NCBI GenBank assembly: GCA_031291395.1 | Contig: JARLJD010000109.1 | Location: 8,294-72,293 of the forward strand | Direction: 5' to 3' | From: Alphaproteobacteria bacterium | GTDB lineage: Bacteria; Pseudomonadota; Alphaproteobacteria; UBA9219 | DNA: 64,000 nucleotides | Shown: piece by piece, positions 1-64,000 of the stretch | How the letters are laid out: each line of letters opens with the position of its first letter | Numbering within the stretch: position 1 is the stretch's first letter | Notes under the pieces: model-generated | What the model was told of the DNA's origin: nothing | The model's database searches: none | What the model saw: the letters and a program-made list of their open reading frames with translations, nothing else | Made by a program: the position numbers and the translations under genes

Positions 1-800
1 CCTCTTCCAGATCGCGGTTTGAGGTCGCGACCAAACGGATATCAATCTTGATCGGCTGCGTGCCGCCCACGCGGTCGATCTCGCGTTCCTGAATGGCGCG
101 CAGCAATTTGGCTTGCAGGCGGATGTCCATCTCGCTGATTTCGTCGAGCAGCAACGTGCCGCCGTTGGCTTCCTCGAATTTGCCAACGCGACGCGCGACA
201 GCGCCCGTGAACGCGCCTTTTTCATGCCCGAAAAGTTCGGACTCCAGAAGATTGTCGGGAATCGCGGCGCAGTTGACGGAGACGAAATTTCCTGTGGCGC
301 GGCGGCTCTTGCGATGGATATAACGCGCCATAACCTCCTTGCCTGTGCCGCTTTCGCCGGTGATAAGGATCGAGGCGTCGCTGGCGCCCACACGGTCAAC
401 CATTTGCAGCAAAGGTTTCATCGTCGCGTCGCGGGCGATGAAGGTCTGGTCTTCCTCGGCCACGGCTTGCAAAATCGCGGCGATCAAATCGGCGTCGGGC
501 GGCAAAGGGATGTATTCCTTCGCGCCCGCGCGAATGGCGCGCACGGCCGCAGTTGCGTCGGCACCGATGCCGCACGCGACCACGGGAATCGTGATGCGTT
601 CGGATTTCAAGCTGTCGATAAATTGCGCGATGTCGAGCGTCACGTCGCACATCACCAGATCCGCGCCTTGCCCGTTGCGCAAAGCGTTAAGCGCCCCCGC
701 GATGCTGTCGATATGCGCGACCTTGGCTCCGCGCTGCGTCGCCATGCGTCCGGCGGTGCCAAGAGGGCCTTCAAGTTGTCCGACGATGAGAAGTCTCATT
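1..800 (-). CDS. flbD: sigma-54-dependent transcriptional activator, FlbD-like (receiver-like N-terminus plus AAA+ domain), 3'-truncated by the window edge
   Basis: Minus-strand translation starts with ATG at 798-800 (MRLLIVGQ...) and runs off the window start. It contains GESGTGKE (Walker A) and [15 protein letters not shown] (GAFTGA sigma-54 contact motif). The + ORF 113..886 is its antisense shadow. Position downstream of fliN matches the Caulobacter fliF-fliG-flbE-fliN-flbD order. Confidence 0.8.
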
Positions 801-817
801 TTTCTTCCTTTACTCTA

Positions 818-1114
818 TTATCCTCGCACCAAATCATCCAGATCGACGCAGAGCGCTTTCGCGCAGACTTTAAGCGACGCGGCTGATCCCGGCTTCTTGC
901 CGTTTTCGACCTCGCTTAGATAACCCTTCGCAATGCCTGTCGCTTGACTGAGCTTGTCCAAGGTCATGCGCCGAAATTCGCGCCACAATCTGAGCGGCGT
1001 TTCTCCCGCCAGCAAGCGTTCGACCAGATCGTCCGGCCACGCGTCTTCGCTAGGCCCGCGTTCCTGCGCTTGCAGCATGTCGAAACGGTCTTTCCTGTTT
1101 TCATCCAAACGCAT
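818..1114 (-). CDS. small XRE-family helix-turn-helix protein
   Basis: 98-aa ORF. The C-terminal half, LSQATGIAKGYLSEVENGKK, is a typical XRE HTH. It sits between fliN and flbD in the same orientation. Confidence 0.5.
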   Translation of the reverse strand: MRLDENRKDRFDMLQAQERGPSEDAWPDDLVERLLAGETPLRLWREFRRMTLDKLSQATGIAKGYLSEVENGKKPGSAASLKVCAKALCVDLDDLVRG

Positions 1115-1162
1115 GTTCTGTTGTCCTTAGGCGGTGCGAGGGAATATGTGAATCTGTTTAAT

Positions 1163-1268
1163 GATTAAGAAAAACGGTAGAACAAGAGCGGCATGATTCC
1201 CTCCCCCATAGAGGGGGAGGGGACTCTATCGTTTTTGTCGCGTCATTTGTCTCACTTATTCCCTCATG
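1163..1268. repeat. MITE-like repeat family A, short (collapsed) copy
   Basis: ggcatgattccctcccccatagagggggaggggactctatcg, a perfect hairpin ccctccccc/gggggaggg. Flanks (gattaagaaaaacg...cacttattccctcatg) are shared with the copy at 1650-1868. Confidence 0.7.
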
Positions 1269-1275
1269 CCCCCTT

Positions 1276-1608
1276 CTAGCTGTTCCTGTCCGACTTAATG
1301 ATTTCCGTCATTGTGATCCCAAGCCGATCCTCGACCACCACGACTTCGCCGCGGGCGACGAGGCGGTTGTTGACGTAGATGTCGATCGCTTCGCCGACTT
1401 TGCGGTCGAGCTCGATGACCGCGCCGCGGCCAAGTTTCAGCAAATGGCTGACCTGCATTTCGGCTTTGCCCAGCACGGCGGCTACTTCGACCGGAATGCC
1501 GTACACGGCGTCGAGATCGCTCGCCGTCACCTGCTGCCCGTCTTTGGGTGTTTCCCCGGCATTGGCTTCAAGCTCGGTCAGGGTAAGGGATTCTTTGTCA
1601 TCCGCCAT
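1276..1608 (-). CDS. fliN: flagellar motor switch protein FliN
   Basis: 110 aa. Conserved FliN/SpoA C-terminal domain (VPVEVAAVLGKAEMQVSHLLKLGRGAVIELDRKVGEAIDIYVNNRLVARGEVVVVEDRLGI). Confidence 0.85.
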   Translation of the reverse strand: MADDKESLTLTELEANAGETPKDGQQVTASDLDAVYGIPVEVAAVLGKAEMQVSHLLKLGRGAVIELDRKVGEAIDIYVNNRLVARGEVVVVEDRLGITMTEIIKSDRNS

Positions 1609-1649
1609 AAAAAACTCCTGTTAAGGCTGCATAGGGAAGCAAGTAAACT

Positions 1650-1868
1650 TGTTTAGCGATTAAGAAAACGATGGGGCAAGAGCGGCAGGATTCCCTCCCC
1701 CTCTATGGGGGAGGGTTAGGGGGGGGGGATCGCGCCGCAAGGATCGTCTTCTGACTTGCAAAGACATCTCATGCGGAAACATCACCCCCACCCTAACCCT
1801 CCCCCATAGAGGGGGAGGGGATTCTATCGCTTTTACGGCATCTTTTGCCTCACTTATTTCCTCATGTG
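1650..1868. repeat. MITE-like repeat family A, full-length copy with inverted terminal hairpins
   Basis: Left end attccctccccctctatgggggagggttaggg; right end cccaccctaaccctcccccatagagggggaggggattc. The ends are inverted repeats of each other, each containing a GGGAGGG/CCCTCCC hairpin. Confidence 0.75.
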
Positions 1869-1870
1869 GT

Positions 1871-2530
1871 TTAAGAAGAAGGAAGTATCGTTTCCGCAAT
1901 CGCGTTTAGCGTTTTCTGCGTATCGCGATAGGCGCCGCCGTCGGCCCATTCGATGCGGCAATCGCCTGCTGCTACGGTATCGTCGGCCAGAACGATTACT
2001 TTGCCGGAATAGGCGCGTTTTGTCGCGATTTCCTCAATGCGTTCGTTCAGCGCGTCGAATTCGCCCTCGTGAACGCGAACGACCAGACGCGGCTCGCGCG
2101 ACATCTCGCGGATCGTGTCGTTGATAAGAGCCTCGATTTCCATCATACCGCTTTGCGCCGTAAAGGTCGGCAAAATCTTTTTTAGAGCTGCAAGGGACAA
2201 ACGGCGGATTTGTTCTTCCTGCTCTTGCGCCAAAGCGCCGATATGTTCGATCAGAACCGACACGTTTTGCTCGACCTTGGCCAGCGTCGCGGTCAAAAGC
2301 GCTGTTTGGTCGTCCTTTCCCGCCGTCTTGCCCGCGCCGAATCCCGTGTCGTAAGATTCTTTCTTCAGCGCGTCGATTTGCTCCGGCTTCATCAAAACCG
2401 GCTTGCGTTCGGGCGCGCGGTGAACAACCGCCGCGTCGTCGAACGAACGTTCGAACATGAATTTGCGCACGGGCGTACCCGGCGGCATTCCCTTTTTGTC
2501 TTTGAGGAGGGGTTCAGTAGACAAGCTCAT
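1871..2530 (-). CDS. fliH: flagellar assembly protein FliH / FlbE-like
   Basis: 219 aa. The C-terminal region ([19 protein letters not shown]...[23 protein letters not shown]) resembles the FliH C-terminus. It sits between fliG and fliN, as flbE does in Caulobacter. Confidence 0.65.
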
Positions 2531-3542
2531 CTTCCTCCGCGCCCTTAGCTATGACGATTTCGCCCTTGGCTGCCAAATCCTTGGCGGTCGCGACCAGATG
2601 CGCCTGCGCCTCTTCGACGTCGCGCAAACGCACGGGACCCATCGAGGCGATATCTTCCTTGAGAAGTTTTCCAGCGCGCTCCGACATATTCGAGAAGAAC
2701 AAATCCTTGATCGACTCCGAAGACCCCTTGAGCGCCGTCGGCAATTTGGTTTTGTCCGCGATGCGCAAAATCGCCTGAATGGCGGCGCCGTCGAGCTTCG
2801 ACAGATCCTCGAACGTGAACATCAGCCCCTTGATCTTTTCCGCCGCGTCGCGGTTGCGTTCTTCCAATGCCGTCATAAATTTGGCTTCGTTGGCTCTGTC
2901 GAGATTGTTGAAGATTTCCGCCATCATTTCATGCGAGTCGCGGCGGTTGGTGCGCGCCAGATTGCTCATGAACTCGTTGCGCAGCGTGCGTTCGATGTCG
3001 TCGATCACGTCTTTTTGCACCGCCTCCATCCGCAGCATGCGGGCGATGACTTCCATCGCAAAGCTTTCAGGCAATTGCGTCAGAACGCGTGCGGCGTGGT
3101 CGGCCTTGATCTTGGAAACCACCACGGCCACCGTTTGCGGATATTCGTTTTTCAGATAGGCGGCCAGAACCGTTTCGTTGACGTTTGCCAACTTGTCCCA
3201 CATCGTGCGACCGGCAGGGCCGCGGATGTCTTCCATAATGTTGCTGACGCGGCTTTTGTCCAGGACCTTCATCAAAAGGCGCTCGGTCGATTCCAGCGTG
3301 CCGACGGTGCCGCCCGAGGACGACATCTGCTCGGCAAAATCGACGAAGAGCTTTTCGACCAAAGTCGCGCTGACATTGCCGAGATTGGCCATAACCTGCG
3401 ACAGATCCTTGATCTCGTCGTCGTTCATGTGGCCGAAAATGCGCGCAGCGTACTCTTCGCCCAGAGCCAGAATGAATAGCGCGGATTTTTCGAGGCCGGA
3501 AAGGGATTTCACGTCCTCGCGGAGGCGTTGACCGGCAGCCAT
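2514..3542 (-). CDS. fliG: flagellar motor switch protein FliG
   Basis: 342 aa. FliG-like N-terminal, middle and C-terminal domains. The start overlaps the fliF stop. Confidence 0.9.
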
Positions 3543-5254
3543 TAATGATTCTCCTGATACATCCAGTTGCGCAGGATTCCGATCGCTTCGTCAGGATGCT
3601 TGTCGACGATTTCGCCGACCTTGCGCAGGGAGGAAGCCTTGACGCGTCCGTCGACGCGCGAAATGTCGATCATGCGTTCGATCTCGGACTCCGCCGCCGC
3701 GGCTGCGGACTCGGCTGAGGACTCGCCGCCTGACATGCCTGCGGGAGCCGGCAACTGCGCGACGTTGCCGCCGCCGCTGAGCAAAGCCTGCTGATCGGAG
3801 CCGACGGATCCCGCCGTCTCCAGAACTTTGCGTAAGATGGGGCGCACAACCAAAAGCACGACCAAAAGTCCGATCAAAGCGAGAATTAGAGTCTCCGCCG
3901 CATGGAAAATGTCGGCGCGGGGAATGCCCATCAAAAGATCGGGGTTGCCGGAGGTCGCTCCTTTATCCTGTTCGCCCTGCGCGAATTGCATATCGGTCAC
4001 GTCCAGCGTATCGCCGCGCGAAGCGTCGAAATTCACCGCCGATTTCACCAGATCCTTGATTTTGGCAAGCTCTTCAGGCGTGCGCGGGGCATAAGTGGTC
4101 GTTTTGCCGTCGGCCGAGGTTTTATAGGTGCCGTCGACGACGACCGCGATCGACAGTCGGCGAACGCGCCCGCTTTCGCGCACCTGATTGCGCACCGTTT
4201 TGTTGATTTCGTAATTGATCGTCTCTTCGGAGTGTTTGTTGTTGCTGGTTGGCGTGCTTGCCGCTGCCGGTGTTGCGCCTCCGTTCGCGATTTGCTGCGG
4301 CGTGGCGGGAAGATTGGTGGAGACGGACACGGCGCCGGAATTGCCTTCGGAATTCGTGTCCGTTTCGTTTGTGTTTTGTGTCGAACGTACAACCTGACTG
4401 TCAGGGTCGAAGATTTCCGAACTGGTGGTAATGCGGTCGAAATCCAGATCGGCCGATACCTGCGCCCTTACTTTGCCAAAGCCCAGCGTTTGGGTCAGCA
4501 AATCCTCGATCTTGCGCGTCTGCGCTTGTTCATACTGGATGCGCTGATCTTCCTGATCGTCTTGGCTGTCGCCCGCGGCATTATTGCTGGGGCGCGCCAA
4601 AAGATCACCCCTGTCGTCGACGATCGAAACCTCGTTGGGCTGCAACTGCGGCACGGCGGCTGCGATCAGATGCTGAATAGCGGCGATTTGCTCGCGTGAT
4701 AGAACCGCGCCGTTGCGCATTTTAAGGAAAATGCTGGCGGTTGCCGTCTGGGTCGCGTGGCTGAACAATTCGCGCTGCGGCAGCACCAGATGCACGCGCG
4801 CGCTGTTGATGGGATCAAGTGAGCTTATCGTTCGCTCCAATTCTCCTTCCAGCGCGCGCAGGTGATTGATGTTTTGCACAAAGCTGGTGGTGCCAAAGCC
4901 TTCTTTCTGATCGAAAATCTCGTACCCGACCGAACCGCCTCTGGGCAGGCCATCGGACGCCATCAGCATGCGTATTTTTCCGACCTGATCGGATGGGACG
5001 CGGATCAGGCTGCCGCTTGAATCGACCTGATAGGGGATTTTAAGGGCGTCGAGCTTTCCCGCGATCGCTGCCGAGTCATGCTGGTCGAGTTCCGTATAAA
5101 GCAAGGCAAGCGGCGAGGTCGAAATCCGCGTCGTGATAAAGCCAAGCATGCCCAGCAAACTGACGAGAACGACCGCAATCGCCGCCAGCCGCATAGGCCC
5201 CAGATTGCGCAGAGTCTGCAAAAATGCATTCACCTGTTTATTCTCCTGCTCCAC
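3542..5254 (-). CDS. fliF: flagellar M-ring protein FliF
   Basis: 570 aa. An N-terminal TM segment, a conserved periplasmic ring domain, a low-complexity linker and a C-terminal TM segment. Confidence 0.9.
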
Positions 5255-5555
5255 GGATGAAGAATCCTCGGACGAGGCTCCTTAGGCTTTAACCAAACAT
5301 CGGCACAAATTGCCCACTGATTCTTTCTATTGGTTAAACAATGGAGGGGGCTTTATGAAAATTTCCTTAACAAAGTCGGCAGAAATTGCCGCCACACCCT
5401 ATTTCTGTGTCTTTCATGCAACACAAGGGATTGGGTGCGGTTGCCAAGTTACTACTACATAATGATGTTGGTCAAGAGATTAACTATATCGTTTCAGCGT
5501 TTGTCTGTCCGTTTGTGAATAAGTGACTCAATGGGCAACCCCAAGCCGAAGGTGC

Positions 5556-5600
5556 CTTCATCCCCCCCCAAAAGGGGGAGCGGGAATCCCGCCGGTTTTG
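5556..5600. repeat. partial family-A repeat (solo hairpin, reverse orientation)
   Basis: cccccccaaaagggggagcgggaatcccgcc, the same GGGGGAG...GGGAATCC end motif as the other family-A copies. Confidence 0.4.
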
Positions 5601-5603
5601 CAT

Positions 5604-6683
5604 TCAATTTGCCGCCCGCAGACTTCGCTGGCGCAGCATATGATCGGCAAGGACGCAGGCGATCATAGCCTCGCCGACGGGAACTGCGCGGATTCCGACG
5701 CAGGGGTCGTGTCTGCCTCTGGTAATGATATCAGTGTTTTGTCCTGCGGTGTTGATTGTTTGCCGCATCTGCAGGATGGAGCTTGTCGGTTTGACGGCAA
5801 AGCGGGCTGTTATGTCTTGCCCGTTGGAAATGCCGCCCAGAATGCCGCCTGCGTTGTTGGACAGGAACTGCGGTTTGCCGTCGGAACTCATGCGCATTTC
5901 GTCGGCGTTTTCTTCGCCTGTCAGGTTGGCCGCGCCAAACCCCGCGCCGATTTCAACGCCCTTGACTGCGTTGATCGTCATCAAAGCGCGGGCGATGTCG
6001 CTGTCGAGTTTGTCATAGATCGGCTCGCCCCAACCCGCAGGAACGCCGGACGCCACGACTTCAACCACAGCGCCGATGGACGAGCCGTTTTTACGTATTT
6101 TGTCCAGATCATCTGCCCATACTGCGGCGGCTGTGGGATCGGGGCAAAACAGCGGATTTTGATCGACCGCGTTCCAATCCCATCGGTTGCGGTCGATTTT
6201 ATGCGCGCCGATTTGCACGACTGCGCCGCAGATTTTTATGGAATCGCCAAGGATTTTACGCGCCACAGCGCCCGCAGCGACGCGGCATGCCGTCTCGCGC
6301 GCCGAGGAACGCCCGCCGCCGCGATAATCGCGAATTCCGTATTTCACCCAGTAAGTGTAATCGGCATGACCCGGGCGGAATTTATCCTTGATGTCGTCAT
6401 AGTCCTTCGACCGCGTGTCGGTGTTTTCGATCACGAGGCTGATTGGCGCGCCAGTCGTGACTCCCTCGAAAACGCCAGACAGAATCTTGACCTTGTCCCC
6501 CTCCTGCCGCTGCGTCGTGAAACGCGACTGCCCGGGCCTGCGCTTGTCGAGCCACGGCTGAATGTCAGTTTCGGTTAAGGGAATAAGCGGCGGACAGCCG
6601 TCGATCACGACGCCGATCGCAGTGCCGTGGCTTTCGCCCCATGTGGTAAAACGGAAAATTGTGCCGAGGCTGTTGGAGGACAT
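5604..6683 (-). CDS. aroC: chorismate synthase
   Basis: 359 aa. The N-terminus [11 protein letters not shown] and GRSSARETA signature motifs are present. Confidence 0.9.
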
Positions 6684-7922
6684 TTAAGTCTCTTCGTAGT
6701 TGATGTCTTTGCCGTAAGTCTCGTCAATATTCATCCACCCCCAAAACGCGGCGGCGAATACGATCAAACCGATGACGCCGACGGCGACTTGCGAATTATA
6801 AAGGGGTTTAATCAGCCCGAACAACAGATTCATGGGAATCACCAGCGCGCGCGCAAAATTAGGGACGGTCGTCGCCACGGTCGCCCGAACATTGGTTCCG
6901 ACCTGTTCCGCAATCGACGCGCCGCCGATCATCCAAATTCCAAAAGAAAGGCCAAGCAATCCGTTGGTTATGTAAAATTCCTCGCGGCTGCCCGGAATCC
7001 ATAAAAGGTATTTCAGGAAAACAATCACGCCTAAAACAATAGAGGCAATAATTGCTTTTTTCCGGCTACCCATTTTTTCGCTTATAAGACAGGCGAAAAG
7101 CGCGCCGAACAAACCGCCTGCAAAACCGAGAGTCAGAGTCAGTCCCGCCTTGATCGGTTCTGTGATTCCTTGCGCTTGCGCTATTTCGGGAGACAAAGTC
7201 CAGACGATTTGCGGGATAAATGTGCAGGGCGCTACAAGAAAAATGGCGGCAATATATTTTCTCAGCAGCTGAGGATTCCAGAAAATGATTTTCAATCCGC
7301 CGCGAGTTGCTACGCGCTTGGCCATTTCGGCGTACATTCCGGATTCAAACACAAGAACACGGGCAAGCAGCAAAACAAGGCCGGCAATGCCGCCGACAAA
7401 ATAGGCTTTGCGCCACGAAAGTTCTTCTGTCGCCAAGGCTGCCAGCAGAACGCCGCAAATGCCGAGAACAAGGAAGAATGCCACGCCATAGCCTCGCCGA
7501 TCCGGCGCGAGTTTTTCGGATATGAGCGTAAGCCCGACGCCAAGTTCACCCGCGACTCCCACCCCCGCCAGAAACCGCCCCAGCGCATAATGATCGACCG
7601 TTTGCACCGCGCTGCAATAAAGCGCTGCCAGCGAATAAGTTAGAATGGACGCGAACAGGCATGATTTTCGCCCGAACTTGTCGCCCAAAACGCCCCATAG
7701 ATAACTGCCCACCAAAAGCCCGAACAACTGCCCGTTACCGATAAACAGTCCGGCATTGGTCAAGGCATCGCCGCTTAAGTGAAGGGCGCTCAGGCTTTCT
7801 GTTCTTGTGACGTTGAAGATGAGAAAGTCATACATATCGACAAGATATCCGAGCGCCGTAACAATCACTGTAGCATTCAGAATTTTGGTCGTCAGAAGAA
7901 GCGGGGGGGGGGTGGAGGACAT
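6684..7922 (-). CDS. MFS transporter
   Basis: About 12 predicted TM segments with an MFS-like loop (GDKFGRK). The start is set at the internal Met (ATG complement 7920-7922); the longer ORF that runs to 8078 is basic and low-complexity and overlaps the next gene. Confidence 0.65.
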   Translation of the reverse strand: MSSTPPPLLLTTKILNATVIVTALGYLVDMYDFLIFNVTRTESLSALHLSGDALTNAGLFIGNGQLFGLLVGSYLWGVLGDKFGRKSCLFASILTYSLAALYCSAVQTVDHYALGRFLAGVGVAGELGVGLTLISEKLAPDRRGYGVAFFLVLGICGVLLAALATEELSWRKAYFVGGIAGLVLLLARVLVFESGMYAEMAKRVATRGGLKIIFWNPQLLRKYIAAIFLVAPCTFIPQIVWTLSPEIAQAQGITEPIKAGLTLTLGFAGGLFGALFACLISEKMGSRKKAIIASIVLGVIVFLKYLLWIPGSREEFYITNGLLGLSFGIWMIGGASIAEQVGTNVRATVATTVPNFARALVIPMNLLFGLIKPLYNSQVAVGVIGLIVFAAAFWGWMNIDETYGKDINYEET

Positions 7923-7923
7923 T

Positions 7924-8778
7924 TCATCCCTCGCTGCGCTTTTTGATTTTCTTCGTCTCCGGCAAATAATTTGTCTTGCTGACGACTTTGCGGCCGGTTT
8001 GAACTTCCAGTTCCTTGCGCGCTTTACCGGCGACTTTGCCGCCTTCAATGGCGGCGACCCTGTTTTTGTTGAAGCCATGCGCGTTTTTGGTCTGCGCGAT
8101 TTCGGTCGTCGCGGCTTCGCCCAGCATCGTGAAAATCAATTCAAGATCGTTCATGTGGTCGCGCAGATTATGCTGCTTGCCAAGGCTTTTCAGGTTTTTG
8201 TATTGCTGCGGTTTCAGGCCGAACGTTGCCTGAGATATTTCTGCCGTTAAAATCGCGTATTCCTTTGTGCCTTTGACGCCGCGCTTGCCCCATTCTTCGG
8301 TCAGCTTTTCGCGAACGGCTATGCCGCGCATGCGTTTTTCGATCCAGTCGTTGGGATAGCCCTTGGCTTTGTATAATTCGCGCGTGCGCTGCGTGGCGAG
8401 TTCGGGATTTTCGATTTCCTTGATGCGTTCATAGCCGATTTTGGCCAGCCACAGCTTAAACGGTTCGGCCTTGGGCGAGGGGACGGATTGGATGATGCGC
8501 AGCATCGTTTCGGTGTTGGCGCAGTCGGTTGTATATAATTTTCCGTCAGCCGAGGGCAGTTTGAGTTGTACGATTTTCTCGTACAACTGGTTCTCTCCTT
8601 GTTCTTGCTCCACTTTCCTTTTCAAATCAGACCAATAGCGGCGCGCATTGGCGCTTTCGCTAAGAACGCCAACAACATCAACCACCGAAAACAACCACTC
8701 ATTGTTATGCCATTTGCGGCGGATGTGGTGATCTTCAAAAGCGACCAGATGTGACGGCACAGAGGGGAGGTTAGACAT
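7924..8778 (-). CDS. DinD-like / Bro-N domain protein (DNA-damage-inducible protein D family)
   Basis: The N-terminus (FEDHHIRRKWHNNEWLFSVVDVVGVL) resembles a Bro-N/KilA-N-like DNA-binding module. The C-terminal half matches my memory of the DinD family. This family is often phage-associated. Confidence 0.5.
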   Translation of the reverse strand: MSNLPSVPSHLVAFEDHHIRRKWHNNEWLFSVVDVVGVLSESANARRYWSDLKRKVEQEQGENQLYEKIVQLKLPSADGKLYTTDCANTETMLRIIQSVPSPKAEPFKLWLAKIGYERIKEIENPELATQRTRELYKAKGYPNDWIEKRMRGIAVREKLTEEWGKRGVKGTKEYAILTAEISQATFGLKPQQYKNLKSLGKQHNLRDHMNDLELIFTMLGEAATTEIAQTKNAHGFNKNRVAAIEGGKVAGKARKELEVQTGRKVVSKTNYLPETKKIKKRSEG

Positions 8779-8821
8779 TGCGTTTCCTTTGCGTCCTAAA
8801 GTGAATGGGCTTTCGCGGTTC

Positions 8822-9694
8822 TCACTGCCCATTCACCCCCGCATTCATAGTCCCAACCAATTCCGCCAGTTTCTGCGTCTCATCCACCGCGATCATGCCG
8901 ACGGTGTGGTAGCCGGAATCGACGTGAAGAACTTCGCCGGTGACGCCTGTACCCAGATCGCTAAGCAGATAAAGGGCGGAATGGCCGACTTCGAGCGTGG
9001 TGACGTTGCGTTTTAACGGCGCGTTGACTTCGTTCCATTTCAGGATGTAGCGGAAATCGCCGATGCCGCTGGCGGCCAACGTCTTGATCGGGCCTGCGGA
9101 AATGGCGTTGACGCGAATGCCTTTGCCGCCCAGATCGACCGCCATATAGCGCACGCTGGCTTCCAGCGCGGCTTTGGCGACGCCCATCACGTTGTAGTGC
9201 GGCATCACGCGCTCGGCGCCCAGATAGCTGAGCGTCAGAAGGCTGCCGCCGCGGGGCATCAGCGGCATCGCGCGGCGCGCCAGCGCGGTGAAGGAATAAC
9301 AGGAAATGTCCATCGTGCGCAGGAAGTTCTCGCGCGTCGTATTGACATAAAGCCCGTCAAGTTCGTTTTTGTCCGAAAAGGCGATTGCGTGGACGAGAAA
9401 ATCGAACGATCCCCATTCTTTCTTCAACGCTTCGAATAAAGAGTCCATGCTTGCTTCGTCCGTCACGTCGCAGGGCAGGATCAGTTTCGAGCCGACGGAG
9501 GCGGCCAAAGGCGCGACGCGTTTTTGCAGCGCCTCGCCCTGATAGGTGAAAGCCAGTTCCGCGCCTTGTGCGGCGCACACGGATGCGATGCCCCAAGCCA
9601 GCGAACGGTCGTTCGCCACGCCCATAATCAAGCCGCGTTTGCCGGAGAGGAGTGAACCTTGAAGGGCCGCGGCGGGAGAGGGAGATTCTATCAT
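8822..9694 (-). CDS. fabI: enoyl-[acyl-carrier-protein] reductase (NADH) FabI
   Basis: An SDR fold with LSGKRGLIMGVANDRSLAWGIA at the N-terminus and the FabI catalytic region (YNVMGVAKAALEASVRY). Confidence 0.85.
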   Translation of the reverse strand: MIESPSPAAALQGSLLSGKRGLIMGVANDRSLAWGIASVCAAQGAELAFTYQGEALQKRVAPLAASVGSKLILPCDVTDEASMDSLFEALKKEWGSFDFLVHAIAFSDKNELDGLYVNTTRENFLRTMDISCYSFTALARRAMPLMPRGGSLLTLSYLGAERVMPHYNVMGVAKAALEASVRYMAVDLGGKGIRVNAISAGPIKTLAASGIGDFRYILKWNEVNAPLKRNVTTLEVGHSALYLLSDLGTGVTGEVLHVDSGYHTVGMIAVDETQKLAELVGTMNAGVNGQ

Positions 9695-9857
9695 GTTGTC
9701 CTCGGAAAATACAAAAAAGCTCGCCGGACTTTACACGATTACGGTTGAGCGTCAAATGGCGGAGATTTGGTGAGGGGTGTTGCGGGAACTTGCCAGAAGA
9801 AACGGGAATTCGTATATATCAGTCTATAAATCTTCTTTCGCGAGCGTACGGCGGTTC

Positions 9858-9890
9858 GAATCCACCCCTGTCCACCATCCTCAAACGCGT
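9858..9890 (+). ncRNA. tRNA-Ala/tmRNA-like 3' terminal fragment (T-arm, acceptor 3' strand, CCA)
   Basis: ggcggttcgaatccacc cctgtcc a cca: a T-loop TTCGAAT, a 7-nt acceptor 3' strand with U at position 70 (implying a G3:U70 alanine identity pair), discriminator A and an encoded CCA. No D-arm, anticodon arm or matching 5' acceptor strand lies nearby. Confidence 0.4.
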
Positions 9891-9909
9891 CGCGTTTAAA
9901 GATGCCGCA

Positions 9910-10860
9910 ATGAAGGAAAATATGCGCGCATTCGTTATTATCGCAACCAAAGGGCGCGCGAAAGAAACGCGTGTTCTTCTGGACTTTTTGCAGCGCCAGA
10001 CTTTGCCGCCTGCCTATGCCCTTATCGTCGGAAGCGAAGCCGGGGATATCGACGGGTGCGGCGATCATCCTTTGTTGGCGGCAGGGCGCGGCGAGGCTTT
10101 TGTGTCGCCGCGCGTCGGTTCGACTTGCCAGCGCAACGCGGGGCTAGAGGCGCTGAAACGGCGCGGCGCGTTCGGGCAGAGCGGCGGCGATTGCTTTTGC
10201 GCCTTCTTCGACGATGATTTCCGTCCAGCTGCTGATTGGCTGGAAAACGCAGCCGCGCGTTTTGAAAAAGGCGGCATTGTCGGCCTGACGGGCCTCGTGC
10301 TGGCCGACGGCGTCACGACCGGCGGCTTGACCGAGGAACAGGCCGCCGCCTTCTTAAGCGGAAAAACGCCGCCTGCCGCACGTTATGCAAACATGAATAC
10401 CGAGCGCGAGACCGAGTGCGCCTATGGCTGCAACATGGCTTTTATCGGCACAGTCGCGCGCGACATCCGCTTTGACGAAAACCTCCCGCTTTACGGCTGG
10501 CAGGAAGACCGCGATTACACAGGGCAATGTTTGAAGTTGAATCTCGGCCGCGCGGTGTTCGTGCCTTCTTGCGTCGGCGTGCATAGGGGCGTGTCGAGCG
10601 GCCGCACCAGCGGCTTGCGCCTCGGCTATTCGCAAATCGCCAACCCTTTGTACCTGATGAAAAAGGGAACCATGACCTTAAAATCGGGTCTTTTGCATAT
10701 GGCGCGCAATGCCGTCGCCAATGTCGTCAAAAGCGTTGCCCCGCCTCGCCCCAATGTCGATTACAAAGGCCGCCTCATCGGCAATCTCCGCGCGATCGGC
10801 GACGTTCTGCGCGCCATATCGAACCCGCGCCGGATTCTGGATGCGGATTTTCAGGCTTGA
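9910..10860 (+). CDS. GT-A fold (family 2-like) glycosyltransferase
   Basis: N-terminus RAFVIIATKGRAKETRVLLDFL plus a FFDDDFRP acidic motif. The start is set at ATG 9910; the ORF upstream of that overlaps fabI. The 3' end overlaps the convergent GT4 gene by 86 nt. Confidence 0.55.
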   Translation: MKENMRAFVIIATKGRAKETRVLLDFLQRQTLPPAYALIVGSEAGDIDGCGDHPLLAAGRGEAFVSPRVGSTCQRNAGLEALKRRGAFGQSGGDCFCAFFDDDFRPAADWLENAAARFEKGGIVGLTGLVLADGVTTGGLTEEQAAAFLSGKTPPAARYANMNTERETECAYGCNMAFIGTVARDIRFDENLPLYGWQEDRDYTGQCLKLNLGRAVFVPSCVGVHRGVSSGRTSGLRLGYSQIANPLYLMKKGTMTLKSGLLHMARNAVANVVKSVAPPRPNVDYKGRLIGNLRAIGDVLRAISNPRRILDADFQA

Positions 10861-11947
10861 ACTTGAACCGCGTGTTTTTTTCGATCTCTTCAAGCAATTT
10901 CCCCGCGCTGTCCCTCCATAAAAACAAGCGAGTGCGAAGATCGCCTTTTCGTTTAAGTTCCGCCCTTAGCTCCGGCGAGGCGATAATTTCCTTCATCCGC
11001 GCAGCCATATCTGCCGTGTCCAAAGGATTGAAATAAAGCGCCGCGTCGCCGCAAACTTCCACGACCGGCGGAATGCGCGAAGCGACGACGGGACAACCCA
11101 GCGCCATTGCTTCCAAAGGGGGGATGCCGAAACCTTCGTAAAGGCTGGGAAACACAAGCGCCGCCGCGTTTCGGTAAAGCGCTACGATTTCGCCGTCGGT
11201 CAGGCGTCCCGTCATCATCACATTTTCAGTCGCCTCAAAACGATTGCCCGCAAAGACTTTCCCTGCCGTCGCGCCGACGATAACGAAAGCCGTATCCGGC
11301 CGCCGAAGCTCCGTGAAAGCTGCGATCGCGCGGTTCAAATTCTTGTTGGGAACGGGAGAGCCGACGAAAAAGAAATAAGGCCGTTTGCGCAGGCCGAGGC
11401 GGCCGAGAATTTCCGGCTCCGGTCTGTGCCGTAAAATATGTTCGTGGCCGTTGGGTAAAATCGAAACGGCGGATTCCTCGACGCCCCAGATAGCCGCGAG
11501 TTCCTTGCGCGAGAAATTGGAAACACTCGTCAGCATCGCCCGCTGCGCCAGAAAGCGCCCAAGCGCGCGATGAAACAGCCCGTAGAGCCGCCCGTAATTC
11601 CCCGGTATGCGATAGACCGCCGCGTCGTGAACGACGACAAGCTGCCGAGGATGGAAAACAGGGCCGCTGTTGCAAAAATTCAGCAGAACGCCGTGCCGCG
11701 CCGCGCGCGCCAAATCCCACTGCTCCCACGCGTGCCCGTGCAAGCAACCGACATTGGCAAAACCGATGCGCGACACACCATCGGGTTTTACTGTTCCCTG
11801 CGGCGCAAGAATCGTAACGTTGGCATCCGAATTGCGTTCGCAGAGAAGCGCGTCGAGCGCCGCCACGATCTCGCGCGCGAAACGTTCGGTTCCGGTGATT
11901 TTCTTCCCGTAGAAACGGCCATTTATGAAAATGGGCAGCGTTACCAT
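10775..11947 (-). CDS. glycosyltransferase family 4 (GT-B)
   Basis: C-terminal EX7E-type motif region (SLYEGFGIPPLEAMALGCPVVAS). The start ATG overlaps the stop of the upstream GT4 gene in the sequence ATGGTAA. Confidence 0.75.
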   Translation of the reverse strand: MVTLPIFINGRFYGKKITGTERFAREIVAALDALLCERNSDANVTILAPQGTVKPDGVSRIGFANVGCLHGHAWEQWDLARAARHGVLLNFCNSGPVFHPRQLVVVHDAAVYRIPGNYGRLYGLFHRALGRFLAQRAMLTSVSNFSRKELAAIWGVEESAVSILPNGHEHILRHRPEPEILGRLGLRKRPYFFFVGSPVPNKNLNRAIAAFTELRRPDTAFVIVGATAGKVFAGNRFEATENVMMTGRLTDGEIVALYRNAAALVFPSLYEGFGIPPLEAMALGCPVVASRIPPVVEVCGDAALYFNPLDTADMAARMKEIIASPELRAELKRKGDLRTRLFLWRDSAGKLLEEIEKNTRFKFKPENPHPESGAGSIWRAERRRSRGDCR

Positions 11948-13068
11948 GTTCCGCCGGATTCCCTGAATGCGCAAATGGCGTCGTCCACGACTTTTCCGAA
12001 ACGTTCCTTGAACAGCGCCGTGCTGAATCTTTCCGCGTTTTGCCGGATTTTATCGGCGGAGAATAGGGGCGCGATCCGTTCAAACCGCGCGACGCCTTCG
12101 ATCAGGGATTCTGGCGTTTGCCGCGGGAACAACACCCCCGTTTCGCCGTCAATCACCGTCTCTAACGCCCCGCCTTTGCCGAAGGCGATGACGGGCGTGC
12201 CGCAAGCCTGCGCTTCAACCGGCGCGATGCCAAAATCCTCCTCGGCGGCAAAGACGAAAGCCTTGGCGCGTTGCATATGGTCGATTAGAACGTCGCGCGG
12301 CTGATAGCCGAGAAAAGTTATATTCGCGCCCGCTTTTTCTTTAACGGCGGCGAAGTCGGGACCGTCGCCGATGACGATCAGTTTTTTATCCGGCATGCGC
12401 GTAAAGGCCTCGACGATCAGCGCCATTTTTTTGTAAGGAACGAAGCGCGAGGCCGCGAGATAAAAATCCTCCTTGCGCGTCCCCGGCACAAATTGTTCGA
12501 GCGAAACCGGCGGATAGATCACATCGGCGTCGCGCCCATAAACTTTCCTGATACGCCGCGCGATATAGTGTGAATTGGCTACGAAGCGGTCGACCCCGTT
12601 GCCTGTCCTGCAATCCCACATACGAATATAATGCAAAACCAGCCGCGCGAAAAAGCCGCGTAGCCCGCGCGAAATTCCCGTGTCCTTCAGATAAACATGT
12701 TGAAGATCCCACGCATAGCGAACGGGGCTATGCACATAGGAAATATGCAACTGATCAGGGCCGGTGATGACGCCTTTAGCGACGGCATGCGACGAGCTGA
12801 GGATAAGGTTATATTCCGACAGGTCGAATTGCTCGACGGCCAGCGGCATCAACGGCAGATAGAAGCGGTATTTCTTGCGCGCGAAGGGCAGCTTTTGGAT
12901 GAATGAGGTTGTGACGCGCCTGCCTTTCAGAAAGTCGCGGTCTTTCTCGGGAAGAAAATCTACTAGCGCGAACACACCTGCGTCAGGGAACATCTGAAGC
13001 ATAGATTCGACGACAGCCTCGGAACCAGCCTTCATCGTCAGCCATTCATGAACGATAGCGACCCGCAT
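11941..13068 (-). CDS. glycosyltransferase family 4 (GT-B)
   Basis: 375 aa with FVFAAEEDFGIAPVEAQACGTPVIA, a GT4 sugar-donor binding motif. Confidence 0.75.
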   Translation of the reverse strand: MRVAIVHEWLTMKAGSEAVVESMLQMFPDAGVFALVDFLPEKDRDFLKGRRVTTSFIQKLPFARKKYRFYLPLMPLAVEQFDLSEYNLILSSSHAVAKGVITGPDQLHISYVHSPVRYAWDLQHVYLKDTGISRGLRGFFARLVLHYIRMWDCRTGNGVDRFVANSHYIARRIRKVYGRDADVIYPPVSLEQFVPGTRKEDFYLAASRFVPYKKMALIVEAFTRMPDKKLIVIGDGPDFAAVKEKAGANITFLGYQPRDVLIDHMQRAKAFVFAAEEDFGIAPVEAQACGTPVIAFGKGGALETVIDGETGVLFPRQTPESLIEGVARFERIAPLFSADKIRQNAERFSTALFKERFGKVVDDAICAFRESGGTW

Positions 13069-13201
13069 TCGATTGTCCGAAGCTATGAGAATCCGTTATC
13101 GCCTCAGGATTCAAGAGGTTATTCGTCAACGAGGCGACTGTTCTTCGCATAGAGTGTGGATTAATACAAGTGTCGCGCCTTTAGGTGTCGCGCCTTGAGG
13201 C

Positions 13202-14425
13202 TTACACAAAATTCCGCATAATATCCTCGAAACTATCCCGCCTGCGTATCAGTCTGTCCTTGCCGTCGGAGCTGATCAAAACCTCCGCAGGTTTCAGCCT
13301 GCAGTTATAGTTGGAGGACATTGAAAAGCCATAAGCGCCCGCGTTCATCACCGCAATGATATCGCCTTCGCCTATGGGAGGAAGAACCCTGTCTTTTGCG
13401 ATGATGTCGCCGCTTTCGCATATGTTGCCGACAATGGTCGCTTTCTCGTTTCCGCCGGAAGATGCCTTCTTTTGCGCAACCCTGATCTGATGATATGAGT
13501 CATACATGACCGGTCTGGCGAGAACATTGAACCCCAAATCCGTGCCGACATACTTGATCCCGTAATTTTCTTTAACCGAATACACCTCGCCCAAAAGCAT
13601 CCCGCATTCGGCAACGATGTATCTTCCCGGCTCGGATTTGAACATGATATTTTTGTTGTCATACTTTTCTATGAACGCGGAAAAAACGGCGTCAAGTTTT
13701 CGGGACAATTCGGCAAGATCAAGCCTGTGTTCATCTTCCTTGTAAGGAACGCCAAAACCGCCGCCCATGTCGATAAAATCGAGTCCACGAAACTCGTGCG
13801 CGATTTCCAGAAGGTTTTTCACCCCGTCAATATACTTGTCCCCATCCAGAAACAGCGATCCGATGTGCTGATTGATCCCGACAAGTTTCAGGTCGTACTT
13901 CTGTATTAATTCTTTCACATGCCCGATAAAATCTTTCTGAACCCCGAACTTTGTTTTCTTTCCCGCAGTGACGACTTTCTCGTGATGCCCCGCGCCGACA
14001 CCCGCGTTAAATCTGACGGCGACTCGCCCGCCACGATTGATTTTGCCAAAAAGTTCCAGCTGCGAGAGGGAATCCACGCTGACAAGAACGCCTCTTTCTA
14101 TCGCATACGTCATCTCGTCCGCCGAGACGTTGTTCCCAATATAAAGAATCCTTTCTTTTGGGAACCCCGCTTCCTGTTCAACAAAAATCTCTCCCGGAGA
14201 CATGGCGTCGACGTCAATATCCTCGCTCAAAACAATTTTCAGCAATTCAAGATTGCTGTTCGCTTTTGCGGAATAATTGACCCTGTAATTTTTATTCGGC
14301 AGCAGATTCCTGATTTCCCTGCATCGCTCTCTCAGTATGTTTTCATCATAGACATAAAGCGGGCTGCCGTATTTCTCGATCAAGTCAAAGGCTCTGTCGT
14401 TGCTGATAAACATTCTATTCCCCAT
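13202..14425 (-). CDS. lysA: diaminopimelate decarboxylase-like PLP-dependent decarboxylase (Orn/DAP/Arg decarboxylase family 2)
   Basis: 407 aa. Alanine-racemase-like TIM barrel plus C-terminal beta domain; GSPLYVYDE N-terminal motif and CESGD near the C-terminus. Adjacent to dapA. Noticeably AT-rich. Confidence 0.7.
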   Translation of the reverse strand: MGNRMFISNDRAFDLIEKYGSPLYVYDENILRERCREIRNLLPNKNYRVNYSAKANSNLELLKIVLSEDIDVDAMSPGEIFVEQEAGFPKERILYIGNNVSADEMTYAIERGVLVSVDSLSQLELFGKINRGGRVAVRFNAGVGAGHHEKVVTAGKKTKFGVQKDFIGHVKELIQKYDLKLVGINQHIGSLFLDGDKYIDGVKNLLEIAHEFRGLDFIDMGGGFGVPYKEDEHRLDLAELSRKLDAVFSAFIEKYDNKNIMFKSEPGRYIVAECGMLLGEVYSVKENYGIKYVGTDLGFNVLARPVMYDSYHQIRVAQKKASSGGNEKATIVGNICESGDIIAKDRVLPPIGEGDIIAVMNAGAYGFSMSSNYNCRLKPAEVLISSDGKDRLIRRRDSFEDIMRNFV

Positions 14426-14446
14426 GCGTTGTATCGGTTTCCCGCT

Positions 14447-15343
14447 TCAGTTCAGCAGCCCTTGCTCTCTCATAACGGACGCCAAGAACTGACGATTGGC
14501 TTCCTCCATTTCGAACATCGGCAGACGCAATTCAGGGCTGTCGATCAGTTTCATCATCGCCATAGCTTCCTTGATCGGCCCGGGATTCGATTCGACAAAA
14601 ACGGCTTTGAAAAGCGGAAACAACTTCAAATGCAATTCACGCGCCCGCTGAAAATTGCCGGACAGCGCGGCGCGTATCAATTCGCTCATTTGTTTTGGTA
14701 TGATGTTGCCCACAGTGGAAATCACCCCTTTGCCGCCAACCGCCATGCAGGCAAGCGCCATATTGTCGTCTCCGCATAACATGGAAAAATTCTTCGGGCA
14801 CAGGCGTACAACCTGCGTCATTTGATCAAGCGAGCCGGAAGATTCCTTGACGCCGATGATGTTGGGGCAATCCTGCGCCAGCTTCGCCAAGGTCGCTGTT
14901 TCCATATTGACCGCCGTTCGGCCCTGAATGTTGTAAACAATAATGTCGAGCGGCGTGGATTCGGCGACAGCGCGGAAATGATGATAAAGCCCTTTTTGCG
15001 TCGGGCGATTGTAATAGGGACAGACAATCAGCGCGCCGTTCGCGCCATTGCGCTCCGCCTGTTTGGTGACTTCGATCACATGCTTGGTATTATTGGAACC
15101 GGTTCCGGCAAACACGGGAATTTTCTTTTCCGCTGCCTCGACGATTGTTTTTACAACGCGCCCATGTTCTTCGAGGCTCAGCGTCGGAGCCTCTCCCGTC
15201 GTGCCGCAAGCGATAATCCCGCTTGTGCCGTTTTCTATCTGAAATTTTACAAGTTTCTGGATTTGTTGTTCATCGACAACGTTGTCTTTAAACGGAGTGA
15301 CCAGAGCGACGAAACTTCCTTCAAGCGCAAAAGACATAGACAT
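14447..15343 (-). CDS. dapA: 4-hydroxy-tetrahydrodipicolinate synthase
   Basis: 298 aa. GTTGE motif, the active-site Lys context IIGVKES and YNIQGRT. AT-rich like lysA. Confidence 0.8.
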   Translation of the reverse strand: MSMSFALEGSFVALVTPFKDNVVDEQQIQKLVKFQIENGTSGIIACGTTGEAPTLSLEEHGRVVKTIVEAAEKKIPVFAGTGSNNTKHVIEVTKQAERNGANGALIVCPYYNRPTQKGLYHHFRAVAESTPLDIIVYNIQGRTAVNMETATLAKLAQDCPNIIGVKESSGSLDQMTQVVRLCPKNFSMLCGDDNMALACMAVGGKGVISTVGNIIPKQMSELIRAALSGNFQRARELHLKLFPLFKAVFVESNPGPIKEAMAMMKLIDSPELRLPMFEMEEANRQFLASVMREQGLLN

Positions 15344-15660
15344 GGAACCACCATTTCTTGATAGTGAGGGGAACGCTCTCCAAAAGAAGGAGCGCCGGAG
15401 AATTATTTGTCTGAGGAGGATGTTTGAGGCGGAACGTTAACGTCAGGCATCAAACGAAAATAAAAAAGGCCCTAGGCCTTCTTGCGCTTCAGCAGAAGTT
15501 TTTTCAGATTTTCGCAAAGGACGAATGAGCAAATCATGGATAAAACCTATAGAAGGTTTTTCTTTCTTTCAAGACTTATTTTGATTCTTTGCGAATAAAG
15601 GTGTTTTTTCCAATTTGACGGACACTAAACGGGTCTATAGATTTTAGCGCTTCTCCCGTT

Positions 15661-16830
15661 TTGAAAGTCCGTATGTTTTCTTGCACCGCCCTTATCGTCG
15701 CCGCCGGAACGGGATCGCGTTTTGGCGGTTCGCTTCCCAAGCAATATCATGAGCTTGCAGGCGAGCCGGTTTTGCGCCGCAGCGTTCTGGCGTTTTTGAA
15801 CCACCCGCATATCGACTGTGTGCAGGTGGTGATCAACCCCGACCACCGCTCGCTTTATGACGAAGCCGTAGGCGATCTGGTTCTGCCGGAACCTGTCCCC
15901 GGCGGCGACTCGCGACAGGAAAGCGTCTTGTTGGGGCTAGAGGCTTTGGCCAAATCCAACCGCCCCGATCTGGTCATGATCCACGATGCGGCGCGGCCTT
16001 TGATTGATGCCGCGACGATCACCGATGTGCGACGCGCGTTAGAGACATCCCGCGGCGCGATTGCGGCCAAGCCTTTGGTCGATACGCTGAAACGCGGCAA
16101 CGGCGTTGAAATCGTCACGACGATCGACCGAGCCAATCTGTGGCAGGCGCACACGCCGCAGGCTTTCCATTTCAACGATATTCTCGTCGCCCACCGCGAA
16201 GCGGCGAACGCGCAATTGACGGACGATGCCGCCGTCGCCGAAAGACTTGGCATGAAAGTGACGCTTGTACCTTCAAATCCGGATAACATGAAAATCACCA
16301 ATCCCGACGATCTTGACAGAGCCACGCGGCTTTTAGGCCAGAATTACGGCGATATTCGCACGGGGATGGGCTTTGACGTTCATCGCCTGATCCCGGGCGA
16401 TCATATCATGCTGTGCGGCATCGCCGTTCCGCACCCGTTTACAGCCGAGGGGCATTCTGATGCCGATGTCGGTCTGCACGCGCTGGTCGACGCTATTCTG
16501 GGCGCGATGAGCGCGGGCGACATCGGCCAGCATTTTCCGCCTTCCGATCCGCAATGGAAAGGAAAGGACAGCGCCCATTTCGTGCGCCACGCCGTCGGCA
16601 TGGTGTCCGAGCGCGGCGGCATCATCGCCCACGCCGACATCACGATGCTGTGCGAAGCTCCGCGTATTGGGCCGCATCGAGAGGCGATGATCCAGCGCGT
16701 GGCCGAACTTCTCGAAATCTCCCCTAGCCGCGTCAGCGTCAAAGCCACAACAACCGAACGTTTGGGTTTCACAGGCCGTGGCGAAGGCATCGCCGCGCAG
16801 GCAGTGGCAACGGTCAGGTTTCCGGGATAG
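15661..16830 (+). CDS. ispDF: bifunctional IspD/IspF (MEP cytidylyltransferase / MEcPP synthase)
   Basis: N-terminal IspD (ALIVAAGTGSRFG); C-terminal IspF (GMGFDVHRL...HSDADVGLHA). This fusion is typical of alphaproteobacteria. Confidence 0.9.
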   Translation: MKVRMFSCTALIVAAGTGSRFGGSLPKQYHELAGEPVLRRSVLAFLNHPHIDCVQVVINPDHRSLYDEAVGDLVLPEPVPGGDSRQESVLLGLEALAKSNRPDLVMIHDAARPLIDAATITDVRRALETSRGAIAAKPLVDTLKRGNGVEIVTTIDRANLWQAHTPQAFHFNDILVAHREAANAQLTDDAAVAERLGMKVTLVPSNPDNMKITNPDDLDRATRLLGQNYGDIRTGMGFDVHRLIPGDHIMLCGIAVPHPFTAEGHSDADVGLHALVDAILGAMSAGDIGQHFPPSDPQWKGKDSAHFVRHAVGMVSERGGIIAHADITMLCEAPRIGPHREAMIQRVAELLEISPSRVSVKATTTERLGFTGRGEGIAAQAVATVRFPG

Positions 16831-16903
16831 GAGAAAGCTCTAACGCCGAAAACAAATTCACTAATCCTCTCACATCGACTAACCCCTAACCACACTCTCC
16901 CCC

Positions 16904-17734
16904 ATGTCCCTCCTCCACGCCCTCATCATCGCTATCCTGCAAGGCGCAACGGAACTTTTTCCGGTCAGCAGCCTTGGCCACGCCGTTATTTTGCCCAGTT
17001 TGCTGGGCTGGCCGATCGATCAGAAATCGCCCGATTTTCTGCCTTTTCTTGTGGTGCTGCATCTGGGGACGGCAACGGCTCTACTGGCTTATTTCTGGCG
17101 CGACTGGCTTGGTTTCGCCTGCGCCGTTCTGGGGCGCGGAGAGGCGGAGACTGTGCGGCGCGAGCGCAAAACCTTCTGGCTGGTCTGCGCGGCGACCTTG
17201 CCCGCCGTCATCATCGGCTTTACTTTAGAGCATAAATTACGCGCATTTTTCGGTGTCCCCGCTCTGGCGGCGGGATTTTTGATCGTCAACGGTTTCATTC
17301 TTTATCTGGGCGATCGTCTGAAACAAGCCGGCATAAAAACACTTGATCAAGTCGGATTCAAAACCGCGCTGATCATCGGCGCCTGTCAGGCTTTGGCATT
17401 GATCCCGGGTATTTCGCGTTCGGGTGCGACAATGGTCGGGGGCGTGCTGGCGGGACTGACGCACAAGGACGCGGCGCGTTTTTCCTTCCTGATGGCAACG
17501 CCGGTGATCGCTGGCGCAGGCGTTCTCGAAGTTCCGAAACTTCTTAAAGCCCACGGCCAGATCGCCTTTGACGGCGGCGTGGTCGCGCTGGCGGGGGTGA
17601 TCGCCGGAATCGTCGCATGGCTCAGCGTTGCCGGATTGATGTACTATTTCAAGAAAAACGAAATAAACGCCTTGAAACCCTTCGCATTCTATTGCTGGAT
17701 CGCGGGCGCTCTTGCTTTGATCGCGCTGCTTTGA
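16904..17734 (+). CDS. uppP: undecaprenyl-diphosphatase
   Basis: 276-aa polytopic membrane protein with the BacA/UppP motifs ELFPVSSLGH and PGISRSGAT. Confidence 0.9.
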   Translation: MSLLHALIIAILQGATELFPVSSLGHAVILPSLLGWPIDQKSPDFLPFLVVLHLGTATALLAYFWRDWLGFACAVLGRGEAETVRRERKTFWLVCAATLPAVIIGFTLEHKLRAFFGVPALAAGFLIVNGFILYLGDRLKQAGIKTLDQVGFKTALIIGACQALALIPGISRSGATMVGGVLAGLTHKDAARFSFLMATPVIAGAGVLEVPKLLKAHGQIAFDGGVVALAGVIAGIVAWLSVAGLMYYFKKNEINALKPFAFYCWIAGALALIALL

Positions 17735-17784
17735 CCCCACCGTTTGGGTTTGATCGTTTCACGCAACTCGGTTACACAGGGCAC

Positions 17785-18126
17785 ATGAAGAAAACGCACA
17801 GCTGTCTGAAAATGTTCATCCTTGCGGCTGCATTTGCCTGCGGAGCGCGCGCGGGGTTTGCCCAAGGCTTGGACATGTTGACAAAAAGCCTCCAATTTGG
17901 CGCGGGCATGGAGACCAGCGCCCTTAAGTCCGCCCCGTCGGTCGACCGGATTATGCAACGGCTCAAGATTCAAGGCTATACAGACATAACAGCCCAGAAT
18001 TCTGGCCAGCCCGGTGATCAAATGCATTTCTTCGCTAACACGCCGGAAGGGGAGGCAGTAGATCTGGCTATTGACCCGACGACAGGCGGTATCATTTCGG
18101 CCACGCCGAGAGGGGCTTTACCTTGA
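17785..18126 (+). CDS. small secreted hypothetical protein
   Basis: Signal peptide MKKTHSCLKMFILAAAFACGARAGFA. The start is set at the internal ATG 17785 because the longer ORF overlaps uppP. Confidence 0.4.
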   Translation: MKKTHSCLKMFILAAAFACGARAGFAQGLDMLTKSLQFGAGMETSALKSAPSVDRIMQRLKIQGYTDITAQNSGQPGDQMHFFANTPEGEAVDLAIDPTTGGIISATPRGALP

Positions 18127-18226
18127 TTTGTTAATAATTCAAGGACGGTAATTCGCGGTTGACATAACTGTGCGCATTGCCTAAACCTTGCCGCCTGTCG
18201 AACGGGGACGCAGGTTCCCGCTTTAC

Positions 18227-18303
18227 GCGGGTGTAGCTCAGTTGGTTAGAGCGTCGGCCTGTCACGCCGAAGGTCGCGGGTTCAAGTCCCGTCACTCGCG
18301 CCA
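18227..18303 (+). tRNA. tRNA-Asp (GTC)
   Basis: GCGGGTGTAGCTCAGTTGGTTAGAGC...CCTGTCACG...GGTTCAAGTCCCGTCACTCGCGCCA: a cloverleaf with anticodon GUC and an encoded CCA. Confidence 0.9.
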
Positions 18304-18505
18304 TCCCCCTAGTCAGGGGTGGCCTAAGGAAGACCACAAGATAGTCCTCGAAAACCAAACGCCTTTTTAGCCCTTCCCTCGCGTGAAGAGGGGGGATGCT
18401 GCCGCTCTTTGCGGCGCTACTGTTTCTGAATCGCGACAACAAGCCATTCAGGACTTTGGCACGACCATTGCATTAACTCTTCATGCAAGATGAAAGGAAC
18501 CACCC

Positions 18506-19483
18506 TTGGGCACGCAAATCTCCACTGCGAAAGCGATAGATTCGGTTTTAGAACAATCGGATAGCACGAATGTTTCTTCGCGCATTATCAATGCCATCCA
18601 AAGCGCGGCCACGCGTACCGGCGTCAATTTTTCCTATCTGATGCAGAAAGCTTCGCAGGAAAGCAGCTTTGACCCAACGGCCAAGGCGACGAGCAGCAGC
18701 GCTACGGGGCTGTTCCAGTTCACCAGCCAGACGTGGCTGCACATGATTAAAACCTATGGGGATCAATATGGCCTATCCAATTACGCCGCGCATATCACGG
18801 CGGATTCCTCAGGCCATTTAAGCGTCGATAATGCCGCTACGCGTCAGGCGATTCTGGCTTTGCGCAAAGATCCACAGGTTTCGGCGGAAATGGCGGGCGA
18901 GCTGGACAAGGAAAATGCTGCCGCGTTGCAGCAAAAAGTGGGCGGCACGATCGGCGGCACGGAATTGTATCTCGCGCATTTCCTCGGCGCGAACGGCGCG
19001 AGCCATTTTATCCGCCAGATGCGCCATAATCCGAAAGTCGCGGCGGCGGATGTTCTGCCTTCGGCGGCGGCGTCCAATCCTTCGGTGTTTTACACCAAAT
19101 CGGGTCAACCACGCTCGTTGCAGCAGATTTATCAGCATTTCGCACAGAAATTCGACGACAGCTCGATGCGGATCGCCAGCACATCGCCTGCATCTTCGGC
19201 AGGCTTGCCTTCAAACGCGGCGCTTTCGTTCAACGTCGCCAGTCTGATGCCAACGGCGAATGCGGCGACGTTGTCTTCTGCCGCGGCGCATTCGATCGCC
19301 GCGCTTCGTTCCCCGACAGCAGGAAACATGACGCTCGCCTCGGCCGACGGCGCGACGATGTTCAACGCAATGCTTATGGGGCAGGTGGAAAGGAGCGGCT
19401 TAACCTCGACAGCGCCGATTTCCGCGATAGGGCAGGGGGCGGATAACAGAAAGAAAGTCGCGGCTTATGCGATGCTGTCGTAA
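18506..19483 (+). CDS. SLT-domain lytic transglycosylase-like protein
   Basis: ESSFDPTAKATSSSATGLFQFTSQTW matches the SLT catalytic Glu-Ser and GLMQ region. Confidence 0.55.
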   Translation: MGTQISTAKAIDSVLEQSDSTNVSSRIINAIQSAATRTGVNFSYLMQKASQESSFDPTAKATSSSATGLFQFTSQTWLHMIKTYGDQYGLSNYAAHITADSSGHLSVDNAATRQAILALRKDPQVSAEMAGELDKENAAALQQKVGGTIGGTELYLAHFLGANGASHFIRQMRHNPKVAAADVLPSAAASNPSVFYTKSGQPRSLQQIYQHFAQKFDDSSMRIASTSPASSAGLPSNAALSFNVASLMPTANAATLSSAAAHSIAALRSPTAGNMTLASADGATMFNAMLMGQVERSGLTSTAPISAIGQGADNRKKVAAYAMLS

Positions 19484-19485
19484 AA

Positions 19486-20169
19486 TCACGCCTTCCTGTA
19501 AACGTAAATCACTTCCTTAAACGGCGTGCGGAATTGCACCACTTCAACCGGCTCCCACGGGGCGAGGAGGGGGAAGGTGTGCGAGATGACGGTGCCGCCG
19601 GGCTTCAGTTCGCGGTAGAGTTTTTCTCCGGCGCGTTCGGCGAAAGGGCGGGAAAGATAAAACACCACCGCGTCGATTTCCGAACAATCATAAGGCCAGA
19701 AATCGCAGCGTTGATAGGAAAGATTTTTTGGCCCCAGCCAGCGTTGCATCCACGATGATTGCAGATAGGGAATGCGCGCCAGCTCGATGCCGATCACGCG
19801 CGCGGTTGGGATGGTTTTGGCGATATGCCGCGTCAATTCCCCGCGCCCAGAGCCCAGATCGATCACGGTATAGCCGCGATCCATCCGCAGCGAAGCCTCG
19901 CGTTTCAGAATGTCGGCGATCTTGCCGCGGCCTGCAAACCCCGTCGCCAGAGTCGGCACATTGGCGCGGTTGATCGTCAGTTCAAACACGATCCGAAACG
20001 CCGCATAGAAGATAAAGATTAGCGGAAGAACGGAATACCACGTAAACCCCCGCGCGATATGCCATGCGCTGAGCCCCAGAATAACCAAAAGGCCGACGCC
20101 GATGATATCCAGTTGGACATGGCCGGAGGAGAAAAATTTTTTGAGAGTCATAGGGAGGCCATGGATCAT
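19486..20169 (-). CDS. class I SAM-dependent methyltransferase with N-terminal TM helices
   Basis: VIDLGSGRGELT motif I. The start is trimmed to an internal Met so it does not overlap tRNA-Arg. Confidence 0.55.
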   Translation of the reverse strand: MIHGLPMTLKKFFSSGHVQLDIIGVGLLVILGLSAWHIARGFTWYSVLPLIFIFYAAFRIVFELTINRANVPTLATGFAGRGKIADILKREASLRMDRGYTVIDLGSGRGELTRHIAKTIPTARVIGIELARIPYLQSSWMQRWLGPKNLSYQRCDFWPYDCSEIDAVVFYLSRPFAERAGEKLYRELKPGGTVISHTFPLLAPWEPVEVVQFRTPFKEVIYVYRKA

Positions 20170-20174
20170 AAAAA

Positions 20175-20251
20175 TGGTGCGCCCTGCGGGATTCGAACCC
20201 ACGACCTGCCGCTTAGAAGGCGGCCGCTCTATCCAACTGAGCTAAGGGCGC
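20175..20251 (-). tRNA. tRNA-Arg (TCT)
   Basis: The reverse complement reads GCGCCCTTAGCTCAGTTGGATAGAGCGGCCGCCTTCTAAGCGGCAGGTCGTGGGTTCGAATCCCGCAGGGCGCACCA. The anticodon loop CTTCTAA gives anticodon UCU. Confidence 0.85.
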
Positions 20252-20319
20252 ATAGGGGTATATTGCCTTAAGGAAGCTAATAATTGGTTAGCTTCGCGGG
20301 TCAAGTAAAAAGGGAGGGG

Positions 20320-20913
20320 TTACGGCTTGGCGTAGGGTTCGGCTTGAATCCACAGGATTTTCCAGTTGTCGCCATAGGCGGCGGCCAGTTTGGGGGCGTT
20401 CCACAGGACGAGGACGTTTTCGGAATTATGTTGCTCGGCCGCGGCGGTGTAGTTGAATGAGCCTGTTTCCACGGTTTTGCCGTCGATCACCATATATTTG
20501 TCGTGCTGCAACGTGTGGATAATATCGACGCGGAGGGGGATTTTGGCGGTTATCAGGGCAGCCGTGACGGAATGATTGCTTTTTTCGATCTGGCCGTGAT
20601 CGACGACAACCTCGACATCGATCCCCTCGCGATGCGCCGCGATCAGAGCCGCGGCTATGGGGCGCGAGGTGAAAGAATAGGCGGCGATGCGAATGCTTTG
20701 CCGCGCCGATTGAATCGCCTTGATGACCAGATCCGTTGCCCCGCCGTTGGGGGAGAAGGCCACTTCGACCGAGGGCGGCATTTCCGTTATTTGCGTCCCG
20801 CCCCCTTGAATGGCTTGAACCAAGCGCTGGGCGAGGGTGGAGGCGTGGGCGGGCGGAATCCACGAGAAGAAAAGGGCAAGCGAAATAAACGCAAGGCTGG
20901 GCTTGGGCTGCAT
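20320..20913 (-). CDS. secreted phospholipase-D-family endonuclease (Nuc-like, single HKD motif)
   Basis: Signal peptide MQPKPSLAFISLALFFSWIPPAHAS. The HKD motif lies within LQHDKYMVIDGKTVETGSFNYT. Confidence 0.75.
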   Translation of the reverse strand: MQPKPSLAFISLALFFSWIPPAHASTLAQRLVQAIQGGGTQITEMPPSVEVAFSPNGGATDLVIKAIQSARQSIRIAAYSFTSRPIAAALIAAHREGIDVEVVVDHGQIEKSNHSVTAALITAKIPLRVDIIHTLQHDKYMVIDGKTVETGSFNYTAAAEQHNSENVLVLWNAPKLAAAYGDNWKILWIQAEPYAKP

Positions 20914-21464
20914 GCGAGTCCTTTGTCCTCCGCCAGAGCTTCGCTTGCGCGGAGGGGATGGCGGCGGTTACGCGGGGAGGAGAGGGTGGTTGGTTAGATC
21001 TTATTTCACTTTCTACTCCCTTTTTTCGTCACCTTTTCCAAAATCTACTTCCAAAATTGACGCCCCCATGGGATCCCTGCGCGCAAACGCTGGGATGTAC
21101 AACGCCCTGATAGATCGACCCTTCACTCGAGACCCCGGGATCTCTTAGGACAGCTACCACTACCAGTCACCGCCCCCTTATGCTTCTCATCAGGGTGATG
21201 ATGGGAGGTATCATATACCGTGTTTGGGAAATATGCAAGAGGTTTTTGGGGGGCGGGGATTTTTTTTTGGGTTCTTTTCTGCATATCCTGTTTTCTTGAG
21301 AAAACAAGAAAAGCGAGAAAGTAACCAAATGGGATTCCGGATAAATTTTGCGCCGCAACGGTCAGTTTTCAATCACAAAGTTGGTTAGGGCGCAAAATTT
21401 TCCGGAATGACGATCTTTCGTTTTTCGAGTTTTTAATAAGAGACTTTAATGAGACGAAGAATAA

Positions 21465-22409
21465 TTAAAAGCTACATGGTGTGGCGGCCGTTGCTACCTT
21501 ATGGGGTAAACCTCGCTGCATAGTTCTTTTGAGGCGAGGGGGAGACGCGGAATTGGCGGGCGCGTTTACTTGCTTTTCGGCGGCAAACCATGGGAGCCGC
21601 CTGTTGTTAACCAGGGGCTTAAGTCTCCTTGTTTTGTGAAGATCGACGATTTGTTGAGCCACTGTTAACAGCCTTGTTGATCCCAGATTAATCTCAACAA
21701 TTTTGTTCGCTTTCATATCCAGCGCCTGAATGACGCCAGGAAGCCGCGCTGCTCTGGCAAATTTAGAGTTATTGCTCGCGCCCAGCAAACAGTGAGCGGC
21801 TTTGACTATGGCAACGCCCGCAGGAGTGTAAAAAGATTCTAATGTAATTGTTTTGCTTTGCGAATCTGCGATCGTGTTCTGGAACTGATGCGTACATTCA
21901 GCGTTGAGGACAAATGATTCCCACCCCTGCTTAAGTTGGAGGAGTCTTTTGATGCCTTTGTCGTTATTGGCGACGACTTGCGTGACAAGCGCGCTAATCA
22001 AAAGGTCGTTGGCTTTTAGATATGTTTGCAGAATGCAAGCGTTGTATATGAGATCAAGGCAGAACCCTGCTGGCTTTTCTCCCGGCCTCCATATTGAGCC
22101 AATTTCGGCAAAATTGACATCTAAGGACATAGGCTGCGGCTCACATGAGCGGGCAGTAACTGTCGAGCCTATGTTTATACAGCCAGGAAGAATGTGAACC
22201 GCTCCTGTTGCGGCGATGTTTCCTTCTGGTGTTGTTAACAGCAACATCAGGTCGTTGTTGATCGCCGCCCCAAAAGCTTCTGGTGTGCGTTCAAAAACAG
22301 TCGAAGGCTTTCGTGGATCCTGAAAGAATTTGACAATATACGGAAGGTCTTCGTAGTTGGCTATACGAAGCGTATATCTGATAGGCTTTTCTTCTTGATC
22401 ATAATTCAT
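21465..22409 (-). CDS. hypothetical protein, 314 aa, no motif I recognise
   Basis: A long ORF in an AT-rich islet. It is the second gene of an apparent two-gene operon; only 24 nt separate it from the upstream XRE-fusion gene. Confidence 0.5.
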   Translation of the reverse strand: MNYDQEEKPIRYTLRIANYEDLPYIVKFFQDPRKPSTVFERTPEAFGAAINNDLMLLLTTPEGNIAATGAVHILPGCINIGSTVTARSCEPQPMSLDVNFAEIGSIWRPGEKPAGFCLDLIYNACILQTYLKANDLLISALVTQVVANNDKGIKRLLQLKQGWESFVLNAECTHQFQNTIADSQSKTITLESFYTPAGVAIVKAAHCLLGASNNSKFARAARLPGVIQALDMKANKIVEINLGSTRLLTVAQQIVDLHKTRRLKPLVNNRRLPWFAAEKQVNAPANSASPPRLKRTMQRGLPHKVATAATPCSF

Positions 22410-22433
22410 GTTCTTAATCCCTGCGCCTTATCA

Positions 22434-23114
22434 TCAGGCCGTCTCGGTTGCTTTAATCGGCTTTGCGTTTCTCCATAAAACATGGAACATATCGCGATAC
22501 GCCTTGGCGACGAGCGCCGACGAAATGACAACTATTTGGGGCTCTTTATTTTCCTCGAATATAAGAATTCCCAGCTTGTCTCCGTATACATAAAAGGGGA
22601 CATTTCCTTCTGTTGCATCTGTCTGGAGGCGATATTCCCTATAATTTGTGTCAGGAATTTCTAATGATACTCCGTCTTTAGCCAGTATCTTGACTCTGAT
22701 TTTATTTTGCAAAGCCTCCATGCGTTTTGCATGAAGGACGGAGTAATCATACAAGTGCTTTACAAAGAAACGGTCATCTACATTACTCACGAAAATCGGC
22801 TTATCTCCGTTTGTTCCTGTGCTTTGCCGAAGAGCGGCTTGATAAACATCGTCCAGAAAACTTTTAAACCCTTCAATGCCAGAATATGTGAATACTTTAT
22901 TTTGATTGCGTCTTATGCCGTCGTTTTCTGTAAACTCAACCCCATGCACCGCAAACGCCCTTATAATCGCCTCCTCTGTCGTTTCCTGCGGCCTGAACGT
23001 TCCGTGTTCTATATTCTTAATCGTTTCCGGCGAGATTCCCGACGCCTTGGACAGGTCGCTTCTGCTCCAGTCCAGCAGGCCTCGCGCGGCTCTTAATTGT
23101 GCGGCGGTTATCAT
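22434..23114 (-). CDS. XRE-family HTH domain fused to a C-terminal domain of unknown function
   Basis: N-terminus MITAAQLRAARGLLDWSRSDLSKASGISPETIKNIEHG is a canonical XRE HTH. About 150 further residues have no motif I recognise. AT-rich. Confidence 0.55.
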   Translation of the reverse strand: MITAAQLRAARGLLDWSRSDLSKASGISPETIKNIEHGTFRPQETTEEAIIRAFAVHGVEFTENDGIRRNQNKVFTYSGIEGFKSFLDDVYQAALRQSTGTNGDKPIFVSNVDDRFFVKHLYDYSVLHAKRMEALQNKIRVKILAKDGVSLEIPDTNYREYRLQTDATEGNVPFYVYGDKLGILIFEENKEPQIVVISSALVAKAYRDMFHVLWRNAKPIKATETA

Positions 23115-23442
23115 TCGTTACTTACCCAATAATGCTCAAAAACTAAACTTGCCCGCAGAGGGGGCGTTTTTTCAATTCGGGTACTAAACTACCCTTTAAG
23201 GGAAGCCTTATGCAAGCGAATGATTACTTTCGTCGCTTTTTTGGCCTTTGCGCGTATTTTTACCGCCGATTTTAAAAATCCATATCTTATACCTTAATAA
23301 CTTCTAAACCAAAAAAAAGTTTTATGCAACCATTTATTGGTATTTAATTGCCGGTAATTGGTATGTATACTCTAACTATGGTCGCCGCGTTATTTTCGTG
23401 GCGCATTATTCAGAAACGAATTTTTTAAAAGGATAGAACGTC

Positions 23443-23763
23443 ATGCACAAGATATATATGACAGGCGCAAAAGAAGGCATCCCCGCGATGCAGGATGTTG
23501 GCGCATCGGTCGAAGATAATGTCATTATGCCGCGACGGTGGATGAAGGGACAGGCTGCTATGCGACAAACGCAGCAAGCCGTGAACGCCAACCAGCTGAC
23601 ATCGATCAGCGCGATGATTGCCTATATTTCCTATCATTCCGGTCAAAGCGAATTTAAAATCGAACGCGGTCTTTCCGATCGTTTCAATGTTCCGAACGCC
23701 AAGTGTTTGGCGGCGGACGATTTCGATGCCGCTATTCGTTATTTAGCGGATATAATTCCCTGA
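23443..23763 (+). CDS. hypothetical protein, 106 aa
   Basis: An ORF with an upstream AAAGGA ribosome-binding site, in the AT-rich region. Confidence 0.3.
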   Translation: MHKIYMTGAKEGIPAMQDVGASVEDNVIMPRRWMKGQAAMRQTQQAVNANQLTSISAMIAYISYHSGQSEFKIERGLSDRFNVPNAKCLAADDFDAAIRYLADIIP

Positions 23764-23792
23764 TGCGTTTTTTTCCCAAGGCGGGGGCTTCA

Positions 23793-24164
23793 ATGAAAAA
23801 TCTGACGGTTCTGGTTTTGGCGGCGCTTGTCGTTTTTTATGCGCCCGAGGCAAAAGCCGTGAGGATAGCGCCGACCGTGCAGGTTTTTATTCCGCAGGTG
23901 CCGTCTTTGCCGACTGTGCCAAGCTATCCGACGCAGGCTCCTCAAATTCCGAGCGTGGGGTTTATGCCGACGGTTACGACTATTTCTCAAGCGCCCCTGT
24001 CGCCGCAGACGACTTATGCGCCTCAAACGCAATATTACAATACGCAGCCGCCTCTCGTTCCCACAGCGCCTACCGCAGAGCAAGACACAACCGCGCCAAC
24101 GGTGCAAAGGTATAATTCCAATCCGCAGATCTTGCCGCAGGTTCAGATTTATACGGATCCTTGA
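23793..24164 (+). CDS. secreted proline/glutamine/threonine-rich low-complexity protein
   Basis: Signal peptide MKNLTVLVLAALVVFYAPEAKA followed by PTVQ/PQ-rich repeats. Confidence 0.4.
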   Translation: MKNLTVLVLAALVVFYAPEAKAVRIAPTVQVFIPQVPSLPTVPSYPTQAPQIPSVGFMPTVTTISQAPLSPQTTYAPQTQYYNTQPPLVPTAPTAEQDTTAPTVQRYNSNPQILPQVQIYTDP

Positions 24165-24211
24165 TTTTTAATAAGTGACTCTGTTTGACAGTTTCAAATA
24201 ACGGTGAAGCG

Positions 24212-24395
24212 AAAGCGGCTGGATTCCCGCCCCCTTGCGGGGAGGGTCAGGGTGGGGGCGTGCCGCAAAAGCAAGTTTGGGGCTATGTAAAATCTTGCCG
24301 CAAGGTAAACCCCAACCGCATTTCCCAGCCGTTCTCCCCCCTCCCTAACCCTCCCCGCAAGGGGGAGTGGATTCCACCGTTCTTGCGGAACCGCC
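24212..24395. repeat. MITE-like repeat family A, full-length, variant sequence
   Basis: gcggctggattcccgcccccttgcggggagggtcagggtggggg ... ccctaaccctccccgcaagggggagtggattcc. Confidence 0.7.
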
Positions 24396-24628
24396 GTTTT
24401 TTCCGCGACTATTGCTTCGCAGCATTCGATCTGCTATAGGACGTTTTATGACTTCGACCGCCTCATCCTTGAACGCTTGTTCCGCTTCTTTGCGCGGCGC
24501 GTTTAGCTATGGCTGGTTTTATTGGTTCCGGTAACACCGGATCATACACACGCTTTTCCCCTCACATCGTTAATCTCTTGTAATCAGCCGCTGAAACGGC
24601 GGCGTAACTATTCAGTTAGGCAAAGATC

Positions 24629-25996
24629 ATGACACAGATATGGACTCCCGATAGCTGGCGCGCGAAACCGGTCAGGCAGATGCCGAAATATCCCGATGCT
24701 GACGAGTTAGCCGATGTCGAGCGGCAGTTGGAGACATTGCCGCCGCTGGTTTTCGCGGGCGAGGCGCGGCGGTTGAAAAAGCGGTTGGCCACAGTTGCGG
24801 CGGGCGAGGCGTTTTTGTTTCAGGGCGGCGATTGCGCCGAAAGCTTTGCCGAGTTTTCCGCCAACAATATCCGCGACGCTTTTCGCATCATTTTGCAAAT
24901 CGCCGTAGTGCTGACCTTCGGCGGCAGCATTCCCGTCGTCAAGGTCGCGCGCATGGGCGGGCAATTCGCCAAGCCGCGCTCGGACGATAACGAGACGCGG
25001 GACGGCGTTGTCTTGCCCAGCTATCGCGGAGATATCATCAACGGGCTGGATTTCACGGCGGAATCGCGCCGCCCCGATCCGCAGCGCATGATCAAGGTTT
25101 ATCATCAGTCGAGTTCGACATTGAATCTTTTGCGCGCTTTCGTTCAGGGCGGCTATGCCGATTTGCATCGCGTGCATCAATGGAATCTCGATTTCGTCGA
25201 CAGCAGCTTGCAGGGGGAGCGATACCGCGCTTTGTCGGGGCGCATCGGCGAGGCTTTGGATTTTATGGCGGCGTGCAACATCACCGCGGAAACCTCGTCG
25301 CAAATCCGCGAGACGGATTTCTATACGTCGCACGAGGCTTTGCTGCTGCCGTACGAGCAAGCCATGACGCGCATCGACAGCACGACGGGCGACTGGTACG
25401 ACGTCTCGGCGCATATGCTGTGGATCGGAGAGCGCACGCGCCAGTTGGACGGGGCGCATGTCGAATTCTTGCGCGGGGTCAAAAATCCCATCGGGCTGAA
25501 ATGCGGGCCGAAGATGACCGCGGACGAATTGCTGCGCTTGATCGATGTTTTGAATCCCGCGAACGAGCCCGGGCGATTGACGTTGATCGCGCGCATGGGG
25601 GACGACAAAATTGCGACGGCGTTGCCGAATTTGCTGAGGGCGACGAAGCGGGACGGACGCAACGTCGTGTGGTGCAGCGATCCGATGCACGGCAACACGC
25701 ACGCGTCCGACAGCGGGTACAAGACTCGCGACTTTACGCATATCGTGTCGGAAGTGCGATCTTTCTTCGACGTTTGCCGCGCCGAGGGCGTGCATCCCGG
25801 CGGCATGCATGTGGAAATGACGGGCAGGGAGGTCACCGAATGCATCGGCGGCGCTTCGGCCGTGACCGACGCGGGTTTAGGCGAACGCTATGAAACCCAT
25901 TGCGACCCGCGTTTGAATGCGACGCAGGCGTTGGAGCTGGCGTTTTTGATCGCGGATTACGTCAAGCAGGGGCGGAAGGTCGTTGAAGTAGGTTGA
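24629..25996 (+). CDS. aroG: 3-deoxy-7-phosphoheptulonate (DAHP) synthase, class II
   Basis: 455 aa. [14 protein letters not shown] and [17 protein letters not shown] are near-identical to class II (Mtb AroG-type) signatures. Confidence 0.9.
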
Positions 25997-26026
25997 AGGT
26001 GGTGGCGGCATTTTTACAGAATTGCC

Positions 26027-27418
26027 TTAGGAAAAGATCGCGGGGAATTGCACGAGGACTTCCAATCCCCCTCCGGCGGACTTGTTTTGCAAAGCGAGCT
26101 TCGCGTCGATGAGTTCGGCGGCGCGTTTGGCGATCGCGAGGCCGAGCCCCGCGCCGGGTTGCCTTTGCCCCGGCACGCGGTAGAAATGTTCCGTCACATA
26201 GGGCAATTTATCTTCGGGAATGCCATGCCCCGTGTCGGAGACGGCGAGAAGGACGGTTTGATCCTGCGCGGACAGACTTACAAGAACGTCTCCTTGCGCA
26301 GGCGTGTATTTGATCGCGTTTTCGATCAGATTGGAGAGAATGATCGCGATAAGTTCCTTGTTGCCGCGGACGGCGAGGGGGGCTTGCTGCTCGAAGCGCA
26401 GAGCAATTTGTTCTTGCGCGGCAAGCGGTCGCTTTTCCTGCACGACGGATCGCACGATGTCGTTGAGCGGCAATTTTTCCATCGGGATGTCGCCTTGCTC
26501 CAATCGTGCAAGGGCCAGCAGTTGATCGACCAGTTGGGTCGCACGATTGGCAGCTTGCACTTGCGCTTCCAGAATCATGCGCCGCTCGGCATCATTGGTC
26601 GACACTAGCGCGGTTTGCGCTTGCGTTTTCAGGACGGCGATCGGCGTTCGCAATTCATGCGCGGCAAAATCGGTGAAGCGGCGTTCTTTTTCCAGCTCAT
26701 AATCAAGATCGGCCAGAAGCCCGTTAATGGAATAAACCAGCGGCGTGATTTCCGTGAGCAAGCGTTCCGTCGGTATGGGAGTCAGGTCTTTGGCGGATCG
26801 GCGCTTGACGGCCTCGGAAAGCGCAAGCAGTGGCTTAAGCCCCGCTCTTAGCCCCATCCATGTGATCAGCAGGATGATAGGAAGCAACATAAGCAGAGGC
26901 GAAAAAATGGTGGTCAGAATGTCATTGACGAGCAATTTCCTGATTTTCAATCTTTGCGCCAACTCCAGCGTATAGCCGGTCTTTGCGTCGGGCAGAACAT
27001 AGAAACGCCAGTTTCTGCCGTTAATTTGCTGCGTAGAAAAGCCCTTGTTAAACCGTTCATCGCCAAAGTTTGCGGCTCTTTTGGAATAGAACAGCAATTT
27101 GCCGTGTTTCCATATCCGGAAGGCGACTTTTTCTTCGTATTGTTGTTCGTCTTTAAGGAAGAAGGTGGTCAATCCGACAATTTCCGGATTGATCTGTTTC
27201 TTGTCGTCGGCAATCAGGTCTTGCGCTGTTTCTTGCTGGTGTTCGGCGTGGAGCAGGGCGAGCATAAGCGAGGCGACATGCGACAATTCGGTGTCATATA
27301 TCCCTTCGGCCTCATTATAGGTCGAATAAAGGTCGAGGCTGCTGTCGATCGCCAGCGCCAGAATGACCGGCAGCGCAAGAAACAGCAAAAGACGGGCTTT
27401 AAGAGATCTTTTCCACAA
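26027..27418 (-). CDS. sensor histidine kinase (two TM segments, HAMP, HisKA, HATPase_c)
   Basis: H-box FTDFAAHELRTPIAVL, N-box LIENAIKYT and G-box DTGHGIP. Confidence 0.85.
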   Translation of the reverse strand: MWKRSLKARLLLFLALPVILALAIDSSLDLYSTYNEAEGIYDTELSHVASLMLALLHAEHQQETAQDLIADDKKQINPEIVGLTTFFLKDEQQYEEKVAFRIWKHGKLLFYSKRAANFGDERFNKGFSTQQINGRNWRFYVLPDAKTGYTLELAQRLKIRKLLVNDILTTIFSPLLMLLPIILLITWMGLRAGLKPLLALSEAVKRRSAKDLTPIPTERLLTEITPLVYSINGLLADLDYELEKERRFTDFAAHELRTPIAVLKTQAQTALVSTNDAERRMILEAQVQAANRATQLVDQLLALARLEQGDIPMEKLPLNDIVRSVVQEKRPLAAQEQIALRFEQQAPLAVRGNKELIAIILSNLIENAIKYTPAQGDVLVSLSAQDQTVLLAVSDTGHGIPEDKLPYVTEHFYRVPGQRQPGAGLGLAIAKRAAELIDAKLALQNKSAGGGLEVLVQFPAIFS

Positions 27419-28064
27419 CGTACCCCATCCCCCTTACGGTTTTGATAAGTGGCTCGCCAAGTTTCTTGCGCAGGTGTGAGATATGAACTTCCACCGTGTT
27501 GCTTTCAACCCCTGTGTCCCATCCGTATAGCTTGTCTTCGATTTCCTGTTTGCTGAAAAGCTTGCCGATATTTCCCATTAGAACCGCCAGCACCTCGAAT
27601 TCACGCGACGACAGGTTGACGGCCTCTCCGTCCTTCCACACCGTTTTGGCGGCAAGGTCGAGCGCGATGGAGCCGTTTTCGATCTGCGGTGTCGAAAGCC
27701 CTTTGCTGCGCCGAAAAAGCGCCTGCACCCGCGCGAGCAATTCATCGAGGTCGAAAGGCTTGGTCAAATAATCGTCTATACCCATGTTCAGCCCTTCGAC
27801 TTTCTGCTGCGTGGCGTTGCGCGCCGTCAGCGCCAGCACGGGAAGGACTTTCCGGTTTTTGCGCAGATCGGTTATCAGTGCCAGCCCCGATTTGCCCGGT
27901 AGATTGATGTCGAGAACCATAAGATCGTAGGTCGTGGTATCGAGCGCCGCTTCCGCATCCTCCGCCGTTTCGATCAGATCGACGGCATGACCTGCTTGGG
28001 ACAAAGCGACTTTTACCGCTCGCCCCATCATCGGATCGTCTTCAACCAATAATATGCGAATCAT
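27399..28064 (-). CDS. OmpR-family response regulator
   Basis: Receiver domain (MIRILLVEDDPMM...DLMVLDINLPGKSG) plus a winged-helix C-terminus (VEVHISHLRKKL). The start is set at the internal ATG, complement 28062-28064. Confidence 0.85.
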   Translation of the reverse strand: MIRILLVEDDPMMGRAVKVALSQAGHAVDLIETAEDAEAALDTTTYDLMVLDINLPGKSGLALITDLRKNRKVLPVLALTARNATQQKVEGLNMGIDDYLTKPFDLDELLARVQALFRRSKGLSTPQIENGSIALDLAAKTVWKDGEAVNLSSREFEVLAVLMGNIGKLFSKQEIEDKLYGWDTGVESNTVEVHISHLRKKLGEPLIKTVRGMGYVVEKIS

Positions 28065-28185
28065 ACTTTTTCTCGTCTCAAGAGTTGGCGCACTTTTGTA
28101 TTTACCACAAAGCTGGTGGTGGCACACCAACTCTTGAGTGAGGAGAACATTATTGCTTTGCGATCATTTTTTTTGCATGCGAAGT

Positions 28186-28890
28186 TCAGGCTGATACCGC
28201 CTCAGTTTTGACCCCCGGGGCGGGGGGTGAGGTTTCAAATCTGCGCAAGATGTCTCCGGCCATGACTTTGGGATGCGTAGTGAAATAAGCGCCCCATCGG
28301 GTTTCCTTGTATCCTTGCTGTTCGGAATATCCCTCTGCGATGACGCGCGGGGTGAGGCCGAGATTGCAAAGATAGCGTTTAAGCGGCGCCGTGCCGGTGA
28401 AGATAATGTGCGACACGCCTCTTAAGGCCAAAAGGCAGGTCATGCTGTGAAGCAGATACGAGATGTTGCCTGTTCCCGATGACGCCAAGTTTCCCACTTC
28501 GGCCAGCGCGCGGCGTGGGATGCGCCATCCTGTGTGTTCTTGCAAACAGGCTTCCGCAGATCTGGCGAGGTAGCGTTCCAGATACAGCGGAACGCCTTCC
28601 ACGGCGCGGCGAATGCCTAAGGCGGCGATGGGATCGCCTTTGGCATCGGCAAGCCCCATCAGAAGCGGGTAGGTCGTTTCGACATTCGCGCCATAGGTTT
28701 TGCGAAAAACAGTCGCGATATAGCGCGAAAGAGATTCATATCCGTCATTGCCCTCGCGCGCCAGCAACAGCGACGGATGCTGTACGTTAAGGTTGTCGTG
28801 CGCAGGATGTCTGGAAGGATTGGCGTGGTATTGTGAAATGCGTGTTTGCATGGAAGCCTCCGTGCGATTGGTGAAGGCCACAGTCTGCAC
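28186..28890 (-). CDS. thermostable-hemolysin-like / GNAT-fold acyltransferase-like protein (uncertain)
   Basis: 234 aa with EVGNLASSG, a GNAT-like beta-bulge motif. It resembles my recollection of the delta-VPH (T_hemolysin) family. The true start may be the internal Met at about 28851. Confidence 0.35.
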   Translation of the reverse strand: MQTVAFTNRTEASMQTRISQYHANPSRHPAHDNLNVQHPSLLLAREGNDGYESLSRYIATVFRKTYGANVETTYPLLMGLADAKGDPIAALGIRRAVEGVPLYLERYLARSAEACLQEHTGWRIPRRALAEVGNLASSGTGNISYLLHSMTCLLALRGVSHIIFTGTAPLKRYLCNLGLTPRVIAEGYSEQQGYKETRWGAYFTTHPKVMAGDILRRFETSPPAPGVKTEAVSA

Positions 28891-28947
28891 AGCAAGCTGA
28901 AGGGAATCTGAAGGGGAGAAATTTTTTTGATTCTGATGACAAAGGCC

Positions 28948-28995
28948 GTCATTCCAGCGAAAGCGGGAATCCAGCGCGAGCGATAGCGAGCCTAT
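28948..28995. repeat. repeat family C, solo arm
   Basis: gtcattccagcgaaagcgggaatccagcgcgagcgatagcgagc. It is related to the paired copies at 38388-38530 and 52083-52210. Confidence 0.6.
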
Positions 28996-29213
28996 GAGTC
29001 CAGCGGCGTTTGTTATAGAAACGCCGCTTTTTATATCGCGCGGACGTGCCTCAAGATGGATTTGCGCTTTCGCAGGAACAACGACTGTTTAGCGCGTGTC
29101 ATAAAATGAACAAGAAAATGGTTTAAAAAAAAATCAGGGGGGTGGTCTTTGGCCGCCTTTGTTCGGTCAGAAACCATCTTTCGCAAGATTAACGATCAGC
29201 AAAGGAGGGTGTC

Positions 29214-29639
29214 ATGAAAACCAAAAGCAAAATCCATTGGGCTCTCTTGGTCGGCGTTGCGGCTGTCGGTTTCGCCGTTCCTGCCGTGGCGGGGACGGTG
29301 ATGATGTCGCCCGTGCATGATGGGAGCGTCACCTTTGTCACCGGCGGCATCGGCCTTGGTCAGGAGAAGGCGCTTGAGGCTTCGGCGGGTGAATACAATC
29401 TGGAAATTACAAACGCCGACAAGGCAGGCGCTTTCACGGCGGACGAAAATTTCCAGATCTACGGCAAAGACGGGCGGAGGTTGATTAGCGTCAGCGATGC
29501 CGGGCCGTTATTCTACGCCAAACTTCCAGCTGGAGACTATACCATCCGCGCTATGGAGGGCGGCGAGCGCACGGTGCGGAAAGTGACGGTCGCCGCCAAC
29601 AAGTCGACGGCGGTTCATCTGATTTGGAAAACGAGTTGA
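29214..29639 (+). CDS. secreted hypothetical protein (possible prealbumin/CarboxypepD_reg-like fold)
   Basis: Signal peptide MKTKSKIHWALLVGVAAVGFAVPAVAG. LPAGDYTIRA is reminiscent of carboxypeptidase regulatory-like domains. Confidence 0.4.
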   Translation: MKTKSKIHWALLVGVAAVGFAVPAVAGTVMMSPVHDGSVTFVTGGIGLGQEKALEASAGEYNLEITNADKAGAFTADENFQIYGKDGRRLISVSDAGPLFYAKLPAGDYTIRAMEGGERTVRKVTVAANKSTAVHLIWKTS

Positions 29640-29659
29640 TCTGAAATTTCTTGCAGTAA

Positions 29660-29715
29660 TGGCGGGATTCCCTCCCCCATAGAGGGGGGGGGATTCTACC
29701 GTTTTTGCAGCGGAG
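29660..29715. repeat. MITE-like repeat family A, short copy
   Basis: ggcgggattccctcccccatagagggggggggattctaccg. Confidence 0.7.
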
Positions 29716-29722
29716 CGTATAA

Positions 29723-30169
29723 TTACGGAGCCGGTTTGAACCACGACTTTATTTTGTCATAGGCTCGTTTGTAAAAAGGCTTAGACTCCTCCGAGACGGG
29801 GGCTGCGGTTGTTGCAGTCGAAGCAGGGGGCTCCATCGCGGCGGGCGGCATCGCTGTATTTGGCGCGGCGGGAGGTGTTATCGCCGTTTCTGTCTTTGAG
29901 TCGCTTGGCGGAGCCTGAGTTGTCTCCGACGCAGGGGGAGGCGTTGTTGTCCCCATCTCGGCGGCTGGGGCTTCTGTGTCCGGCGCTGAAGGAGGGGGTG
30001 TCGCCGTTTCAGTTTTTAGATCGTTTGGCGAAGTCGGCGTTGTCTCTGCAGCGGGGGAAGACGTTGCGGCGTCTGGCGCCGAAGCGGGGGCGGTGTTTTC
30101 AGCGAGAGCTGCTCCTCCGGCAAATAAAGCCGCGGCAAGCGCGGCGGCTACGACAGAAGAATTTTTCAT
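29723..30169 (-). CDS. secreted Pro/Thr/Ala-rich tandem-repeat protein
   Basis: Signal peptide MKNSSVVAAALAAALFAGGAALA. The protein repeats TETATPPPSAPDTEAPAAEMGTTTPPPASE and TETAITPPAAPNTAMPPAAMEPPAS are encoded by an imperfect tandem DNA repeat of about 100-120 bp. Confidence 0.5.
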   Translation of the reverse strand: MKNSSVVAAALAAALFAGGAALAENTAPASAPDAATSSPAAETTPTSPNDLKTETATPPPSAPDTEAPAAEMGTTTPPPASETTQAPPSDSKTETAITPPAAPNTAMPPAAMEPPASTATTAAPVSEESKPFYKRAYDKIKSWFKPAP

Positions 30170-30493
30170 TGCGGTTTTCTCCCTAATTTTGACGAAAGAG
30201 CGGAAGTGATTTTGATTCTTTGGCGCGATACCTTCACAGTTGGAATTTTATTCGTGGAGAGTGTCAAAAATGTGGCGAAGCGAAAAGTAGGAGCGGCTCC
30301 CAGCCGCGACCCATTTCAAAAAAAAAGAGTCACGGCAGGAAATCCCTTCAACAAGAAAACGCTACCGGCGCTATTTCTGCAATGGGAAATTCCCCGCCCC
30401 CATAATCGTTATTGCAAGCCTTGGCTGAACATATTACGAAAATGGGACGCGGGCTTGAGCTGCGGCGTGCTGTGAATAACAACCGATCATCAA

Positions 30494-32113
30494 ATGTTAA
30501 CTGGAAATTCCAAATTTTATCGTTACGCAGCTTGGGCTGTTTTCGCCGTCGTGCTTGTCCTGATCCTTCTCACCTTTCTCGATTACGGCATAACGTGGGA
30601 CGAGGAGCTGCAGAGCCAATATGGGCTGGCGATCGCCGATTATTACGCGTCGTGGTTTAAAGACCACCGCTTTGATGAGATTTTTAATCTTTATCTTTAC
30701 GGCGGCATGTTCGACGGGCTGGCGGCAGTCGTCGATCAGTATTTGCCGTTGCGCATTTACGACTCGCGCCATTTGCTGAACGCTTTGTTCGGTTTGCTGG
30801 GCATGTGGGGAACGTGGCGCGTGGGGCGCTTGCTGGGCGATGGCGCGACGGCGCTTCTTGCGCTGATTTTGCTCGCAACGGTGCCGATGTATTACGGGCA
30901 TATGTTCAATAATCCAAAGGATATTCCGTTCGCGGTCGGGATCATCTGGATCGTTTATTTTATGACGCGCAGCTATGCCAAGCCGGAGTTGCCGGTTTTG
31001 CTGAAGCTCGGCGTAGTGCTCGGATTGACGCTGGGGGTCAGGGTCGGCGGCGCGATGATCTTCTTTTTCTGGCTTGCGCCGATGGGGATCGTCGCGGGTC
31101 TTCCTTGGTTGCGGCAACGGAATGGGGAGAACGCGCGCGTTGTATTCAAGGACGTGTGGCACAAGGCGTGGCGCGTCGTGTTGCCTGTCGGGGCTGTCGG
31201 GTATGCGGTGATGCTGCTTTGCTGGCCGTGGGCGCAGCAGAATCCGATCATGAACCCACTGCACGCGTTGGCTGAATTCAGTAATTTCCCGCAAATAGTC
31301 GAGGTGCTGTTCGACGGGACGACTTATATGTCGACGGATTTGCCGTGGTATTATGTGCCGCTTTATTTTGGTATCCAGTTACCGGAGCTTTTACTGTTTC
31401 TGCTGGCTGCTTCGGTGTTTTTTCTTCCGAAAACATGGCGTCATTTTACGTTGGCGCAAAAGCAGGGGTTTTCTCTGATCGTTTTGATGATGGGGGTTCC
31501 CGTTCTTTACGCGATGCTGCGGCATCCCGCGCTTTACGACAATGTGCGGCATTTCCTGTTTGCCGTGCCGTTGATGTGCGTCGTGGCGGCTTTGGGTGCG
31601 CGGACGGGGTTTGTGTGGTGCGTTTCCCAATTCCGGAATCATGCGGCGAAGCATGCGGTGGCCGCGGCTTTGTGCGTTTTTGTCGCGATCCTGCTCGGCT
31701 CGCAGATCGTTATTATGGCGCGGTTGCATCCTTATGAATATATATATGACAATCAATTTATCGGCGGCGTCAGCGGCGCTTATGGAAAATATTCATCCGA
31801 TTATTGGGGATCGTCGTTCAAGGACGCGGCGCAGAGGATTCAGGAATTGGTCGCCAAGGAAGGCGGCGTACCGGACGGAAAAATATTCAAAATCGCCATT
31901 TGTGGCCCGTGGGATGCGGCGATGATTTATCTGCCTCCGGATTACGAAGCCGTCACTGCCGACAAGCCCGCCGATTTCTTTTTAGCGACGACGCGCTGGA
32001 TGTGCCAGAACATGCGTCCCGGCAAGGAAGTCATCCGCATCCAGCGCATGGGCGTGCCGCTGGCCGTCGTCAAAGATCTGCGCGGAGGGTTCGAGGTTTA
32101 TAAGGGGAAGTGA
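30494..32113 (+). CDS. polytopic membrane glycosyltransferase, ArnT/PMT-like (GT39/GT83 superfamily)
   Basis: 539 aa with at least 10 TM helices. The N-terminal extracytoplasmic loop carries a DxD-like motif (LDYGITWDEE). It lies near the PmrAB-like two-component system. Confidence 0.5.
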   Translation: MLTGNSKFYRYAAWAVFAVVLVLILLTFLDYGITWDEELQSQYGLAIADYYASWFKDHRFDEIFNLYLYGGMFDGLAAVVDQYLPLRIYDSRHLLNALFGLLGMWGTWRVGRLLGDGATALLALILLATVPMYYGHMFNNPKDIPFAVGIIWIVYFMTRSYAKPELPVLLKLGVVLGLTLGVRVGGAMIFFFWLAPMGIVAGLPWLRQRNGENARVVFKDVWHKAWRVVLPVGAVGYAVMLLCWPWAQQNPIMNPLHALAEFSNFPQIVEVLFDGTTYMSTDLPWYYVPLYFGIQLPELLLFLLAASVFFLPKTWRHFTLAQKQGFSLIVLMMGVPVLYAMLRHPALYDNVRHFLFAVPLMCVVAALGARTGFVWCVSQFRNHAAKHAVAAALCVFVAILLGSQIVIMARLHPYEYIYDNQFIGGVSGAYGKYSSDYWGSSFKDAAQRIQELVAKEGGVPDGKIFKIAICGPWDAAMIYLPPDYEAVTADKPADFFLATTRWMCQNMRPGKEVIRIQRMGVPLAVVKDLRGGFEVYKGK

Positions 32114-32169
32114 AGAGGGACATAGGCGGCGGTGGGATATACTTCTGGCCGATACGATTGTGACGTTCG

Positions 32170-32235
32170 TAGGAGCGGCTTCCAGCCGCGACTGTTGTCG
32201 TAAAAAAAAGGCCGCGGCTGGAAGCCGCTCCTACG
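32170..32235. repeat. repeat family B, perfect palindrome (likely bidirectional terminator)
   Basis: gtaggagcggcttccagccgcgac ...a8... gccgcggctggaagccgctcctac, between convergent genes. Confidence 0.7.
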
Positions 32236-33376
32236 AGAAAGCGTGATTTGTGTTATTCTGTAGTATTATCATAACCTTCCATAATTCCCCCATTTCCGCG
32301 GGCGAGGTCAGTTTGTCGAGGGCGGCGACGATTTTATTTTTTTCCGGCGGCGAGGCTTCGCGTTTGTAGGCTTGCGTTTTTATGCCGAGTTCCAAGAGAA
32401 AATCGCCTTGGCCTTTCAGGTCTGTGACCCGCGCGCCTTGCGTTTCCGCCGCGCGGCGCAGGGCGGAGAAATCGACGCCAACCGTTATATCCGTTTGACC
32501 CGGGGACGTCAGAAGGTTTGTATAAATATGCTGGCTCCAAGCGGCAAAGGTCGGCTGACCGGAGGGCGCGGCGTGGCCGTAATCTATGACAAGCGCGGTT
32601 CCCCCATGCCGGACGATATGCGCGGAAATTTTCTCGATGATTTGGCGGGATTGGTTGGATATTTCGTAGGCGCCCCACGGTTTTGCTTCTTTCAGATTAT
32701 CGTTGAGGAATTTTTTGGTCGAGGGATCGGTTATTTTCTCGTCCACGAAAAACAGGCTTCCGTTTTTGCAATCGACGCGGCGTTCCATCCAGCCTGACGG
32801 GGCGTTTAGGAACAGCCGCGCCGGAATATTGTCGAAAAATTCATTGGCGATGACGAGGATCGGTTCGGCATTAAGCTGGGCGAGGTTTTCGATATGAACG
32901 GGGGAAAACTTCGCCAGAATTTCCTGTTGCAGGGCGCGCAGGGTCGCATTGCTTTCGATCAGGCGGATGTTCAGGGCTTTATGAAAATCCGGCGCGGATG
33001 ATGTGGCGCGCAACAGGTCGTTCAGCAAAGTGCCGCGGCCGGGGCCGAGTTCGAGGAGGGTGAAGGATTCGGGTTTTCCCATTTTCTCCCACGCGTTCAG
33101 GCACCAGACGCCGATCATTTCTCCGAACAGAGGGCTGATTTCGGGGGCGGTGTGGAAATCCCCGTGCGCGCCGATGGGATTGCCTTTGCGATAATAGCCG
33201 TAGCGGGGATGTTGCAGCGTTATCTCCATATAACGCTCAAGCGTTAGGGGGCCTTGCCGTCGGATGATGTCTTTGAGGATCGGCACGAGGGGCGCGGCGG
33301 CGCGGTTTATTTGAAAGCGAAGATAGCGGTTGGCAAGGAACTGTTTGAAGCGGCGGATGTATTTGGGGCGTTTCAT
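32231..33376 (-). CDS. MidA-like class I SAM-dependent methyltransferase (DUF185 / NDUFAF7 family)
   Basis: 381-aa C-terminal portion of track ORF 32231..34555, with LELGPGRGTL motif I and DUF185-like sequence. The start is set at MKRPKY (ATG complement about 33374-33376); the upstream extension is antisense to mnmA. Coordinates may be off by ±1. Confidence 0.6.
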   Translation of the reverse strand: MKRPKYIRRFKQFLANRYLRFQINRAAAPLVPILKDIIRRQGPLTLERYMEITLQHPRYGYYRKGNPIGAHGDFHTAPEISPLFGEMIGVWCLNAWEKMGKPESFTLLELGPGRGTLLNDLLRATSSAPDFHKALNIRLIESNATLRALQQEILAKFSPVHIENLAQLNAEPILVIANEFFDNIPARLFLNAPSGWMERRVDCKNGSLFFVDEKITDPSTKKFLNDNLKEAKPWGAYEISNQSRQIIEKISAHIVRHGGTALVIDYGHAAPSGQPTFAAWSQHIYTNLLTSPGQTDITVGVDFSALRRAAETQGARVTDLKGQGDFLLELGIKTQAYKREASPPEKNKIVAALDKLTSPAEMGELWKVMIILQNNTNHAFS

Positions 33377-33463
33377 TGGGGGAACCGGTGCTTGTTTTTT
33401 GGCGGCGTGTATACTGTAATAAGGCGCGAAAACATAATCACGGATGATGCGGAGGAAGGCAAC

Positions 33464-34549
33464 TTGGAATTTGATCAGGAACCCAAAGGCGCGCGGGTTG
33501 CCGTCGCGATGTCGGGCGGCGTGGATAGCGGCGTAGCGGCTGCCTTGCTGGCGCAGCAGGGGTGCGATGTCGTCGGTGTGACGATGCGGCTTTATAGCGG
33601 GGGGAAAGACGCCGTTGAGGATGCGCGTCGAGTGGCGGATAAGATAGGGATTCCGCATCATGTTTTCGATTGCGCAAGCGAATTTTCGCACAGCGTGATT
33701 GACGATTTCGCGGACAGTTATTTGCGCGGCGAGACGCCTGTGCCTTGCGCGCGGTGCAATCAGCGCATCAAATTCGGCGCGTTGCTTTTGAAGGCGCGCG
33801 AGATGGGCGCCGAGGCTTTGGCGACGGGGCATTACGCGCGGCGCGTGATGGGGGCGAAGGGCGCGGAGTTGCATCGCGCGGCGGATCAAACCCGCGATCA
33901 AAGTTATTTCCTGTTCGCGACGACGCAAGAGCAGTTGGCGTTTCTGCGTTTTCCTTTGGGCGGGATGAGGAGCAAGGATGACGTTCGCGCTTTGGCCGCA
34001 CGTTTTGATTTGCCGGTAGCGTCGAAGCCGGACAGTCAGGATATTTGTTTCGTCCCGGACGGCGATTACGCCGGTCTTGTCGCCAAACTGCGCCCGGGCG
34101 CGTGCGCGGCGGGGGATATCGTTGATGAGCAAGGGCGCGTTTTGGGGCGGCATGAGGGCATCATTCATTACACGGTCGGGCAAAGGCGCGGACTGAATTT
34201 CGGGCGCAGGGGCGAGAATAACGCGCCGCTTTATGTTCTGCGGTTGGATGCCGAGAGAAAGCTGGTCGTTGTCGGGCCGCGGGAATCCCTTGCGCAGCGG
34301 GAGGTTTTTTTGCGCGAGGTTAATTGGTTGGGCGATGTCGTGCCGGAGGAGGGGATCGGCGTCAGCATCAAACTGCGTTCCGCGCAGCCGCCCTTGGCCG
34401 CGATTTTCCGGATGCATGACGAAGGTCGCGGCGTTGTGACCCTTGCCGAGCCAGCATACGGCGTCGCGCCCGGGCAGGCGGGGGTGATTTATGCGGGGGA
34501 GCGGGTGTTGGGGGGCGGGTGGATTGAGTCGCAATACCCCTCCGTCTGA
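33464..34549 (+). CDS. mnmA: tRNA-specific 2-thiouridylase MnmA
   Basis: PP-loop VAVAMSGGVDSGVAAALL plus the catalytic Cys region (CARCNQRIKFGALL). There is no in-frame ATG near the expected N-terminus, so a TTG at 33464 is proposed. Confidence 0.75.
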   Translation: MEFDQEPKGARVAVAMSGGVDSGVAAALLAQQGCDVVGVTMRLYSGGKDAVEDARRVADKIGIPHHVFDCASEFSHSVIDDFADSYLRGETPVPCARCNQRIKFGALLLKAREMGAEALATGHYARRVMGAKGAELHRAADQTRDQSYFLFATTQEQLAFLRFPLGGMRSKDDVRALAARFDLPVASKPDSQDICFVPDGDYAGLVAKLRPGACAAGDIVDEQGRVLGRHEGIIHYTVGQRRGLNFGRRGENNAPLYVLRLDAERKLVVVGPRESLAQREVFLREVNWLGDVVPEEGIGVSIKLRSAQPPLAAIFRMHDEGRGVVTLAEPAYGVAPGQAGVIYAGERVLGGGWIESQYPSV

Positions 34550-35523
34550 AACCACTTTATAGCGTCTTCAATGGCTTCGCGGGCGGGGCGGGAGGTGTAG
34601 GTTAGGTCGCGGGTGGCTTTGGCTGACGTGAAATACATTTTCTTTTTTGACATGCGCAGGGCGTCGCGGGTGACGATGGGGTTCCAGCCGGTTAGGCGGG
34701 CGGCGAGTTCCATGCCGATGGCGACGGGATAAATCGCGGCGCGGGGGAGTTGGATTTTGGGGGCGGGGCGGCGGGTAAGCTCGGCGATGATTGCGAGGAT
34801 GTCGCTGAGCGCGAGGTTGTCGCCGCCGAGGATGTAACGCTCGCCGATCTTGCCGCGCTCCAAAGCCAGCCAGTGTCCCAGTGCGACATCGTCGACGTGG
34901 ACGACGTTCAGGCCGGTGTCGACATAGGCGGGCATGCGGCCGCGCGCGGCGTCGACGATGATGCGGCCGGTTGGAGTCGGCTTGATGTCGCGCGGGCCTA
35001 TGGGGGTTGAGGGATTGACGATAACGGCGGGAAGGTTGTGGTGTTCGATCAGGCGGCGGACTTCGGCTTCGGCGAGATATTTCGATTGTTTATAAGTGCC
35101 GACCATATCCTCGAAAGTCACGGGCGAATCTTCGCTCGCGGGCGAGCCGTCTTTGTGCAGACCTAACGTCGCGACTGAGCTTGTGTAGACCACGCGTTCA
35201 ACATTGGCATCAAGAGCAGCAAGCATCAGAGCGCGGGTGCCATCGATATTGACGCGGTTCATTGCCGCAGCGTCCGGCACCCAAATCCGGTAATCTGCCG
35301 CGACGTGCAGGAGGTTACGGCAGTTTTTTAAGGCATTACGGTAGGTTTCAGGTTGGGTGAGGTCGCCTTCGACGATTTCGATGTCTAGGCCGTTCAGATT
35401 GCGGCGGTCGTTATGGGGGCGCGAGAGGACGCGCAGACGATGCCCTTTGGCGATCAGTAAGCGGGCGACAGCCGCACCGACAAAGCCGGTGGCTCCGGTG
35501 AGGAAGGTGGTTTGTTGGGTCAT
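34489..35523 (-). CDS. NAD-dependent epimerase/dehydratase family protein (HpnA-like)
   Basis: N-terminal Rossmann motif FLTGATGFVGAAV and a YxxxK region. Confidence 0.65.
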   Translation of the reverse strand: MTQQTTFLTGATGFVGAAVARLLIAKGHRLRVLSRPHNDRRNLNGLDIEIVEGDLTQPETYRNALKNCRNLLHVAADYRIWVPDAAAMNRVNIDGTRALMLAALDANVERVVYTSSVATLGLHKDGSPASEDSPVTFEDMVGTYKQSKYLAEAEVRRLIEHHNLPAVIVNPSTPIGPRDIKPTPTGRIIVDAARGRMPAYVDTGLNVVHVDDVALGHWLALERGKIGERYILGGDNLALSDILAIIAELTRRPAPKIQLPRAAIYPVAIGMELAARLTGWNPIVTRDALRMSKKKMYFTSAKATRDLTYTSRPAREAIEDAIKWFQTEGYCDSIHPPPNTRSPA

Positions 35524-35570
35524 TCTACTTATCGAAGGGGTTTCATTGATTATTCATTTGAACAAATTCA

Positions 35571-38282
35571 TCACCCGTTCGCCGCATGCAATTCTTCTTT
35601 GATTTGCTGCAGGTGCCCGTCGAGGATTCCGAGGGTGTCGACCAGTTCCGTTAGAATCTCCGCTTGTTTTTCGAGTTGGACTTGCGTGGCAAAATCAGAG
35701 ACGGATCTGGTTGGCGCAAGCGTCGGCTTGGCGGTCAGACGGGTTTCTATTTTATCGAGTTGCCCTGCAATTTCTCCGACCAGACTGGCGCGCGAGGCTT
35801 CGATCTGCGCCGACACCTGAAACCACTGGTCGAGGAATTGCTGCTGCATCTCCGGCGGAATGGAACATGTCGGCATCGGGATGGGTTTGCCCGCTTCCGC
35901 TTGCGCGGCCTCTGCCGCCTGACGAGTCGCGGCGAGCTCTTGACCGAACGCGCTGAGCGCCAGATTGGTTTCCCCCTGCGCGGCGGCGATCTTCTCGCCA
36001 AGCGCGGCGATGTCGTTTTGTTCGCTTAGATTCTGCAGTTCTTCCCGCAAATTCTGGCGCAAGTCGCCGGGCAAGGCCGAAGCCAGAATGGCGACTTTGC
36101 CGTTCAGTTCGGCCAGTTCCGCGACTTTTTCCTCTAGAACGGAAAGCTGGTTTTGCTCCTTCAAAACTTGCAGCTCCTCCCGCAAATTCTGGCGCAAATC
36201 GCCGGGCAAAGCGGAGGCCAAAATGGCGACTTTGCCGTTCACTTCGGCCAATTCCGAAATCTTTGCGCCGAGATCGGCTATATCGTTGTGCGCGGTTATG
36301 CGTTGCAAATCTTCCTGTAAATTGGAGCGCATTTGGTCGGGCAGGGCGGTGACAAACGCGGCAATCCGTTCGTGCAATGCGGTCAACGATGCCGCTACGG
36401 CCTCCTTCTGCTCCGCATGATTTTGCGCGAGGTTTTGTTCCAAAGCCCCGGCCAAGCCCGCTTGCGCGTCTTTCTGTTCGTCAAGTTTGATTTGAAGCGC
36501 CGCCAATTGTCCCGCGATATGTTCAAACTGGCTTGCTAAGGGAACCAAAGCGGATTCCGGCGCGGCTCCAACCTGAATGTTTGTTTGCCCCTCCAGCTTG
36601 TTTTGCACCAAGGCCAATTGGCTTGCGATTTGTTCAAGCTGACTTTTCAAAGGCGCTGCAATCGCGTCCGGCGCAGCGCCTTTTTCCAAGGCCTCCGCAA
36701 AATAGGCATGCGCGTTTGTTTGCTCGTCCAGTTTAACCTGTAAGACATCCAACTGCCCCGCGATATGTTCGATCTGGTCGGTCAAAGGAGCCAATACGGA
36801 TTCTTGCGTTGCCGCGCCGACAGGCGTGTTCGCCTTTTCGTCCAGCCCGTTTTGCAGCGTCGTCAACTGATCCTTGATCTGGTTCAACCGTTCGGCCAGC
36901 GCGGCGAATTGCGCTTCGGGGGCGTTGTTTTTGATGTTCTCCGTCGTTTCGGCCAGAACTTTTCCGCCCGCTTGCAGCAAATTAATCGCGCCGAACAAAC
37001 GCTCGCCCAGATCGTCCGCCGTCGAGGAAAGTTTGTTTAGCGTTTCCCCTGCTTGTTCGGCGTTCGACTTCAAACCGATTTCGCTGGTGGCCAAAGACTG
37101 CAACGTTTGCGCGATCTGCTTGCCCGTTATTTGCGTAATCTCGGCAAGCCCTTGAGCGCGATCCTGAATAAGCGGGATCAAGCGGGTCAACTGATCGGCG
37201 GCGTGCGCGTGCGCGTTTTTCAAATTTTCCGCCGAACCCGTCATCTCGGCAATCGCCTGTTTAATCTGCATATCGCCACTTTGCCCGCTTTTGGCAATAT
37301 TTTGTAAAATCGTTTCGACTTTTTGCGCTAGCGCGGCGACGGACTGCTTTTGTAGCGCAACGGCATCGGTCAGCGTCGCGGCCTGCGCGCGGATGGTTTC
37401 CGAGTCGCCGGAGATCGCCTTCATCATTGCTTCGAACAGAGAGCGCGAACCGCCTTCAAACCGCATGCGCACGGGGCCTTGTTCGCTGAGCAGCGACAGA
37501 TCGGGCAGGTGGCTGAATTGATATCGCGCCAGATCAACGGCGCGCGCCAACTCGCCGATCATGTCCTGCCGTTCGATGCCCCAAATGGCGGTGCGCATGT
37601 CGCCGCGCGCCATATTCTGGATGCTTTGCGCCAGCGCGCGCATGGGTGCGGATTGCCGGTCGCGTAAAACCAAATAAATGCCGGCGGCGCAAGCGGCCGC
37701 GATGATCAGGCTGCTCCAACTGACCAAGGTCAGTAGCATCGCCCAGAACTGCATCCCTTTTTGCGCCGCAAGCCGCGCCGAGGCATTGGCGGCCGCGTCC
37801 CGCGTTTCCAAAACCGGCAAAGTCGCATAAAGCGGCGCAAGATCGGCGGCGGTGAATTCATTTGCCCCTGTTGCGTCCGCAGGCGCGTCGATTTTCTGCA
37901 GCGCTCCATCGAACATCGCGGCAATCGCGGTCAATTCGCGGTGCGTCTCGGCGGAAGTTGTGTCAGGCAGATGCGCGACGATATCATCCGCCGATTTGAT
38001 CAGTTCTTTCATATCGGCAAAGTTCGACGCGTCGCGCGTCGAGACATATTTCTGCGCAAGGCCGACAAATCCCCCATAGCCCCAATCGCGGCGCAAACTG
38101 TCGAACATATCCTGATTGCCGCCCAAAGCGTTATCGGGCGCGGCCAGCACTGTCTCCGCGCGGTCGAGCTGATATTTCATATACCCCGCCCCGCCGATCA
38201 TCGCCACGCAGACAAAGACTGTAAGGCTAAGCGCAAAAGCAGCAAAACGACTGACGCCGGAGAAGGGAGAGTTGGGGGACAT
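35571..38282 (-). CDS. large membrane-anchored HAMP-domain coiled-coil protein with internal tandem repeats
   Basis: Two TM segments flank a periplasmic region of about 200 aa. A HAMP-like segment follows (PMRALAQSIQNMARGDMRTAIWGIERQDMIGELARAVD), then about 600 aa of heptad-rich sequence with repeated blocks (e.g. VAILASALPGDLRQNLREELQ twice). The start is set at the internal Met preceding TM1. Confidence 0.45.
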   Translation of the reverse strand: MSPNSPFSGVSRFAAFALSLTVFVCVAMIGGAGYMKYQLDRAETVLAAPDNALGGNQDMFDSLRRDWGYGGFVGLAQKYVSTRDASNFADMKELIKSADDIVAHLPDTTSAETHRELTAIAAMFDGALQKIDAPADATGANEFTAADLAPLYATLPVLETRDAAANASARLAAQKGMQFWAMLLTLVSWSSLIIAAACAAGIYLVLRDRQSAPMRALAQSIQNMARGDMRTAIWGIERQDMIGELARAVDLARYQFSHLPDLSLLSEQGPVRMRFEGGSRSLFEAMMKAISGDSETIRAQAATLTDAVALQKQSVAALAQKVETILQNIAKSGQSGDMQIKQAIAEMTGSAENLKNAHAHAADQLTRLIPLIQDRAQGLAEITQITGKQIAQTLQSLATSEIGLKSNAEQAGETLNKLSSTADDLGERLFGAINLLQAGGKVLAETTENIKNNAPEAQFAALAERLNQIKDQLTTLQNGLDEKANTPVGAATQESVLAPLTDQIEHIAGQLDVLQVKLDEQTNAHAYFAEALEKGAAPDAIAAPLKSQLEQIASQLALVQNKLEGQTNIQVGAAPESALVPLASQFEHIAGQLAALQIKLDEQKDAQAGLAGALEQNLAQNHAEQKEAVAASLTALHERIAAFVTALPDQMRSNLQEDLQRITAHNDIADLGAKISELAEVNGKVAILASALPGDLRQNLREELQVLKEQNQLSVLEEKVAELAELNGKVAILASALPGDLRQNLREELQNLSEQNDIAALGEKIAAAQGETNLALSAFGQELAATRQAAEAAQAEAGKPIPMPTCSIPPEMQQQFLDQWFQVSAQIEASRASLVGEIAGQLDKIETRLTAKPTLAPTRSVSDFATQVQLEKQAEILTELVDTLGILDGHLQQIKEELHAANG

Positions 38283-38387
38283 GATGATGAAGGAAATGGG
38301 AACGGGGAAGGCGGGGGGATTATGGTAAATTTTGGGTGGAAAAGCAATCGGTTCATGGGGCATGCTTACCCCCACGTCAAAAAAAAT

Positions 38388-38530
38388 GTCGTTATTCCAG
38401 CGAAAGAGGGAATCCATCTTGAGGCGCGTCTGCGCCGATAAAAACAACTGCATTTTCAATGGAACTGCAGTTGGACTTTTATGCTCGCTATCGCGAGCGA
38501 TGGATTCCTGCTTTCGCGGTAATGACGATC
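38388..38530. repeat. repeat family C, full element with terminal inverted repeats
   Basis: gtcgttattccagcgaaagagggaatccatc ... gatggattcctgctttcgcggtaatgacgatc. Confidence 0.65.
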
Positions 38531-38602
38531 AGACGGAAGAAGAGAAAAAGTCGCTAATTAGTTTCAAGATTCTATGCTATGTTTTTTTAATTATGAGGTT
38601 AT

Positions 38603-38899
38603 ATGCCTCCAATAAAGCAACTTTATAATCATGAGGGTACAATGAAGAATACGACAAAATGCCTTTTTGCTGTCGCAGCTGTCGGGGGATTAGTGTGGGC
38701 CGGGAGTCATTTATATAAGACACAAAAGAAGAATGGTAATTTGTCCTCGAGGGCGGCTATCTCGCAAAGTTGCGGCCTTCTTCCCGATCCTGATTATACA
38801 CAGGAGGAGGTGATTGCGTCGTTTTGCGAGAATGTCGCCGATCCTGCTCATCCTGCGGACGTCTGTCGTAAAAACGTGACCAAGAGACTGGAACGGTAG
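38603..38899 (+). CDS. small hypothetical secreted/membrane protein, 98 aa
   Basis: An AT-rich ORF with an N-terminal hydrophobic segment (CLFAVAAVGGLVWAG) and four Cys residues. Confidence 0.35.
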   Translation: MPPIKQLYNHEGTMKNTTKCLFAVAAVGGLVWAGSHLYKTQKKNGNLSSRAAISQSCGLLPDPDYTQEEVIASFCENVADPAHPADVCRKNVTKRLER

Positions 38900-38917
38900 T
38901 TCTAGCAAGGGTCAACA

Positions 38918-38958
38918 GGGACGGAGTGTGAGAAAGAACACTCCGTCCCTCCCGATTT
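38918..38958. terminator. bidirectional rho-independent terminator
   Basis: gggacggagtgtgagaaagaacactccgtccc followed by a T-rich tail, between convergent genes. Confidence 0.6.
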
Positions 38959-38967
38959 TATAAATAG

Positions 38968-40107
38968 TTACTCATTCAACCCCGTTCGCGATATCCTCAA
39001 ATCCCGATGCACGGAAATCGACAACAACACGCCGCAGCCGATCAAGAGGGTCATCATCGCTGTGCCGCCATAGGACACAAGAGGCAGGGGGATGCCGACG
39101 ACGGGGATGGTGCCGGTGACCATGGCGACGTTGACAAAGACATAAAGAAAAAACGTCACCGTCAGGCCGAAAGCCGCCAGCCGCCCGAACTGGTTCTGGC
39201 AGGTCAACGAGATCATGAAGCCGTAGGCGATCAGCAAGAAATACATAAAGAGAAGGCACAAAGCGCCCAGTATGCCGAATTCCTCGGCGAGGACGACGAA
39301 GATGAAATCGGTGTGTTTTTCGGGCAGGAATTGCAACTGGCTTTGCGTGCCGTGGCCAAAACCGCGCCCGAACAGGCCGCCTGAACCCAGCGCGATTTTC
39401 GATTGCAGGATATTATACCCTCGGCCTAAAGGATCGGATCCAGGATTCAGAAAAGTCAGTAAACGGGCTTTCTGATAGTCGTGCAGGTGGTGCCACGCGA
39501 TCGGCAGGATTGCGGCAGCTATGGCGATCACGATCACGAATTTCCACCAGCGTACGCCGCCTGCAAAAAACACCGCGCCGCTGGCCAATGTTAAAAGCAG
39601 AGCCGTCCCGAGATTGGGCTGTAACAACACCAGCCCCACGGGCGCCAGAACCATAGCGACCGGAGCCAGAAGTTTATGCGGCTGGCCGATTTCCTCCAGC
39701 GACAATCCGTGAAAATATTTTGCCAGCGCCAGAACCAGCGTGATTTTCATCAATTCCGAGGGCTGAATAACGAAAAAGCCCAGATTAATCCAGCGTTGCG
39801 CCCCCATGCCGATATGCCCCATGACCTCGACCACGACCAGAAGAAGAAGCATCAGCGCATACATCGAATAAGCGTATTGAAGCCAGACGCGCACATCCGT
39901 TAAAGCGATCACCATCATCAAGCAAAGCCCCGCCGCAAACCGCGCCAATTGAGGCCCAGCCCACGGATGCCAGCTTTTCCCTCCGGCAGAATAGAGCAAA
40001 GCGACGCCGGTAAGCCCGATCATGACGATCAATAAGATCATGCCCCAGTTCAGAAGCCGCAGCTTCTCGGGGAGGGTGAGGTTGTCGGAGGGGGAGAGGC
40101 GGGACAT
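38968..40107 (-). CDS. SEDS-family peptidoglycan glycosyltransferase (RodA/FtsW)
   Basis: 379 aa with 10 TM helices and conserved SEDS motifs (FQPSELMKI, GTIPVVGIPLPLVSYGG). Confidence 0.85.
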   Translation of the reverse strand: MSRLSPSDNLTLPEKLRLLNWGMILLIVMIGLTGVALLYSAGGKSWHPWAGPQLARFAAGLCLMMVIALTDVRVWLQYAYSMYALMLLLLVVVEVMGHIGMGAQRWINLGFFVIQPSELMKITLVLALAKYFHGLSLEEIGQPHKLLAPVAMVLAPVGLVLLQPNLGTALLLTLASGAVFFAGGVRWWKFVIVIAIAAAILPIAWHHLHDYQKARLLTFLNPGSDPLGRGYNILQSKIALGSGGLFGRGFGHGTQSQLQFLPEKHTDFIFVVLAEEFGILGALCLLFMYFLLIAYGFMISLTCQNQFGRLAAFGLTVTFFLYVFVNVAMVTGTIPVVGIPLPLVSYGGTAMMTLLIGCGVLLSISVHRDLRISRTGLNE

Positions 40108-40265
40108 AAGATTGAGGGATGTTTGGGGATTAGGGAGTTAGAGGCAAGAATTAAAGTGCAGGGAGTTTTACCCTCGACTACGCCTAATTCCCTAATCTCC
40201 CTTTCTTTCCACACAAAAATGCCCTAAGTTGCCTCTGGTTTCCACTGAATTCGGGATTATTTTCC

Positions 40266-40931
40266 ATGCAATCTGCGATTATCATTTTTCCGGGCACAAA
40301 CCGCGAACGCGACGCTGTTTTGGCGCTGGAGCGCGCAACGGGGCATAAACCGCACCTTGTCTGGCATACCGAAAGCGCGTTGCCTAATGTCGATCTGATC
40401 GTTTTACCCGGCGGTTTCTCCTATGGCGATTATTTGCGCACCGGCGCTATGGCCGCGCATGCACCGATCATGCGGGAAGTCAAAGCCCGCGCTGCGCAGG
40501 GCGTGCGGGTTTGGGGAATTTGCAACGGCTTTCAGATTTTATGCGAATCCGGCCTTTTGCCCGGCATCTTGTTACGCAACAAAAGCCTGAAATTTATTTG
40601 CAAGCCGGTGACGCTCTCGGTCGAAAACACCGACAGCGATTTCACGCGCCTGTGCCGCAAGGGGCAGGATTTGCGCGCGATCATTGCCCATGGCGATGGC
40701 AATTACTTCGCTGAGGCCGAGACGCTAAAAGCGCTTGAAGGAAACGGTCAGGTCGCGTTCCGTTACCGCGAAAACCCCAACGGATCGCTCAACGACATCG
40801 CCGGAATCTTCAACAAACAGCGCAATGTCCTCGGCATGATGCCCCACCCCGAAGACGCTGTGGAAGAACTGCACGGCAGCACGGACGGGAAATTGTTGTT
40901 CGACAGCGTGGTGAAGGCAATAGCGGCGTGA
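40266..40931 (+). CDS. purQ: phosphoribosylformylglycinamidine synthase subunit PurQ (glutaminase)
   Basis: 221 aa. A class I GATase with GICNGFQIL (catalytic Cys) and HPE. Confidence 0.85.
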
Positions 40932-40953
40932 ATTCTTAGGGGCATCCCGCCGC

Positions 40954-41619
40954 TTACTTCCCCTGCTCCGGCTCTTTCAATTGATTGCGCATTTTTTGCA
41001 GCAGACCGTCTATGCGGCCGCCGTCTTGCTGGATGATGGAGGCATATTCCTGCTTTTGCGTGACGCTGAGGCTGACGCCTTCGACGACGACGTCGATCAC
41101 ACCCATTTTGCCGTCCTTCTGGCGCACGCGCCAATCGATTTCCGTCGGAGGCGATCCATCGGGGTGCGTAATCTGGCTTAACACCGTCGTGTCCATTTCC
41201 GATTCGGGACGGGTGCCGACAACCCCAAATCCTTCGCCCGCGTACATGGCCATGCGATCGCCGTAATCCTTGATCACCAGCGCTTTAAACAATTTCATAT
41301 AGTCGGACTGCTGCTCGGGCGTGGCGACGTTCCATGTGCGACCGATCACAAATCGGCCAATGGTTCTGAGGTCGAACGAATCGTTCAGGATTTTGCTGAA
41401 TTCCTCCGAGCGTTGTTCGGGAGATATTTGCTTGTCGGCGATGATCTTGATCGCGCGATCGCCCAGCTCTTGAATGAATTTTCCCGCAGGGGCTTTCACT
41501 GCCTGTTCGTGCGTCCGCGTTGCCGCAGAGGCTGTCATGTCGGCGGCAAACGTCGGCGCAGACGCTGCCAGAGCGACGACGCAAGAAGCCAATAAGGTGA
41601 AACGGAACAAGCGTGGCAT
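40954..41619 (-). CDS. mlaC: MlaC/Ttg2D-family periplasmic phospholipid-binding protein
   Basis: Signal peptide MPRLFRFTLLASCVVALAASAPTFA. The MlaC-like region includes GRFVIGRTW. The start is set at the internal ATG (complement 41617-41619). Confidence 0.55.
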   Translation of the reverse strand: MPRLFRFTLLASCVVALAASAPTFAADMTASAATRTHEQAVKAPAGKFIQELGDRAIKIIADKQISPEQRSEEFSKILNDSFDLRTIGRFVIGRTWNVATPEQQSDYMKLFKALVIKDYGDRMAMYAGEGFGVVGTRPESEMDTTVLSQITHPDGSPPTEIDWRVRQKDGKMGVIDVVVEGVSLSVTQKQEYASIIQQDGGRIDGLLQKMRNQLKEPEQGK

Positions 41620-41926
41620 AGGAAAACTCCTGAAAGAGGGGGATCGGTTGGAGAGATTATATACACAAGAAACTGGCGCGGGGAAATAGGGGAGGAAGGG
41701 GAATTGGGGAAATAGGAAGAGTCTATTTCTCTTCCCCTCTATTCCTGTTCCGCCCTCTTTCTGCCTTCTTCTTGCCACGATCTGTGTCTTTTTGGAGATA
41801 GGGCGCAAAAGAAAGAAAAGTCACCCTAAAAACTCATTGACGACAATAATTTGCCATGCTCATTTGCTTATCTATCACAACGGCTCGATCGGGCCCGATA
41901 TAAAACTCCATTGAAAGGACACTGCT

Positions 41927-42202
41927 ATGCGTTCGATGAACCTCTTGTTTGCTACGGCTCTGGTTGCCGCTCTGGTTGCCGGCCCCGTTTTGGCGCAAAC
42001 TGCCCCCACACCAGACGAAGCTCCTGCGGCTGCGGCTGAAACCGCTGCTCCGGCTCCTGCGGCTGAAACCACTGCTCCTGCGAAGACGGTCAAGCATACC
42101 GCCAAGCATGCCGTCAAGCATACTGCCAAGAAGCACTCAGCCAAGAAGCACTCCCACAAGAAGGCTGCTGCTCCTGCGGAAATGGCCCCGGCTGCTCAGT
42201 AA
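41927..42202 (+). CDS. small secreted Ala/Lys-rich protein
   Basis: Signal peptide followed by AETTAPA repeats and a KHTAK/KKHS basic repeat. Confidence 0.4.
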   Translation: MRSMNLLFATALVAALVAGPVLAQTAPTPDEAPAAAAETAAPAPAAETTAPAKTVKHTAKHAVKHTAKKHSAKKHSHKKAAAPAEMAPAAQ

Positions 42203-42226
42203 GTCTGGTTAAGTCGCAAGACAAAG

Positions 42227-42266
42227 AAACCGCCGCGCTCGGGATGTCCGCGCGGCGGTTTTTTGT
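42227..42266 (+). terminator. rho-independent terminator
   Basis: aaaccgccgcgctcgggatgtccgcgcggcggtttttt. Confidence 0.7.
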
Positions 42267-42367
42267 TGCGCGCAGGGAAGCGAGGGGCAGGGATTATATT
42301 TGCGTTTCTATTCTCTCGATGCTAACCCCTAATCCCTAAATGTTAACCCCTAACCCCTTTTATAAAC

Positions 42368-42934
42368 ATGCAAGTTGACGCCAATACCATCCGCAAGGGC
42401 CACGTTATGGACTATAACGGCAAGCTGTGGGTCGTCATGAAAAGCGAGATCATGATCCCCGGCAAGGGAAACGCGGTCATTCAAGTTGAAATGCGCGACG
42501 TGCGCACCGGCATTAAGACTAACGTTCGTTTCCGGACGCAGGAAACGGTCGAGCGCGTCCAGTTGCAGGAACATGAAATGCAGTTCCTGTTCGCGACCGG
42601 CGACGATTACACCTTTATGGATAATGAGACTTTTGAACAATTTTCAATACCCAAAGACGTTATCGGCGATCCGGTTGTGTTTCTGTCCGAAGCGATGCTT
42701 TGCAAAGTCATGACCTATGAGGGCGCGGCTTTGTCGGTCGAATTGCCGCAAACGGTGACGTTGGAACTGGTCGAAGCCGATCCCGTTGTTAGAGGCCAAA
42801 CGGCGTCGTCCTCCTATAAACCCGCCAAACTGTCGAACGGCGTGCGCGTTCTGGTGCCCCCTTTCATCGAAGCGGGAACAAGAGTTGTGGTGAACACGAC
42901 GGACGGGTCGTATGTGGAGAGGGCGCGGGATTAA
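42368..42934 (+). CDS. efp: elongation factor P
   Basis: 188 aa. KGNAVIQVEMRDVRTG plus the KOW-like and OB domains typical of EF-P. Confidence 0.9.
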   Translation: MQVDANTIRKGHVMDYNGKLWVVMKSEIMIPGKGNAVIQVEMRDVRTGIKTNVRFRTQETVERVQLQEHEMQFLFATGDDYTFMDNETFEQFSIPKDVIGDPVVFLSEAMLCKVMTYEGAALSVELPQTVTLELVEADPVVRGQTASSSYKPAKLSNGVRVLVPPFIEAGTRVVVNTTDGSYVERARD

Positions 42935-42942
42935 TCGGAAAA

Positions 42943-43881
42943 ATGAAGTTTTCTGGAATCAATGCCATTATTTCCACTCCGTTCACAAATGGGGAAGAAG
43001 TCGACTATGAAAGCCTGTGCAATTTAATCGACAAAATCGTTTGCAAGGGCGTTCACGCGATTACGATATTGGGCGTGGCGAGCGAGGCGCAGAAACTTTC
43101 GGCACAAGAACGGTCTGAAATTGCGGCAAAGGCTTTTGAGACTGTGGCTGGACGCTGTCCTGTTGTCGTGACCACATCCGGCAATGATACGGATGCAGTC
43201 GTTTCAGCCTCGCTTGCGGCGGAACGCGCGGGCGCTGCGGCTGTTATGGTCGCGCCGCCTAAGGGACTGAAATTCAGTCCTGAACTTGTGGAGCATTACA
43301 GCAAAATTGCGCAAGCGATATCCATTCCGATCGTGCTTCAAGACCTGGCCGAAGCGACGGGGGTTGATTTGTCTCCTCGCGCGATGTCTGAATTATTGAA
43401 AGCGGTGCCGCAGATAACGGCGATCAAGCTCGAAACGCCCCCGACTCCGCTGCGGATAAGCGAGACGCGCAAACTTGTTTCGGATGAAATAGCTATTTTG
43501 GGCGGAAACGGTGGCGTCCATTTCTTGAATGAACTGCGCCGCGGCGCGAACGGAGCGATGACCGGCTTTGCGTACACGGAGGCCTTACTGCAAATCTGGA
43601 ATTATTGGAACATTGGGAATCGCGCTGCCGCGGCAAAAAGTTATTTGGAAATTCTTCCTCTGCTCGTTTTTGAATTTCAGCCCAAGATTGGCGTTGCCAT
43701 TCGCAAAGAGATTCTAAAACGGCGAGGATTGATCAAAACGGCGGTTCTGCGGGGCGTTCCCGAAGGGCTTAGTCCTGAAATGCTTTCCGATTTGTCTGAA
43801 ACTCTTGTCGACCTTGGCGTTCAAGAGAGGTATGACGATAGGAGGCGTGAGGAAATAAGTGAGCCTGTTTTGGTGAGTTAG
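42943..43881 (+). CDS. DHDPS-family (class I aldolase) protein, a DapA paralogue
   Basis: 312 aa with the TPF N-terminus and DHDPS-fold motifs. A bona fide dapA exists at 14447-15343, so this is probably another aldolase of the family. Confidence 0.6.
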   Translation: MKFSGINAIISTPFTNGEEVDYESLCNLIDKIVCKGVHAITILGVASEAQKLSAQERSEIAAKAFETVAGRCPVVVTTSGNDTDAVVSASLAAERAGAAAVMVAPPKGLKFSPELVEHYSKIAQAISIPIVLQDLAEATGVDLSPRAMSELLKAVPQITAIKLETPPTPLRISETRKLVSDEIAILGGNGGVHFLNELRRGANGAMTGFAYTEALLQIWNYWNIGNRAAAAKSYLEILPLLVFEFQPKIGVAIRKEILKRRGLIKTAVLRGVPEGLSPEMLSDLSETLVDLGVQERYDDRRREEISEPVLVS

Positions 43882-43899
43882 AATCAGTGGTGCCGCAAC

Positions 43900-44055
43900 A
43901 GCGGCGGAATCCCCTCCCCCTCTATGGGGGAGGGTTAGGGTGGGGGTGGTGGTTATACACAAACTGCTTTTGATTATGCAAAACAGTTGTTGTGGCACGT
44001 TCGCCCCCACCCTACCCCTCCCCCATAGAGGGGGAGGGAATCACGCCGTTTTCGT
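43900..44055. repeat. MITE-like repeat family A, full-length
   Basis: gcggcggaatcccctccccctctatgggggagggttagggtggggg ... cccccaccctacccctcccccatagagggggagggaatc. Confidence 0.75.
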
Positions 44056-44155
44056 TTCACTGTTATTTTAATCGTCAAACAGATTTGCTTATTTCCTCAC
44101 GGCGACATAACTGATTTCTGGCGTTTTTGAAAGATTGACTCGATAGGAAAAAATC

Positions 44156-44956
44156 ATGCCCATTCGCTCTCCCCTGATGAACGTCATGTTCAAAGCCGCC
44201 GACAAGGCCGCTAAAAGCCTTGTGCGCGATTTTGGCGAGGTTGAGAATTTGCAGGTGTCGCGCAAGGGGCCGGCGGATTTCGTCAGCACGGCCGATTTGA
44301 AGGCGCAGAAGGCGATTCGCGAAGAATTGAGCAAGGCGCGTCCCGAATTCGGCTTTCTGATGGAAGAAAATGACGGCGCACCCGACACCTCCGGAAAAAC
44401 CGAACGCTGGATCGTCGATCCGCTCGACGGCACCTCGAATTTCCTGCACGGCCTCGGCCACTGGGCGATCTCGATCGCCGCGGAAAGGGCGGGGGAGCTG
44501 ATCGCGGCTTTGATCTACGATCCGATCAAGAACGAGAGTTTTTGGGCCGAAAAAGGCATGGGCGCTTACAGCAGCAGCAAACGCCTGCGCGTCTCCGGCC
44601 GCAAGGACTTCGCCGATTGCCTGATCGCGACGGGCGCGCCGTTCAAAGGCGTCATGCATCGCCGCCCGAATTTTTCCAAGCAACTTTCCGCTGTCATGCC
44701 GCAAGTCGCCGGAATCCGCCGTTTTGGCGCGGCCGCGCTTGATCTTGCTTATGTCGCGGCGGGGCGTTTCGACGGATTTTGGGAAGAAGGGTTAGGCGCG
44801 TGGGATTGCGCTGCTGGGATGTTGCTGGTTCGCGAAGCCGGGGGGTTCGTCGCCCCCATCGTGCCCAAGGAAAATCCTTTGTTGACCGGAAATATTATCG
44901 CCAGCAATTCCGAGATTCATGAGCCGTTGGTCAAGGTGATACGGGAGGCGAAGTAA
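44156..44956 (+). CDS. suhB: inositol monophosphatase family protein (SuhB)
   Basis: WIVDPLDGTSNF and ISIA motifs. Confidence 0.85.
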   Translation: MPIRSPLMNVMFKAADKAAKSLVRDFGEVENLQVSRKGPADFVSTADLKAQKAIREELSKARPEFGFLMEENDGAPDTSGKTERWIVDPLDGTSNFLHGLGHWAISIAAERAGELIAALIYDPIKNESFWAEKGMGAYSSSKRLRVSGRKDFADCLIATGAPFKGVMHRRPNFSKQLSAVMPQVAGIRRFGAAALDLAYVAAGRFDGFWEEGLGAWDCAAGMLLVREAGGFVAPIVPKENPLLTGNIIASNSEIHEPLVKVIREAK

Positions 44957-44999
44957 GAATCTCCCAGAAATCCCCTGACGGGTTCTCAGCGAGGCAAAA

Positions 45000-46202
45000 A
45001 TGGTGGAAACGGCTGATTTTCTCGTGCTGGGCGCAGGCGTGATCGGCTTGAACATTGCGCGCGAATTGGCTGAGCGGCACAAGGGCAGCCGCATCGTTGT
45101 ATTGGAAAAGGAGCAATCGCTTGGCGCCCACGCCAGCGGTCGTAACAGCGGCGTATTGCATGCCGGTTTCTATTATACGGCGGACAGCCTGAAGGCCAAG
45201 TTTACGCGCGACGGCAATCGGGAAATGACATCCTTTTGCGATACGCGTGGTTTGCGCATCAACAAGTGCGGTAAACTGGTCGTCGCGCGCGACGAAAGCG
45301 AACTTTCCGGACTGGAAACGCTTCTTCAGCGAGGCCGCGCGAACGGCGTCGATCTGCACAGGATAACGGCGAAAGAAGCCAAAGAAATCGAGCCGCGGGT
45401 TAAAACGTGCCAATACGCCCTCTATTCTCCGACAACATCCTCCGTTGATCCTTGCGAAGTGATGAGCGCCTTGGGTAAAGAGGCAAACAGCAATGGGGTT
45501 GATCTACGTTTCGGCGAAAAATATCTTGGGTTTAAATCCGGACGCGTCATAACGAGCCGAGGCGCTTACGCATGCGGGTATGTCGTGAATGCCGCTGGTT
45601 TATTTGCCGACCGCGTCGCGCGGGATTTTGGGTTCAGCCAAGGCTATTATCTTCTGCCGTTCAAAGGATTGTATCTTTATTCCGACGAGCCTGCAGGCGA
45701 ATTATCGACCCACATCTATCCTGTGCCTAATCTGGCGCACCCGTTTTTGGGATCCCATTTCACCGTAGCGGTTGACGGCCATATCAAGATCGGGCCAACT
45801 GCCATACCCGCGTTTTGGCGCGAGCAGTACACTTGGCGCGATAATTTCAACCTTCAAGAGCTTGTCGAGACGGCGTGGCGGCAAGTCGGCTTGCTGTTTA
45901 ACGCCGGTTTTGATTTCAACCGTTTGGCTGTCGAGGAACTTCATAAATATTACCGCCCCTATCTTGTCGCGCAAACCACCGCTCTTGCCGAGGGGGTTAG
46001 GGTGGGGGATTACAAAACCTGGGGGAAACATGGAATTCGAGCGCAACTTGTCAGGAAAGACACAAAGTCTCTCGAAATGGATTTTGTTTTGGAAGGCGAC
46101 AAAAAGTCGATTCACGTGCTTAACGCCGTTTCGCCAGCCTTCACTTGCTCGATTCCGTTCTCTCAATACGTTGTTGATCGGATAGCGGATTTTGTTCGAT
46201 AG
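45000..46202 (+). CDS. FAD-dependent oxidoreductase, L-2-hydroxyglutarate oxidase/dehydrogenase-like (LhgO)
   Basis: N-terminal dinucleotide-binding fold DFLVLGAGVIGLNIAREL. The DAO-family length and motifs resemble LhgO. Confidence 0.6.
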   Translation: MVETADFLVLGAGVIGLNIARELAERHKGSRIVVLEKEQSLGAHASGRNSGVLHAGFYYTADSLKAKFTRDGNREMTSFCDTRGLRINKCGKLVVARDESELSGLETLLQRGRANGVDLHRITAKEAKEIEPRVKTCQYALYSPTTSSVDPCEVMSALGKEANSNGVDLRFGEKYLGFKSGRVITSRGAYACGYVVNAAGLFADRVARDFGFSQGYYLLPFKGLYLYSDEPAGELSTHIYPVPNLAHPFLGSHFTVAVDGHIKIGPTAIPAFWREQYTWRDNFNLQELVETAWRQVGLLFNAGFDFNRLAVEELHKYYRPYLVAQTTALAEGVRVGDYKTWGKHGIRAQLVRKDTKSLEMDFVLEGDKKSIHVLNAVSPAFTCSIPFSQYVVDRIADFVR

Positions 46203-46535
46203 GTAGGCTTTCCTTCCAATCTTTCATCAAGGCCTTCTCGTTACACAAGACCCATAAAAAGCACCATAGCTCGAATATATCATCGGCCATTCATAGACGC
46301 TTGAAACAAAGCGCATGATCCCATTGCCCGCCGGATCGCTGGCGGCCACCGCTCGCGGCTGACGGCGGCATTTTGTATCTCAATTTCGTAACATGTTACA
46401 CTAAAGCGAAGAAACAAAAGCCAAGAACACGTCACATAAAGATTTCAATGATGACAGATTAATTGAAGGCATTTTAACTATACATAAAGGTGGAAACAGA
46501 CACAACCGCTGTGCTATTGCTTTTCTATCGGATTA

Positions 46536-47114
46536 ATGGAGGGACATATGGTTTTTTCAAAAAAATATGCAGGACTCGAGGAAGATAAACGCGCCTACCA
46601 TGCTGGTCTTGCTGCCCGTTTAAGCGGGGATGTTAAGGTTATTGGAGCGGACGGCAATCCACTTGAAGAATACATGACCCCAGAATGGCAGGAGTGCCTG
46701 ACGACGCCGGATGATACTCCTGTCTCATTCAAAAGCCCCGGTCATTATAGCGAATACTACGCAAGTAGAGATGGAAAGCTAAAATGTGCTATTCACTGGG
46801 ATAACGGAGGTCAAGAATATGCGAATGAACGATATGAGAATATTAAAGATGAAACGACCCACTTTATATTACGTTATTCCGATGGCCGTGTAGTAGAATT
46901 TCGAGGATGGAAAGGAGGCGTGCTCCATAACAAAATAGCGGGTTCGGATGATTGTCCGGCTTCTATTTTTTCTCCGGCTTATATTTTTTCTGAACGCGAC
47001 AAGGACACCGGTCAACAAAGGGTCACGTATAGTGAATATTACGATCGAAACAGGCCGCTTCTTAAAGTGCAAGGACTCGGTGGCCCTGTATGTCTAATTC
47101 CCTCACCAAGATAA
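46536..47114 (+). CDS. hypothetical protein, 192 aa
   Basis: A long AT-rich ORF with a GGAGG ribosome-binding site and no motif I recognise. Confidence 0.4.
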   Translation: MEGHMVFSKKYAGLEEDKRAYHAGLAARLSGDVKVIGADGNPLEEYMTPEWQECLTTPDDTPVSFKSPGHYSEYYASRDGKLKCAIHWDNGGQEYANERYENIKDETTHFILRYSDGRVVEFRGWKGGVLHNKIAGSDDCPASIFSPAYIFSERDKDTGQQRVTYSEYYDRNRPLLKVQGLGGPVCLIPSPR

Positions 47115-47118
47115 AAGC

Positions 47119-47513
47119 GCCAGACGGTCTATAAGCCGGGTTTTGTCATCGCATTGCTGCAATGGACGATCATTCATCTGGGACGTTTGTTGCCAAACGC
47201 CTCAAGCAACCAACCCGAGCCGCGCGCGGGGAAAGCGCCGCGCACCTATGATACGAATATCAGGTATGCGCTATGCGGCTCCTATTCGGTTTTGCTTCGG
47301 GTGGGGTTTTCCGTGCCGCCTTTGTTGCCAAAGACGCGGTGCGCTCTTACCGCACCTTTTCACCTTTTCCCTCCCTTACGAGAAGGTAGTTTGTTTTCTG
47401 TGGCACTTTCCTTCGAGTCGCCCCGACCGGACGTTATCCGGCACCCTTTTCCCCTGAAGCCCGGACTTTCCTCCCCAACCTGAAGGAAGGGGCGATCATC
47501 CGACCGTCTGGCG
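47119..47513 (-). ncRNA. rnpB: RNase P RNA, bacterial type A
   Basis: The reverse complement carries GGAGGAAAGTCCGGGCT (P4), GGGTGCCGGATAACGTCCGG, AAGGGTGAAAAGGTGCGGTAAGAGCGCACC, CACGGAAAACCCCACCCGAAGCAA and AGATGAATGATCGTCCA...ACAAAACCCGGCTTATAGACCGTCTGG. It is colinear with E. coli M1 RNA, and the P1 pairing is CCAGACGGTC/GACCGTCTGG. Confidence 0.85.
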
Positions 47514-47715
47514 ATTTCAGCCTATCAGGGGTGTATCCGAAAAACAACACATTTGAAATTATTCAAAAAAGCCACGAAAATAACCAATTCTGACGCTAAG
47601 TTTTGATCCTAAAGATTCGTCAAGATCGGTCTTTAATGGTAGCTTAACAGTGTAAGTCATGAGTTTGGCACCATTCCCGCCTCTCTTTTCACAAATCATC
47701 CCTAAGGAGCAAGAC

Positions 47716-48789
47716 ATGAAGAAAATTTACGTTTCCCTTGTAGCGCTGGCAGCGGCGCTTGCAATAGCCCCCGTCGCGCATGCCGATCAGACGCCCGGCT
47801 GGTATGCTGGCGCGGGCGTAGGCGCGACTTTCCCCGTTAATCCGACGTTGCACACCCGTACAGGCAGCCACGACGCCAAGGACGAGAATCAAAATCTCGA
47901 TCTGTTGGGCAATGGCGGTTATGCTTGGTCCAACGGACTGCGTCTGGAAGGCGAATATTTCCACAACCAGAACAACACCAAGAGCGTCGCGGGCGTTCCG
48001 GGCGGTGGCCATGTCACCAACAACGCGCTGTTTGCCAACGTTTTTTATGACTTTAAGACCGGTTCGATGTATACACCGTATATCGGTGCCGGTGTCGGCC
48101 CCGACTTCATCAATGTGAAGAGCGTTGGCGCGCCCAACGTTGGCTACCTTAAGGGCGATACCGCCGACGGCGCTTATCAGGGCATCGTTGGCGTAGCGGC
48201 GCAGCTTGATCGCAATTGGGCGGTCACGGCGGATTACCGTTACATCGCTTCGTTCGATCCCAAGGTCGATTCGACGGCGGGCGGTCAGGGACGCATGGAC
48301 AACGCGTCGCATAATGTTGTTCTCGGCCTGCGCTACAGCTTTGCGGAGCCTGCGGCTCCTGTTATGGCTGCTGCTCCCGTTCCTATGCCGATGCGCATGG
48401 TGGAAGCTCCTGCTGTTGCGCCACGCGCGCCGGAAAGGCCGGTGGTCGCTCCGGTGGCGCAGAACTTCACGGTGTTCTTTGACTTTGACCGCTCGACGCT
48501 TACGCCGGAAGCCAAGCGGATCATCGCGACGGCCGCGCAGGAATATCAGCGCGGCGGCTTTGCCAGAATTACCGTTACGGGCCATACCGATACGGTCGGA
48601 ACGGCGACGTATAACGAGAAACTCTCGCAGCGTCGCGCTATGGCGGTGGAAGTGGAGCTTAAGAGGCTTGGCGTCGATACCGATCATATCAAGGAAATCG
48701 GTGTCGGCAAGAACGACCTTCTGGTTCCCACGGCAGACGGCGTACGCGAAGCGCAAAACCGCCGCGCGCAGATCGTGTTGACCAAGTAA
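47716..48789 (+). CDS. OmpA-family outer-membrane protein (N-terminal beta-barrel, Pro/Ala-rich linker, C-terminal OmpA domain)
   Basis: Signal peptide MKKIYVSLVALAAALAIAPVAHA. The C-terminal domain has TGHTDTVGTATYNEKLSQRRA. An AAGGAG ribosome-binding site lies upstream. Confidence 0.8.
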   Translation: MKKIYVSLVALAAALAIAPVAHADQTPGWYAGAGVGATFPVNPTLHTRTGSHDAKDENQNLDLLGNGGYAWSNGLRLEGEYFHNQNNTKSVAGVPGGGHVTNNALFANVFYDFKTGSMYTPYIGAGVGPDFINVKSVGAPNVGYLKGDTADGAYQGIVGVAAQLDRNWAVTADYRYIASFDPKVDSTAGGQGRMDNASHNVVLGLRYSFAEPAAPVMAAAPVPMPMRMVEAPAVAPRAPERPVVAPVAQNFTVFFDFDRSTLTPEAKRIIATAAQEYQRGGFARITVTGHTDTVGTATYNEKLSQRRAMAVEVELKRLGVDTDHIKEIGVGKNDLLVPTADGVREAQNRRAQIVLTK

Positions 48790-48814
48790 GGCTGAGGCGA
48801 TTGGTTTGTTAAAG

Positions 48815-48846
48815 AAACGCCGCTCCGCAAGGAGCGGCGTTTTTCT
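48815..48846. terminator. bidirectional rho-independent terminator
   Basis: aaacgccgctccgcaaggagcggcgttttt, between convergent genes. Confidence 0.7.
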
Positions 48847-49140
48847 TCATAAATCGAGCGGAACGTAATACTCATCCGACGGTTCCTTGTCGAAACCGTC
48901 ATGCGCAAAATGGCCGATGAATATTTTCTTTCTGCCGAACAGCGAACGCTCAAATTCCTGATCTATTTCCGTCGCTAAAGTTTCGACGTCACCATTTACG
49001 AAAGAGACGCTCAGATTCCGTACGTCAGAAAGATAGGCAACGTTCTTGATCTTTCGGGTTTCATCAACGACAACAAGGCCAAGAACTCCTTCGCTGTTTT
49101 CCAGTAGAAATCCGTCCATGTTTTTCCTGTTTAGAGCCAA
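48847..49140 (-). CDS. hypothetical protein, 98 aa
   Basis: AT-rich. It overlaps the upstream ORF by 10 nt (operon-like). Confidence 0.4.
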   Translation of the reverse strand: MALNRKNMDGFLLENSEGVLGLVVVDETRKIKNVAYLSDVRNLSVSFVNGDVETLATEIDQEFERSLFGRKKIFIGHFAHDGFDKEPSDEYYVPLDL

Positions 49141-49451
49141 AGCGGATGAGAAACAAACGCGGTAAATGTTTTAAATCTTTGCCTGAAGCCAGGCGGGCTA
49201 TCCGTGGGATATTCCTCTTGAATCACGGATTTTGTCGCAAGGGTTTGGAAGAGGGAGCCTATCGTATAAACTTCAATCGCAGCCACAATGTAAGGCGCTT
49301 TTGCAACCAAGGATCCGTCGTGAACGAGCAGGCCTAATAAAGCTCCTAAACCTGCAACTTTTCCGACGCTGCCCAAAAACATCCCTAGGGGAGCGCTGGT
49401 GACATATTGAGCCTTATTTTCTCCCCAGAAAATTCGTCTAAATGCGCCCAT
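49131..49451 (-). CDS. hypothetical small membrane protein with a glycine-zipper-like segment
   Basis: [19 protein letters not shown]-rich; this is the first gene of an overlapping pair. Confidence 0.4.
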
Positions 49452-49681
49452 GTAAGAGGCTCCCGTTCAAGTTAAAATTGATAGGCAAATCCTTTTCCAG
49501 TCGTCCCATGGACGATTTGTACCAAATGGATGCGCAAGCCACAAGAATCAGAACATGGTTAAAATGTTTTTGTCGTTGCGCAATATTCTGTCGTGACTGT
49601 TGCGTTCGATATGGGCGTCCTCTTGCGACAGGGGGGGCTGCGGTCTATAAGTTGAACTCCTCATTCCTGAAGCATTCCCCC

Positions 49682-50659
49682 ATGCCCACCAGCCTTTTTC
49701 CCCACGTTCGCCTGCGTCGCCTGCGCAAAACCCCCGCCCTACGCGATCTGGTGCGTGAGAATGCCGTGACGATGAATGATTTGATCCTGCCGATTTTTGT
49801 CGAAGAGGGGATCGACGATCCTGTGCCTGTCGACTCGATGCCCGGCATCGTTCGTATTCCTGAAAAGAATCTCGCAAAGGAAATTAAAGGCATTTATGCC
49901 GACGGGGTCAAAGCCGTGATGCTGTTTTGCGTCTCGCACAAGAAAGACGCGGTGGGCAGCGACGCGTGGAAACCGGACGGCGTTTTGGCGCGCGTCATCA
50001 AACGCGCCAAGGACGCCGCGCCCGAACTGGTCGTGATCGCCGACACCTGCTTTTGCGAATACACCGATCACGGCCATTGCGGCGTCGTGCGTGAGGGACA
50101 GGTCGATAACGACGCCACGCTCGTCAATCTGGCGCGGCAGGCGGTCAATTCCGCGCAAGCTGGCGCCGACATCATCGCGCCCAGCGCGATGATGGACGGG
50201 CAAATTGCCGCGCTTCGTCAAGGATTGGACGATGCCGGATTCACAGACATGCCCCTTATGGCCTATTCGACCAAATTCGCCTCGGCCTTCTATGGCCCGT
50301 TCCGCGCCGCCGCCGGATGCGAATTGAAAGGCGACCGCAAAGCCTATCAAATGGATCCCTTTAATGGCCGCGAAGCCTTACGCGAGTCGATGCTGGACGA
50401 AGCCGAGGGAGCGGATTTTTTGATGGTCAAGCCGGGGTTGCCCTATCTTGATATTCTTTCCAAACTGCGCGAGGCGACGTTGTTGCCGCTCGTCGCCTAT
50501 CAGGTCAGCGGCGAATACGCGATGATCAAATTCGCCGCCGCGGCCGGAGCGTTCGACGAAAAACGCATTGTGCGCGAAACGCTGGGCGCGTTCAAACGAG
50601 CGGGCGCGGATTTAATTTTGTCTTATTTCGCGCGGGATATTGCGCGGGAGGGGTTTTAG
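49682..50659 (+). CDS. hemB: porphobilinogen synthase (delta-aminolevulinic acid dehydratase)
   Basis: N-terminus RLRRLR; the [14 protein letters not shown] metal-binding motif; and the active-site Lys region. Confidence 0.9.
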
Positions 50660-50667
50660 GAACGCCA

Positions 50668-51222
50668 ATGGACAGCGCTGCGCCGTTTCTTAAAGTTTCT
50701 TGCCTCGCTCTGGCGGAAGCCGCGGCAGTTGACCACAAAGCTGAGCTTGTCATAAGCCTTCTAAGCGCCGACATGCGCGCGCCGTCTTTTGCGTCCGTGG
50801 CGACGCTGCGCAAACACATCGCCTTTTACTTTTACGATCAGGAATCCGTTCTGCCCGAGGGGATGACGGATGCCGTTGCCGAACTGGCGCATCTGGGGCA
50901 GTCGTGGCGGCAGAGCGGGAGGTTTCCCCAAACGTTGGTTCACTGCCACGGCGGCGTCAGCCGCAGCACGGCCGCGACCTATATCCTTTTGTGCGCCGCT
51001 TTTCCCGACCTTCCGCCTGAGGCGCATTTTGAAACCCTGCTGCGCCTCGCGCCCAAGCCGTGGCCGAATATGCGCATGATCGCGATCGCCGACGGGCTTT
51101 TGAACGCGATGGGGGGAATGCTAAGCCCGCTTATGACCTATCGCAACGCTAACCCTAACCGCCTCGACGTTTTTCGTAGGCTGAACAGGAGGCGCGGGAT
51201 TGTCGATAGGGTGAAGCGCTAA
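50668..51222 (+). CDS. protein-tyrosine/dual-specificity phosphatase-like protein
   Basis: CX5R P-loop in the context VHCHGGVSRST. Confidence 0.5.
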   Translation: MDSAAPFLKVSCLALAEAAAVDHKAELVISLLSADMRAPSFASVATLRKHIAFYFYDQESVLPEGMTDAVAELAHLGQSWRQSGRFPQTLVHCHGGVSRSTAATYILLCAAFPDLPPEAHFETLLRLAPKPWPNMRMIAIADGLLNAMGGMLSPLMTYRNANPNRLDVFRRLNRRRGIVDRVKR

Positions 51223-52037
51223 GACTCTCTCTGCGCCTTAATCAGAAAAATCTTGTACGGAATATCGCAAAACGCCGGCACGGCGCATCTTTTAACCGCG
51301 TTTCCTTCCAGAAGGATTCCGGGAATCCACGCGGCGCCTAATCCCGCTTTGACTTGAGCCAGCAAAGCTTCGGCCGAGGCGCTTTCGCAGACGGGGGATT
51401 CGATGATCTGGATATGATGCGCGTCCAGCATCGCGGCGATGCGCGCGCCATAGGTCGTGCCGGGGGTATAGACCATTAAGGGGCCGCAAAGGCGGTTTTT
51501 GTTCAAAACGACCGCGCGTTTTTGTGTCTGTCCCGTCACCAACGTCAGGCAATCGTCGCCGACCGCCTCTGCCTGCAAGCCGATAAAATCGCTCTGCGTT
51601 CCGAAATGGGGAATCAAAGCCAGATCGGCATGTTTGCGCTTGATCGCTTCGACGCATCCCGCGATCGAGGCGACGATCAGCGAATAATTTTCCAGCCTGT
51701 TCTCGATCAGCCACGTCGAGAGAAAGCTTCCGGCCAGCGTATTGGTCGTGTAAATGCGCAGGTTTTTCTTGAAATGGCTCGATGCGCTCAGCACGGCACG
51801 GCGGGCGTCGAATATATCCTCGCGCAGACGCACCGCCCGAACCAGAAATTCCTCGCCTGCCGGAGTCAGGCCGACGGGCCGCGATTCGCGATAAAATAAT
51901 GACGATCCGAGCCACTCCTCCAGCCGCTGAATGCGCCTGCTATAGGCGGATTGTGTCGTGCAGCGGTTCTCCGCCGCGCGGGTAAAATTCCGCGTGTGGC
52001 AAAGCGCGAGAAAATCGTCGATCCATTGAAGTTCCAT
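51219..52037 (-). CDS. LysR-family transcriptional regulator
   Basis: N-terminal HTH (FTRAAENRCTTQSAYSRRIQRLEEWLG) plus a LysR substrate-binding domain. Confidence 0.8.
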   Translation of the reverse strand: MELQWIDDFLALCHTRNFTRAAENRCTTQSAYSRRIQRLEEWLGSSLFYRESRPVGLTPAGEEFLVRAVRLREDIFDARRAVLSASSHFKKNLRIYTTNTLAGSFLSTWLIENRLENYSLIVASIAGCVEAIKRKHADLALIPHFGTQSDFIGLQAEAVGDDCLTLVTGQTQKRAVVLNKNRLCGPLMVYTPGTTYGARIAAMLDAHHIQIIESPVCESASAEALLAQVKAGLGAAWIPGILLEGNAVKRCAVPAFCDIPYKIFLIKAQRES

Positions 52038-52082
52038 GATTGGCCTGTTTTAGAATCAGTTCAAACACCGGCGACGTCCCTA

Positions 52083-52210
52083 AACACCGGCGTCATCCCC
52101 GCGAAAGCCGGATCCATCTTCCTTGCTTGCTTTCTTGCGGCCAAGCCTGCCCCGTTGAAAAACGGGGATGGATCCCCGCCTTCGCGGGGATGACGCCGGT
52201 GTTTGGATGC
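52083..52210. repeat. repeat family C variant, with terminal inverted repeats
   Basis: aaacaccggcgtcatccccgcgaaagccggatccatc ... gatggatccccgccttcgcggggatgacgccggtgttt. Confidence 0.65.
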
Positions 52211-52308
52211 AAAATATGCATCATGTCAGCAGAAAAAACAATTGGACTTTCGGGGCAGGGTAGGGCGTGTTAGGACTCTATTATGTGAAAAAAGAAAAGG
52301 ATGACCCA

Positions 52309-52992
52309 ATGAAATACGCTGTCATCGGCACCGGAAAAACCGGTCAAACGATTTTGGATTTGTTGCCGCAATCCGACATTGTCGCCGTCTGCAATTCGCG
52401 CAATCCTGTGACGCGTGAAAAGGTCAAGGAAGCCGATGTCGGCGTTGTCTTTGTCCCGGGCAAGGCGATGGGCGATTTGTTTCCTACGCTGCTGAATCTG
52501 GAACTGCCTTTGGTCATCGGCACGACGGGTTTTGCTTGGCCAGCGGATCTCGACCGGCAATTGAAGGAGATGGAGGTGGCGTGGATGTTGGGGCAAAGCT
52601 TCAGCCTCGGCCTTAACGTCATGCGTTATTATGCCGAACGGGTGAAAAAGTCATTGCTTGCGTTAAACCCGCAAACCCGCATCGGCATTACCGAAAAACA
52701 TCATGTTCATAAGCTTGACGCGCCCAGCGGCACCTCAATCTATATCGCGCATGCGCTGGGCGTGCCAAAGGAAGAGATTGCGTCGATCCGCGAAGGCGAC
52801 GTCAAAGGCACGCATAGTGTTTCCTTTGACTGGCCTTATGATCGCGTTTCGCTGACCCACGAAGCCGTGGATCGCCGTTCTTTCGGCGAAGGCGCGCTTG
52901 TTGCTTGTGAAAACATGCCGCGCATGAAACCCGGGCTGCACACGTTTGAAAAATTGGCGGATGAATTGATTGAAAACAGCTTGAAGGGATAA
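52309..52992 (+). CDS. dapB: 4-hydroxy-tetrahydrodipicolinate reductase
   Basis: MKYAVIGTGKTG, a Rossmann fold, plus EKHHVHKLDAPSGT (the DapB E-x-HH-x-K-x-DAPSGTA signature). Confidence 0.8.
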   Translation: MKYAVIGTGKTGQTILDLLPQSDIVAVCNSRNPVTREKVKEADVGVVFVPGKAMGDLFPTLLNLELPLVIGTTGFAWPADLDRQLKEMEVAWMLGQSFSLGLNVMRYYAERVKKSLLALNPQTRIGITEKHHVHKLDAPSGTSIYIAHALGVPKEEIASIREGDVKGTHSVSFDWPYDRVSLTHEAVDRRSFGEGALVACENMPRMKPGLHTFEKLADELIENSLKG

Positions 52993-53031
52993 AGGGGCGC
53001 TGGCTGCCGACCAAAGAATCTGGAATGACGC

Positions 53032-54240
53032 ATGACCTTCATCAACGAAAACTTTCTCAAACTTTCCGAAACCTATTTGTTTGTCGAAATCGGGCGGCGC
53101 GTCGAGGCTTATTGCAAGACGCATCCCGAAGCCGCGATCGTTCGCTGCGGCATCGGCGACGTTACGGAGCCTTTGCCCGACGCTTGCATTAAGGCGATGC
53201 ACAAAGCGGTCGATGAAATGGCCGCGCGCGAAACTTTTCGCGGTTATGGGCCGGAGGCGGGGTATGAATTTTTGCGTCATGCGATCGCTGAAGGTGATTT
53301 CCGCCAGCGCGGCATTGAAATCGCCGACGATGAGATTTTTATTTCCGACGGCAGTAAATGCGATTGCGCCAATTTTCTGGATATTCTGGGTGCGGGCAAT
53401 CGCATTCTGATGCCCGATCCGGTCTATCCCGTCTATGCCGACACCAATATTATGGCAGGCAACGCGATTTCTTTTTCGCAAGCGACTGCTGAAAACGGTT
53501 TCGTTCCCGCGCCGCCCGATGCGCCTGCCGATCTGATTTATCTTTGCTTTCCCAACAATCCGACCGGAGCCGTCGCGACGAAAGAACAACTGGCGGCGTG
53601 GGTCGCCTACGCGCATCGACACGATGCGATCATCCTGTTCGACGCGGCCTATGAATCTTTTGTGCGAACGCCTGATCTGCCAAAGTCGATTTATGAGATT
53701 CCGGACGCGCTGGATTGCGCCGTTGAAATGCGCAGCTTTTCCAAAAGCGGCGGATTTACGGGATTGCGCTGCGGCTACTGCGTCGTGCCGAAAGCTGTCA
53801 AGGGACGCAAACAAAGTGGCGGCGAAAAATCCCTGCATGCGCTGTGGTCGCGCCGCCAATCGACTAAATTCAACGGCGTCGCCTATATCGTGCAACGCGC
53901 GGCCGAGGCTTTGTATTCCGATGAGGGCAGGGCGCAAGTTGCGGCGCTGACAGGATTCTATTTGGAAAATGCGCGCCTTCTGGCCGATGCTTTGACTCGC
54001 GCGGGAAGATCGTTCGTCGGGGGCGTCGATGCGCCCTATCTGTGGGTTAAGGGAAACAAGGGCATGACGAGTTGGGACATGTTCGCGCATTTGCTGGAAC
54101 AAGCAGGGATCGTCGCAACGCCCGGCAGCGGCTTCGGCGCGAAGGGCGAGGGGTATTTCCGGCTTTCGGCATTCAACATTCGGGAGAATATCGAAGAAGC
54201 GTGTCGGCGGTTGGCGGCCATAAGCCTTGAAAAACTATAA
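53032..54240 (+). CDS. dapL: LL-diaminopimelate aminotransferase
   Basis: 402-aa fold-type I aminotransferase. The N-terminus FLKLSETYLF plus SFSKSGGFTGLRCGY (the PLP-Lys region) match DapL. Confidence 0.75.
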   Translation: MTFINENFLKLSETYLFVEIGRRVEAYCKTHPEAAIVRCGIGDVTEPLPDACIKAMHKAVDEMAARETFRGYGPEAGYEFLRHAIAEGDFRQRGIEIADDEIFISDGSKCDCANFLDILGAGNRILMPDPVYPVYADTNIMAGNAISFSQATAENGFVPAPPDAPADLIYLCFPNNPTGAVATKEQLAAWVAYAHRHDAIILFDAAYESFVRTPDLPKSIYEIPDALDCAVEMRSFSKSGGFTGLRCGYCVVPKAVKGRKQSGGEKSLHALWSRRQSTKFNGVAYIVQRAAEALYSDEGRAQVAALTGFYLENARLLADALTRAGRSFVGGVDAPYLWVKGNKGMTSWDMFAHLLEQAGIVATPGSGFGAKGEGYFRLSAFNIRENIEEACRRLAAISLEKL

Positions 54241-54256
54241 GGAAAGGAAAGACATC

Positions 54257-54946
54257 GTGCGTCCTGAAACCACTCTTTTTATATTGACGTCCGTTGATGG
54301 AAAAATTTCAACTGGAGATACGGACCAGTTGGACGTCGATCAGGATTTTCCAAATATTCCAGGCATCGCTGAAGGCTTGACCCAATATTACGAATTGGAA
54401 AAAACGACGGATTTCTTTTCGTTGAATTCTGGCCGAGTTATGGCCAAGATCGGCGCTAACAGATATTTGCCTGATGTAAAAAACACTTTGTGCACTTTTA
54501 TCATTATCGATAACAAACCCCATCTTGAGGAGACGGGCGTTGACTACCTTAAAAAACGCTGCAAGGGTCTCATTCTGGTGACCAGCAATCCCCAACATCC
54601 AGCGTTTGCAAGAAAAGCGGATAACGGCTTGAGAATATTCTATTATGAGAAGAAGATAGATTTTCCCGATCTTTTTTCAAAACTAAAAAGCGAATGCGGT
54701 GTAGATCGCCTGACAATTCAAAGCGGTGGTTCATTGAATGCGCAGTTTGTCCGTTTGGGTCTGGTTGACCATCTTTCAATTGTGGTTGCGCCCGCCCTCA
54801 TCGGAGGGAAGAATACTTCGTCACTGATGGACGGAGAATCTCTTCATAATCTATGCGATCTTTCAAACATTAAGGCCTTGAGGCTCACAGAGTGCCGTGT
54901 TTTGGATCATTCTTATCTTAACCTGAGGTATGACCTTATAAATTGA
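54257..54946 (+). CDS. RibD C-terminal-domain / dihydrofolate-reductase-like reductase
   Basis: TLFILTSVDGKIS and LTIQSGGSLNAQFVRLGLVDHLSIVVAPALIGG. A GTG start at 54257 follows an AAGGAAAGGAAAG ribosome-binding site. AT-rich. Confidence 0.55.
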   Translation: MRPETTLFILTSVDGKISTGDTDQLDVDQDFPNIPGIAEGLTQYYELEKTTDFFSLNSGRVMAKIGANRYLPDVKNTLCTFIIIDNKPHLEETGVDYLKKRCKGLILVTSNPQHPAFARKADNGLRIFYYEKKIDFPDLFSKLKSECGVDRLTIQSGGSLNAQFVRLGLVDHLSIVVAPALIGGKNTSSLMDGESLHNLCDLSNIKALRLTECRVLDHSYLNLRYDLIN

Positions 54947-54981
54947 CGCTGCTTTTTTGCAGATAGAAAGGGATAACAACA

Positions 54982-57507
54982 ATGCGCATAAGCCTTATCT
55001 GCGGCGGCCCTTCCGCCGAGCGCGGCATATCCTTAAACTCCGCGCGGTCGGCGATGGATCATCTGACGCCATTGGGGTGGGAGATCGTGCCGTTCTATTG
55101 CGATCTGGAACGCCATTTCTATCGCTTGTCGCCTTCGCAGCTTTATTCCAACACGCCATCCGATTTCGATTTCAAACTGGCGCATACGGCGCAGCCTTTG
55201 ACGGAAAGCGAATTCATCGCAGCGTGCCGCGAAACCGATCTTGTTTTTCCCGCCATTCACGGCGCGTTCGGCGAGGACGGGCAGTTGCAGGAATTGCTGG
55301 AAGCGCACGACATTCCCTTTGTCGGCTCTCCCGCCGCCGCATGCCGGTTGATGTTCGATAAGGCGATCGCCAACACGCATATGGCGCAGCACGGCTTTGC
55401 GACATTACCAAACTGCCGCATCGACGAAAGCGACGCGCCGGATGTTCGGTTGAAAAAAGCGAGCGATTTCTTTGCGCGCACTCACATCGACAAAGCTGTC
55501 GTGAAACCTTCCGCCGGAGGGTCGAGCCTCGGCGTCGCAAGCGCGGTAACGCCGCAAGAAGCCGCCGCGCGCGCCGAGGATATTTTTGCGCAAAAGCACG
55601 GTGCGCAAGCTCTGATTGAGCCTTATTGCCAAGGCCGCGAATTCACCGTCGTCGTTTTGCAAAACAAAAAGGGCGAGCTGGTCGCGTTGATCCCGACCGA
55701 AATCGACCTGATCGGCGGCGATCTGTTCACGTTCCGCCATAAATATCTGCCGACCTGCCACGTCGAATATCATTGCCCGCCGCGCTTTGCCGACGACGTG
55801 ATCGCGCGCATTCAGAAAGCCGCCGAGGTTCTGTTTACCTTTTTCGACATGCGCGATTTCTCGCGCCTCGACGGCTGGCTGTTGGACGACGGGCGTTTGA
55901 TTTTCTCGGATTTCAATCCTATCTCGGGCATGGAGCAAAACAGTTATCTGTTCATTCAGGGCAGCCGCATCGGCTTCACCCACGGCGATACGCTGCGGTA
56001 TATCGTCGCGCACGCGGCGGAACGGTATGGGATCAAAGCCCCTCTCCCCCCCCTTGGGGGGAGAGGGGTTGGGGTGAGGGGGGAAGTTGGGGTTTGTGAA
56101 TCCCTCGTCCCCCCTCACCCCCGCATCAAGTGCGGGGCAGGCTCTAACCCTCTCCCCCCAAGAGGGGGGAGAGGGAATCCGCCCACAAACATCCGCGTTC
56201 TTTTCGGCGGAACGACGGCGGAACGCCAAGTCTCTTTGATGTCCGGCACAAATGTGTGGCTGAAATTGTTGCACAGCGCGGATTATATGCCCGCGCCTTA
56301 TATCCTCGCGCCGGAACATGAAATCTGGCAATTGCCTTACAGCTTCACCCTCAATCACACGGTCGAGGAAATCCTCGCGCGGTGCGCCGAATCCGAAAAT
56401 ATTGTTGCGCGGCTGAAAGTCCTCGTCCCGCCTCTGCGCCAGCGTTTGGGCTTGCCGCCCTTGCCCGCCAACGCTTTTATCCAACCGCGCCGCATGAGCC
56501 TCGATCAATTCTGTCGGGAATCCGCCGATGAAAACGCCTTCGTGTTCATTGCCCTTCACGGCGGCGAGGGCGAGGACGGGACGTTGCAGGCGAAATTCGA
56601 CAGCTACGGACTTGCCTATAACGGCTCCGCGCCTGCGGCCTCGCATGTGTGCATGGATAAAAGCGCGACGGGCGACGTTTTGCGCGCTTTGAACGATCCG
56701 CTTTTGACCTCTGCCGGAAAAGTTTTGCTGACGGCGGGGCAGGGGGGACGGGCCGAAGCGATTTGGGCGGACGCCGTGCAAAAATTGAAAACCGCCGACA
56801 TCCTCATCAAGCCGCAAGCCGACGGCTGTTCCGCGGGAGTCGTGCGTTTGCAATCCGCGCAAGAATTGAAACTGTATCTGCAAGCTTTGGCGCAAGGGCA
56901 AACGATGCTGCCCGCGGGCACGCTGGCGCATCAACCGATGATGATCGAATTGCCTGAACAGGCGGACGCCTTCATGCTCGAACCCTTTATCGTCACTGAC
57001 GCTATTTATATCTCCGGCCTTCATCTTACGCACACGCCGCGAACCGGCTGGATCGAATTGACGGTCGGCGTGTTGGAAGAAAAAGGCGTTTATCACGCCC
57101 TGTCGCCCAGCATCACCGTGGCCAAAGGCCATGTCCTCTCGCTGGAGGAAAAATTTCAGGGCGGCACAGGCGTCAACCTGACCCCGCCGCCTGCCGACAT
57201 CATTTCCGGCGAGCAAATCGACCTGATCAAAAGCAAAATTGAAAAAACCGCCAATGCGCTAGGCATCGAAGGCTACGCCCGCATCGATATTTTCTTTAAC
57301 ACGCGCAGCAACCAGACAATGGTCATCGAAGCCAACACTTTACCGGGACTCACCCCCTCGACGGTTATTTATCATCAATCCCTAGCCGAAACCCCGCCGC
57401 TTGCGCCGCGCGAGTTTTTGGCGAAATTGGTGGAATTCGGCAGGGAACGGCAGGCGCGAGGATTGGAAGAAACGCGATCTGTGGCGCAAGCGGTGAGAGA
57501 ATTATAG
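54982..57507 (+). CDS. tandem (double) D-alanine--D-alanine ligase-like ATP-grasp protein, linker encoded by a family-A repeat
   Basis: Residues 1 to about 353 and about 400 to 841 each resemble a complete Ddl (N-domain MRISLICGGPSAERGISL / IRVLFGGTTAERQVSLMSG; E.NT.PG(L/M)T C-terminal motifs). The roughly 47-codon linker is the repeat copy at 56041-56183 with no stop codon in this frame. Confidence 0.6.
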   Translation: MRISLICGGPSAERGISLNSARSAMDHLTPLGWEIVPFYCDLERHFYRLSPSQLYSNTPSDFDFKLAHTAQPLTESEFIAACRETDLVFPAIHGAFGEDGQLQELLEAHDIPFVGSPAAACRLMFDKAIANTHMAQHGFATLPNCRIDESDAPDVRLKKASDFFARTHIDKAVVKPSAGGSSLGVASAVTPQEAAARAEDIFAQKHGAQALIEPYCQGREFTVVVLQNKKGELVALIPTEIDLIGGDLFTFRHKYLPTCHVEYHCPPRFADDVIARIQKAAEVLFTFFDMRDFSRLDGWLLDDGRLIFSDFNPISGMEQNSYLFIQGSRIGFTHGDTLRYIVAHAAERYGIKAPLPPLGGRGVGVRGEVGVCESLVPPHPRIKCGAGSNPLPPRGGRGNPPTNIRVLFGGTTAERQVSLMSGTNVWLKLLHSADYMPAPYILAPEHEIWQLPYSFTLNHTVEEILARCAESENIVARLKVLVPPLRQRLGLPPLPANAFIQPRRMSLDQFCRESADENAFVFIALHGGEGEDGTLQAKFDSYGLAYNGSAPAASHVCMDKSATGDVLRALNDPLLTSAGKVLLTAGQGGRAEAIWADAVQKLKTADILIKPQADGCSAGVVRLQSAQELKLYLQALAQGQTMLPAGTLAHQPMMIELPEQADAFMLEPFIVTDAIYISGLHLTHTPRTGWIELTVGVLEEKGVYHALSPSITVAKGHVLSLEEKFQGGTGVNLTPPPADIISGEQIDLIKSKIEKTANALGIEGYARIDIFFNTRSNQTMVIEANTLPGLTPSTVIYHQSLAETPPLAPREFLAKLVEFGRERQARGLEETRSVAQAVREL
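56041..56183. repeat. MITE-like repeat family A copy lying in-frame inside a coding region
   Basis: cctctcccccccccttggggggagagggg ... ccccctcacccccgcatcaagtgcggggcaggctctaaccctctccccccaagaggggggagagggaatccgcc. Confidence 0.7.
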
Positions 57508-57511
57508 CTCC

Positions 57512-59059
57512 CTACTTCCTCTCAATCACCGCTTTCACATCCCTCCACCGCATCGCGCCTGTCACGTGCAGCGCGGCGGCGTAGGCGATTCCTGATAGGC
57601 CGATCAAGGCGCTTAGAGCGAGGATTTCTTGCATGATGCCCTTCATTGGGATCGCGGTCCAGCCGTATTGCGTCAAGACAAGAGAAACGCCGGACATGAT
57701 CGCGGCGCAGAGGATGATTTTTTTGATCCGCCCCACCAGCTTCTCGTCGCAAATCGGGAAATTATGGCGGCGCAGATGGTAGTAGTGCAGCGCGGCGTTC
57801 AGGGTGACGGCGATGCTGCTGGCCAGCGCGATGCCGATATGTTGCAGCGGCCCTAACAATAGGATCGATAAAATAACGTTGGTGGCTATGGCGACAAGGG
57901 CGGCTTTGACCGGCGTTTTGGTGTCTTGGCGGGCGAAAAAATCGGCGGCGAAAACCTTGACCAGCAAAAAACCAGGGATGCCGAGCGCATAGGCGCGCAA
58001 AGCTTGAACCGTGGCGACGGCGTCCTGATGCTTGAAAGCGTTGTGCTCGTATAACGTCTGGACAATGGGTTGCGCGATGACGATCAGCCCGATCATAGCG
58101 GGTAGGCCGAGCAGGAGGGAAAATTCGATTGCGCGGCTGTTGAAATGGCGGATCTTCGCCGCGTCTCCGGCCGCTACATGGCGCGCTAGCAAAGGCAGCA
58201 GGGTCGTGGCGACCGCTATGCCGACAATGCCCTGAGGCAGAGAGTTCAGACGGTCGGCGTAATACAAATGGGATATGGCACCCACAGGCAAGAACGAGGC
58301 AAGGTTCGTCGAAATCAGCAAATTGATCTGGGACGCGCCCGCGCCGACGGCGCCGGGGCCTATGCGGCGGAACAGCTTGGCTCCCGCCTCGCTTAAATGC
58401 GGGCGCAGCAAGGGAATGGACGCGCGCGCGCGATAGCAGCTTATCGCCAGCCACGCGCATTGCACGACGCCGGAAATCGTCACCGACCAGGCAAGCGCGT
58501 ATCCCACATGCCAATGGAGAAAGTGCGCCGCGAGCATGCCAAGGATCATGACGATGTTAAAGGCGACGGGAGCTGCCGCCCCCGGCGCGAATACCCCCCG
58601 CGCGTTCAAAACGCCGGTTTGCAAGGCCGTGACGGAAATCAGCGCAAGATAGGGGAAGGTGATGCGCCCGAATTCGACCGCGAGCCGGTATTGTTCCGAC
58701 TCGCGCGTGTAGCCGTATATTAGAAGCGACATCGCCTGCGGCATGAACGTCATCACCAGAACGGAAAGAGGAATTAACGCCGTCAGCAACAGCATCAACG
58801 CCTGTCCGGCAAAACGCTCTGCCGCGGCTTCGCCGTTCAGTTCATGTTCGGCGGCGTAAAGGGGAACGAAGGCCGCCGAAAACGCGCCCTCGGCGAACAG
58901 GTTGCGGAAGAGATTGGGCAAGCGCAGCGCCACGAAAAACGCATCCGCCTCCGGCCCTGCACCCAGAAAATTCGCGGTAAGAAAATCCCGAATGCAGCCC
59001 CCGATCCGGCTGACGATCGTCAAGCTGCTGACGGTGAAGAGGGAGCGGGCGAAGTTCAT
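57512..59059 (-). CDS. murJ: lipid II flippase MurJ (MviN)
   Basis: N-terminus MNFARSLFTVSSLTIVSRIGGCIRD plus 14 TM helices. The start is set at the internal ATG, complement 59057-59059. Confidence 0.85.
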   Translation of the reverse strand: MNFARSLFTVSSLTIVSRIGGCIRDFLTANFLGAGPEADAFFVALRLPNLFRNLFAEGAFSAAFVPLYAAEHELNGEAAAERFAGQALMLLLTALIPLSVLVMTFMPQAMSLLIYGYTRESEQYRLAVEFGRITFPYLALISVTALQTGVLNARGVFAPGAAAPVAFNIVMILGMLAAHFLHWHVGYALAWSVTISGVVQCAWLAISCYRARASIPLLRPHLSEAGAKLFRRIGPGAVGAGASQINLLISTNLASFLPVGAISHLYYADRLNSLPQGIVGIAVATTLLPLLARHVAAGDAAKIRHFNSRAIEFSLLLGLPAMIGLIVIAQPIVQTLYEHNAFKHQDAVATVQALRAYALGIPGFLLVKVFAADFFARQDTKTPVKAALVAIATNVILSILLLGPLQHIGIALASSIAVTLNAALHYYHLRRHNFPICDEKLVGRIKKIILCAAIMSGVSLVLTQYGWTAIPMKGIMQEILALSALIGLSGIAYAAALHVTGAMRWRDVKAVIERK

Positions 59060-59832
59060 GGGGAGCCGATCAACTGATAAAAAACGCACAAAGCCAGTGA
59101 CAGGCACAAGGCGGGGGCGAAGGGGAATTGTTTGTCATCGCTAATGCGGCGCCAGATCAGGTTAAACAAAACGCCGATAAAGCCTCCGAGCGCCAGAAAC
59201 CACGGCGCGGTGTGAAGGTGAAGCCACATCCCTGCCGCGGCGAACAGCTTAACGTCGCCCAGCCCCAACATTTCGCGCCCGCGCCATTTGCTGTAAACGA
59301 TCGCGAAGAACAGGCCGAGCGCGAGCAACGCGCCGGATGCGACCAGCCCGAAGAAAAAATCGTCGCCGCGGAAAAGAACGAAGAGGAAACCAAAAACTCC
59401 TAAGAGAAAATTCAGCCCGTCGGGAATAATGCCGAAATAAAAATCGATCAGCGCAATCGCGGGCAGCAAACCGATCCCCAAACACAAAGGCAACGCCGCC
59501 CACGACCAGTCCTGAAGATACATAGCAAGCCCGCCAAGCGCAAAGCCCACAAGCTCGCAAACCGGTTGTTGCCACACCCCTGTGCGCTGACCGCAAGGGC
59601 AGGGGAAGGACAATGTATCGGGACGCAATAGCCAGCCGATAAGCGGCGAAAGCTCTTGCCATGTATGCGGGCGCGAACAATAAACGCATTGCGGCCTGCG
59701 GCTTTCCCCGGGCAACCGATCTGCGCTGCGCCAACCAAACGCCATAGCCAAACTAGCCCCAATCAACCCCAACCCACCCCCGGCCAGAAGATGCAGGAGA
59801 TTGGCGATGATATGGTGGTTGTGGTGATGCAT
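59056..59832 (-). CDS. type IV prepilin peptidase (A24 family, PilD-like)
   Basis: N-terminal Cys tetrad CVYCSRP...CPCG, and the catalytic Asp motifs IDFYFGIIPD and GLGDVKL. The stop overlaps murJ by 4 nt. Confidence 0.7.
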   Translation of the reverse strand: MHHHNHHIIANLLHLLAGGGLGLIGASLAMAFGWRSADRLPGESRRPQCVYCSRPHTWQELSPLIGWLLRPDTLSFPCPCGQRTGVWQQPVCELVGFALGGLAMYLQDWSWAALPLCLGIGLLPAIALIDFYFGIIPDGLNFLLGVFGFLFVLFRGDDFFFGLVASGALLALGLFFAIVYSKWRGREMLGLGDVKLFAAAGMWLHLHTAPWFLALGGFIGVLFNLIWRRISDDKQFPFAPALCLSLALCVFYQLIGSP

Positions 59833-60099
59833 GAGACGGGGAAGGTTAGGGGGCGGGAGAATGTTATCAGATATTTTGGGGGGAATGGAAAGATGAAAGA
59901 AGGAGTCTTTTTTGCGGCCTAAATTATGGATTCTTTGTCTCCTAGAAAACCAGAAAAATAGAGACATTGCCATTCCGGAAAATTCTGCGCTCTAACCGAT
60001 TTTGTAAGTCAAAATTGGCTGTTGAGGCGCAAAAATTATCCGGAATCCTATTTATTTGCATTTTTTTCTTTTTCAGGTTCTCAAGGAAACGAGGTGGAG

Positions 60100-60137
60100 A
60101 AAGAAAAAAGGCTCGAAGGTGAAAATGCCTTCGAGCC
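60100..60137 (-). terminator. rho-independent terminator for the 60155-60920 gene pair
   Basis: Minus strand reads GGCTCGAAGGCATTTTCACCTTCGAGCC followed by TTTTTTCTTTC. Confidence 0.65.
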
Positions 60138-60154
60138 GGAGGTTTATTGCGTGT

Positions 60155-60472
60155 TTATCCGGAGATCATTGGACCTTTGGCGTCGGGAACAATTGCGCGG
60201 ACTTTCCGAGTGTTTTCGGAACGATGTGGTGCTTTAGGGTAGCTGTCTGCGGCCAGAGTGGGCGCGTTTCCTTTTGGGGTTAACGGCGTTGCCGCCCCGA
60301 ACAATTCTTCAAGCCGTGAGATTTGCTGTATGTATGGATTAGGGAGTTTTCCGAATAATGAGCTAACCCCGTAGTCCTTGGCGTACATTTTTTGAAGCGC
60401 TCGCATCGAAGCATAATTTCTTCGAGAAACGCGGGACAATTGTTCCACGGAAATTTCCGGCTTATTCTGCAT
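60155..60472 (-). CDS. hypothetical basic protein, 105 aa
   Basis: AT-rich. It overlaps the upstream ORF by 11 nt. Confidence 0.4.
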   Translation of the reverse strand: MQNKPEISVEQLSRVSRRNYASMRALQKMYAKDYGVSSLFGKLPNPYIQQISRLEELFGAATPLTPKGNAPTLAADSYPKAPHRSENTRKVRAIVPDAKGPMISG

Positions 60473-60869
60473 GATCGTCCTCCAAAGATAAGATTAAATT
60501 TTCTGCTCTTTTAACGTGAAGCGGCACATCTTCTTCGCTAAGGCTTATTTGATTTTCATCGGCGGGTGAAAAATAGGCGTCATATATTTCGCGTAAGGCT
60601 TTCAGCTTCGGGGCGTCTTGTTCCTGTTCTTCCTTGTTGCGCGTCAGAAGAATGCGATCCATCTCGTCCAACTGTTCATAGACGTGTTTCCTTAGTTCCT
60701 TATGCACAGCCCTCTCGATCTTCAAATCCTCCCAATCCTTCATAATCTTATAAATAGTGTTCTTAACAACCGGCCAATGGTCGCCCTCGCCCATTTCATG
60801 ACCCGCGACGAGGAGGGCGTTGCGGACGAGGCGCACCATTTGTTCTTCGGCGATGTCGACTTCTGTCAT
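60462..60869 (-). CDS. hypothetical acidic protein, about 135 aa
   Basis: AT-rich. The start is set at the internal Met (MTEVDIAEEQ); the longer ORF begins in an upstream hydrophobic stretch. Confidence 0.4.
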   Translation of the reverse strand: MTEVDIAEEQMVRLVRNALLVAGHEMGEGDHWPVVKNTIYKIMKDWEDLKIERAVHKELRKHVYEQLDEMDRILLTRNKEEQEQDAPKLKALREIYDAYFSPADENQISLSEEDVPLHVKRAENLILSLEDDHAE

Positions 60870-61120
60870 GGTTTTCTCCACGCCTTTATCGTACCACGCA
60901 AAGGCGAAAGTAATTAGCAAAAAACGCCTGTGGCACAGTCGTTTCTTAGCATTTTTGTGTTTAAGGAACGCTTAATATCGTATGGCTTTTTAGAGAATAT
61001 TTTGGGGGAACGCCTGCGGAATTAACGTAAAATTACTTTCACAGAAGATGCGGGGTTTTGTTAACGGATTGTTTGCTTTATATTCCGAATATTCCGACCA
61101 ATATTAAATAGCTCTTGTTC

Positions 61121-61188
61121 GTAGGAGCGGCTTCCAGCCGCGACCCTTTGTTCTTACGTCAACAGTCGCGGCTGGAAGCCGCTCCTAC
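61121..61188. repeat. repeat family B, perfect palindrome
   Basis: cttgttcgtaggagcggcttccagccgcgac ... gtcgcggctggaagccgctcctacgaacaag. A half copy lies at 30288-30315. Confidence 0.7.
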
Positions 61189-61202
61189 GAACAAGCGCAA
61201 AA

Positions 61203-62075
61203 TTAAGGCGTTTTCCACTGATTCCGAAACCACGTCATTTGCCGCTTGGCATAATTGCGGGTCATTTGCTGGGCTTTGGCGATAGCGGCGTCCAAGCTGA
61301 TTTCGCCGCGTAGAAAGGCCGCTATTTCGCGCACGCCCAAAATTTTCATCGCGGGCAGGGCAGGGGGCAGATCAAGCGAGAGCAGCCGCTTGACTTCGTC
61401 GATTGCGCCGCGTTCGATCATCGTTAGGAAACGTCTGTCGCAAGCGGCATAAAGTTCGTCGCGCGACGGGAGAATAAGGTGGCGTTCGGCTTCAAATTCT
61501 TTCCCTGAATCCTGATCGCTGATCCCAGATGCCTCCTTTTGCCAGTAGCTCAGCGATTTCCCCGTGTGCATGACGACTTCATAAGCGCGGATCAGCCTTT
61601 GGCGGTCGTTGCGGGCGATGCGAGTCGCGCTTTGAGGGTCGCGCAGGGCAAGTTCGGCGCGAAAATTTTCTTCGCCCAGCGCGTCGTATAATTTTGCGGC
61701 CTCAATACGCGCGCTGTCGGGAATAGGGGGAATGTCGGCAAGGCCGCCAAGAAAAGCGGCGAAATAAAGTCCCGTGCCGCCGACAAGAATAGGCGTTTGT
61801 CTTGCATTTACGGCCTTCGCCATTGCGTTTTTGGCCTCTTGCAGCCATTTGCCGACCGAGAAGGCGTCGCTTGCGCAAACGGTTCCGTAAAGACAATGGG
61901 GAATTTCGGCGCGATCTTCGGCCTCCGGCTGCGCGGTCAAGATAGGCATTCCGGCATAGATCTGCATCGCATCGGCATTGATGATGCACCCGTTCCTCTC
62001 CCGCGCCAGCCGCATCGCCATCGCGGATTTTCCGGAGGCCGTCGGCCCGCCGATAAGAATTACAGAAGATGCCAT
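61203..62075 (-). CDS. miaA: tRNA dimethylallyltransferase
   Basis: P-loop GPTASGKS at the N-terminus plus MiaA-family conservation. Confidence 0.85.
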   Translation of the reverse strand: MASSVILIGGPTASGKSAMAMRLARERNGCIINADAMQIYAGMPILTAQPEAEDRAEIPHCLYGTVCASDAFSVGKWLQEAKNAMAKAVNARQTPILVGGTGLYFAAFLGGLADIPPIPDSARIEAAKLYDALGEENFRAELALRDPQSATRIARNDRQRLIRAYEVVMHTGKSLSYWQKEASGISDQDSGKEFEAERHLILPSRDELYAACDRRFLTMIERGAIDEVKRLLSLDLPPALPAMKILGVREIAAFLRGEISLDAAIAKAQQMTRNYAKRQMTWFRNQWKTP

Positions 62076-62152
62076 TTTTATCTTTCTTTCGCCTTTATTC
62101 TCGTTTCTTATACTGTGACTTGAAGTGATTTTAAACTAAACTTGCCACAGAA

Positions 62153-62335
62153 ACGGCGGAATCCCCTCCCCCTCGCGGGGAGGGTTAGGGAGGGGGGAGA
62201 GCGACTGGGAAAGGCGGTTGGGAATGAGGAACGATCTTGCTGCAAGATTTCTTATAATTCCAAATTTGGTCTCTTGCGGAACTCCCCCCTCCCTAACCCT
62301 CCCCGCGAGGGGGAGGGGATTCTACCGCCCTTGCG
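62153..62335. repeat. MITE-like repeat family A, full-length
   Basis: aacggcggaatcccctccccctcgcggggagggttagggagggggg ... cccccctccctaaccctccccgcgagggggaggggattctaccg. Confidence 0.75.
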
Positions 62336-62408
62336 GCACTGCTTCTTTCGCTTATAAAAGAGGCTCATTTATTCTCTCAGATGCCTAACCCCTAACCCCC
62401 GCCTTCCA

Positions 62409-62975
62409 ATGTCGCCACCCCTCATCCTCCCCTTCCACGGCATCCTGCCAAAAATCCACCCCACGGCCTTTATCGCGCCCGGGGCCGTCATTATCGGCGA
62501 TGTCGAGATCGGCGAAGATAGTTCGATCTGGTTCGGGTGCGTCATTCGCGGCGACGTGAATAAAATCCGCATCGGCGCGCGCACGAACATTCAGGACGGC
62601 ACCGTCATTCATGTGGCGGGCGCAGAAGAATCCACGCTTGCGAGCACGCCGCCCGCGCAGGGAAGCGCCGCGCTTATCGGCGACGACGTGACCGTCGGCC
62701 ATATGGCTTTGCTGCACGCTTGTACGGTCGAGAGCCATAGTTTTGTCGGCATGAAAGCCGTTGTTATGGACGGGGCGACGATCAAGAGCGGCGGCATGCT
62801 GGCGGCGGGCGCTTTGCTGACCGCGGGCAAGACGGTGGCGTCGGGGGAGATATGGGCGGGCAATCCGGCAAAATTCTGGCGTAAATTGACTGAGGCGGAT
62901 TCCGCGCAGTTCAATGCACGCGCCGGGCAATACGCGCAGTTGGCGCGGGAATATCGGAAAGAGAATAAAATATGA
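62409..62975 (+). CDS. gamma-class carbonic anhydrase family / hexapeptide-repeat protein (YrdA/PaaY-like)
   Basis: A left-handed beta-helix with hexapeptide repeats and the His ligand pattern (IRGDVNKIRIGARTNIQDGTVIH). Confidence 0.7.
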   Translation: MSPPLILPFHGILPKIHPTAFIAPGAVIIGDVEIGEDSSIWFGCVIRGDVNKIRIGARTNIQDGTVIHVAGAEESTLASTPPAQGSAALIGDDVTVGHMALLHACTVESHSFVGMKAVVMDGATIKSGGMLAAGALLTAGKTVASGEIWAGNPAKFWRKLTEADSAQFNARAGQYAQLAREYRKENKI

Positions 62976-63781
62976 CAGCGTCCCTTATCCCTTCGCCACG
63001 TCCGCGCTTCATCGGCTTCGTCAACTGGCTCGGCTTGGGAACATTGATCGCCAAGGAAATTGAGCGATTCTTGGGAGTCTATACCACGACGATCCTCGCC
63101 CCCGTCGTCACGACTTTGCTGTACTTTACCGTCTTCGCCTTTGCGTTCGGCGGCAGCCTGCGCAGCGTTGGCGCCGTTCCTTTTCTGGCGTTTCTCGCGC
63201 CCGGCCTTGTCATGATGTCGATGGCGCAGAACGCCTTCATTAATACGTCAAGTTCGCTGGTCATTTCAAAGATTCAGGGCAATATCGTCGATGTGTTGAT
63301 GCCGCCCTTGTCGTCGTTTGAATTAATGGCGGGCTATGCCTTGGGCGGCCTCGCGCGCGGGCTTGTGGTGGGGGCGGTCTCTGTCGCTTGTCTGGCATTC
63401 CTCGCGCCTATGGCCGTTCACAGCCTTTTCTTTATCCTTTATCACGCGATCATGGGATCGATGATGCTGGCGCTTGTCGGGATCATGGGCGGCTTGTGGT
63501 CGGAGAAATGGGATCATTTGGCGGCGGTGCAAAACTTTATCGTCCTGCCCGCGACGTTTTTGTCCGGCACTTTCTACTCCATCAACCTTTTGCCGCAAAG
63601 CTGGCAGTTTTTGTGTCGCCTCAACCCGTTTTTCTATATGATCGACGGATTCCGCTTCGGCTTTATCGGTGTGGCCGACGGAAACCTGCTGATCGGATTG
63701 CTGGTGATGTTCGAGATAAATCTTGTGTTGCTTTGGGCGGCGCACAGCTTAATTGCTGGCGGTTACAAACTGAAGGCGTAA
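62972..63781 (+). CDS. ABC-2 family transporter permease
   Basis: 269 aa with six TM helices. The ABC-2 signature region includes FNPF. Confidence 0.6.
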   Translation: MTASLIPSPRPRFIGFVNWLGLGTLIAKEIERFLGVYTTTILAPVVTTLLYFTVFAFAFGGSLRSVGAVPFLAFLAPGLVMMSMAQNAFINTSSSLVISKIQGNIVDVLMPPLSSFELMAGYALGGLARGLVVGAVSVACLAFLAPMAVHSLFFILYHAIMGSMMLALVGIMGGLWSEKWDHLAAVQNFIVLPATFLSGTFYSINLLPQSWQFLCRLNPFFYMIDGFRFGFIGVADGNLLIGLLVMFEINLVLLWAAHSLIAGGYKLKA

Positions 63782-63785
63782 AAAT

Positions 63786-64000
63786 ATGAAAAAATATGGC
63801 ATCCTCCTCGCGCTTTTTCTGGCCTTGGCGGCCTGCGCCGACAGCGATAAATCTCCGGCTAAGGATCAACCTGCCATGCCAGAGATCAAAACCGACAATT
63901 TGATCTGTCCGCAGGTCGCCATTTTGCAGGAGGCTCAAGAAACGTTCGATTATGGCGGCGAGAAGCCCGACCCCGCGCAACTAATCGCCAAGGCGCGGCT
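63786..64000 (+). CDS. lipoprotein, 5' partial (truncated by the window end)
   Basis: MKKYGILLALFLALAACADSD has a lipobox LAAC. It is absent from the ORF track because no stop codon falls inside the window. Confidence 0.4.
   Translation, partial: MKKYGILLALFLALAACADSDKSPAKDQPAMPEIKTDNLICPQVAILQEAQETFDYGGEKPDPAQLIAKAR

Follow-up and report, generated by a model that had tools for sequence, protein, structure and literature searches.

Positions 54982..57507 (+ strand) of the stretch of DNA analysed here (64,000 nt, hereafter the window) hold an open reading frame (ORF) that codes for two D-Ala-D-Ala-ligase-like (Ddl-like) halves joined by a repeat-derived segment. This arrangement raises the question of whether the repeat fused two adjacent ddl-like genes, or silenced the second of them, or whether it entered the linker of a protein that was already double. 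The first-pass annotation had offered both possibilities. The ORF is complete: it starts with ATG, has a Shine-Dalgarno-like AAGGGA motif 8-13 nt 5' of the start, and runs through 841 codons to its stop without any internal stop. The N-terminus of the product (MRISLICGGPSAERG) aligns with the N-termini of orthologues, and the entire sequence is identical to the NCBI MAG protein P4M13_05250 (P0001), which is known from one contig only and comes from a short-read MAG. Upstream, a domain scan placed a class I/II aminotransferase (53032-54240, + strand) and a RibD_C-domain protein (54227-54946, + strand). The convergent neighbour (57512..59107, - strand) is the lipid II flippase MurJ (PF03023, 378 bits), which provides a peptidoglycan context. 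With the RibD_C gene on one side and murJ on the other, the double ddl gene lies outside the dcw cluster and does not occupy its ddl slot (murB-ddl-ftsQ).

Both halves of the protein are indeed Ddl-like. The Pfam domains Dala_Dala_lig_N (PF01820; 148.4 bits against a cut-off of 34.6) and Dala_Dala_lig_C (PF07478; 123.1 bits against 24) each match in two stretches, one per half. Based on Pfam and NCBIfam matches, Ddl structures, an AlphaFold model and an alignment of 108 sequences (A4), we delimited an N-terminal Ddl module (residues 1-350; 54982..56031, + strand) and a C-terminal one (residues 402-841; 56185..57504, + strand). Taken separately, each half matches D-Ala-D-Ala ligase models and solved Ddl structures. 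The curated cut-off of the NCBIfam D-Ala-D-Ala ligase model TIGR01205 is 245.65 bits; half 1 (163.5 bits) and half 2 (129.6 bits) both fall below it and the whole protein (287.3 bits) passes. Since the cut-off is reached by the whole protein only, each unit appears to be a divergent Ddl. The AlphaFold model of the 841-residue protein is confident in both lobes (pLDDT 90.6, pTM 0.90), and the top 50 matches in a PDB structure search are all Ddl, D-Ala-D-Lac or D-Ala-D-Ser ligases (TM scores, target-normalized, of 0.73-0.89). Compared lobe by lobe, the model shows the three-domain ATP-grasp fold of Ddl and matches solved structures with TM scores of 0.8-0.89.

Putative active-site motifs are found in both halves. 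Half 1 has AERGIS (E13), KPSAGGSSLG, HKYLP (K254-Y255), RLDGW (R295, D297) and FSDFNP (D310, N312), their residues being invariant or nearly so in alignment A4; half 2 has AERQVS (E414), KPQADGCSAG, EEKFQGG (K724-F725), RIDIFF (R767, D769) and IEANTLPG (E783, N785), with residues that are invariant. Serine counterparts (S181/182 in half 1, S617 in half 2) are conserved across the family. The reference was the set of catalytic and ligand residues of E. coli DdlB, which we take to be E15, S150, K215-Y216, R255, D257, E270 and N272. According to equivalences taken from motifs, not from structural superposition, half 1 has Asp (D310) where DdlB has Glu270, and half 2 has Phe (F725) where DdlB has the omega-loop Tyr216. 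Half 2 also carries an insertion of ~80 residues in its N-domain relative to canonical Ddl. In both halves the window copy retains every residue that is invariant across the 108 homologues. Overall, the protein resembles the canonical homodimeric ligases (E. coli DdlB, 2dln/1iow; DdlA; VanA-type) in its fold, in its ATP-grasp and Mg/ATP residues as judged from motifs and, as far as relatives are concerned, in its dcw position. Unlike them, it has two units in one chain, each scoring below the NCBIfam cut-off on its own. The two units probably pack together within one chain much as the subunits of the usual Ddl homodimer do, and would be tethered by a short exposed linker.

The orthologue comparison that the first-pass annotation had proposed gave a clear outcome: single fused genes, not two, with the closest relatives lacking the element. 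Homologues fall into more than 100 clusters and are single double-Ddl proteins of ~800 residues, 50-80% identical over full coverage; in a profile search, full-length matches came from at least 150 clusters (built at 50% identity). All of the aligned homologues (107 of 107) are fused as a single protein, and in no orthologue does the second half have a start codon of its own. The native linker of the repeat-free homologues is ~15 residues long. Fused double Ddls without the element are present in Alphaproteobacteria, Opitutales and plants, and the family also has representatives in Methanosarcina. Because the two halves are only 24% identical to each other, the fusion is considered to be ancient. 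Judged from these homologues, it predates the repeat and was not created by it.

Gene order in relatives is also informative. In four of them (L003, L004, L005 and L246) the order is murC/murB-[double ddl]-ftsQ-ftsA(-ftsZ), and in two orthologues (L001, L002) the gene lies outside the dcw cluster, as in the window, and has no insert. P0133 combines the double Ddl with a MurF-type Mur ligase, and P0184 combines it with both MurF and alanine racemase. Together, gene context and these additional fusions indirectly support the view that the gene probably encodes the lineage's D-alanine-D-alanine ligase, with an old two-unit architecture. A literature search for a bacterial tandem Ddl returned nothing.

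The stretch joining the two modules (codons 354-401, nt 56041-56184) is derived from the repeat. Its palindromic core, located by hairpin and fold analysis (56039..56176, no strand assigned), is 138 nt long and has 68.8% G+C, compared with 57.3% in the rest of the gene. Two hairpins with perfect 12-bp stems (56039-56068 and 56148-56175) are mutually inverted copies, and the corresponding arms (56039-56068 and 56147-56176) have 3 mismatches over 30 positions. Between the two outer hairpins lies a G-tract/C-tract stem of 14 bp (56071-56121), so that all three main stems (12, 14 and 12 bp) are perfect. A small hairpin (56122-56134) follows this stem, and a remnant of the outer arm (GGAATCCGCC) reaches ~56186. 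The element's RNA is predicted to fold with -121.5 kcal/mol (z = -7.7); mRNA structure of this stability could impair translation. Two of the six frames of the element are free of stops, one antisense frame and the frame of the host ORF, and the element is read through without a stop codon, as originally described.

The first-pass annotation had regarded the joining stretch of about 47 codons as an exact copy of a repeat family of the window (family A). The origin from the repeat stands. However, the copy is not exact but a divergent variant, with stems CCCTCTCCCCCC instead of the CCCTCCCCC seen elsewhere in the family. The net gain is also smaller: DNA alignment with orthologues gives +111 nt (37 codons) between conserved flanks, with ~24-39 nt (about 8-13 residues) of the native linker lost. 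The insert represents the sole length difference at the linker between the window copy and its orthologues, all of which lack this element. No direct repeat indicative of a target-site duplication is visible at the element junctions in the DNA alignment. A near-identical strain with an empty site is absent from the databases (none among 5.8 billion proteins, the closest, P0002, being 79-80% identical), and therefore we infer the time of insertion and the exact boundaries, the latter from orthologues at 76-78% and to about ±10 nt. A second copy of the exact variant composite is likewise missing from the window and from 240 fetched loci, the latter giving only 45-nt arm matches (91-93%).

Four other composite copies in the window are all intergenic (none with an assigned strand). 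Those at 1676..1846, which consists of two inverted hairpin-plus-G-tract arms, and at 43890..44048 and 62143..62338 were detected by both self-comparison and hairpin scan, as were two single hairpin units, one near the first composite (1182-1233) and one intergenic (29661..29693); the composite at 24202..24393 was detected by self-comparison. The linker element shares its architecture with the four intergenic composites and is 75-84% identical to them over aligned positions, with alignment scores of 50-64 (at most 38 for shuffles). In total, the window contains 11 hairpin units of this type, whereas shuffled sequence contains 0-1. Being shorter than 300 bp, devoid of a transposase, bounded by terminal inverted repeats and multi-copy (these 11 units and the four other composites), the element has several of the characteristics of a MITE. 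One more candidate, 45979-46008 within ORF 45000-46202, was dismissed as a chance resemblance, as it has no hairpin arm and reads as ordinary protein. We also rejected the reading of the hairpins as intrinsic terminators, because no T-run follows any of them. At gathering thresholds, Rfam reported only RNase P RNA and two tRNAs and no family for the element. Permissive scans of two element copies produced just far-sub-threshold matches to generic miRNA hairpins, which we judged to be due to chance.

Taken together, these data are very probably explained by a palindromic repeat that was inserted in-frame into the linker of an ancestral double Ddl and tolerated there, in the manner of Rickettsia palindromic elements (RPEs). 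This corresponds to the first of the two possibilities offered initially, and it agrees with the fused state of every aligned homologue, with the absence of the element from the nearest ones and with the insert being the only disordered segment of the model. Residues 362-397 (56065..56172, + strand) are the only ones with pLDDT < 50 in the AlphaFold model and form a predicted disordered loop, in line with the suggestion of a Gly/Pro/Arg-rich flexible linker. The notion of a mobile repeat remodelling a coding region likewise holds, with the addition that a native linker pre-existed and was partly replaced. The course of events would be as follows. Two diverged Ddl ATP-grasp units were combined in one polypeptide long before the insertion. 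A palindromic repeat, G+C-rich and non-autonomous, would then have landed in the linker in the lineage of the window, replacing about 8-13 of its residues and adding a net 111 nt in one of two stop-free frames. This multi-copy repeat consists of two 'hairpin + G-tract' modules in inverted orientation, and its other copies in the genome are intergenic. The insert would be translated as a Gly/Pro/Arg-rich disordered loop and, because this loop sits between folded units, the enzyme presumably stayed functional and the insert-bearing allele survived. Selection would filter random insertions so that in-frame, stop-free and surface-exposed ones remain, as for RPEs.

Insertions of this kind have recurred. 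The same repeat family is found in-frame in P0025 (in the same linker as in the window copy), in P0047 and P0053 (in a loop) and in P0041 (in the C-terminal tail). As the nearest relatives of each carrier lack the insert, the insertions are independent, and we count at least three or four such events within the double-Ddl family. In P0047 and P0053, which are 78% identical at the amino acid level, the hairpin arms are 92% identical in DNA (33/36 and 34/37), compared with 60% (29/48) for the element centre and 56% (40/72) for the coding flank. In unrelated bacteria, genes that carry the module in-frame code for a Pol III alpha-like protein, ComEC and a glycosyltransferase. Modules were spanned by 23 long open frames, 10 of which were scanned against Pfam: 3 were confirmed, and four others, in which no domain was detected, we took to be spurious frames of G+C-rich sequence.

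The core of the repeat, ~35 nt comprising a hairpin and a G-tract, extends far beyond this genome. It reads TTCCCTC(TC)CCCC, a loop of 4-8 nt, GGGG(GA)GAGGG, 2-3 nt and then GGG(G)NG(A)GGGGG, and is present across many bacterial phyla, ranging from Chloroflexota and Planctomycetota to Alphaproteobacteria, almost always between genes (about 1% of the sampled modules are coding). We found no linked transposase: all-versus-all clustering of ORFs from 120 module loci of many phyla returned generic paralogues such as ABC transporters, and no Y1 gene recurs near the modules in these loci. A literature search with the raw module sequence retrieved human primers only. It is conceivable, if rather unlikely, that we are dealing with an undescribed pan-bacterial module, either a DNA/RNA structure with a function of its own or a substrate for some widespread enzyme acting in trans, which is spread horizontally or maintained by selection and for which the double-Ddl linker is a recurrent coding landing site. 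Such a module would have a 3' arm that doubles as half of a G-quadruplex-capable tract, and would preserve its stems under translation, with 92% DNA identity in the arms compared with about 58% in the surroundings.

We regard as improbable that the insert is kept in the ligase for a function of its own, be it as a longer flexible tether between the lobes, as a hairpin or G-quadruplex at which transcription or translation would pause, or as a recognition site. The perfect stems and the long linker of the plant homologue would fit such a role, yet most family members, all closest relatives included, do without the insert, and there is neither a U-tract or other known regulatory signature nor an Rfam match. 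The high conservation of the arms in P0047 and P0053 compared with centre and flank might indicate constraint; however, it could also result from gene conversion with other copies or from recent insertion. That the same linker was struck twice independently (in the window copy and in P0025) is less telling, because linkers tolerate insertions and these are expected there anyway. Lower still is the probability that the insertion inactivated the gene, leaving a young pseudogene in which stops have yet to accumulate while another ddl supplies the function. The view of the genome is confined to the 64-kb window, outside which a second, canonical ddl may lie, and the gene is located between the RibD_C gene and murJ rather than in the dcw cluster, but the insert-free orthologues L001 and L002 are outside the cluster too. 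The very stable mRNA structure in the middle of the ORF would fit inactivation. The 841-codon frame, however, is intact, all residues invariant in the homologues are retained and both lobes are modelled with confidence. Moreover, the insert of P0047 and P0053 has persisted through about 20% protein divergence with the catalytic motifs intact. We give even less credence to an assembly artefact, in which the metagenome assembler would have joined a copy of the repeat into the gene. A short-read MAG, a multi-copy element family and a protein represented on one contig only could invite this suspicion. Nevertheless, the flanks are colinear with orthologues, and the net difference in length is divisible by three and falls in a frame without stops. 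The variant is distinct and occurs nowhere else in the window, so that an artefact would have no obvious donor; analogous in-frame inserts are also present in homologues from independent assemblies of other projects. Finally, the second initial proposal, that the element fused two adjacent independent ddl-like genes or silenced the second, is refuted. It is true that the second half lacks its own start codon and that the element is located exactly between the halves, but element-free homologues are already single ORFs with a 15-residue linker, Opitutales and plants share the architecture, and the halves have diverged to 24% identity.

The preferred reading, a tolerated insertion into an ancestral double Ddl, has a close parallel in RPEs, which are palindromic repeats of ~100-150 bp located in-frame in ORFs and translated (PMC10969869). 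Like RPEs, the window repeat is non-autonomous, palindromic, in-frame in a housekeeping gene and translated where the fold can accommodate it; it has entered several genes or lineages, and its retention across species is possible. Unlike RPEs, it resides in a host other than Rickettsia, has 69% G+C and hairpin-plus-G-tract modules, and its core module is found across many phyla. Furthermore, nearly half of RPEs are coding, in contrast to about 1% of the sampled modules. Given the G+C content and the non-rickettsial host, sequence homology to RPE families seems unlikely. REP/BIME/REPIN sequences are similar in being short G+C-rich imperfect palindromes, intergenic and of high copy number, with single units and inverted doublets that form long hairpins. 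However, the unit of the window repeat lacks the 5' GTAG motif, and in the 120 loci no RAYT/Y1 transposase or other recurrent gene is found beside the copies. REPs are usually species-specific, whereas the core of this repeat is conserved across phyla and one of its copies is translated.

As for the host protein, cytoplasmic enzymes of peptidoglycan-precursor synthesis can be naturally fused, often through disordered linkers, and such Mur-pathway chimeras include MurC-Ddl of Chlamydiae/Firmicutes, MurE-MurF and others (PMC10214165). The double Ddl belongs to the same kind of fusions except that its partners are two paralogous units and not two pathway steps; no Ddl-Ddl fusion is listed in that survey. 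The plant DDL-DDL fusion has the same two-unit architecture and aligns colinearly from end to end. Between Coffea DDL and the window protein, identity amounts to 39% (residues 1-823 of the latter against 81-954), and the two share signatures such as QLYSNTPxDFDFKL and LSLEEKFQGGTGxNLTPPP; the Coffea sequence P0167 matches the family profile with 865 bits in a single stretch (profile positions 1-787), and a Populus protein is also a member of the double-Ddl family. In contrast to the window protein, plant DDLs have an N-terminal extension of ~80 residues (presumably a transit peptide), a longer native linker and no palindromic repeat. The Ddl of moss has been reported to be closest to those of FCB-group bacteria (PMC9434261).

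For annotation, it follows that the 841-residue ORF should be treated as one real gene, and that splitting it or flagging it as disrupted is unwarranted. The event itself is of a kind known from Rickettsia but involves another repeat, one that is very widespread, and it provides a clear non-rickettsial case in which a palindromic repeat within an essential gene is translated. It strengthens the case for interdomain linkers and surface loops as the entry points of selfish repeats into proteins. The module, very widespread and apparently unnamed, is a likely source of many spurious Gly/Pro/Arg-rich 'hypothetical proteins' in metagenomes. In addition, the 'plant-specific' DDL-DDL fusion turns out to have full-length bacterial counterparts; their genes lie in the dcw cluster, and in some of them MurF and alanine racemase are part of the same fusion. 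These proteins offer a bacterial model in which to study the reasons for the duplication and fusion of Ddl and for the Phe that its second unit carries at the position of the omega-loop Tyr.

The ORF at 54982-57507 (+) comprises 841 codons, begins with ATG and has no stop inside the frame. The sequence AAGGGA, resembling a Shine-Dalgarno motif, lies 8-13 nt upstream of the start, and the N-terminus of the encoded protein aligns with the N-termini of its homologues. Pfam detects the Ddl N-terminal (148 bits) and C-terminal (123 bits) domains twice each. When scanned separately, either half matches D-Ala-D-Ala ligase models and solved Ddl structures; neither reaches the NCBIfam Ddl cut-off when scored alone. 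In the AlphaFold model (pLDDT 90.6, pTM 0.90), for which an alignment of 108 sequences served as input, each lobe resembles Ddl, D-Ala-D-Lac or D-Ala-D-Ser ligases according to Foldseek (TM 0.73-0.89). Motif residues matching the DdlB catalytic set are invariant or nearly so across the family in both halves, and in the 108-sequence alignment the window protein retains all family-invariant residues. Family-wide differences include Asp310 and Phe725, which occupy what we take to be the positions of Glu270 and Tyr216 in DdlB, respectively. We infer that the double Ddl is the housekeeping D-Ala-D-Ala ligase of the window's lineage. Its two lobes would pack as an intramolecular counterpart of the Ddl homodimer, and each of the two predicted sites may be active.

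A search of 5.8 billion proteins found an exact match in a MAG of Alphaproteobacteria and over 100 homologue clusters (50-79% identity), nearly all of about 800 aa and covered full length. An exhaustive profile search yielded no fewer than 150 clusters (50% identity level) that match the family profile end to end; among the named ones are Opitutales (Verrucomicrobiota) and two plants, Coffea and Populus. Aligning sets of 22 and 108 sequences showed each homologue to be a single polypeptide whose linker measures about 15 aa (consensus YGI-xxxxxPxxKxxxAxK-VRVLFGG). The first-pass annotation had considered that two adjacent ddl genes might have been fused, or the second silenced, by a MITE. This is refuted by homologues that lack the insert and are already fused, and by the mere 24% identity between the two halves, which makes the duplication ancient. 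The Ddl-Ddl fusion is thus ancestral and not a product of the repeat. The plant nuclear DDL proteins of Coffea eugenioides (P0167, XP_027176337.1) and Populus deltoides (P0218) are colinear with the bacterial family over the full length (39-47% identity), and the plant 'fusion of two DDL genes' therefore probably arose before plants acquired it, as judged from sequence. The Coffea protein is 39% identical to the window protein over aa 1-823 and 40-47% identical to other bacterial or unlabelled members. Moss Ddl has been placed nearest to FCB-group bacteria (PMC9434261), and bacterial Ddl-Ddl is not among the chimeras given in a survey of the Mur pathway (PMC10214165).

In four relatives (L003, L004, L005 and L246) the gene order is murC/murB-[double ddl]-ftsQ-ftsA(-ftsZ), the exact place of ddl in the division/cell-wall cluster. 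Further contexts are also peptidoglycan-related (DAP-pathway genes, PBP1A), and in the window murJ is convergent with the double ddl. Some members continue into a MurF-type Mur ligase (P0133, 1262 aa), and a single one (P0184, 1638 aa) into MurF plus alanine racemase. These enzymes catalyze the steps flanking Ddl, before and after, in the D-Ala branch, and such fusions place three or four steps of the branch within one polypeptide. Other N-terminal extensions are a GNAT acetyltransferase domain (P0086) and a helix-turn-helix (HTH_3-like) region of about 97 aa (P0113-P0115). The 5.08 Mb chromosome of Methanosarcina sp. T3 (CP195120.1) also carries a double-Ddl gene (L247:8001-10409, 62% identical to the window protein), having non-cell-wall neighbours (an LRR protein, an AAA ATPase and, nearby, a Y1 transposase); the gene appears to have been acquired horizontally by an organism that has no murein.

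Codons 354-401 (nt 56041-56184), which join the two halves, are encoded by a G+C-rich multi-hairpin. Two hairpins with perfect 12-bp stems (56039-56068 and 56148-56175), each the inverted copy of the other, enclose a 14-bp G-tract/C-tract stem plus a further, small hairpin. The layout is a hairpin CCCTC(TC)CCCC/GGGG(GA)GAGGG, a TTAGGGNGGGGG-like tract, a variable centre, the complementary C-tract and the second hairpin. The region folds as RNA with -121.5 kcal/mol (z = -7.7). Only two of the six frames are stop-free, and the ORF reads one of these. Composite copies of common layout occur at 1676-1846, 24202-24393, 43890-44048 and 62143-62338, all intergenic; every window copy other than that in ddl lies between ORFs. 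The ddl copy is 75-84% identical to these four (scores 50-64, shuffles at most 38); it is a divergent variant rather than exactly the family-A repeat, as initially described. The window contains 11 hairpin units (0-1 in shuffled sequence) and the two closest orthologous loci none, which suggests a lineage-specific expansion in this genome.

Other repeats are also present in the window. A second, REP-like family (30287-30361, 32165-32249 and 61106-61198) is a near-perfect palindrome beginning with GTAG (GTAGGAGCGGCTTCCAGCCGCGAC...); at 61111-61198 it is arranged as an inverted doublet (34-nt arms, 97% complementary). A third (…GTCATTCCAGCGAAAGCGGGAATCCAG…) has copies in both direct and inverted orientation, separated by about 9.4 kb (28941-29090 and 38383-38527). 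Two tandem 135-nt direct repeats (35986-36255, 78% identical) within the ORF 35571-38459 (-, 962 aa) suggest a large protein in which a 45-aa unit recurs. Two similar tRNA genes, 18227-18300 (+) and 20178-20251 (-), lie inverted about 1.9 kb apart (71-nt arms, 75% complementary), with ORFs 18506-19483 and 19486-20202 between them. Class A bacterial RNase P RNA maps to 47116-47511 (-; 326 bits).

Relative to two orthologues, the DNA alignment shows conserved flanks, a net gain of 111 nt and no visible target-site duplication. As the palindromic core alone has 138 nt (69% G+C), some 24-39 nt of native linker were lost or replaced. At the protein level the window linker has 52 residues, 37 more than in the homologues. 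The exact protein is known from a single contig of a MAG, and no empty-site allele of the gene was found among the 5.8 billion proteins. Within the model, pLDDT drops below 50 only at residues 362-397 (nt 56065-56172), which correspond to the insert and form a coil running from helix 334-348 to strand 402-409. The simplest reading of the model is a disordered Gly/Pro/Arg-rich loop that would lengthen an already exposed tether. These observations bear out the other initial proposal, a genuine two-domain fusion whose linker tolerated an in-frame repeat.

The same repeat architecture is found in other family members: in the DNA of an extra segment in the same linker of P0025 (L003:2580-2690), in a loop of the second Ddl unit of P0047 and P0053, and in a new C-terminal tail of P0041 that runs into ftsQ. 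The insert is absent from the closest relatives of every carrier (80-84% identity), and the window protein is only 69% identical to P0025; the two linker insertions are therefore independent. In all, the family has undergone at least three or four such events. P0047 and P0053, themselves 78% identical, have an insert in common, with DNA identity of 33/36 and 34/37 in the hairpin arms, 29/48 in the element centre and 40/72 in the coding flank. The arm identity might be due to selection for the structure, to gene conversion or to separate insertions. Since the equally close P0040 lacks the insert, it may also have been lost once or gained twice. The P0025 contig additionally carries a bAvd/23S-rRNA-IVP family gene between murB and the double ddl (L003:1171-1506) and repeat units directly downstream of the latter (L003:4007-4143).

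The building block of the repeat is a core of about 35 nt, TTCCCTCCCC, loop, GGGGAGGG-TTAGGG-N-GGGGG (stem variant CCCTCTCCCCCC), present in many bacterial phyla. Among the matches listed for species-representative genomes, the 20-nt core GGGGAGGGTTAGGGNGGGGG occurs in Chloroflexota, Planctomycetota, Deltaproteobacteria, Melainabacteria, Azospirillum, Bradyrhizobium, Gallionella and others, with the complementary arm immediately upstream in 114 of 129 cases. Among those listed for metagenomes, NN-GGGGTGAGGGGGG usually comes after the ddl-type stem variant. The 3' part of the core contains four G-runs and is G-quadruplex-capable; the hairpin sequesters two of these runs. The module loci came from genome (L006-L125) and metagenome (L126-L245) contigs. 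At 120 module-bearing loci neither a transposase nor any other gene was repeatedly adjacent to the module, Rfam gave no match, and a raw-sequence literature search returned nothing relevant and no name. Long open frames span 23 of 253 modules, and three are true coding inserts confirmed by Pfam: within HHH_6 (aa 1022-1031) of a Pol III alpha/DnaE2-like protein (L244:6114-10142, -), within the beta-lactamase domain (Lactamase_B, aa 621-627) of ComEC (L090:727-3153, +) and in the linker (aa 747-756) of a multidomain GT1...GT2 glycosyltransferase (L228:7079-11758, +). Insertion into genes is thus general, though rare (about 1%).

The element has the size, inverted repeats and copy number of a MITE but shows no duplicated target site, and no parent IS emerged from the 120 loci. 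Its intergenic copies resemble REP/REPIN doublets, except that they lack GTAG, and no RAYT was detected at these loci. In its behaviour the element matches Rickettsia palindromic elements, palindromes of about 150 bp inserted within the reading frames of metabolic genes where the fold can accommodate them (reviewed in PMC10969869). The window element differs in host, G+C content, modular hairpin/G-tract build, mostly intergenic copies and spread across phyla. The case is thus one of a palindromic repeat that is translated within a tolerant linker, a kind of event already known. Added interest comes from the repeated independent insertions in one enzyme family and from a module that is apparently unnamed and very widespread beyond the window's lineage.
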